DNA of 32,818 nucleotides from Christensenellaceae bacterium (GCA_045606165.1 JAZURK010000068.1:1-32818), one strand, 5' to 3'. Shown: positions 1 through 32,818, numbered from the stretch's first letter. Notes: generated by a model not told the origin, from the sequence alone. Numbers and translations are program-made.

Positions 1-613
1 ATCATTATACGCCGTCAAATATTCGTGAATTTGACTATTAAAGTTACCTTCTTTAAAATCGCGCGATAAATCAACGTGGATTTCTATATGGACGCCTAAT
101 TTTGTAAAAACAGAATACGTGTCGTCGCCTTCTCGTTTGAATTCATATCCAAGTTTATCAACAAACAACACTTTTAATTGCGGTATAAATTTAGCATCGA
201 TTAAAAGGTCGATATCACTGCTAGTGCGTAGCCAAGGCGCAGGATATAAATTTCTTATTGCGCTACCTTTTAAAATGGTAAAAGGTATTTGGTTTTCTTC
301 AAACTCCTCTGTGATAACGTCAAATTCAAAACGCATTTGTTCGTATCTAAAAAGCGCAAGATTACGCTCTTTTAAAAACTTATTTTTATAATTGCCGTCA
401 ACGTGTAGAAGTCCGCTTTTATCAAGCGCATCGCCAATTAAGTGCGCTAAATCGTGTTTTTTGGCAAGCGAATATAAGTGCGAAATAGTATTGTCGTTAA
501 TAGAGTTTTTTACGGCATCATCAATCGCCGTTTTGCTAATTTCAAAACGGATAAGTGAAAAAAACGCGTTTTCTATCACTTTTTTATCGATTATTTCAAC
601 CGCTTGTTCCATA
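1..613 (-). CDS. Uncharacterised nucleotidyltransferase-family protein (NTP_transf_5-like), 3' end cut by window edge
   Basis: Absent from the ORF track because it runs off the left edge. Manual minus-strand translation from the ATG at 613..611 (SD AAGGAG upstream) gives MEQAVEIIDKKVIENAFFSLIRFE...QIPFTILKGSAIRNLYPAPWLRTSSDIDLLIDAKF...GVHIEIHVDLS, open to position 1. The LKG-x-YP-x-R-x-DIDLL and hIEIH blocks are typical of this family. The plus-strand ORFs 119..391 and 392..673 are antisense shadows. Confidence 0.6.
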
Positions 614-645
614 GAACTCCTTTTACTTATGGCGACAGAGCCTTA

Positions 646-1665
646 TTATCTATTTTTATACATTTTTTCGTAATAGTTTTGATATTCGCCGTTAATAATG
701 TCTTCCCACCATTTACGGTTTTCAAGATACCATTTAATAGTTTTTTTGATACCGTCTTTAAATTTGGTTTCAGGTAACCAGCCAAGTTCCGTATGAATTT
801 TAGTTGGGTCGATAGCATAACGCATATCGTGACCTTTTCTATCGGTAACGTAAGTAATTAAACTTTCAGGCTTACCAAGTTCCTTACAAATAAGTTTTAC
901 TATATCAATGTTTTTCATTTCGTTGTGACCGCCGATATTGTAAACTTCGCCAACTCTACCTTTATGAATAATTAAATCAATGGCTTTACAATGGTCTTCA
1001 ACGTATAACCAATCTCTAACGTTAATACCTTCGCCGTAAACGGGTAAAGATTTATCGTTTAACGCGTTTGCTATCATTAACGGAATAAGTTTTTCAGGGA
1101 AATGGTAAGGTCCGTAGTTATTAGAACAACGGCTAATCGTTACGGGTAAACCATAAGTTCTATTGTATGCTAAAACTAATAAGTCCGCACCCGCTTTACT
1201 AGAACTATAAGGCGAACTTGTATGTATAGGCGTTTGTTCTGTAAAGAATAAATCAGGCCTATCAAGCGGTAAATCGCCGTAAACTTCGTCGGTTGATACT
1301 TGGTGATAACGCTTAATGCCGTATTTACGACAAGCGTCCATAAGTACCGACGTTCCTAAAATATTAGTTTGCAAGAACACGTCGGGATTTTCAATCGACC
1401 TATCAACGTGCGATTCCGCAGCAAAATTAACTATAATATCAGGTTTTTCTTCTTCAAATAAGTTATAAACCGCGGCTCTATCGCAAATATCCGCTTTAAC
1501 AAAACGAAAATTAGGTTTATCTATTACCGATTCTAAAGTGGATAAATTACCAGCGTAGGTAAGTTTATCTAAACATATTATTCTATAATCAGGGTGTTTA
1601 TCCATCATATAAAAAATAAAGTTACTACCGATAAAGCCTGCGCCACCTGTTACAATAATGGTCAT
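646..1665 (-). CDS. rfbB: dTDP-glucose 4,6-dehydratase
   Basis: 339 aa. Has the N-terminal Rossmann motif TGGAGFIGSNF, the catalytic YSSSK motif, and full-length resemblance to RfbB/RmlB (STDEVYG, RCSNNYGPYHFPEKLIP). ATG with SD AGGAG. Confidence 0.95.
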   Translation of the reverse strand: MTIIVTGGAGFIGSNFIFYMMDKHPDYRIICLDKLTYAGNLSTLESVIDKPNFRFVKADICDRAAVYNLFEEEKPDIIVNFAAESHVDRSIENPDVFLQTNILGTSVLMDACRKYGIKRYHQVSTDEVYGDLPLDRPDLFFTEQTPIHTSSPYSSSKAGADLLVLAYNRTYGLPVTISRCSNNYGPYHFPEKLIPLMIANALNDKSLPVYGEGINVRDWLYVEDHCKAIDLIIHKGRVGEVYNIGGHNEMKNIDIVKLICKELGKPESLITYVTDRKGHDMRYAIDPTKIHTELGWLPETKFKDGIKKTIKWYLENRKWWEDIINGEYQNYYEKMYKNR

Positions 1666-1669
1666 AGAA

Positions 1670-2539
1670 TTACTCTCCTTTTGCTAAAGACATTAAATAT
1701 TGCCCGTATTCCGTTTGTTTAAGATTTTCGCCAAGTTTATAAAGTTGTTCTTTAGTGATAAAGCCACGCCTCCAGGCAATTTCCTCAATGCACGAAACGT
1801 AATAACCTTGCATTTCTTGAACGGTTTTAACAAAACCGCTTGCTTTATACATTCCAAGTGGCGAACCCGTATCAAGCCAAACCATACCGCGACCTAAAAG
1901 TTCTACGCTTAATTCGCCCATTTCAAGATAAGCGTTATTAACGGCAGTAATTTCAATCTCTCCACGTTTAGACGGCTTAACGTTTTTAGCAATCTCTACC
2001 ACCCTATTGTCATAAAAATAAAGTCCTGGTACAGCATAGTTAGATTTTGGATTTTGCGGTTTTTCTTCAATAGAAATAACCTTGCGCTCTTTATCAAATT
2101 CTACAACGCCAAATTCCCTTGAATCCTTTACGGGATAACCGAATATAGTAGCGCCTTTTTCTTTTGAAATCGCGCGCTTTAATACTTTAGTTAAATCTTG
2201 ACCGTGGAATACGTTATCGCCAAGAATAAGACAAACGCTATCGTTGCCAATAAATTCTTCACCTAAAATGAAAGCGTCGGCAAGCCCGCGCGGTGCCGTT
2301 TGCACACAATAAGAAAGGTTAATGCCTATATTTTTTCCGTCGCCTAAAAGTTCTTTATACGACTCAATAGCCTCGGGTGTAGAAATTATTAAAATATCTT
2401 TAATTTCTGCTAATAATAAAACTGAAAGCGGATAATATATAAGGGGTTTATCGTATATAGGTAAAAGTTGTTTAGATACCGCTTTAGTCATAGGATATAA
2501 TCTAGTACCTTTTCCACCTGCTAAAATTATACCTTTCAT
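1670..2539 (-). CDS. rfbA: Glucose-1-phosphate thymidylyltransferase
   Basis: 289 aa. [18 protein letters not shown]... with the RmlA-type core (LGDNVF, EKP, YFYD). SD AAGGAG. Lies 4 nt upstream of rfbB. Confidence 0.95.
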
Positions 2540-2551
2540 TGATTTTCTCCT

Positions 2552-3643
2552 TTATTTTTTAATAATTATACTGCAAATTTTATCTACTTCTTCGATAGAT
2601 AAGCCTGCATATAAAGGCAAACACAATACCTTTTGAGAATAATTTTTAGCGATTGGAGTGTTTACCGTTAAATCTTTATTAAACTCTTTGTTTTCCGAAA
2701 CTAATGGATAAAAATATTTACGCGCGAAAATACCTTCGTTTGATAATCTAGATACAAGTTGTTCACGACTTTCACCGTACTTATCGCTGTCGATTAAAAT
2801 AGGATAGTACGCGTAATTTTGTTTAACTTTACTATCAAATTTTAATATCGTAATACCGTTTACGTCTTTTAAGTTTTGAGTATATCTATCAAAGGCTGTT
2901 TTACGAAGTAAAAGTTCGCCGTCGATGTGCCTTAAATTGCAAAGCCCCATTGATGCTTGAAATTCGTTCATTTTAGCATTAGTGCCAAAGCACGAAAGTT
3001 CTTCGCCGTTTACACCGAAGTTCCTTTCAAGACAAATTTCTTTAATAAGGCTTTTGTCTTTAAAAGTCAAACATCCACCTTCAATGGTGTGAAAAACCTT
3101 CGTAGCGTGGAAAGAAAACATATTTACGTCACCGTAATTACCTATTGCTATACCGTCATAATACACACCAAAAGCGTGTGCCGAATCGTAAATAACTTTT
3201 AACCCATGCTTGTCCGCTATTTTTTGAATAGCGTTTACGTTACAAACGTTACCATACACGTGAACGGCTAAAATGGCGGAAGTTTTGTCAGTAATTAAAC
3301 TTTCAATCTTACTTTCGTCAATCGTATAATCGGGCTTTACGTCGCAATATACGGGCGTACAGCCTGCTTGTACGATAGCGTTAGTAGTAGATGCGAAAGT
3401 AAACGGAGTAGTTATAATTTCACCTTTAAGTTTAAGGGCTTTTAACGCTACGTAAAGGGCAAGGTGTCCGTTTACGAATAACTCAATATTATCTACTTCT
3501 AGGTAATTTTTAAGTTTTTCTTTTAACTCGTTGTGTTTAGGACCCATATTCGTTAAATGAACTGTATCCCAAATGCTTTTTATTTCTTCACAATACTCTT
3601 CATACGAAGGCATTGAAGATTTAGTAACGTTAATTGTTTTCAT
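2552..3643 (-). CDS. DegT/DnrJ/EryC1/StrS-family PLP sugar aminotransferase, probably acting on dTDP-4-keto-6-deoxyglucose
   Basis: 363 aa. PLP-lysine context FSFHATKVFHTIEGG and the family-typical N-terminus. Sits directly upstream of rfbA-rfbB with no rfbC/rfbD or ketoisomerase nearby. The product stereochemistry (viosamine versus Fuc4N type) cannot be read from sequence. Confidence 0.85.
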   Translation of the reverse strand: MKTINVTKSSMPSYEEYCEEIKSIWDTVHLTNMGPKHNELKEKLKNYLEVDNIELFVNGHLALYVALKALKLKGEIITTPFTFASTTNAIVQAGCTPVYCDVKPDYTIDESKIESLITDKTSAILAVHVYGNVCNVNAIQKIADKHGLKVIYDSAHAFGVYYDGIAIGNYGDVNMFSFHATKVFHTIEGGCLTFKDKSLIKEICLERNFGVNGEELSCFGTNAKMNEFQASMGLCNLRHIDGELLLRKTAFDRYTQNLKDVNGITILKFDSKVKQNYAYYPILIDSDKYGESREQLVSRLSNEGIFARKYFYPLVSENKEFNKDLTVNTPIAKNYSQKVLCLPLYAGLSIEEVDKICSIIIKK

Positions 3644-3941
3644 TACTCGCCCCTTCTTGAGTGGTTTGTTTTACTTCTACTTTTTTCTTTTTTGCGCCAA
3701 CGCTAAAATTGTGTTTGTTTATATACATCGTTATGAGACCTATTATAACGGCTACTGAAGCGCAAACTATAACGTAAGGATAATAGTCGTTATAAATAAA
3801 GTTACAAATTAATTCAGCGGTATTACCACCTATTATTATAGCAATAACAAACGGAATTAAAGGAAGTATGCCTGCAAAAAGCGATACGGCAATAAGCGCG
3901 CCGTAAATTTTATTTAATACGTTAACGATTTTTTCTCTCAT
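3630..3941 (-). CDS. Small 2-TM membrane protein with a lysine-rich C-terminal tail (possible minimal DctQ-like partner of the adjacent permease)
   Basis: The track ORF 3630..4028 is trimmed to the internal ATG at 3941, which has a perfect SD (TAAGGAGGggtagtATG) and avoids a 76-nt overlap with the upstream gene. Two hydrophobic spans (IYGALIAVSLFAGILPLIPFVIAIIIGG and YVIVCASVAVIIGLITMYI). Overlaps the aminotransferase start by 14 nt, suggesting translational coupling. Confidence 0.5.
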   Translation of the reverse strand: MREKIVNVLNKIYGALIAVSLFAGILPLIPFVIAIIIGGNTAELICNFIYNDYYPYVIVCASVAVIIGLITMYINKHNFSVGAKKKKVEVKQTTQEGASNENN

Positions 3942-3952
3942 ACTACCCCTCC

Positions 3953-5314
3953 TTAACCTATCAACCCAAACACTGGCAATAAGCAAAGCATCATTACTAC
4001 CGATAATAGATAATGAATAAGTACCCAAATTATACAGTTTTTAAGTGTTGGCTTTAAATCTGCTTCTGCAATACCCATAGCAATATATACGCAGGTACAG
4101 TAAGGCGGAGTTACACCGTGCATAGCACCGCAAATACAAGGAAGCATAGCAGCCGCCATCATAGGATTACCACCTGCTGCAGCCATCATACTAATTATCA
4201 TACCGCCAAAAATTTTTACTTGTGTAGAACCTGGTATTAACATACCTAATATAGCGGTAAACAGTGGTAAAATAAACGCTAATAATACAATCGGCAAATT
4301 AAATTTAGCAAGGAATTCACCAATGGCAGTGTCTAAATTAATGTCCGCAAATACGTTACTGATAAAGTATGCTACTAATACAAGTGCCGAAGTAGGAACA
4401 ACGCCTTTCATACCTTTGCAAATTTGCGAATATATGTATTTAGGTTTCATTCTTTGTTTAGTTTCTTTATCGGATAAAAAGATACCGCAAATAACTATAA
4501 GCGCTGGAATAAACAATAATATACTATTAGAAAAAGATTTGTATCCCCCACCTAATCTTTCAATAAAGAAACCTTCAAACACGCTTGTAAGTAAAAACGG
4601 AAGGAATACTATTATAGGAAGGAAAATTGCTTTCCAACCTTTTTTCACGGTTGCTTTAAATGAAGGAATATCTTCTTTTTTCATTGCTTCAACTTTATAA
4701 TAACGGCACATAATATACATCGTTATTATCCGTTGAACTAAAAACCAAAGCGCTATACCCCAAAGCAACATCCAAAATTGAGACAACGTGTATGTGTTAG
4801 GGTAAAGTTTATCAAGCGCAGCAAAAGCAACGGCAATCATACCCGCAGGCGGAATCATATTCCCCATCGTACTTGCTTGTGCTTCAATATTTGCTGCTAA
4901 ATGCGGTGGAAACCCCGTCTTTTTCATAGCGGGAATTGTAAATACGCCCGTAGTTGCAACGTTTCCAGGACCGCTACCCGATAAAGAACCCATATATGTA
5001 CTTCCGATTATAGCAACGTAGCCTGCGCCACCTCTCAACCTACCGAATATAGATAAAATTATATTAATACAATCATCTATAACCGATGTTTTCGTCAATA
5101 AATTAGCAGAAATAACGAATACTATAATAACGTATAAACTTGGTTCTTTAAGAGCGTCAAATATGTAAGTCCCTATACTTCCCCAAGTACCAGTAATGGC
5201 TATAAGTACAATAAACGATATTAGCATACCCTCGTGCAAAGGTCGTTTAAATACGATGAAAAATATTATAGCCGTTAAAAACACCGCACCTAAATATAAA
5301 AACTCTATAGGCAT
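3953..5314 (-). CDS. TRAP-transporter large-permease (DctM) family membrane protein, with no cognate binding protein in the window
   Basis: 453 aa polytopic protein. The block GSLSGSGPGNVATTGVFTIPAMKKTGFPPHLAANIEAQASTMGNMIPPA aligns by eye with the DctM signature (SGSS-A-x-G-x-ILPAM-x-GF/Y ... G-x-LIPPS). The C-terminal MHGVTPPYCTCVYIAMGI matches the DctM M-HPPVGLNLYVASGI region. Confidence 0.75.
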   Translation of the reverse strand: MPIEFLYLGAVFLTAIIFFIVFKRPLHEGMLISFIVLIAITGTWGSIGTYIFDALKEPSLYVIIVFVISANLLTKTSVIDDCINIILSIFGRLRGGAGYVAIIGSTYMGSLSGSGPGNVATTGVFTIPAMKKTGFPPHLAANIEAQASTMGNMIPPAGMIAVAFAALDKLYPNTYTLSQFWMLLWGIALWFLVQRIITMYIMCRYYKVEAMKKEDIPSFKATVKKGWKAIFLPIIVFLPFLLTSVFEGFFIERLGGGYKSFSNSILLFIPALIVICGIFLSDKETKQRMKPKYIYSQICKGMKGVVPTSALVLVAYFISNVFADINLDTAIGEFLAKFNLPIVLLAFILPLFTAILGMLIPGSTQVKIFGGMIISMMAAAGGNPMMAAAMLPCICGAMHGVTPPYCTCVYIAMGIAEADLKPTLKNCIIWVLIHYLLSVVMMLCLLPVFGLIG

Positions 5315-6708
5315 TTGTATCTATAATCTCCTTTACAAATTTTATCGCGACTGGTAAAAATATTCGTATCAAATTTTGAAATTACCATATCCTCACCGTT
5401 TTCGTCATAAATCTTTAAAGTTTCATAAATATAATCTGAAACTTCTTTCATTTCTTTATTATCATCACAAACTAAATCAATTTCGCAAAAACGTTGATTT
5501 ACGTTATGCGTTGCTAAAATTTCATCTCCCACTTTAAATCTTTCAAAAACCGCAACGACTTCTTTTCTTTGCCTTATTTTGTCAAGCCCTTCGATTTTAG
5601 AAATCTTACCTTGTTTTAACGTAGGCAACACTTGCCCTACAACTTTACCTTGTATAAATACGTCGTTTTCGTTAAAGAAAGTAGTTTGGTTTGAAACTTC
5701 GCCAGTTAAAGCAAATTCAATCAACGGATATAAAGGATTCTTTCCCGTGGCTATCGTAAACATCCTTTCGTATTCGCCACCTGGCAATCTTAAACCAGGG
5801 TCGTAAAAACGCACGGTATCCCCGTCGACAAACCCTTGCATAAATACGGGAGCATTTACTAGACCTATATCTTGATAAAGTTTTTCTACGCGTTTATGTA
5901 CGTTATCCATATATAATTTCGTAAAAACTGAAGGGGAATGAGAGCCTACTGCAAGTTTATCTAGCCCGTCTTCATATTTACCTAAAATTCTATCTACAGT
6001 TCTTATCGGAAAAGCCTTACCGTGTAGCATAAGTATAGTCATAGAAAAATCGTTGGCTTGTCCCATATATTTTTCAATAACTACTTGACCGTTAGAACTT
6101 TCCTTTTTAGCAAACTCTATACCGTTTAAAGCGTCTTTATAGTTATTGCATATGGATTGTCCACGCGAACCTCGGCTTTCACCTGGTTTTATTAAAATAG
6201 GAAACTCTACTTTTTCGTTACAAGTTTTTTCGCTACTAAAATCTGTTTCGTAATATTCAGGAATAACGTCTACGCCGTTTTTTCGACAGTATTCTTTAAA
6301 TAAGTTTTTATTCGTTAAAATTTCAAATTGCTCTTTATTCCCAAAGCAAGGAAAACCTAAACGTTCGCATATCTCTTGATACGGTTTTTGGCAAGCGTCT
6401 AATGAAGTAGAAATTACCCCGTCGATATTTTCTTTTTTACACATATCTACGATTTCATCGTAATCGGTAATATTGTAAAAATAATATTTATCAGCAATTT
6501 GCTTTGCAGGCGCGCTTTCTAACGGCAAGTAATCGGTAACGTAGGTTATAACGCCCAATTCTTTAGCCGCTTCAACCAACTTACAATGTTGAAACGCTCC
6601 GCCTATTATTAATAATTTTTTTCCTTTTAATTTTTCTATTTTTTGCATTTTTAATTTTTTTATAAAAGCCTTTGCGGAAATTCCCGCTAACATAAGGACT
6701 TTTTTCAC
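5305..6708 (-). CDS. ATP-grasp domain carboxylate-amine ligase (L-amino-acid-ligase / PurK-like class)
   Basis: KKLLIIGGAFQHCKLVEAAKELG pre-ATP-grasp Rossmann-like N-terminus. ATP-grasp core FPILIKPGESRGSRGQSIC ... VVIEKYM ... PVFMQGFV ... FYDPGLRLPGGEY. The start is ambiguous: GTG 6708 (weak SD), ATG 6693 (AAGGTG about 11 nt upstream) or ATG 6648 (no SD). Confidence 0.7.
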   Translation of the reverse strand: MKKVLMLAGISAKAFIKKLKMQKIEKLKGKKLLIIGGAFQHCKLVEAAKELGVITYVTDYLPLESAPAKQIADKYYFYNITDYDEIVDMCKKENIDGVISTSLDACQKPYQEICERLGFPCFGNKEQFEILTNKNLFKEYCRKNGVDVIPEYYETDFSSEKTCNEKVEFPILIKPGESRGSRGQSICNNYKDALNGIEFAKKESSNGQVVIEKYMGQANDFSMTILMLHGKAFPIRTVDRILGKYEDGLDKLAVGSHSPSVFTKLYMDNVHKRVEKLYQDIGLVNAPVFMQGFVDGDTVRFYDPGLRLPGGEYERMFTIATGKNPLYPLIEFALTGEVSNQTTFFNENDVFIQGKVVGQVLPTLKQGKISKIEGLDKIRQRKEVVAVFERFKVGDEILATHNVNQRFCEIDLVCDDNKEMKEVSDYIYETLKIYDENGEDMVISKFDTNIFTSRDKICKGDYRYKCL

Positions 6709-6758
6709 CTTTACAACAATTTTATTTTACAATGATTAAAATTTAACAACCTATAATT

Positions 6759-7763
6759 TTATACTTTTGTAACAACTAATTCTTTAAATATCTTTTTGCC
6801 AGACTGTTGTTTCAACTGATTTTTATCAACCTTTTTACCTAAAACCCAATCAACAATCGCTTTAGGTAAATCACATCCACCTATATGGCTAAAAGGATAT
6901 CCCCCACCAAAGCGGGCATTCATTTCAAGAACGTACGGTTTTTTATCCACCATAAAAACGTCAACGTCCATATTGCCGACGTGTTTAGTTATTTTACCTA
7001 ATCGTTCAAGAGTCTTTTCTATTTCAGTATCACAAACTAATTCAGCAATATCCGTTTCCCCTGCTCTCATCGCAATTTTTTTACGAATGTTTACAGTTTG
7101 AAATTCTCCGTTTAGGTCGTTTATTACATCCGCACCGTATTCCTGCCCGTCTAATAATTCCTGAAAAATTATTTTATCTTCAACAGAATCCGATTCGTAT
7201 TTTAAATAAGATTTATTTATCGTTCTTACGTTTCTACTATAATAATATAGTAATGCAAGTTCATCTTCTGCAATAGATAGAGCAATAGATCCACACCCAA
7301 ATCGCGGTTTTATAACAATAGGATACTTTAACTCTCCCGACTCTAAAGCAAGCATAGTTTTTTGTAACGTCAAATAAGTTTTAGGAACGTTAAATCCATT
7401 TTCTTTTAAAAATAAATAGGTTTTCCATTTATCATTACAAATTTCTATTAATTCAGGGGTAGAAACGATAACTTTAGTTCCTATCTTTTCAAATTTATCC
7501 TTATTTTTAGATAAAATTGGTAAATCTATATCAAATAAAGAAACGACGATATCTATTGAATTTTCTTTGCAATAATTTAATAAAAACGGAACGTACTCTT
7601 CATTATATATCAATGGCGAAATTACTGCCTTATCCGCATAATGAAAAGCAACAGTTTTGTCATCGGAATTACAAACGTGTACGTGCCCATCTTTACCAAG
7701 TACGTCTTTAAAATATTTCACCATATAAGCACGTCTACCAACAGACGTTAATAAAACGTTCAT
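6759..7763 (-). CDS. ATP-grasp domain ligase (carbamoyl-phosphate-synthase-L-like, ATP-grasp_3/4 type common in glycan-modification loci)
   Basis: 334 aa. MNVLLTSVGRRAYMVKYF N-terminus, YPIVIKPRFGCGS, IFQELLDGQEYGADV, and the Mg/ATP loop LEMNARFGGGYP. SD GGAG. The start overlaps the wzx-GNAT stop (TAATG). Confidence 0.75.
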   Translation of the reverse strand: MNVLLTSVGRRAYMVKYFKDVLGKDGHVHVCNSDDKTVAFHYADKAVISPLIYNEEYVPFLLNYCKENSIDIVVSLFDIDLPILSKNKDKFEKIGTKVIVSTPELIEICNDKWKTYLFLKENGFNVPKTYLTLQKTMLALESGELKYPIVIKPRFGCGSIALSIAEDELALLYYYSRNVRTINKSYLKYESDSVEDKIIFQELLDGQEYGADVINDLNGEFQTVNIRKKIAMRAGETDIAELVCDTEIEKTLERLGKITKHVGNMDVDVFMVDKKPYVLEMNARFGGGYPFSHIGGCDLPKAIVDWVLGKKVDKNQLKQQSGKKIFKELVVTKV

Positions 7764-9646
7764 TACTCTTTCTCCTCAAAATGCAATACTAAATGCAAAT
7801 CGTTAGGACGCGGTTCATTTTCCAACACGTACTCTTTAAACCCATACTTATAGTAAACACTCAATGCTTTTTCGTTTGTTTTAGTAGTATATAAATGAAT
7901 ACCGTTAACGCCTGATTTTTTGCTTGCTTCAATAAACTCTTTAAGTAATGCACTTGCTAAACCTTGGCCCCTGCATTCACTTTTAGTTGCTAAAATAGAT
8001 ACGTAAGCTAAATTATTTTCGGTATTTTTTGCGTACCCTGCAATCATAGCAACTATTTTTCCGTCTTTTATTTTAGGAATAACTAATCCTTTTGATTCTA
8101 ACTTTTTAGAATATTCTTTTAAGTCAACTTTAGTCGATAATGGTATTGGGAAATCTTTATCAACTGATTTTAAAAATCCCTCTATAGTGTTAGCCGTTAT
8201 TTTAATGGTATTTTTCTTGAATAAACCTTTTAATACTTTAATCATATATTCAAAACTTTCAAACTTAAATAATTTTGCGCCTGCAACGTAAATTACAACG
8301 CCAAGCGGTACTTGGATTAAAAGGGTTAAAATATCAGGTAAACCTATAAACGTTACAAAAAATACTATTGCGCCCATTACCGCCGAAAGTAGCATAGACG
8401 GGAACATATCTTTTATTTGTTCAAAATAATTATAGTTTAAAAGTTTCCTATTAGGTAAAGCGTTAATAAAACTTGATGCTATAGTTGATAATAATAAACT
8501 ATACGCCATAGCCATTACGCCAAACCACATTGACGCTAAAAGTAAAACTATCCCAACCGTCTTTTTAGCAATTTCAAGTTTTAAAAAGATATCACTTCTT
8601 CCCATTGCTTTAATCGCGTTAAGGTTAGCCGTATGTATAGGATAAAACGCGTAAGTAAAACAGAAAATTCTTAAGTATGGAACGCAAAATAACCATTTTT
8701 CAGTAAGAAGTAACCTAATTAACGGCTCGGCGCAAACGCCTAAACCAACCATGCACGGCCATAAGATAAAAGAACTTATTTTTATAGCCCTGCGCGTCAT
8801 AGATTTTAAAACTTCTTTATTTGACTGTTCTTTAGAAAGAGTAGGCAATAAAACGCTATCTATTGATAAATTTATATTCGTAATTAAAAGTTTAGGAAAT
8901 TGGTCGCCTTTATTATAGAAGGCCAAATCTTCAGTTGAATATTTTTTACCAATAATAAGTTGGCGTATATCTTTATATATCGTATCAATCAATTTAGAAA
9001 CTAATAATTTCCAACCGAAAGAAAATAAGCCTTTTAATCTTTCAAAAGAGAAAAGAAGTTTAGGTCTCCACTTAACAGTTACCCAAAGTATAAGCGTTCC
9101 TACGAAAAGATTAAATAAGTTTTGAACTACTAACGCCCAAACGCCATAACCTTTTACTGCCATAATTATTCCTACTACGGCGGAAGATATAGTAGCGCCT
9201 ATCGTAGAATAAAAGAACTTTTTAAACAACATATTCTTTGAAATGTAGGCTTGTTGAACGTTTTTAAGTGCAGAAATTATAAGCGTTATACCTAATACTC
9301 TAATAATAGGAGTTAAAGTAGGTTCTTCATAAAATAACGCAATTAACGGAGCAGTAAAAAACAACAGTAAATAAAGCACGGTACACATTGCGATATTAAA
9401 ATAAAATACCGTTGAAAAGTCAATTTCGTCCGCATCTTTTTTTTGTATTAACGAAGTGCCAAGTCCACTATCTATAAATACTTGCAAAATTGTAATAATT
9501 ACGGTAACTAATGCGATAGTACCATAAACAGTAGGGTCTAAAAGACGCGCCAAAACAATTGATACTACGAAAGTAACAAGTTGAGCACCCGAGCGTTCTA
9601 AAAAACGCCATATGAAGTTGGATAAAAAGGATTTTTGATTGACCAT
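7763..9646 (-). CDS. wzx: Wzx-type (MOP/PST family) polysaccharide flippase fused to a C-terminal GNAT N-acetyltransferase domain
   Basis: 627 aa. Residues 1 to about 480 are a polytopic Polysacc_synt-type protein (FLERSGAQLVTFVVSIVLARLL..., many TM spans). Residues from about 485 (approximately 7766..8200) carry GNAT motif A, ECRGQGLASALLKEFIEASKKSG...LYT...NEKALSVYYKYGFKE. It is a single uninterrupted ORF. Confidence 0.8.
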   Translation of the reverse strand: MVNQKSFLSNFIWRFLERSGAQLVTFVVSIVLARLLDPTVYGTIALVTVIITILQVFIDSGLGTSLIQKKDADEIDFSTVFYFNIAMCTVLYLLLFFTAPLIALFYEEPTLTPIIRVLGITLIISALKNVQQAYISKNMLFKKFFYSTIGATISSAVVGIIMAVKGYGVWALVVQNLFNLFVGTLILWVTVKWRPKLLFSFERLKGLFSFGWKLLVSKLIDTIYKDIRQLIIGKKYSTEDLAFYNKGDQFPKLLITNINLSIDSVLLPTLSKEQSNKEVLKSMTRRAIKISSFILWPCMVGLGVCAEPLIRLLLTEKWLFCVPYLRIFCFTYAFYPIHTANLNAIKAMGRSDIFLKLEIAKKTVGIVLLLASMWFGVMAMAYSLLLSTIASSFINALPNRKLLNYNYFEQIKDMFPSMLLSAVMGAIVFFVTFIGLPDILTLLIQVPLGVVIYVAGAKLFKFESFEYMIKVLKGLFKKNTIKITANTIEGFLKSVDKDFPIPLSTKVDLKEYSKKLESKGLVIPKIKDGKIVAMIAGYAKNTENNLAYVSILATKSECRGQGLASALLKEFIEASKKSGVNGIHLYTTKTNEKALSVYYKYGFKEYVLENEPRPNDLHLVLHFEEKE

Positions 9647-9655
9647 TATTTGCCT

Positions 9656-10600
9656 TTATTTATTTCTTGTTTTTTCTAAAAATGGGAAATACGCTTTTAA
9701 TCTAATTTTAATTCGATATTTTAGCGGATATTTTTTAAGGAATTTTTTATACTCTTTAGCAAGCATTTTTTTATATTCGTTTAAACGCTGTACTTTTTCA
9801 AATTCAAAAAGTAAAATTCTTTCATTAATCGTAGAATTATAGGCGTAATTAGTGTCAACGTTCAAAATTTTAAGCATATTGCACAATTTATCCGTATGTT
9901 TAACAAATCTATCGTTATCCTTAGACATTCTACTAGTCCAAGAACCTTTGGCAAGCACTCTATACGAAGACATATTGTCTTTTAAAAACAACATACCCCC
10001 GCGTAAAGAACCTAAAATTTGCAAGGTGTAATCTAATTTTAAAAATTGTCTAAAAGGTGGAGGATTTTCCATTAATTCTCTTCTATACATCAAAGAATTA
10101 GTAGCAACGAATCCCCCGCTACCCATAATAACTTGTTCTATAGGAAATATCGTATCTTCTTTTGACGGTTGAATTATCCCCGTTTCTTCTTTAGTTAACG
10201 CGTTTATACGGCTTGCAGTATGCGCGCACATATCAATTTCTGGGTGCGATTCTAACGCATCGTATTGTTTTTGAAGTTTATAAGGGTCAGTCCAAAAATC
10301 ATCGCCTTCACAAACTGCAATATATATGCCTTTTGCCCTAGGAAATTGATAGGTATCCCCTATAGCAATTTTTTGAGAGTACTGATTAACAGTTTGATAG
10401 ATAGGCTTTATAATGTCGGGGTATTTTTCTTCATATTCCCTTATAATATTTGCCGTATTATCGGTAGACGCGTCGTCGTGAACCAACACTTCAAACTTGA
10501 AATTCGTTTTTTGCATTAAAAAACTATCAAGCGCATCTTTAATATAATCTTCGTGATTAAAAGCGTTACAAATAACACTTACAGCAATATTTTCATCCAT
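9656..10600 (-). CDS. Family 2 glycosyltransferase
   Basis: 314 aa. VSVICNAFNHEDYIKDALDSFLMQ...EVLVHDDASTDNT and the acidic motif CEGDDFW. Confidence 0.85.
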   Translation of the reverse strand: MDENIAVSVICNAFNHEDYIKDALDSFLMQKTNFKFEVLVHDDASTDNTANIIREYEEKYPDIIKPIYQTVNQYSQKIAIGDTYQFPRAKGIYIAVCEGDDFWTDPYKLQKQYDALESHPEIDMCAHTASRINALTKEETGIIQPSKEDTIFPIEQVIMGSGGFVATNSLMYRRELMENPPPFRQFLKLDYTLQILGSLRGGMLFLKDNMSSYRVLAKGSWTSRMSKDNDRFVKHTDKLCNMLKILNVDTNYAYNSTINERILLFEFEKVQRLNEYKKMLAKEYKKFLKKYPLKYRIKIRLKAYFPFLEKTRNK

Positions 10601-10622
10601 TTTACACCTTTTATCTTAATTT

Positions 10623-11747
10623 TCATACCCCGTATATTTCTGTTAATTTATTAAGAATAGTACCCACGTCGTATTTTGATAATCCATTATATTCAACAGG
10701 TTTTTTCTTATAATTTAAAATCGTTTCAGCCCATTTATCCGCCCCGATATCAAGTGAAAGATAATTTACTAAATTAGAGCAATCAACTTCTTTTGTTACA
10801 GTATCCGAAACAAAACACGGAAGTTCAGCAGACTGCGCTTCAATTAGCGTTAAAGGCAACCCCTCCCAAAGCGACGGAAATAAAAAACAATCAAACGCTG
10901 AAATCAAATCGGAAACGTCTGAACGATTACCTAAAAAGGAAACGCTACTATCTAAAGACAAATCCTTTACCTTTTTTTGAATTTTCTTCTTGAGTTCTCC
11001 TTCGCCAGCCAATACTAATCGAGTATTTTCGTTCTTACTATGAATAGCCGAAAACACGTCAATAATAAAACTGTGGTTTTTAGGTTGGGTAAATCTACCT
11101 ACGTGCCCAACAACTAAAGTATTATCATCCACCTTTAATTCTTCACGATAAACGGCTCGTTTTTGAGCATTTGGCGTAAAAGATTTAGTGTCGACGCAAT
11201 TATATAAAACTTCTACTTTGGTATCCTCACCAAAATATTTTTTTACCTTAAAAACAAAGTTCGAGTCAAGCGCAAAAAAAGTAATTTTATTAAATTTATG
11301 AATCTTTTTAACGGCGTCTATTTCTTTTAAATTCTTACCATCTCCCCAATATTTATCTGGGTCGCTATGTACGGTATAAAAAAGTTTCGAATCCTTCAAT
11401 TCTTTAATTGCCGAAACTATCATTTGCCCAACGTGAAGGTGGCAATGTACGACACTTGGTTTTTCCTTTTTGAAATAATTTTTTACGGCTTTACGCCAAC
11501 GAAATGAATCGATAATATGCCCTATCTTACCTTTAATTCTACTTTTTTTATATAATTCACCTAAAAAAGTAACGTTAACACCCTTTTCAAGTAAAACTTT
11601 TTCAAACAAAGTATCGCTACGAACACCCATAACAAAAGCCTTAAAATCATACTTTTCGGCATCGTAATTAAGAAGATAATTTTTAACGAGTGACTCTGCC
11701 CCACCTGTACGCAATGATGGAATAACTTGAACTATTTTAGGTTTCAT
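10623..11747 (-). CDS. GT4-family (GT-B) glycosyltransferase
   Basis: 374 aa. N-terminal GGAESLV and C-terminal E-x7-E region PSLWEGLPLTLIEAQSAELPCFVSD. ATGA overlap with wzy. Confidence 0.85.
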   Translation of the reverse strand: MKPKIVQVIPSLRTGGAESLVKNYLLNYDAEKYDFKAFVMGVRSDTLFEKVLLEKGVNVTFLGELYKKSRIKGKIGHIIDSFRWRKAVKNYFKKEKPSVVHCHLHVGQMIVSAIKELKDSKLFYTVHSDPDKYWGDGKNLKEIDAVKKIHKFNKITFFALDSNFVFKVKKYFGEDTKVEVLYNCVDTKSFTPNAQKRAVYREELKVDDNTLVVGHVGRFTQPKNHSFIIDVFSAIHSKNENTRLVLAGEGELKKKIQKKVKDLSLDSSVSFLGNRSDVSDLISAFDCFLFPSLWEGLPLTLIEAQSAELPCFVSDTVTKEVDCSNLVNYLSLDIGADKWAETILNYKKKPVEYNGLSKYDVGTILNKLTEIYGV

Positions 11748-13033
11748 TGTTTATACTCCGAATCAGGAATTTTCATACATAAAATTGCTATGGCATAAGG
11801 CAACATTAAGTTAGTTGGATTCAAAAACTGAATAGTTTGAATAAACATAACTACCGCTAATACAGGCAATAATTTATTAAATGTAAATTTATTTTTCTTA
11901 AAATGATTAAGTATAGGTGAAATAAACACTATAAGCATAGGAATAAATCCTAGTATTCCGTATGACACTAAAATTTGTTGCACCCCGTTATGCATAGAGT
12001 GGCTTAAATCACAAACTTGTCTATAAAAAACTGAACCCGTACCAAAAATCAATCGTAACGGATTATCCCATAAAAACTGCATATATTCCCAAAAGATATT
12101 AGTTCTACCGGTAGCAGTAGCCATGTTATCTTCTTCAAAACGCATTAAGAAAGCATCGAATATCTGCGTTTCTTGTTGTAAGTACGGTATAACTATCACC
12201 AATACTAACACAACGCCAATTACGTATTTAATCTTTTGCTTAAAGTTACGACTGAATATTAAAGCTAAAACTAACAATATAGTTAGAATGATAATAAAGG
12301 TTCTTGAAACGGTAAATAATGAGATAATCGTTAAAAACACTATTGCTGTTATTAATAATATTTTACCGCCTAATTTAACGTTTTTTAAACAAGTTAAAGC
12401 AATTGCTATAGCAACTATAGCATAATAAGCCATAGCATTAGCGTTTTCAGTTACGATAGCAACGTTTGTTACGTCTCCTGCACCTTCGTACTTACCTATT
12501 CTTACAACGCCGGATAAAACCAATTCCAATGAATTATTTTGAACAGCCGTTGTAAAAATACAAAGCAATAACACCACCGTACCACATACGTACGAAATAC
12601 AAGCAGGTTTTGGAGATATATCATCAGTATTAGCCATATACAATAATAAAAATATTGCAAGCGTGTACACGATAATTAGGTTTATTTGATTAAGTCCTAT
12701 AACCGCCATCATAATAATTTCATATAATATAATGACAAGAAGTGGTATTAAAATTTTAAAATCATATTTTTTAGATTTTACTAAAATCATTAAAACGGCG
12801 TACCCGTATATATATAAACCGGTAATACCAGAATGCAAAGGAATTAAAAAACATATTGCGCATATTATGGATTGTATAGGCATTACAGTAAAAGCAACTA
12901 AACATATCGCGTCTGTAATTTTACTAGTATTTACCGTCATAATATTTCCGACGTAAATAACGATACCAAGTATCGCTATAGTAAATATCGTTAAAATTGA
13001 CGAATTAGAAAATTTTAATTTATCCGTTTTCAT
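11744..13033 (-). CDS. wzy: Wzy-type repeat-unit polymerase / O-antigen-ligase-family membrane protein
   Basis: About 10-12 hydrophobic spans and the most AT-rich gene of the locus. Has a large loop with RTFIIIL...H-containing segments typical of the Wzy_C region, and its position among GTs fits. The start is set at ATG 13033 (SD GGAGAG, GTGATGA overlap with the upstream stop) rather than the track TTG at 13048. Confidence 0.7.
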   Translation of the reverse strand: MKTDKLKFSNSSILTIFTIAILGIVIYVGNIMTVNTSKITDAICLVAFTVMPIQSIICAICFLIPLHSGITGLYIYGYAVLMILVKSKKYDFKILIPLLVIILYEIIMMAVIGLNQINLIIVYTLAIFLLLYMANTDDISPKPACISYVCGTVVLLLCIFTTAVQNNSLELVLSGVVRIGKYEGAGDVTNVAIVTENANAMAYYAIVAIAIALTCLKNVKLGGKILLITAIVFLTIISLFTVSRTFIIILTILLVLALIFSRNFKQKIKYVIGVVLVLVIVIPYLQQETQIFDAFLMRFEEDNMATATGRTNIFWEYMQFLWDNPLRLIFGTGSVFYRQVCDLSHSMHNGVQQILVSYGILGFIPMLIVFISPILNHFKKNKFTFNKLLPVLAVVMFIQTIQFLNPTNLMLPYAIAILCMKIPDSEYKQ

Positions 13034-14118
13034 CACTTTCTCTCCCAAATACAGTTAACGTATTGCTCCCATTTATCAATTATTACTTGCAATTCAGCGC
13101 GTTTTCTTATATTAAACGCCTCTTTCCCTACGGCAAGCGCTTTGTCGTAATTGCTTAAAATACTATCCATACGACTAGCGAGCGCATCTACGTCACCGCA
13201 AGGCACTAAATAGCCGTTTTTACCATCTTCAATTAATTCTTCCGCACCGCCTGGCGAACACCTTGTAGATACGCATGGAAGTCCTAAAGCCATTGCCTCT
13301 AAAAGAGCATTTGGCAAGCCTTCGTAATCGGAAGTTAAGGCAAATAATGATGCGTCAAGTATATCTTTAAATATAGTAGAACTATTACCCATAAACTTAA
13401 CGCGATTTGTTAACCCACAAGAATCAATCCTTTCTTGTAAACCTTCAATCATATCCCCTTTACCATATAATTCAAGGCTGTAATCCTTATGCTTATCGGC
13501 AATTTTTATAAATGCATCAACTAAAACGTCCGGGCGTTTTTCTATACGAATACGTCCAACGCTAACTATAACTTTACGGCGTTCTCCTTCATAGTAGTCA
13601 GGCATAGAAGAAGTGTCTAAAGGATTTAAAATAACTACGGAATTTTTACGTATCTTTTTAGGGTATAAATTCTTTGCGCCTTCCGTTTGAAAAACCACGT
13701 TTTTAACGTTTTTAAGCATTACCCTTTGCAATAATTTATCACTAAAACTTTTTAAATAACGCCTTGGGTCACTTCTTTCTGAAAAGATAAGTGGAAGTTT
13801 CATTTTTTTACAAACGATAGAAACGAGAGCGCAAACGGTATTAGCAAAACATAAAACTATATCCGTATTGGATTTTTTAAAAAAATCTTCTATGTTTTTT
13901 AAAGAATTTTTATATCCACTAATAGAACGAATACCGTAAGATTGAACGTGACTAACCTTTACGCGCGAATCTAATTTGTAAAGTACCTCTTGCGGTGTGG
14001 AGTTGAAAATACCAAGCGAAACAGTATGACCTTTTTCTATAAATCCTTTAGAAAGAATAGAAATAACCCTTTCAGCTCCACCAATCCGCATTCCAGGGAC
14101 TATAAAAGAAATATTCAA
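13033..14118 (-). CDS. GT4-family glycosyltransferase
   Basis: 361 aa. MNISFIVPGMRIGGAERV and SDYEGLPNALLEAMALGLPCVST...GKNGYLV. TTG start preceded by SD GGAGG at 7 nt. Confidence 0.85.
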   Translation of the reverse strand: MNISFIVPGMRIGGAERVISILSKGFIEKGHTVSLGIFNSTPQEVLYKLDSRVKVSHVQSYGIRSISGYKNSLKNIEDFFKKSNTDIVLCFANTVCALVSIVCKKMKLPLIFSERSDPRRYLKSFSDKLLQRVMLKNVKNVVFQTEGAKNLYPKKIRKNSVVILNPLDTSSMPDYYEGERRKVIVSVGRIRIEKRPDVLVDAFIKIADKHKDYSLELYGKGDMIEGLQERIDSCGLTNRVKFMGNSSTIFKDILDASLFALTSDYEGLPNALLEAMALGLPCVSTRCSPGGAEELIEDGKNGYLVPCGDVDALASRMDSILSNYDKALAVGKEAFNIRKRAELQVIIDKWEQYVNCIWERK

Positions 14119-14155
14119 AACTAACCTCCAAAAATAAAACTATAACAAAAAACCT

Positions 14156-14692
14156 TTAAATATCAAACCCGATACGCGTTTCACTTAACACTTCGTACAT
14201 TTTAGCTTTTTCTTGTTCAGTTTTTTTAGCGTAATGAGTATTCCAAACGTTATTTTCGTTCATCATTGCTTTATTTTTTTCTAAATACTTTGAAGCCGAA
14301 CCGATAACCCTTGCAGGATTGCCAACGACTACCGAGTCTTCAGGAATATCTTTTGCAATTACCGCACCAGCGCCGATTATCGAATTTTTACCGATAGTTA
14401 CGCCAGGTAAAATTATTACCCCTGCACCAACGAATACGTTATCTTCAATGGTAACGCGACCAACACGGCTATAACCAAGCGCTTGTTTCGTACTGCCGTC
14501 GTGCGCTAAAATTTTAGCGTTTGATAATACTACGTTATTTCCAAGGGTAATTAAAAAACCGTGATTTACATCAATATCCCTTGTCCAAATAGTGCAGTTT
14601 TCGCCACATTTAACACCGTATTTTCTTAACTCATTAACGGTGTAAGGGCCTTTTAAAATTAACCCTTTAATTTTATTTAATAACTTTTTCAT
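14156..14692 (-). CDS. Left-handed beta-helix (hexapeptide-repeat) acetyltransferase, maltose/galactoside O-acetyltransferase-like
   Basis: 178 aa. Tandem hexapeptide repeats: IEDNVFVGAGVIILPGVTIGKNSIIGAGAVIAKDIPEDSVVVGNPARVIG. Confidence 0.85.
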   Translation of the reverse strand: MKKLLNKIKGLILKGPYTVNELRKYGVKCGENCTIWTRDIDVNHGFLITLGNNVVLSNAKILAHDGSTKQALGYSRVGRVTIEDNVFVGAGVIILPGVTIGKNSIIGAGAVIAKDIPEDSVVVGNPARVIGSASKYLEKNKAMMNENNVWNTHYAKKTEQEKAKMYEVLSETRIGFDI

Positions 14693-14718
14693 ACTGATTT
14701 CCCCAACAATATCAAAAC

Positions 14719-15891
14719 TTATTTTACAATCAATTCTTTAATTTTTTCAATACTGCGAATATTTGTATAATCGTAATTCTCAAGATTTTGCTTGTACTGT
14801 TTTATTAACTCTCTATTAGAAAGTAATTTATCAAAAGCATTTTTAAGCCCTTCTTCGCTATTTTCACAAATCAAACCGAAATCATCTAAAACCATTTCTT
14901 TAGCGGAAATATTTTCAGTAGTGAAAATAGGTGCTTTGCAAATCATTGCCTCACCGTAAACCATAGGAGCAGCCTCTGCCAACGACGCTAATATATATAA
15001 ATCACAATTTTTCATATACGGATACGGATTATCTATTGCACCTAATAATATCACTTGATTATCAAGTCCAAGTTCAATAATTAAACGTTCACATTCCGCC
15101 CTATCTCCACCGTCACCTGCAATATACCAAACAACGTCGGGGTTGTTTTTTAATACGGGCGCAAACGCTTTAATAGAGCGTGGTACTGCCTTTTGTCCAG
15201 TTAAACGATTAGCGCTAAAACAATTTAATTTATTTTTATAAAACTTGACTTGTGGCTCCATCTTTAAAAGGAGTTTTATTTTTTCTACGTCGTGAAAGTT
15301 ATAACAATAATCTATTTTGTTTGCTATTTCAGGGTGTGCTAAAGCAAAATCATTAGCCGTGGATTTAGATACGCAAACTATCTTATCCATTTTTTTCATA
15401 TACTTTAAGTTTTTCCTATCATCAAACGAAGCAAATTCGCGAGCCAAATGGATCCAACCTATTTTAACGGGAGCGTCAGTCTTTTTATAAACGAAACGGT
15501 AAAACCCGCTAACGGTTGCTTTTGGCGAATCTTCTTGGTGGAAGGCAATTGCGACGTCGTAACCTTTTAACTTTTTTTGAAAAAGCAAGGCAAACCAAAT
15601 AGAAAACCTGTTGGTAAACACACGGTCGAAAATACCCGTTAATATTCTTAAAGCATAGGTGAACAAACCCTTTTTTTTGGCTTCGTTAGCCGTCATACCG
15701 TGAAGTTTCATTAAATAACACGGTTCTATAACCTTTACATCCGAGGGGAAACGGTTTTTTAACGTTCCTTCGTTATTAAACATTAAAACTTCTATCTCGT
15801 GCTTATCTTTAAGTTCCTTTACCATATTGATAAGCGACGTTTGTATCCCACCTACGGCAAAGGATTTATCTACGATAAGTATTTTTGCCAT
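14719..15891 (-). CDS. GT4-family glycosyltransferase
   Basis: 390 aa. N-terminal VGGIQTSLINM and C-terminal LASLAEAAPMVYGEAMICKAPIFTT region with GT-B architecture. Confidence 0.75.
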   Translation of the reverse strand: MAKILIVDKSFAVGGIQTSLINMVKELKDKHEIEVLMFNNEGTLKNRFPSDVKVIEPCYLMKLHGMTANEAKKKGLFTYALRILTGIFDRVFTNRFSIWFALLFQKKLKGYDVAIAFHQEDSPKATVSGFYRFVYKKTDAPVKIGWIHLAREFASFDDRKNLKYMKKMDKIVCVSKSTANDFALAHPEIANKIDYCYNFHDVEKIKLLLKMEPQVKFYKNKLNCFSANRLTGQKAVPRSIKAFAPVLKNNPDVVWYIAGDGGDRAECERLIIELGLDNQVILLGAIDNPYPYMKNCDLYILASLAEAAPMVYGEAMICKAPIFTTENISAKEMVLDDFGLICENSEEGLKNAFDKLLSNRELIKQYKQNLENYDYTNIRSIEKIKELIVK

Positions 15892-15892
15892 A

Positions 15893-16741
15893 TTATTTTA
15901 CTCCGTCAAAAGAAATAAGTTCAATATTAGCCTTTTTTATGAGTTCTTTTGTTTCGTTTGTCGTAAACATTTCATACTCACGAATTCTTTGATCTACAAT
16001 CTTTCCAAAGTACGGTGAATCGTTTTCTGTTGCCGGGTGAATAACGTATTCGCCGATTTGATTGTTTTTCCAACTGATATTGTTAAACAAATAACTTAAA
16101 TTATTTATATCGTTTTTATTTAAACAAACGATTAATCCGTTTGGTGAGGCAATACCTTTTTTATGCGCGTTACTTTGCCAACAATCAAGCATTTTCGATT
16201 TTAAAGGCTCGGCAATTCTCCACTTTAACGGCATTTTTTGAGATTTGTCACTACCTTTTACGTAAATTCTTTGGTGACTTCTCATTTTATTTATACCAAG
16301 TTCTTTTGCAACGTCTACAAACAAACGGTAAATTTTGAAATCAACGTGAGTGTTTTGGTGGGTATTCCAATAATCAGGTTGACCCATTAATTCATAATAA
16401 AGATTGTATTGCGCGATTAATTCTTTCTTGATATCGGCAAAACTAATTAATTTTTTTCTTAACCTTTTGCGAAATTCTGGATAAGGATAAAACTCTCCCT
16501 TGTCCGAAACAAGAGTGGGAACTTCGCTTGCAGGAAGAACAGGTTTACCGCACGCTAAAACCCAATGAATTCCAACCGAAACGCCTTTTTTATCTTTTAA
16601 TTTTATTGCTTCTTTATATAACGGCATATTGGTCATAACGTTCGTTGTAGTTATAAGCCCTGATTCAATACCAGCGTCAATGGCGTCGTTAACCGCCCTT
16701 GACATACCATAATCATCAGCCGTTATAATTAATTTTTTCAT
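15893..16741 (-). CDS. YdjC/ChbG/HpnK-family carbohydrate deacetylase
   Basis: 282 aa. The N-terminus MKKLIITADDYGMSRAVNDAIDAGIESGLITTTNVMTNMP matches the YdjC signature (ADDFG-S-x-N-x-I ... G-x-T-S-x-M), followed by a downstream GIH and H-x-H-x-D metal-site-like segment. Confidence 0.8.
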   Translation of the reverse strand: MKKLIITADDYGMSRAVNDAIDAGIESGLITTTNVMTNMPLYKEAIKLKDKKGVSVGIHWVLACGKPVLPASEVPTLVSDKGEFYPYPEFRKRLRKKLISFADIKKELIAQYNLYYELMGQPDYWNTHQNTHVDFKIYRLFVDVAKELGINKMRSHQRIYVKGSDKSQKMPLKWRIAEPLKSKMLDCWQSNAHKKGIASPNGLIVCLNKNDINNLSYLFNNISWKNNQIGEYVIHPATENDSPYFGKIVDQRIREYEMFTTNETKELIKKANIELISFDGVK

Positions 16742-16743
16742 GC

Positions 16744-18210
16744 TTATTTTCCCCTTTTAAACCTTTTCTTCTCTATATAATATTTCGCATACGAAGATAG
16801 TAAGTATGCAATCCAAGTAGATTTTGAAATTTTATAAACTACACTTTCGTCTTTTTCAAAAGGAATTTCTAATAAATCTTTGCATACTTTACTTATAATA
16901 TTAACGTGAATTTTAGATAATTTCCTTTTTTTACGATTAACTGCCGTCCATATATAAATAATACTTCGGCTATTAAAGATATTAAGATAAACTTGTCCTA
17001 GCGTGTTGTAAATTAAATTCTCTTGTCCTGCCCATCTTCCGAGTCTATTTTCAATAGAAAACAAATCAAAGGTATTAACTTTTTCGCCCGAAGATTTTAT
17101 TTCGTTTAGCCAAAGTTTTAATTGAATTTTTGCACCTTTGCTATAATTATGTAATTTGCAACGGAAGTACGCTGGCGTCGCAAAAATAGTAGGAATATCA
17201 CGATGAAGCGAACATTTGCCCACTTGACCTATAATATCACCATTAATAACCGCACCGTCTCCAAAACTTTCCTTAATAGTATTGGCTATTCGCAAAGTTC
17301 GTAAAGAATATTTATCTTCGCCTAAAAGATTATCAAAGTTTTCTTTTAAATCTTTAGAAACGTCTATATCTTCAATAAGTCGATGTTCTAAATTGATTTT
17401 TTCACATAATTCAACAGGGATAACCACGTCTTGCGTTTTATCGCTATGTTCGGGGTGCTTTATCGTATAACAAGTAAAATTAGCGTTAGAATTTTTTAAA
17501 AATGCTAAAACAACCCTACTATCCCTACCCGAAGTGATAGGACAATACACCTTAAATTTGTCAATATACAATTTAAGTATATTTTCAATCATCGGTGCAA
17601 CTATTTCCGTTGCTTTGTCAAGGGTAATTTGTTTTTGCTTTATTCTTGAATTTATAAAGCGTACCGAAGATTTAGCGTTTATATCTAAATAGTGGTTTGG
17701 AATAAGTTGCTTTATTTTTCTATATTCAGTTATATCGTAAGGCATTGCTTGGGATATATCCCCATTGTTTCTAATTTTAATATACTCACTATCTACGTTA
17801 TAATTATTTTCTTTAACGATATAGTTTGGGTTGCTAGAACAAGTAAAATCGCCTTCTATATCGTAATAGATAGGAATACTACAAGTAGCGTCGCCTAAAA
17901 TATAATAGTTTTCTTCTTTTCTATATAAAACAAGGTACTTCCCGCCTAAAGACTTTTCATAATCTATAACGGCATTAATGTTTTCGCAATTTTCTATAAT
18001 TTCCTTGGCGAGATTTTCAACGCTACCTGATATAACGTTTACTGCGTAACCGAAAATAGCGCACTCGCTTTCGCCGTTAAAACAATGCGAAAAAGGTGTT
18101 CTTTCATCTATTGATATTTTGTATTTACCAAACTGTTTTCTTTCCGATAATTCGGGAACAGCCATTTCTTTTTCAGATAAGAAATAAGAAAAAACACTTT
18201 TAACGTTCAT
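16744..18210 (-). CDS. Asparagine-synthetase-like (AsnB fold) ATP-dependent amidoligase lacking the N-terminal catalytic cysteine
   Basis: 488 aa. By-eye alignment to AsnB gives three matches. LGGKYLVLYRKEENYYILGDATCSIPIYY corresponds to LQGMFAFALYD...YLIGRDHLGIIPLY. IKQLIPNHYLD corresponds to IKEFPAGSYL. The PP-loop-like VYCPITSGRDSRVVLAFL corresponds to VLLSGGLDSS. The N-terminus is MNVKS, with no Cys2 nucleophile. Confidence 0.55.
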   Translation of the reverse strand: MNVKSVFSYFLSEKEMAVPELSERKQFGKYKISIDERTPFSHCFNGESECAIFGYAVNVISGSVENLAKEIIENCENINAVIDYEKSLGGKYLVLYRKEENYYILGDATCSIPIYYDIEGDFTCSSNPNYIVKENNYNVDSEYIKIRNNGDISQAMPYDITEYRKIKQLIPNHYLDINAKSSVRFINSRIKQKQITLDKATEIVAPMIENILKLYIDKFKVYCPITSGRDSRVVLAFLKNSNANFTCYTIKHPEHSDKTQDVVIPVELCEKINLEHRLIEDIDVSKDLKENFDNLLGEDKYSLRTLRIANTIKESFGDGAVINGDIIGQVGKCSLHRDIPTIFATPAYFRCKLHNYSKGAKIQLKLWLNEIKSSGEKVNTFDLFSIENRLGRWAGQENLIYNTLGQVYLNIFNSRSIIYIWTAVNRKKRKLSKIHVNIISKVCKDLLEIPFEKDESVVYKISKSTWIAYLLSSYAKYYIEKKRFKRGK

Positions 18211-18222
18211 ATAAAACCCTCG

Positions 18223-19353
18223 CTAATTTTTTAAAACGCCTTGATATACATCGTTGTATTTAGAAACGATATCCTGCCAGTTGAAAACTTTAGCCGATTT
18301 AACGGTATTTAAAGTAATAGTATCGTAATTCTTTATAACTTTTTCTATACCGTCTGCTATGCTTTGTACGTCATAAGCATCTACGTGATAACCAACCTCT
18401 CCTTCAGGAAATTGGTTGTCAAATCCTTGCCCTTTTGAATAAATAACAGGTAAACCTTGGCTCATCGCCTCTGCATACACAAGTCCGAAAGATTCAGTAA
18501 AGGACGGCATTATAAAAATATTATGCTTACGATATTTTTCTATGAGTTCTTCTTTAGGTATAGCGCTAGTATAAGCACTATATTCGTCTAACATTATAGT
18601 GTCGAATAAGTTATCGTCTTCTACTCTACCTATAATTGAAAGTTTCGTATTATAGCCTCTATCCCTTAAAATAGCCATCGCTTTTTGGATAGATAAAATA
18701 TTTTTATTTTTGTCTATTCTTCCTGCATAAATTAATTTAACGTCATCACCAAGTTTAGGGGTGTCTTTTCTAGTATTTTTAAACCAAAAATCATCTATAC
18801 CATTAGGTATAACGTAGGATTTTTCCATAAGCACTTCTTTATACTTTTTAGGAACGTACTTATCAAAAACCTGTTTTTTGTAAGATTCCGAAAGGAAAAA
18901 AACAGCCTTTGCGTCAAGCATAATCTTAATACCACGATTTTTTAAATAAGGTTTTAGCCTAAAAAAACTATTAACGTCCGTATTCCTAACCGCTACAACG
19001 TAAGGAATATTATATTTTTTAGATAGTTTTCTAGCACAATTCCCATCAGTAAAAAGAGTATAGGCATGAATTAAATTAAATTCACTAACGTCATAATTTC
19101 TTTCTATAGATTTTAAAATCTTTCTTTGCTTTAAATCAAAGAATATCCTATCCCATTTTTTAAAACATTCAGAAACTACTACGTTATCGTTAGGCTTAAT
19201 TACCGCTACGTTTTTATCGTATATAGGAACAAACACGCTATTATCATACCCAGCTTTATCCAATTCTTCTATCATCAATTGATGAAGCGTAGTTCCTACG
19301 TAATTGCAATTAATATGTAATATCCTCTGTTTTAATTCTTTTTTGCCTTCCAT
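18223..19353 (-). CDS. GT4-family glycosyltransferase
   Basis: 376 aa. PSFTESFGLVYAEAMSQGLPVIYSKGQGF E-x7-E region. Confidence 0.85.
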   Translation of the reverse strand: MEGKKELKQRILHINCNYVGTTLHQLMIEELDKAGYDNSVFVPIYDKNVAVIKPNDNVVVSECFKKWDRIFFDLKQRKILKSIERNYDVSEFNLIHAYTLFTDGNCARKLSKKYNIPYVVAVRNTDVNSFFRLKPYLKNRGIKIMLDAKAVFFLSESYKKQVFDKYVPKKYKEVLMEKSYVIPNGIDDFWFKNTRKDTPKLGDDVKLIYAGRIDKNKNILSIQKAMAILRDRGYNTKLSIIGRVEDDNLFDTIMLDEYSAYTSAIPKEELIEKYRKHNIFIMPSFTESFGLVYAEAMSQGLPVIYSKGQGFDNQFPEGEVGYHVDAYDVQSIADGIEKVIKNYDTITLNTVKSAKVFNWQDIVSKYNDVYQGVLKN

Positions 19354-19361
19354 ATTTTTCC

Positions 19362-20336
19362 TTACAAATTTTCTTTATACCACTCGATTGCTTCTTCAAG
19401 ACCTTTTTCAAAATTATAGTCAGGCTCGTAGCCTAAAAGTTCTTTAGCTTTTGAAATATCAGCGTTACTGTGTTTTATATCGCCTTTTCTATCAGGACCA
19501 AAGATTGGCTCTATATCAACGTTAAGCGCTTTGGTAAGCGAATAATAAATATCTATAAGATATTCCCTACCGCCGTAAGCGATATTGAACGCTTGTCCCG
19601 CCGCAGAACTTGGCGCTAAACAAGCCTTTAAGTTTGCCTCAATAACGTTTTCGATATAAGTAAAGTCTCTTGACTGTTTACCGTCGCCGTTAATAGTAGG
19701 ACTTTCGCCGTCTAAAAGTTGTTTGATAAACTTTGGAATAACCGCAGCGTACGCGCCGTACGGGTCTTGCCTTCTACCAAACACGTTAAAATATCTCATA
19801 CCATAGGTATCTAAACCATAGTGCATAGTGTATTGTTTAGCCCATTCTTCATCGCACATCTTGGTAACGGCGTAAGGAGATAAAATATTGCCTTCTCTAC
19901 CTTCTTTTTTAGGAAGGTTAGGCTCGTCACCGTATACCGAAGACGAAGACGCGTAAACGAATTTTTTAACGCCTTTTTGTCTTGCTGCTTCTAACATATT
20001 TAAAGTTCCTTGAATATTGTTAGCGCAGTAAAAAAGTGGCATTTCAATCGAGCGCGGAACACTCCCCCAAGCGGCTTGGTTTAAAACGTAATCAACACCC
20101 TCACAAGCCTTTAAACAAGTATCTAAATCTTTAATGTCCCCTTTCATAAACTCATAGTTAGGGTTATCTAAAAACATATCCACGTTTGCTTGTTTACCTG
20201 TAGAAAGGTCGTCTAAACAACGAACTTTATAACCAAGATTAAGTATCGCCTCGCAAAGGTTTGAACCTATAAAACCTGCGCCACCCGTTACTAAAAACAA
20301 CGTATTCTTTTCAAACTTTAAATGTTTATATCCCAT
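19362..20336 (-). CDS. WbpP/TviC-like SDR, UDP-N-acetylhexosamine (or UDP-HexNAc-uronate) C4-epimerase
   Basis: 324 aa. VTGGAGFIGSN, QAAWGSVPRS, SPYAVTK, RYFNVFGRRQDPYGAYAAVIPKF, INGDG-x-SRDFTYIENV. Near-colinear with my recollection of P. aeruginosa WbpP. Confidence 0.85.
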   Translation of the reverse strand: MGYKHLKFEKNTLFLVTGGAGFIGSNLCEAILNLGYKVRCLDDLSTGKQANVDMFLDNPNYEFMKGDIKDLDTCLKACEGVDYVLNQAAWGSVPRSIEMPLFYCANNIQGTLNMLEAARQKGVKKFVYASSSSVYGDEPNLPKKEGREGNILSPYAVTKMCDEEWAKQYTMHYGLDTYGMRYFNVFGRRQDPYGAYAAVIPKFIKQLLDGESPTINGDGKQSRDFTYIENVIEANLKACLAPSSAAGQAFNIAYGGREYLIDIYYSLTKALNVDIEPIFGPDRKGDIKHSNADISKAKELLGYEPDYNFEKGLEEAIEWYKENL

Positions 20337-20346
20337 AAAACTCTCC

Positions 20347-22731
20347 CTAAAATACTACTTTTGAACCGTGTGATGCAGAGCAAACGTACGCGCTACGCTC
20401 ATAGCCGTATTTATCGTAATAATCTTTATTAACCGCGTTTAAAACGATATCCGCTTTATCTTTTTCAATAAGAGCGATAACGCAACCGCCAAGTCCCGCA
20501 CCGATAATTTCACTACCGATAACGCCTTCAGTTCCGTTTAATAAATCTACCAAATAGTCGATTTGTTCAGTTGAACAATTATAATTACCAGAACACTCTG
20601 CTATATCAACGTCGTTGTCGATAAGCGATTGTAAGTATTCGTCGGTAACGGCAAACTCTTTAATTCTATCGCCGTCGTGACTAATCTTCATATACCTACC
20701 GAATTCTTCGTAATTGCCGTCTTCAAGCAACTGTAAACACTTTTCAGCCCTTACACATTCGGAAATACCAAATAAAGCAACACCCCTTAAATCGTAAATA
20801 CCCGGGTCTTTATGAGTAGCAAAAATCCTTTTAACGTCTTGCTCGTATTCAGGCAAAAGAGCCTTTACGCTACCCCTAGTAACAGTTTCCGGTATAGCTT
20901 TTAAAATTTCGTAAATTTCAGTATACGGTCTAACTTTAGCAACGTCTCTAAATTCCGCAAATCTATATTTAGGGAAGTATTTATTCATTAACATTAATGC
21001 AAATTCGTAAGACGCGACTTTAGCGTTAAACTTATCCTTACTGCCTTCCGATTTTTTCGCTTTTATCATACTGTTAGCAAGAAGTACGGCGTATTTATCC
21101 GAAAAAGCAACGTCTTTAATAACTTCCATTGGTTTAAACTTGATGTGAACGATACGTCCGCTTTTACCGCATTTCATAGACGCTTGGTCCCCCGCGCCAC
21201 CGCGTGAACCAACGAACCACTCACCTTCACCACACAATTCAATAAATTGCCTATCGGTAATATTTAAAGCGTTAAGCGCAACAACCGCCTCCATTGTAGA
21301 AACAACTATGCTTGATGATGACGAAATGCCCGCCGCAACAGGCAACGTTCCACCCGCAGCCATATCCATACCGCAAATAGTATCATTAAACTCAAATTGA
21401 GCTCTTATAACCGAACTTTTAACGTAGTTACACCAATCGCCGTTGGTTTCTTTTAGTTCTTGTTTAACCCTTTCGTCGTTAAGGTAATCAAGCCAATTAT
21501 CGTATTTTATATCGCCTAAAGTTTTGCTAATCGAAAAACTTCTATCTGGATAAACGCTACTTACGTTTGTAATGTTAACAGTATCGTCATCTCTTGGAGC
21601 GCTGACAAAAACCATATCTTTATCGGTAGTTATAACGTTTATAGCGCCACCGCGGTGGTCGATGTGCCTACCCATAAGGTTAACCCTACCAGGCGCTCTT
21701 GTTATAACAACCTTTTTATCACCGTATTTTTCGATGAAAAGTTGTAAAATTTTTATATATCTATCTTTATGGAAAGATTTTTCTTCGCCGTATAAAAGGG
21801 CAAAATACTCGTCTAATTTACCGTTATTTATGTCTTCAATAAAATTGCTTGCCGTGCGCATAAAGTGTCTTGAAATGACTTTAAGTTCAGGTTTTGTTGA
21901 ATAAGTTAACATATCCGTAGGATTATTAACTTCGTATAAGCAAGCCTCGCCGTTTAAAGCGAATTTTTCAAGTGCATCGGTAAGATAAATCTCGCCTTGA
22001 GCGTTGTTAGAGCCAAGCGTTAAAATAATTTCAACGGCTCTATCTAAATCAAAACAGTAAAGTCCCGCGTTTGCGTATTTAGTAGAAAGGACTTCTTTAG
22101 CGCTAAAAGTTTTACCGCAAAGTGTAATTTCGCCTTGAGGTTTTTTAGCCTTTGCTTTTTTTATAACTTTTTCGCCTTTATTCGCGTTGATTCCCGTTTC
22201 CTTAACGGCTTTTTCATAATCTTTTTCTTCAAAAGACGCAAGGTGCATTAAAACGGCATCGGCAAACTCTACTACGCCGTAAGGTTTATTATTTTGAACG
22301 ACAACCCTACCTCCACTAAAATTGGCGTTTATAGGTTGAACGCCCCATACCGCTTTAGACGTTTTAGAGTTTTTAATAAGGTCTTTTATAACTTGGGTTG
22401 AAATTATTTTATCACCCATCGAAATTATAACGGGACCAGAGTAACCAACCGTTTTTAAGGCGTTAAGACCGCATAAAGCAGCGTGTCCCGTGCCTTTTTG
22501 TTCTTTTTGGTAAGCGTAAACAACGCCGTCTTCTCCGTCTAGGCAATTCATTACGCTATACGCTTGGTGACCTATAACGATAACGAAACGGCTTACTCCC
22601 GCCTCTTTCATATTTGAAATTATTCTTTTAATCGTAGGAATTCCCGCGCAATCAAAACATACTTTGTTTTGAGAGTCGTCGTTCATTCTTGTTCCTTTAC
22701 CCGCGCAAAGAATAACTGCTGCAGCGTTCAT
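20347..22731 (-). CDS. Bifunctional GlmU-like sugar-1-phosphate nucleotidyltransferase (N-terminal) / GHMP-family sugar 1-kinase (C-terminal)
   Basis: 794 aa. The N-terminal AAVILCAGKGTRM, QKEQKGTGHA and NAQGEIYLTD motifs are GlmU-type pyrophosphorylase motifs. The C-terminal PGRVNLMGRHIDHRGG (galactokinase signature-like), PVAAGISSSSS (GHMP motif II) and GAGLGGCVIAL (motif III) mark the kinase. SD AAGGGGGA. Confidence 0.8.
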   Translation of the reverse strand: MNAAAVILCAGKGTRMNDDSQNKVCFDCAGIPTIKRIISNMKEAGVSRFVIVIGHQAYSVMNCLDGEDGVVYAYQKEQKGTGHAALCGLNALKTVGYSGPVIISMGDKIISTQVIKDLIKNSKTSKAVWGVQPINANFSGGRVVVQNNKPYGVVEFADAVLMHLASFEEKDYEKAVKETGINANKGEKVIKKAKAKKPQGEITLCGKTFSAKEVLSTKYANAGLYCFDLDRAVEIILTLGSNNAQGEIYLTDALEKFALNGEACLYEVNNPTDMLTYSTKPELKVISRHFMRTASNFIEDINNGKLDEYFALLYGEEKSFHKDRYIKILQLFIEKYGDKKVVITRAPGRVNLMGRHIDHRGGAINVITTDKDMVFVSAPRDDDTVNITNVSSVYPDRSFSISKTLGDIKYDNWLDYLNDERVKQELKETNGDWCNYVKSSVIRAQFEFNDTICGMDMAAGGTLPVAAGISSSSSIVVSTMEAVVALNALNITDRQFIELCGEGEWFVGSRGGAGDQASMKCGKSGRIVHIKFKPMEVIKDVAFSDKYAVLLANSMIKAKKSEGSKDKFNAKVASYEFALMLMNKYFPKYRFAEFRDVAKVRPYTEIYEILKAIPETVTRGSVKALLPEYEQDVKRIFATHKDPGIYDLRGVALFGISECVRAEKCLQLLEDGNYEEFGRYMKISHDGDRIKEFAVTDEYLQSLIDNDVDIAECSGNYNCSTEQIDYLVDLLNGTEGVIGSEIIGAGLGGCVIALIEKDKADIVLNAVNKDYYDKYGYERSAYVCSASHGSKVVF

Positions 22732-22755
22732 AATTTATTCCCCCTTTAAATCCGA

Positions 22756-23790
22756 TTACATATTAATCATCAACTCTTTAACTACCTTAATAGGTGTATA
22801 ACAATCCGCTTTTTTTAAGCAATTTTTCTTTAAATCGTTTAACTTATTATTAAGATTTTCATCTAACAAAATACTTTTAAATTGCTCTACATTTTTAAAG
22901 TCATATCCTATACTAACGCTATCATCTAAAACGTCAGCATAATGTAACCATTTAGAACTAATAATTGGCAACCCTGCACTAAAAGCATCTATAATCGTAC
23001 CAGGCAGTCCTTCAGTGTAAAAACGTGTTGGAAATAATAACGCAAAATAATCTTTTAACACTTCTACCGATTGATTATACGGAACAATTCCACTATATTT
23101 TATATAGTCGGGAAAAGTTTTTTGTAAATTTTCAAACCAGCCCGTTTCGTTTTTGTCAATTTGCCCGTAAATATCTAACGAATAAACCGTTCTACCAAAA
23201 TGCTCGTTTGCGTATATTACCGCGTTAACCGCGTCTTCTATGCCCTTTTGCTTACATACCCTTGAAAAAGTACAAAGTTTATAAGGTTCACTTTTAGAAT
23301 AAACGAGTTCGTTTTCTTTTAAAACGTTTAATTTTTTACAATTAGGCATAACGAAAACGTTAGTAAGACCTATATTTTCAAGCGCTATTTTCATGGTGTT
23401 AGTTTCAACGTATACACCTTCAAACTTATTTAATTTTTTTAATAATCCTTTTTGAGTTTTTAAAAGCTTTGGAAGCCAACCGCCTATTACAACGTAATGA
23501 ATTTTTCTTTTTTTGAAAAACAATCTAAAAAAATTAAGTAATGGCACGTAAACTCTTACACCGTTGCGAGAAGGAAAAATAACAACGTTAAACGCATTTC
23601 TTAAAGCTTTAACAACTTGAAACGGTGATTTAAAAGCAACTTTTCTTCCGCCGTGTGTATCAAATTTTAAAACTTGGTCACTTCCTAATTGATTTTCTAA
23701 TTCTTTGGTTATAGTTTTAGTTTTTATAATTTGACCGTCTAAAAACTCTTTTCCAAATGCAAAGTGTCCGATTACTGATAGTTTTTTCAT
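22756..23790 (-). CDS. Putative GT-B glycosyltransferase (divergent GT4-like)
   Basis: 344 aa. N-terminal IGHFAFGKEFLDGQIIKTK (seen in streptococcal and lactococcal EPS GTs) and C-terminal FPTRFYTEGLPGTIIDAFSAGLPIISS. Confidence 0.6.
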   Translation of the reverse strand: MKKLSVIGHFAFGKEFLDGQIIKTKTITKELENQLGSDQVLKFDTHGGRKVAFKSPFQVVKALRNAFNVVIFPSRNGVRVYVPLLNFFRLFFKKRKIHYVVIGGWLPKLLKTQKGLLKKLNKFEGVYVETNTMKIALENIGLTNVFVMPNCKKLNVLKENELVYSKSEPYKLCTFSRVCKQKGIEDAVNAVIYANEHFGRTVYSLDIYGQIDKNETGWFENLQKTFPDYIKYSGIVPYNQSVEVLKDYFALLFPTRFYTEGLPGTIIDAFSAGLPIISSKWLHYADVLDDSVSIGYDFKNVEQFKSILLDENLNNKLNDLKKNCLKKADCYTPIKVVKELMINM

Positions 23791-23808
23791 TAAATCGTTC
23801 TCTCTAAA

Positions 23809-24720
23809 TTAATTATTATTTGCTTTCTTTCTTCTTCCTAAAGCCAGCGCCTCTTTAACGGCGGTAAGTGGAGAACACAATACCGAAACAAATAACGACC
23901 AAAGCGCCCTAAAGTATTTTTTATTCCTTTTATACGCTACCGCCATAACAGCGTAATGACGGCACTTAACGTATTGGCGTTCAGTAAATTTTAAATCCTT
24001 AAAAAATGATTTTTTGTACTTATATAAGGATTTTTCTCCGCTTATTTTGTTTTTTCCTGTAGAAATAGCCTCTGCTTTAGTGCGATACGCTTTTATATAA
24101 CATTCAGGATAATATCCAAACTTATAATCGCCTTGCAACATTTTTTGCATAAGGTAATATTCTTGCCCCATAGATACAACTTCAAATCCGCCTATATCTA
24201 AAAGAATTTGACGCTTTACCATAAAAGTAGGCGTACCCGTAATTTGTTTGGTTAAATGATATCTTCTTAAATAACCAACGCTAAAATCAGGAATATTATG
24301 TTCCCTTACGTCAATAAGTTTATCTTCTTCGTTATATAAATTGAGTTTACCAAAACACACGTCAAGCGCATTTTCAAGCATAAACTCAAGTTGCTTTTCT
24401 ACCTTTTCAGGCAAATAAACGTCATCATCATCTAAAAAGGTTATATAGTCACCCGTTGCAATTTTAATACCTTCGTTTCGCGCACCCGACCCACCTAAAT
24501 TTTCAGCGTTTTGAATAAATACGATTCTATTATCGTTTAAATCAGAAACCATTTTTTCTACGTCAGCACGATATTTATTTAAATCCTCTCTCGCATTATC
24601 GTCAACGAGAACAATTTCTATTTTAGGATAAGTTTGAGAAAGTAAAGATTTTACTGCCCTTTCAACTAAACTTCTCTCTCTTTTATACGTAGGCATTATA
24701 ATTGAAACTGTTTTTTCCAT
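23809..24720 (-). CDS. Family 2 glycosyltransferase
   Basis: 303 aa. VSIIMPTYKRERSL...LLSQTYPKIEIVLVDDNA and FLDDDDVY (DxD). Confidence 0.85.
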   Translation of the reverse strand: MEKTVSIIMPTYKRERSLVERAVKSLLSQTYPKIEIVLVDDNAREDLNKYRADVEKMVSDLNDNRIVFIQNAENLGGSGARNEGIKIATGDYITFLDDDDVYLPEKVEKQLEFMLENALDVCFGKLNLYNEEDKLIDVREHNIPDFSVGYLRRYHLTKQITGTPTFMVKRQILLDIGGFEVVSMGQEYYLMQKMLQGDYKFGYYPECYIKAYRTKAEAISTGKNKISGEKSLYKYKKSFFKDLKFTERQYVKCRHYAVMAVAYKRNKKYFRALWSLFVSVLCSPLTAVKEALALGRRKKANNN

Positions 24721-24721
24721 T

Positions 24722-25426
24722 TTAATCTTCCTTATAATCTTTTCCTAGTACGGCAAAAACCGTCATAAACATAACTTTTATTTCGCCAAAAAAACTAAAT
24801 TTTTCTATGGCACGTAAGTTGTATTTCATTTTTGCAGGTAAAATCTCTTTAACGTAGGTTTTATCAGTATCTTCCGCGCCGCTTAAAAGTTCAGCCTCGT
24901 CTTTATAGTAAATACTTGCTAAACTCGTAACGCCTGCGGGGAGCAATAAAGTTGCCATCATTTCAGGGGTATACTCGTCAACGTATTTTATTGCCTCCGG
25001 CCTAGTTCCAACGAAAGACATAGTACCGCGTAAAACGTCAATTAATTGACTTACTTCATCAAGTCTACATTTTCTAATGAACTTTCCAACTTTAGTAATT
25101 CTACTATCGCCATCAACGGTAACGTGTGTGCCAATTTTGTCAGCGTTGTTTACCATTGTACGGAATTTAAAAATTCTAAATTTTTTACCATATTGGGTAA
25201 CCCTTACCTGCCTATAAAATACAGGGCCAGGACTATCAATTTTAATAGCAATAGCCAAGATTAAAAAAATCGGAGATAAAATTATAAGCATAATAAGCGA
25301 AACGAAAAAATCGAACAGTCTTTTAAAAAACAAACTAAATTTTTTCTTTTTTAAAATATCGTAATATTTTTTTACTTCTTCAGTTTTCATTTCTTCTGGA
25401 AGTTTATCCCACTTTATAATTCTCAC
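24722..25426 (-). CDS. Small (PglC/EpsL/WcfS-type) initiating phosphoglycosyl transferase, bacterial sugar transferase family
   Basis: 234 aa. KRLFDFFVSLIMLIILSPIFLILAIAIKIDSPGPVFYRQVRVTQYGKKFRIFKFRTM ... DEVSQLIDVLRGTMSFVGTRPE. GTG start with a strong SD (AAGGAG, 8 nt) and GTGA overlap with the upstream stop. Confidence 0.9.
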   Translation of the reverse strand: MRIIKWDKLPEEMKTEEVKKYYDILKKKKFSLFFKRLFDFFVSLIMLIILSPIFLILAIAIKIDSPGPVFYRQVRVTQYGKKFRIFKFRTMVNNADKIGTHVTVDGDSRITKVGKFIRKCRLDEVSQLIDVLRGTMSFVGTRPEAIKYVDEYTPEMMATLLLPAGVTSLASIYYKDEAELLSGAEDTDKTYVKEILPAKMKYNLRAIEKFSFFGEIKVMFMTVFAVLGKDYKED

Positions 25427-26640
25427 TTAATATACTCCTTAACTACTGCTATATAGTTTTCTATAACGTAGTTTACGTCTTCGTCTGTCAAACAAGTGTG
25501 AAGCGGTAGAGAAATTTCATTTTCAAATTGCTTGTAAGCATTAGGATAATCTTTAACGTCAAACCCTAAATTTTTATAAGCCGTGTGCATAGGAAGTGGC
25601 TTATAATGCACGTTGCAAGCAATACCCCTTTCCGCCATTTTTATAATTATTTCATTTCTTTGCTCTAAAGAAATATTAGGAATTCTAGTCAAGTATAAGT
25701 GCCCTGATGACTCAACTGTTTCAGTATAATGCTCAAGAGTTTTTACCCCGATAGGTCTTAAAGCGCTATCGAATTTTTCAATAATCTCTCTTCTGCGCTT
25801 TAACATTTCAGGATATCTTTCAAATTGTTTAAGCCCGATTGCCGCTGCAACGTCCGTCATATTGCATTTATAAAAAGTGCCAACTATGTCGTATTCCCAA
25901 GCCCCAAGTTTAGTTTTAGCAAGGGCGTCTTTAGATTGACCATGCAAACTTAAAAGCTGTAACTTTTTATAAATATCTTCGTTGCTAACGCCTTCTATAT
26001 TATTCCAAGTAAGAGCGCCACCTTCTGCCGTTGTAAAGTTTTTAACGGCGTGAAAACTAAAACTTGAAAAATCTGCTATTGCGCCAACCATTTTACCTTT
26101 CCACCTAGCGCCTAAAGCGTGCGCGGTGTCAGCACAAACGGCTATTCTACCAATCGCTTTTTGAATATCGTTAGAAGGATTAAATAAAGTTTTCTTTTTA
26201 TTTACAATTTCAAAAATCCTATCGTAATCACAAGGTATGCCTGCAATATCAACGCAAATTATTGCTTTAGTTTTTTCATTGATTGCTTTTTCTAAAGCGT
26301 TATAATCCATTTCTAAACAGTCAGGTTGAGAATCCACTAGCACGATTTTCGCACCGACGTGGGCAACTACCGACGCTGAAGCTGTATAAGTGTATGCTGG
26401 CACGATAACCTCGTCGCCATTACCTATACCCAAAACGTGGAGCGCCATTTCTTGGCACGCCGTTTGAGAGTTTAAACAAACACACTTTTCAACGCCTATC
26501 CAACTTGCTAAATTTTTTTCTAACTGTTTAGTTCTAGGACCAGTAGTAATCCAGCCAGAGCGCAATGCGTCAGCTACTTCTTGAATTTCAAGTTCACTGA
26601 TATCTGGTGGCGAAAATGGTATAACGCGTTTTTGTTCCAT
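25423..26640 (-). CDS. DegT-family aminotransferase, PglE/EpsN-like (UDP-4-keto-6-deoxy-HexNAc 4-aminotransferase)
   Basis: 405 aa. SSFSFHAVKNFTTAEGGAL PLP-lysine motif. Located between the CapD-type dehydratase and the small PGT, the canonical arrangement. Confidence 0.85.
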   Translation of the reverse strand: MEQKRVIPFSPPDISELEIQEVADALRSGWITTGPRTKQLEKNLASWIGVEKCVCLNSQTACQEMALHVLGIGNGDEVIVPAYTYTASASVVAHVGAKIVLVDSQPDCLEMDYNALEKAINEKTKAIICVDIAGIPCDYDRIFEIVNKKKTLFNPSNDIQKAIGRIAVCADTAHALGARWKGKMVGAIADFSSFSFHAVKNFTTAEGGALTWNNIEGVSNEDIYKKLQLLSLHGQSKDALAKTKLGAWEYDIVGTFYKCNMTDVAAAIGLKQFERYPEMLKRRREIIEKFDSALRPIGVKTLEHYTETVESSGHLYLTRIPNISLEQRNEIIIKMAERGIACNVHYKPLPMHTAYKNLGFDVKDYPNAYKQFENEISLPLHTCLTDEDVNYVIENYIAVVKEYIK

Positions 26641-26654
26641 TTCAATTCTTCCTT

Positions 26655-28718
26655 TTATTCTTTAACCGTTTTTATTTGTTGTTCGTAGGTTTCGCCTTTT
26701 TGTTCCGAACCGTGTTCCCCAGCGGGATGATACGTGGTTACAACTTTAGCAACTAATTCTTTAATTATTTCTTCGCTACCGTCGTAAGCTGCCACCATTA
26801 AATTTTCCAAATCTTTAAGGAACGTATCAATATCAAAACTAATCGGTTGACCTATATGTATAAGTTTATTAGGTGTAGTTTTTAAACCTTCTTCACTCAT
26901 AAGTTTTTCTTCGTAGAGTTTTTCGCCTGCACGAAGTCCCGTATATGAAATTTTAATATCAACGTCCGGTTGTAAACCCGATAACCTAATTAAGTTTCTT
27001 GCTAAAGTATCAATCTTGACAGGAGAGCCCATATCAAGAACGAATATTTCACCGCCGTTAGCGTAAGTACCCGCTTGTAACACAAGCGACGCAGCCTCTG
27101 GTATCGTCATAAAATACCTGATAATATCGGGGTGAGTAACGGTAACAGGCCCGCCTTTAGCAATTTGTTCTTTAAACCTAGGAATAACCGAACCGTTACT
27201 GCCAAGAACGTTTCCAAACCTTACGGCAACGAATTCCGTTTCTACGTTTGAAAGCGGAGTACCCATATTGACCATAGTGCCGTCGGTATCTTCACTATGA
27301 ACGTGAAGAGGTTTAAGTTCGTTACTCTTTCCTTCCCTTATTTTTTTATCGAAAGATTGGATAATCATTTCGCATAAACGCTTTGACGCACCCATAATAT
27401 TTGTAGGGTTAACAGCCTTATCGGTTGAAATTAAAACAAAACGTTTACATCCGTTAATCATAGCGGCATACGCCGTTTTATACGTGCCGATAGCGTTGTT
27501 TTTGATGGATTCGCAAGGGCTATCTTCCATAAGCGGGACGTGTTTATGAGCAGCAGCGTGATAAACTACGTCAGGTTTATATTTTGCAAATACTTGGTTT
27601 ATTCTTCTGCTATCCCTAACCGAGCCGATTAAAACTTCTAAATTAAGATTAGGGTTATTGTCTTTAAGTTCTAGACCGATATTGTGAGCGTTGTTTTCGT
27701 AAATATCAAAGACTATTAATTGTTTTGGGTTGTGTTTAGCAATTTGCCTACAAAGTTCGCTACCGATAGAACCGCCACCGCCCGTTACTAAAATTACCTT
27801 ACCCGAGATAAAATCGTAAATCTCGTCCATATTAACTTTTACAGTTTCTCTACCAAGCAAATCTTCAACGGCAACGTCCTTCATTGAGGCAACGGTAACG
27901 TCACCCGTAATAAACTCGTAAACGCCGGGAAGATTTTTAAGTTCGCAACCCGTTTCTTTACAAATATCTAAAATATCGCGTCGTTCTTCGCCCGTAGCGC
28001 TAGGTATAGCCAAAAAGATTTTTTCAATCTTGTATTTTTCTACGTTTAAAAGGATATCGTCTCTACCACCAACGATAGGAACGCCATCAATAAACCTACC
28101 CCACTTGTACCTATTGTCGTCAATGATACAAACTATTCTATCGTTAACGTCTTTGGCGTTGTGTAAATCGCGAAGTATCATTTGCCCAGCCGAACCACCA
28201 CCAATAAGCATAACTCTACTAGCGATATTAGAACTCATAGCCCTTTTCTTTCTTTCAAGCAACACGAATCTATACGAAAAACGAATAAGAACGGTAAGCA
28301 TGAAGTGAATAACCACGCCTACAACGTAGTAAGTTATAGGCATACGTTCAAAAAATATCGTTATAAATATCGCGTTGAACGCGCCTAAAATAACGGACGC
28401 CAAGGCGATTTTTTCAAGTTCTTTATAACTAGCGAATTTCCAAAGACTTTGGTATAAGTGTAGTACCCACATAACTATAACGGTAGCCAAAGCAAGTATC
28501 GGCGTAAAGTTAAGCCACGCGTTGAAGTAATTAGTTGGGATTTCCGTATAGTTACAGTCAAACCTAAACCAAAGCGCTAAAAAGTAAGAAATGGTAACGG
28601 CTAAAATATCGTATATAATCAAGAATACGGCAACCGTTTGCCAACGCTTAAATATTTTTGATTTTTTCTTTTCGGTTGTATTGGAATTGTTAGAATCTAA
28701 ATTCTTATCTTTTCCCAT
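26655..28718 (-). CDS. Membrane-anchored CapD/PglF/EpsC-type UDP-N-acetylglucosamine 4,6-dehydratase
   Basis: 687 aa. Four N-terminal TM spans, then two Rossmann regions (IGGGSAGQ and VTGGGGSIGSEL), HAAAHKHVPLME, ISTDKAVNPTNIMGASKR and VRFGNVLGSNGSVIP. Confidence 0.9.
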   Translation of the reverse strand: MGKDKNLDSNNSNTTEKKKSKIFKRWQTVAVFLIIYDILAVTISYFLALWFRFDCNYTEIPTNYFNAWLNFTPILALATVIVMWVLHLYQSLWKFASYKELEKIALASVILGAFNAIFITIFFERMPITYYVVGVVIHFMLTVLIRFSYRFVLLERKKRAMSSNIASRVMLIGGGSAGQMILRDLHNAKDVNDRIVCIIDDNRYKWGRFIDGVPIVGGRDDILLNVEKYKIEKIFLAIPSATGEERRDILDICKETGCELKNLPGVYEFITGDVTVASMKDVAVEDLLGRETVKVNMDEIYDFISGKVILVTGGGGSIGSELCRQIAKHNPKQLIVFDIYENNAHNIGLELKDNNPNLNLEVLIGSVRDSRRINQVFAKYKPDVVYHAAAHKHVPLMEDSPCESIKNNAIGTYKTAYAAMINGCKRFVLISTDKAVNPTNIMGASKRLCEMIIQSFDKKIREGKSNELKPLHVHSEDTDGTMVNMGTPLSNVETEFVAVRFGNVLGSNGSVIPRFKEQIAKGGPVTVTHPDIIRYFMTIPEAASLVLQAGTYANGGEIFVLDMGSPVKIDTLARNLIRLSGLQPDVDIKISYTGLRAGEKLYEEKLMSEEGLKTTPNKLIHIGQPISFDIDTFLKDLENLMVAAYDGSEEIIKELVAKVVTTYHPAGEHGSEQKGETYEQQIKTVKE

Positions 28719-28762
28719 AATTTTCTCCCCTATCTATCAACCTAGTAATATAATCGTCAATC

Positions 28763-30154
28763 TTATTTATTAAAAAAGTAAGCCATAGCGTTGTTGTAAG
28801 AAACGTCTTCAACAACCTTACCCACTAAACTTAAGTTTTGAGTAATTTGACCTTTTTCTACAAGACCGCCTAAATAATTGCAAAGAATTCTTCTAAAGTA
28901 GTGGTGTCTTGGGTAAGAAAGAAGTGAACGGCTGTCCGTAAGCATACCGATAAACGCACCGATGTGTCCTGTTGCCGTTAAATCTTCAAGGTGTTTTTCC
29001 ATACCGACCTTGTTATCTAAAAACCACCAAGCTGGGCCGTATTGCATTTTACCCTTGCAAGACGAATCTTGGAAACAACCGATAAGAGTCATAATTTCGC
29101 TATTTTGTTTTGGGTTTAAGTTGAAAAGTATAGTTTTAGGTAAAGCGTTTTCGCTATTTAACTTATCAAACAAACGCGAAGTTAAAGAAATGCTATTAGT
29201 ATCGCTAATGCTATCGTAACCGGTATCGAGACCAAGTTTTTCGAGCATCACGGCGTTATTATTTCTCATAGCGCCTAAATGAAGTTCGGTAGCAATATTG
29301 TATTTAGCGTATAACTTCATTAAGAAATAAGTTAAGTAGCCTTTAAAGATTTCCGATTCTTCTAAAGATACCGCATTGCCCTTTCTTCTTAAAGCAAATA
29401 CTTTTTCCGCCTCTTCTTTAGTAGCCACTTTGCAAGTTCTTTCTAAAGCGATGTCGCTTGCAACCGTGCCAACTTTAATAAACGCGTTAAGTCTATCTTC
29501 AATGGCTTTTTCAAGGTCTGTTAAATTTTCGATTTTAAAGGTAACGTTTTCAAGCATACCGATAAATTCGTTATACTTTTCAGCCTCGATATTCATAATC
29601 TTATCACCCCTAAACGCAGGGATAACTTTAAAGCCGTAATTTTTTTCTTTGATTTTTTCAAAAGTCGATAAATCGTCGAAAACTTCGTTAGTAGTAAAAA
29701 GACACTTAACGTTAGAGCCTTCGATTAACTTTTGCGGAGTAATATGGTTAACTTTGATAAACTCGTTACACCAATCCCAAATAAGTTCCGCGTTTTCTTC
29801 GTTGATTTCAAGCTCGCAGTTGAAAAAGTCTTTAAGTTCTACTTGCGACCAGTGATATAGCGGATTACCAAAAGCCGTACTTAAAGTTTTACAGTACGCG
29901 ATAAATTTTTCTTTGTTAGATTTATCGCCCGTAATATATTCTTCGTCAACGCCGTAATTTCTCATTAAACGCCATTTGTAATGGTCGCCTTTAAGCCAAA
30001 TTTCAAACACGTCGTTAAACTCTTGATTTTCTAAAATTTGTTTTTCAGGCAAGTGACAATGGTAGTCGAAAATAGGCATTTTTTCGGCATAGTCTTTGTA
30101 AAGTTTAATAGCAGTTTTTGATTCAAGTAAAAAATCTTCTTTAATGTAACTCAC
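28763..30154 (-). CDS. uxaC: Glucuronate (uronate) isomerase
   Basis: 463 aa. FLLESKTAIKLYKDYAEKMPIFDYHCHL...GDHYKWRLMRNYGV is the classic UxaC N-terminus. GTG start with SD AAGGAGAG. Confidence 0.9.
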   Translation of the reverse strand: MSYIKEDFLLESKTAIKLYKDYAEKMPIFDYHCHLPEKQILENQEFNDVFEIWLKGDHYKWRLMRNYGVDEEYITGDKSNKEKFIAYCKTLSTAFGNPLYHWSQVELKDFFNCELEINEENAELIWDWCNEFIKVNHITPQKLIEGSNVKCLFTTNEVFDDLSTFEKIKEKNYGFKVIPAFRGDKIMNIEAEKYNEFIGMLENVTFKIENLTDLEKAIEDRLNAFIKVGTVASDIALERTCKVATKEEAEKVFALRRKGNAVSLEESEIFKGYLTYFLMKLYAKYNIATELHLGAMRNNNAVMLEKLGLDTGYDSISDTNSISLTSRLFDKLNSENALPKTILFNLNPKQNSEIMTLIGCFQDSSCKGKMQYGPAWWFLDNKVGMEKHLEDLTATGHIGAFIGMLTDSRSLLSYPRHHYFRRILCNYLGGLVEKGQITQNLSLVGKVVEDVSYNNAMAYFFNK

Positions 30155-30166
30155 GGTATACTCTCC

Positions 30167-31042
30167 TTAAATAGTGTCGTCACGGTGTTTTCTAAACTTG
30201 CCGTATACTCCGCAAACTTCGTTATAATAAATAAATGTATTTGGATATCTTTTCGAGATATTTACAATTTCGCTAATTTGACGACGATTGATAATAGTGA
30301 ATACGACATAGTTTGCTTGATGAAGGTACATACCGTAACTATTTACTATCGTTGCCGAGTGTCCAAGTTTATCTACCAATTCTTCGTGGAGAGATTCAGG
30401 GTCGTTAGTAACGATTTTAACTTCTAACGCCTCACGGCTATCTCTCATAATAAACGAAGTAGTTTTTTCGCTAATAAAAAGTTGAACTAAACCGAGTAAG
30501 ATACAGTTAAAGTCCTTATAAACGAAATACGACACACCTATTATCGCAATACATAAGAAACTAATAATCCTTTCAACGTTTACGTAAGGGGTTTTCTTTT
30601 GCACGACGCAAGCGATAATATCAACACCGCCCGTCGACGCGTTTATCTTGAGCATTACGCCCGTTCTAACACCTAGCATAACGCCTGCGAATATCGCCGA
30701 GATTATCCTTCCGTCCGGCGCAAGGTATTGCGGAAACTGAACACCGCCCAAAAGCAAAAGCATCAGCGACGAAATAAGAGTAAATAGCATGGTAAACACA
30801 ACGTACTTTTTATCGAGTTTAAACCACGCGAATATAACTAGCGGAGCATTTAACAAAAGGTTAAAGATACCCGAGTTTATTTGCGGAAAAATTGCGTAAA
30901 GTAACGTTACTATTGCCTCAAGCCCAAGCGGAACGAATTTTGCTGGATACACGAAAACGTGAAGGGCAACCGCCGAAACTATCGACGCTAAAATTGTAAA
31001 AAGCGTTGCTAATATTATTTCTTTGATTTGTTTTTTAGTCAT
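30167..31042 (-). CDS. YitT-family membrane protein with C-terminal DUF2179 domain
   Basis: 291 aa. Five to six TM spans with GIFNLLLNAPLVIFAW and GGVDII motifs. Soluble C-terminal EALEVKIVTNDPESL...GHSATIVNSYGMY...FTIINRRQISEIVNISKRYPNTFIYYNEVCGVYGKF. Confidence 0.8.
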   Translation of the reverse strand: MTKKQIKEIILATLFTILASIVSAVALHVFVYPAKFVPLGLEAIVTLLYAIFPQINSGIFNLLLNAPLVIFAWFKLDKKYVVFTMLFTLISSLMLLLLGGVQFPQYLAPDGRIISAIFAGVMLGVRTGVMLKINASTGGVDIIACVVQKKTPYVNVERIISFLCIAIIGVSYFVYKDFNCILLGLVQLFISEKTTSFIMRDSREALEVKIVTNDPESLHEELVDKLGHSATIVNSYGMYLHQANYVVFTIINRRQISEIVNISKRYPNTFIYYNEVCGVYGKFRKHRDDTI

Positions 31043-31134
31043 AAGTTTAGTAAAAATCGGTAATGTCGCTAGCGCACCGACTCGCGCCGTTAGTAAATTT
31101 TATTAAATATATATAAATATACTTATACTAGTAT

Positions 31135-31163
31135 ATTATATCATACAATCCTCGCTTATTCAA
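31135..31163 (-). promoter_or_regulatory. SigmaA-type promoter for the yitT-uxaC-polysaccharide array
   Basis: The minus strand reads TTGAAT (31163..31158), a 17-nt spacer, then TGaTATAAT (extended -10, with TATAAT at 31140..31135). This leaves a leader of about 85 nt to the yitT ATG. Confidence 0.5.
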
Positions 31164-31212
31164 GGGGATTTTAAAAATTTATTTATAAATATATAATATT
31201 TATACATAATAG

Positions 31213-31241
31213 TTGCATTTTTTCTACGTTTTTAGTATACT
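31213..31241 (+). promoter_or_regulatory. SigmaA-type promoter for the MFS transporter gene
   Basis: TTGCAT (31213..31218), a 17-nt spacer, then TATACT (31236..31241), followed by SD AAGGAG and the ATG at 31269. Confidence 0.45.
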
Positions 31242-31268
31242 ATTCGCGTAAAATAAGGAGTTAGTTAA

Positions 31269-32516
31269 ATGCAAACCGAAACAAATTTTAAAAGAGTAAA
31301 ATCAGCGTGCTATATGACTAGTTTTTCTATGGCGTTTATTTCTATGGTTTCGCCGTTACTTTTTTTAACTTTTAAAAATCTTTATAACGTATCCTTTTCA
31401 CTTTTAGGACTTCTAGTTTTAATAAACTTTGTAACTCAACTTACGGTAGATTTATTGTTTTCGTTTTTTTCACATAAAATCAATTCGATAAAAATGGTAA
31501 AACTAATGCCGTTTTTAACCGCAATAGGATTTTTTATTTACGCGATGGTGCCATTTTTTACCAAAGATTACGTTTATATAGGCTTGCTTATAGGTACGAT
31601 ATTCTTTTCCGCATCGGGCGGGCTTGGCGAAGTTTTAATGAGCCCAATTATAGCATCTATTCCATCAAAAACCACGGATAGAGATTTAAGCAAACTGCAC
31701 TCCTTCTACGCGTGGGGAACGGTGGTTGTAGTTTTAACTTTAACGCTATTTTTGTTTGTTTTTAAACAAACAAGTTGGCAAATTTACGTGCTTATAAGTA
31801 TTATTTTCCCACTTATTACAGGCTATTTATTTTTAACTTCAACTTTTCCTACTTTACCTATTTCTTCACCAGAAAAAGCAAGTGAAAACGTCTTTAAAAA
31901 TAAGTGGTTTTGGCTTTGTTTTGTAACTATATTTTTAGGCGGAGCAACGGAATGTTCTATATCGCAATGGGCCTCAAGTTATATAGAATTAGTTGCCGAT
32001 ATTCCTAAAATTTGGGGAGATATTTTAGGCGTTGCGCTTTTTTCGGTAATGCTTGCTTTAGGGCGTAGTTTGTATGCAAAATACGGTAAAAATATGATAA
32101 ATTTACTGTTTATTATGGCAATCGGTAGTGCTTGTTGTTATTTGATTTGCGCGTTATCTCCTTTACCTATATTAAGCGTAATTGCTTGCGCGTTATCGGG
32201 TTTATTTTCATCAATGTTGTGGCCTGGAACTTTAATAATTAGCACCGACAAACTCCCCAAAGGTGGCGTAATGATTTTTGCACTTCTTGCCGCAGGCGGA
32301 GATTTAGGCGCGTCGGTTGGGCCTCAACTTATTGGCAGTATAACGGATATAATAATAGCGTCTGAAACTTTCGTACCGTTAGCGCAAACACTAAAAATGT
32401 CGATAGACCAACTTGGTTTAAGAATTGGATTATTAACCGTTTCTATCCTCCCTTTAGTTTTAATATTAACGTCGTTTTTAATAAAAAAACATCACCAAAA
32501 AGAACTTAAAAATTAA
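31269..32516 (+). CDS. MFS-type transporter (substrate unknown)
   Basis: 415 aa with about 12 hydrophobic spans in a 6+6 layout around a central loop (SSPEKASENVFKNK). Strong SD AAGGAG. Followed by a terminator. Confidence 0.65.
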   Translation: MQTETNFKRVKSACYMTSFSMAFISMVSPLLFLTFKNLYNVSFSLLGLLVLINFVTQLTVDLLFSFFSHKINSIKMVKLMPFLTAIGFFIYAMVPFFTKDYVYIGLLIGTIFFSASGGLGEVLMSPIIASIPSKTTDRDLSKLHSFYAWGTVVVVLTLTLFLFVFKQTSWQIYVLISIIFPLITGYLFLTSTFPTLPISSPEKASENVFKNKWFWLCFVTIFLGGATECSISQWASSYIELVADIPKIWGDILGVALFSVMLALGRSLYAKYGKNMINLLFIMAIGSACCYLICALSPLPILSVIACALSGLFSSMLWPGTLIISTDKLPKGGVMIFALLAAGGDLGASVGPQLIGSITDIIIASETFVPLAQTLKMSIDQLGLRIGLLTVSILPLVLILTSFLIKKHHQKELKN

Positions 32517-32522
32517 ACAAAA

Positions 32523-32558
32523 AGAGCAAACACGAAACTGTGTTTGCTCTTTAATTTT
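32523..32558. terminator. Bidirectional Rho-independent terminator
   Basis: Perfect 11-bp stem AGAGCAAACAC (32523..32533) pairing with GTGTTTGCTCT (32540..32550), and a 6-nt loop. Flanked by an A-run upstream and a T-rich tract (TTAATTTT) downstream. Lies between the convergent MFS gene and the malic-enzyme remnant. Confidence 0.7.
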
Positions 32559-32575
32559 GTAATTTTAAACTTGTC

Positions 32576-32707
32576 TTACTTTCTTGCTACGCCCGGTGTG
32601 TATGCAAGCGATAAGTCTTCTTTAGTTTTTACAGGTACTCTAGATACCATTTCTACCTTGCCTTTTCTTTCAAAGTGCATTTTAAGTGATTCTTTAGCGT
32701 AATCCAT
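32576..32707 (-). pseudogene. 5' remnant (43 codons) of an NAD(P)-dependent malic enzyme gene
   Basis: Manual translation gives MDYAKESLKMHFERKGKVEMVSRVPVKTKEDLSLAYTPGVARK-stop, with SD AAGAGG 7 nt upstream. This matches the conserved malic-enzyme N-terminus (for example the B. subtilis YtsJ-type ...GK-x-E...V-x-x-x-DLSLAYSPGVAEPC) up to the VA residues and then terminates. Nothing resembling the rest of the enzyme follows. Below the 60-aa cutoff of the ORF track. Confidence 0.6.
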
Positions 32708-32802
32708 GAATATTACCTCTTTATATATAAAAAAATTATTTCGAAAATTATGAATTTTACCGTTATTAATAGGCGAGTTTTATAAAAACCCCCTTCTCCC
32801 CC

Positions 32803-32811
32803 ATTATAACA
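32803..32811 (-). promoter_or_regulatory. Possible extended -10 element (TGTTATAAT) upstream of the malic-enzyme remnant
   Basis: The minus strand reads TGTTATAAT about 95 nt upstream of the remnant ATG. The -35 region would lie beyond the window end, so it cannot be evaluated. Confidence 0.3.
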
Positions 32812-32818
32812 TTTAACC

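Follow-up and report, generated by a model that had tools for sequence, protein, structure and literature searches.

To our knowledge, the enzymes that add aminoacyl or other unusual N-acyl groups to 4-amino-4,6-dideoxyhexoses are mostly unassigned. That a secondary transporter can bring an external compound into a surface glycan is familiar from the lic operons, with their LicB choline permease. Similarly, the TRAP transporter SiaPQM provides Haemophilus influenzae with scavenged sialic acid to sialylate its LOS, and in TRAP transporters generally the small subunit DctQ is a four-helix protein, either separate or fused (PMC5812351). On the sugar side, the dTDP-viosamine (Qui4N/Qui4NAc) pathway of E. 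coli O7 and Shigella dysenteriae 7 uses RmlA/RmlB and VioA/DesI, after which VioB N-acetylates the product (PMC7685785). Finally, it has been established experimentally that the TupA-like C-terminal ATP-grasp domain of Campylobacter jejuni Cj1438 amidates a sugar carboxylate (PMC11800379).

The cassette described here belongs to a capsule-type polysaccharide locus of an uncultured gut Clostridium and lies in a window (the whole stretch of DNA analysed) of 32,818 nt. Pfam and NCBIfam searches identify 8 co-directional genes on the minus strand from 646 to 9646, in the order RfbB, RfbA, DesI-like DegT, small membrane protein, DctM-family permease, 2 ATP-grasp ligases, and a Wzx-GNAT fusion (Table 1). 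The initial annotation had this gene content right but spoke of 9 complete genes; it listed 8, and the ninth, an NTP_transf_5-like gene that follows rfbB (612..1, minus strand), is incomplete and extends beyond the window edge. The 3 overlaps it claimed can all be read directly in the sequence: TAATG at 7763, 10 nt (ATGCCTATAG) at 5305-5314 between the ATP-grasp B and permease genes, and 14 nt at 3630-3643 between the small-protein and DegT genes, the last 2 indicating translational coupling. A promoter and terminator scan inside the cassette gave nothing exceeding shuffled expectation. RmlC, RmlD, and an FdtA-type isomerase were not found anywhere in the window, which agrees with the earlier statement that rfbC, rfbD, and a 3,4-ketoisomerase are absent.

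Table 1. Features of the cassette, by position in the window
Feature	Coordinates	Strand	Basis or remark
rfbB, dTDP-glucose 4,6-dehydratase	646..1665	-	TIGR01181 499.9 bits vs cut-off 365.1; PF16363, PF01370
rfbA, glucose-1-phosphate thymidylyltransferase	1670..2539	-	TIGR01207 454.3 bits vs cut-off 360.65
DegT-family aminotransferase, DesI/VioA-like	2552..3643	-	PF01041 E 2.9e-90
Small membrane subunit, 103 aa, two predicted helices	3630..3941	-	Invariant partner of the permease
DctM-family permease, 453 aa	3953..5314	-	PF06808 E 2.5e-45
ATP-grasp ligase B (AG0)	5305..6648	-	Pfam PylC-like_N, CPSase_L_D2, LAL_C2
1.55-kb indel (GNAT + ATP-grasp A) vs L005	6656..8210	-	blastn, window vs L005
ATP-grasp ligase A (AG1)	6759..7763	-	NF009404 336.9 vs cut-off 316
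GNAT domain, C-terminal to Wzx	7763..8221	-	PF00583 53.9 bits
Wzx flippase domain	8222..9646	-	PF13440 E 2.4e-97

For comparison, 77 species-level loci from gut Clostridia MAGs were surveyed, containing 80 permease genes (the best 80 of 163 hits); all carriers of the module are uncultured MAGs. Since these loci are phylogenetically related and represent the closest 80 of 163, the counts that follow are not independent. The conserved core comprises ligase B, the permease, the small subunit, and the DegT aminotransferase, usually with RfbA and RfbB as well. A literature search found no work on this gene combination.

The first 3 steps predicted for the cassette are those of the viosamine pathway: RfbA and RfbB, both recognized at equivalog level, and a DesI/VioA-like C4 aminotransferase. 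The latter is a member of the DegT family (PF01041), and its top NCBIfam model is TIGR04427 (DesI), where 280.6 bits leave it under the cut-off of 650 and so short of the equivalog level; DesI is also its top PDB sequence match (2po3, E 6.5e-51). From this best family match, and from the lack of an accompanying isomerase or epimerase, we infer that the product is dTDP-4-amino-4,6-dideoxy-D-glucose (viosamine). The pathways differ in what comes next. The viosamine pathway has an LbH N-acetyltransferase of the VioB type, whereas the present module has none inside it and carries an ATP-grasp ligase and a permease instead. Elsewhere in the window there is an LbH acetyltransferase (14156-14692), for which a plausible other job is provided by PglF/PglE-like genes (25423-28718) for a UDP-4-amino sugar; a TviC-like epimerase of the UDP-GlcNAcA 4-epimerase type is found at 19362-20336.

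Within the cassette, ligase B is the candidate core ligase for joining a carboxylate to an amine. Homologue lengths, and the point from which the closest relative is homologous at the DNA level, make ATG 6648 its most likely start, giving 447 aa, and this replaces a start at 6708 (the 5305-6708 ORF). The AF2 model (pLDDT 88.9, pTM 0.87) has the three-domain ATP-grasp fold, with 4dim, the L-amino-acid ligases 3vot, RizA, and BacD, and PurD as top Foldseek matches. At E<=0.001 the model has 447 matches in the PDB (top E 8e-28), and the best 50 of the 447 are all ATP-grasp enzymes. PylC-like_N (36.4 against a cut-off of 27) and CPSase_L_D2 (29.4 against 19.8) are recognized by Pfam; LAL_C2 (PF18603) stays below its cut-off (25.7 bits against 29.4), and structurally 3vot, RizA, and BacD are strong matches. 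The closest folds are those of the L-amino-acid ligases (BacD/YwfE, RizA, BL00235) and PurD, at TM 0.57-0.72 (query-normalised) or 0.63-0.81 (target-normalised). These enzymes form the acyl-phosphate of a small carboxylate, which is then attacked by an amine, and in PurD that amine is an amino sugar phosphate. Identity to them is 14-20%, however, and the context here is glycan biosynthesis rather than dipeptide antibiotics or purine synthesis.

Cj1438 offers a precedent for an ATP-grasp enzyme from a polysaccharide locus making an amide on a sugar (PMC11800379), as is proposed here. In Cj1438, however, the carboxylate comes from the sugar (glucuronate) and serinol or ethanolamine phosphate acts as the amine, whereas in our case it is most likely the sugar that gives the amine. 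A stricter application of the precedent would have the 4-amino sugar merely N-acetylated, by the GNAT or the LbH enzyme, and the ATP-grasps forming an amide between a uronic acid and the amine of an imported acid (amino acid or taurine-like compound), in the way that Cj1438 amidates glucuronate. Amidation of a sugar carboxylate by an ATP-grasp enzyme is, after all, established by experiment (PMC11800379), the TviC-like epimerase and LbH acetyltransferase are both in the window, and several loci carry UDP-glucose dehydrogenase genes on the flanks of the module. We nevertheless regard this as improbable. The TupA-like family, to which Cj1438 belongs, is absent among the Pfam matches of ligases A and B at E<=0.01, the resemblance here being to L-amino-acid ligases and PurD, and the closest folds of ligase B couple small carboxylates to amines. 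Moreover, a minimal version of the cassette (Wzx, ligase B, permease, small protein, DegT, RfbA, RfbB), present in ~10 species, ties ligase B tightly to the amino-sugar genes and contains neither a uronic-acid gene nor an acetyltransferase; and the LbH enzyme may be occupied with the UDP-4-amino sugar of the PglF/PglE-like genes.

The other ATP-grasp enzyme has a different status. Both ligases are present here, as the initial annotation had it, but they differ in conservation: on the sequence comparisons, only ligase B is part of the conserved core, and ligase A with the GNAT is an optional sub-module. Ligase A (AG1) occurs in 11 of the 30 AG0 loci, each time with a GNAT sequence directly upstream (10 called GNAT genes or fusions and, in L014, a tblastn match only). 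The closest genome, L005, is without the 1.55 kb that encode the GNAT and ligase A; the window aligns to it over 10582-8211 and 6655-202 at 83-86% identity (blastn), and the gap corresponds to ~31 bp in L005. These 2 close relatives, with and without the add-on, constitute a ready-made comparison. The Wzx-GNAT fusion is likewise real but lineage-specific, being found here and in L075 only (2 of 13 species); the remaining 11 species encode the GNAT separately, at 144-154 aa. The Wzx part shares 89% identity with its unfused counterpart (482 aa) in L005. Ligase A scores above the cut-off of NF009404 (PRK12767.1-3, "carbamoyl phosphate synthase-like"), a family without established function, and its closest PDB structure (2pn1, E 1.6e-42) is a structural-genomics entry without known function. 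The nearest PDB sequences to the GNAT are amino-acid and N-alpha acetyltransferases; the NCBIfam models listed for it are limited to the RimI, EctA, and AAC types, each under its cut-off, and it belongs to the generic GNAT family PF00583. The sugar N-acetyltransferases WecD and PseH are not among its PDB matches. Pairing of an ATP-grasp with a GNAT recurs, as AG1 with this GNAT and as AG8 with a second GNAT type.

The permease is a DctM-family large subunit of the 12-helix kind, matching PF06808 over profile positions 4-408 of 413 and scoring 128.7 with TIGR02123 (TRAP_fused), under the cut-off of that model. Its AF2 model (pLDDT 76) finds IseQM and SiaQM as top Foldseek matches (TMq 0.57-0.63), with TRAP M subunits ranking first, followed by DASS and AbgT-family carriers; where those entries name a ligand or substrate, it is an organic or inorganic anion. 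The hairpin motifs SGSGP..TIPAM, MIPP, and VTPP align with IseQM. Across 80 species, it forms a compact, highly conserved clade at 66-95% identity. For the small membrane protein, the start is ATG 3941, preceded at 6-7 nt by an AAGGAGG Shine-Dalgarno site; an alternative start at TTG 4028 was rejected. Orthologues (~90 aa, two helices) follow the permease gene in all 77 loci and share the motif SFFAG.LPLIPF..AIIIGG.TGE..FLYKQYYPWVI. The protein has no Pfam match, DctQ included (a scan of 24 members at E<=10 gave no PF04290), and none in a profile search against the PDB; and the permease, at only 453 aa, has no fused Q domain. No DctP- or TAXI-type binding protein turned up in the window, nor among the listed family matches of 100 unclassified neighbours (200-480 aa) at the 77 loci. 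The permease departs from the canonical TRAP system (TC 2.A.56), and the label "TRAP-type", in its tripartite sense, has to be given up: DctQ and a binding protein are missing at the loci, and a two-helix partner is there instead. The role proposed here is that of SiaPQM and LicB, namely to scavenge an external compound for a surface glycan. SiaPQM, however, is tripartite, with the SiaP binding protein and a four-helix Q domain, and is encoded outside the glycan operon, whereas the present pair has neither component at the locus and sits between ligase and aminotransferase genes. The cassette points to a new DctM-family transporter architecture. In sum, fold and family comparisons of the noncanonical proteins fit the roles first proposed for them (ligase B with L-amino-acid ligases and PurD, the permease with TRAP M and DASS, the GNAT with amino-acid and N-alpha acetyltransferases).

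Since no binding protein sets the direction of transport, and the structural matches include AbgT-family members described as efflux pumps in their PDB entries, the pair might be supposed to work outward, exporting a by-product or charged precursor or serving as an accessory flippase. This is very improbable: a dedicated Wzx already fills the flippase role, the closest relatives by both structure and sequence are uptake systems, and the neighbouring ATP-dependent cytoplasmic ligase needs an intracellular substrate.

A more substantial challenge to specific import comes from the survey. In 10 of 77 loci, the permease pair occurs without nearby polysaccharide genes, often with LysR, and in 4 loci it adjoins tandem MmgE/PrpD-like genes, so the pair can serve catabolism or general uptake. 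Furthermore, the nearest wider relatives of the permease are the TAXI-type fused permeases, whose substrates include glutamate and C5 dicarboxylates. The pair could then be a general LysR-regulated nutrient transporter, a bystander or a booster of glutamate- or aspartate-like supply, with the ligases using ordinary intracellular amino acids and the glycan independent of any external compound. We think this unlikely, because the association with the ligases is too persistent. An ATP-grasp gene immediately adjoins 58 of the 80 permease genes (LysR skipped), 50 of the 58 in one clade (AG0, AG2, AG5, AG9, AG11) and 8 as AG3; such adjacency, in at least six arrangements and with six ligase subfamilies, makes hitch-hiking hard to invoke. 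AG0 and DesI-like DegT occur together in 25 of 30 loci, and 3 of the 5 exceptions are contigs ending near the pair. The earlier prediction of joint occurrence for the ATP-grasp, DctM-like, and DegT/rfbAB genes in other genomes is borne out. In the window itself, the operon encloses the pair, which is placed between ligase and DegT and has gene overlaps on both sides.

The interpretation in the initial annotation is, overall, partly supported. The reading we prefer, at about an even chance, is of a self-contained module that decorates the precursor of a Wzx/Wzy-dependent surface polysaccharide, importing an acid and ligating it to a 4-amino sugar. RfbA and RfbB would supply dTDP-4-keto-6-deoxyglucose, as their equivalog-level matches support, and the DesI-like DegT enzyme would transaminate C4 to give dTDP-4-amino-4,6-dideoxy-D-glucose. 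The DctM-family elevator-type carrier and its two-helix subunit would import an anionic small molecule without a binding protein, most likely a carboxylate (an amino acid, a di- or tricarboxylic acid, or a hydroxy acid). By the logic of PurD and the L-amino-acid ligases, ligase B would convert it to an acyl-phosphate, and attack by the sugar 4-amine would yield an N-acyl-viosamine nucleotide. Where present, ligase A may add a second residue and the GNAT may acetylate the free amino group, before Wzx would flip the finished repeat unit. That the permease is so uniform while the adjoining ligase subfamilies differ suggests one shared acid and amino-sugar acceptors that vary from species to species. 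Against the scheme, the LbH acetyltransferase could simply N-acetylate the amino sugar, the DegT protein scores under the DesI equivalog cut-off, and stand-alone permease pairs exist.

A defined, conserved candidate ligase, together with its sugar-nucleotide supply, makes the question of N-acylation directly testable in vitro. More broadly, and tentatively, many gut Clostridia (with relatives in 163 GTDB species) may scavenge one specific gut-derived acid, of host, dietary, or microbial origin, through a binding-protein-independent, two-subunit DctM-type carrier and attach it to capsule 4-amino sugars by a dedicated ATP-grasp clade. If so, the capsules of abundant uncultured commensals (such as Christensenellaceae, Acutalibacteraceae, and Oscillospiraceae) would have their chemistry shaped by an external metabolite, and their surface chemistry, possibly including its charge or zwitterionic character, would depend on a metabolite from the environment.

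The ATP-grasp, DctM-like permease and DegT/RfbA/RfbB genes of the cassette (eight minus-strand genes at 646-9646), whose co-occurrence elsewhere the initial annotation put forward as a check on its amino-sugar acylation proposal, do occur together in related loci. Loci were fetched via the permease family, with one genome per species, giving relatives in 163 species; the 80 closest were taken with 10-kb flanks, 77 of these were usable, and in them ORFs were called and clustered and the clusters labelled. An ATP-grasp gene adjoins 58 of 80 permease genes (an interposed LysR gene being ignored); in 57 of the 77 usable loci one lies no more than two genes upstream or three genes downstream of the permease gene, and in 60 of the 77 one is present anywhere in the locus. 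A gene for a two-helix small protein is found directly 3′ of the permease gene in all the usable loci, with polysaccharide genes in 67/77 and a DegT gene in 43/77. The type of the ATP-grasp ligase next to the permease in the window (ligase B, subfamily AG0) was found in 30 loci, in 25 of them together with the window's DegT type; of the 5 that have AG0 without this DegT type, 3 are on contigs that end near the pair. From these counts we conclude that the ATP-grasp, permease, small-protein and DegT genes are conserved together. The full order (Wzx-GNAT-ligase A-ligase B-permease-small protein-DegT, usually then RfbA and RfbB) is seen in about 10 species, and a shorter cassette without the GNAT and ligase A in about 10 more.

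Not every part of the cassette has the same standing. The nearest genome, a Christensenellaceae MAG (locus L005; proteins 87-96% identical, DNA 83-86%), has about 31 bp in place of window positions 6656-8210, so that DNA comparison makes the GNAT domain plus ligase A a 1.55-kb indel. Ligase A (subfamily AG1) is present in 11 loci, with GNAT sequence directly upstream in every one (in 10 as a called gene or a fusion, in L014 as a tblastn match only). In 11 species a gene of its own (144-154 aa) encodes the GNAT, and its fusion to Wzx is found only in the window and L075. Hence, the conserved core consists of ligase B, the permease, its small subunit and DegT, in most cases accompanied by RfbA/RfbB; the GNAT and ligase A are an optional sub-module, and the Wzx-GNAT fusion is incidental and can be discarded as a defining feature. 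Four cassettes (L030, L049, L055 and L066) carry an RmlC-type 3,5-epimerase gene between the small-protein gene and DegT, so the 4-amino sugar of these species may be of another (L-series) configuration.

Every gene call that had been made from sequence alone was confirmed by Pfam and NCBIfam, including the GNAT domain at the C-terminus of Wzx, and the three reported gene overlaps are all present; the gene identities stand, and the count is corrected from the last nine complete genes of the operon to the last eight. RfbB and RfbA both exceed their NCBIfam equivalog cut-offs, and for the DegT aminotransferase DesI is both the top model and the nearest solved relative. The start of ligase B is most likely ATG 6648, and that of the small membrane protein (103 aa) is ATG 3941, with a strong Shine-Dalgarno site ahead of it. 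A promoter and terminator scan returned nothing above chance.

Between about 31 kb and position 1 all genes are on the minus strand, and from 28718 downward these form a single long Wzx/Wzy-type polysaccharide locus. The cassette shares its locus with a second 4-amino-sugar pathway, the PglF-like/PglE-like/PglC-like set, for which an LbH acetyltransferase (14156-14692) is a candidate PglD. The upstream part of the locus also encodes several GT2 and GT4 glycosyltransferases, a Wzy-like protein, a YdjC-like deacetylase and a TviC-like epimerase. The nucleotidyltransferase-GHMP fusion would be a sugar salvage and activation enzyme in one protein; larger relatives (963 aa; cluster c42) were seen in L020, L039 and one more locus, which is probably L055. 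The 488-aa protein had no match in Pfam, NCBIfam or PDB sequence searches; it holds the sequence ITSGRDSRV, which resembles the PP-loop (SGGxDS) motif, and it could be an asparagine-synthase-like amidotransferase. The operon runs on past rfbB into a truncated gene whose NTP_transf_5 family is also found later in the locus, downstream of rfbB, in L005, L009, L010, L049, L055, L061, L063 and L075. The two plus-strand ORFs are probably spurious.

Features of the window outside the eight-gene cassette
Feature	Position	Strand	Content or context
UDP-4-amino-sugar priming pathway	24722-28718	-	PglF-like 4,6-dehydratase, PglE/PseC-like aminotransferase, PglC-like phosphoglycosyl transferase
Sugar kinase/nucleotidyltransferase fusion, 794 aa	20347-22731	-	N-terminal nucleotidyltransferase, GHMP (galactokinase-like) kinase
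488-aa soluble protein	16744-18210	-	Between YdjC-like deacetylase and GT4 genes
NTP_transf_5-like gene ("uncharacterised nucleotidyltransferase"), truncated	612..1	-	Directly after rfbB
Two ORFs without family match	119-391 and 392-673	+	Antisense to truncated NTP_transf_5-like gene

The AF2 model of ligase B is confident (pLDDT 88.9), and its top structural matches are the uncharacterised "GAR-synthetase-like" 4dim and the L-amino-acid ligases BL00235, RizA and BacD, followed by PurD and biotin carboxylases. In the enzymes nearest to it, a small carboxylate is activated and then attacked by an amine, which in PurD is that of an amino sugar phosphate. Most of the permease-adjacent ATP-grasp genes (50/58) belong to AG0, AG2, AG5, AG9 and AG11, which together with AG8 and AG12 form one clade; the remaining 8 are AG3, and AG3/4/6/7 and AG1/10 are separate clades. 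Ligase A reaches the cut-off of NF009404, a family without known function. The nearest matches of the GNAT are amino-acid and N-alpha acetyltransferases (a phosphinothricin-acetyltransferase-like protein, NAA30/50 and RimI), with neither WecD nor PseH among them, a kinship that might faintly favor capping of an amino-acyl amine. In other species (L017, L024, L031, L046, L057, L069 and L080), the permease-small-protein pair (permease gene at 10001) comes at the end of an array of three to six ATP-grasp genes, some of PF14397 ("sugar-transfer associated") type, that lies about 3-10 kb upstream together with a GNAT of a second type, a PglE-like DegT and a PglC-like transferase. Such a set has the look of one that builds a peptide-like chain step by step on a UDP-4-amino sugar.

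The permease has a full-length Pfam DctM match. For its AF2 model, of moderate confidence (pLDDT 76), the M domains of IseQM and SiaQM rank first and DASS and AbgT-family carriers next, and the hairpin motifs of the permease line up with those of IseQM. A search of 1.84 billion 50%-identity representatives gave just 45 matches at E<=1e-30, about 15 of them full-length at 31-49% identity, and the next ones, at about 30% identity, are fused TAXI-type permeases; across several Clostridia families (the 80 closest loci) identity is 66-95%. The small partner has no match to a solved chain, and both DctQ (0 Pfam matches among 24 members) and TctB (one weak match among the 24) were ruled out as its identity. 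Neither the window nor the list of families for 100 unclassified neighbors includes a DctP or TAXI binding protein. By the defining features of tripartite (TRAP) transporters (PMC5812351), the pair is not one, and the earlier label of "TRAP-type" permease does not hold in that sense. The permease family forms a compact and strongly conserved clade whose subunit composition is new.

In the best-supported reading, RfbA, RfbB and DegT would make dTDP-viosamine, the permease pair would bring in an anionic acid, ligase B would couple that acid to the 4-amine of dTDP-viosamine, ligase A and the GNAT, where present, would extend and cap the acylated product, and Wzx would flip the repeat unit. Assignment is at equivalog level for the first two enzymatic steps only, and the remainder is drawn from context and fold. 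The permease could instead be a general LysR-controlled nutrient carrier, with the ligases using endogenous amino acids; the pair is stand-alone in 10/77 loci, and 29 have an adjacent LysR gene. Alternatively, the amino sugar could be merely acetylated and the ligases could form an amide on a uronic acid, the type of reaction that Cj1438 carries out (PMC11800379); a TviC-like epimerase and an LbH acetyltransferase are indeed encoded in the window. A third possibility is that the permease pair exports something. All three are made less likely by the ligase-permease adjacency, which is tight and repeatedly re-invented, the gene overlaps, the minimal cassette without an acetyltransferase and the non-TupA fold of the ligases.

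As to the imported acid, there are weak hints of di- or tri-carboxylates from MmgE/PrpD-like neighbors in four loci. Divergent genes of this kind lie directly beside the permease pair, in tandem in L047 (7239-9984) and L068 (6963-9712) and singly in L070 (8273-9760) and L067; none has an equivalog match. No polysaccharide genes lie near in L047, L068 and L070, whereas an ATP-grasp gene and one for an LbH acetyltransferase stand immediately upstream in L067. In these loci the acid that is transported might be put to catabolic use. L068 has two permease paralogues. The TAXI-type relatives of the permease hint, not decisively, toward glutamate-like compounds. Other non-polysaccharide contexts offered no consistent clue, the neighbors being unrelated (MatE, PHP, asparaginase, BlaR1-type and others).

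All relatives found are from uncultured gut or rumen Clostridia, and cluster look-ups found no cultured carrier of the module. The 120 listed ligase B matches are uncultured Clostridia proteins, the named ones all annotated "hypothetical," and none is from an organism with known glycans. The library searched yielded no paper that connects viosamine or Qui4N with ATP-grasp enzymes, none that places a TRAP-type permease in ATP-grasp/DegT polysaccharide loci, and nothing relevant on ATP-grasp enzymes combined with dTDP and an aminotransferase. The parts are of known kinds, namely N-acylated 4-amino sugars, ATP-grasp glycan amidoligases and transporters that scavenge for glycan decoration; what appears new, on evidence that is all comparative, is the combination of parts and the transporter architecture. 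Because the permease is near-invariant whereas the adjacent ligases are divergent, the survey suggests that a shared acid is placed on different acceptors in different species.
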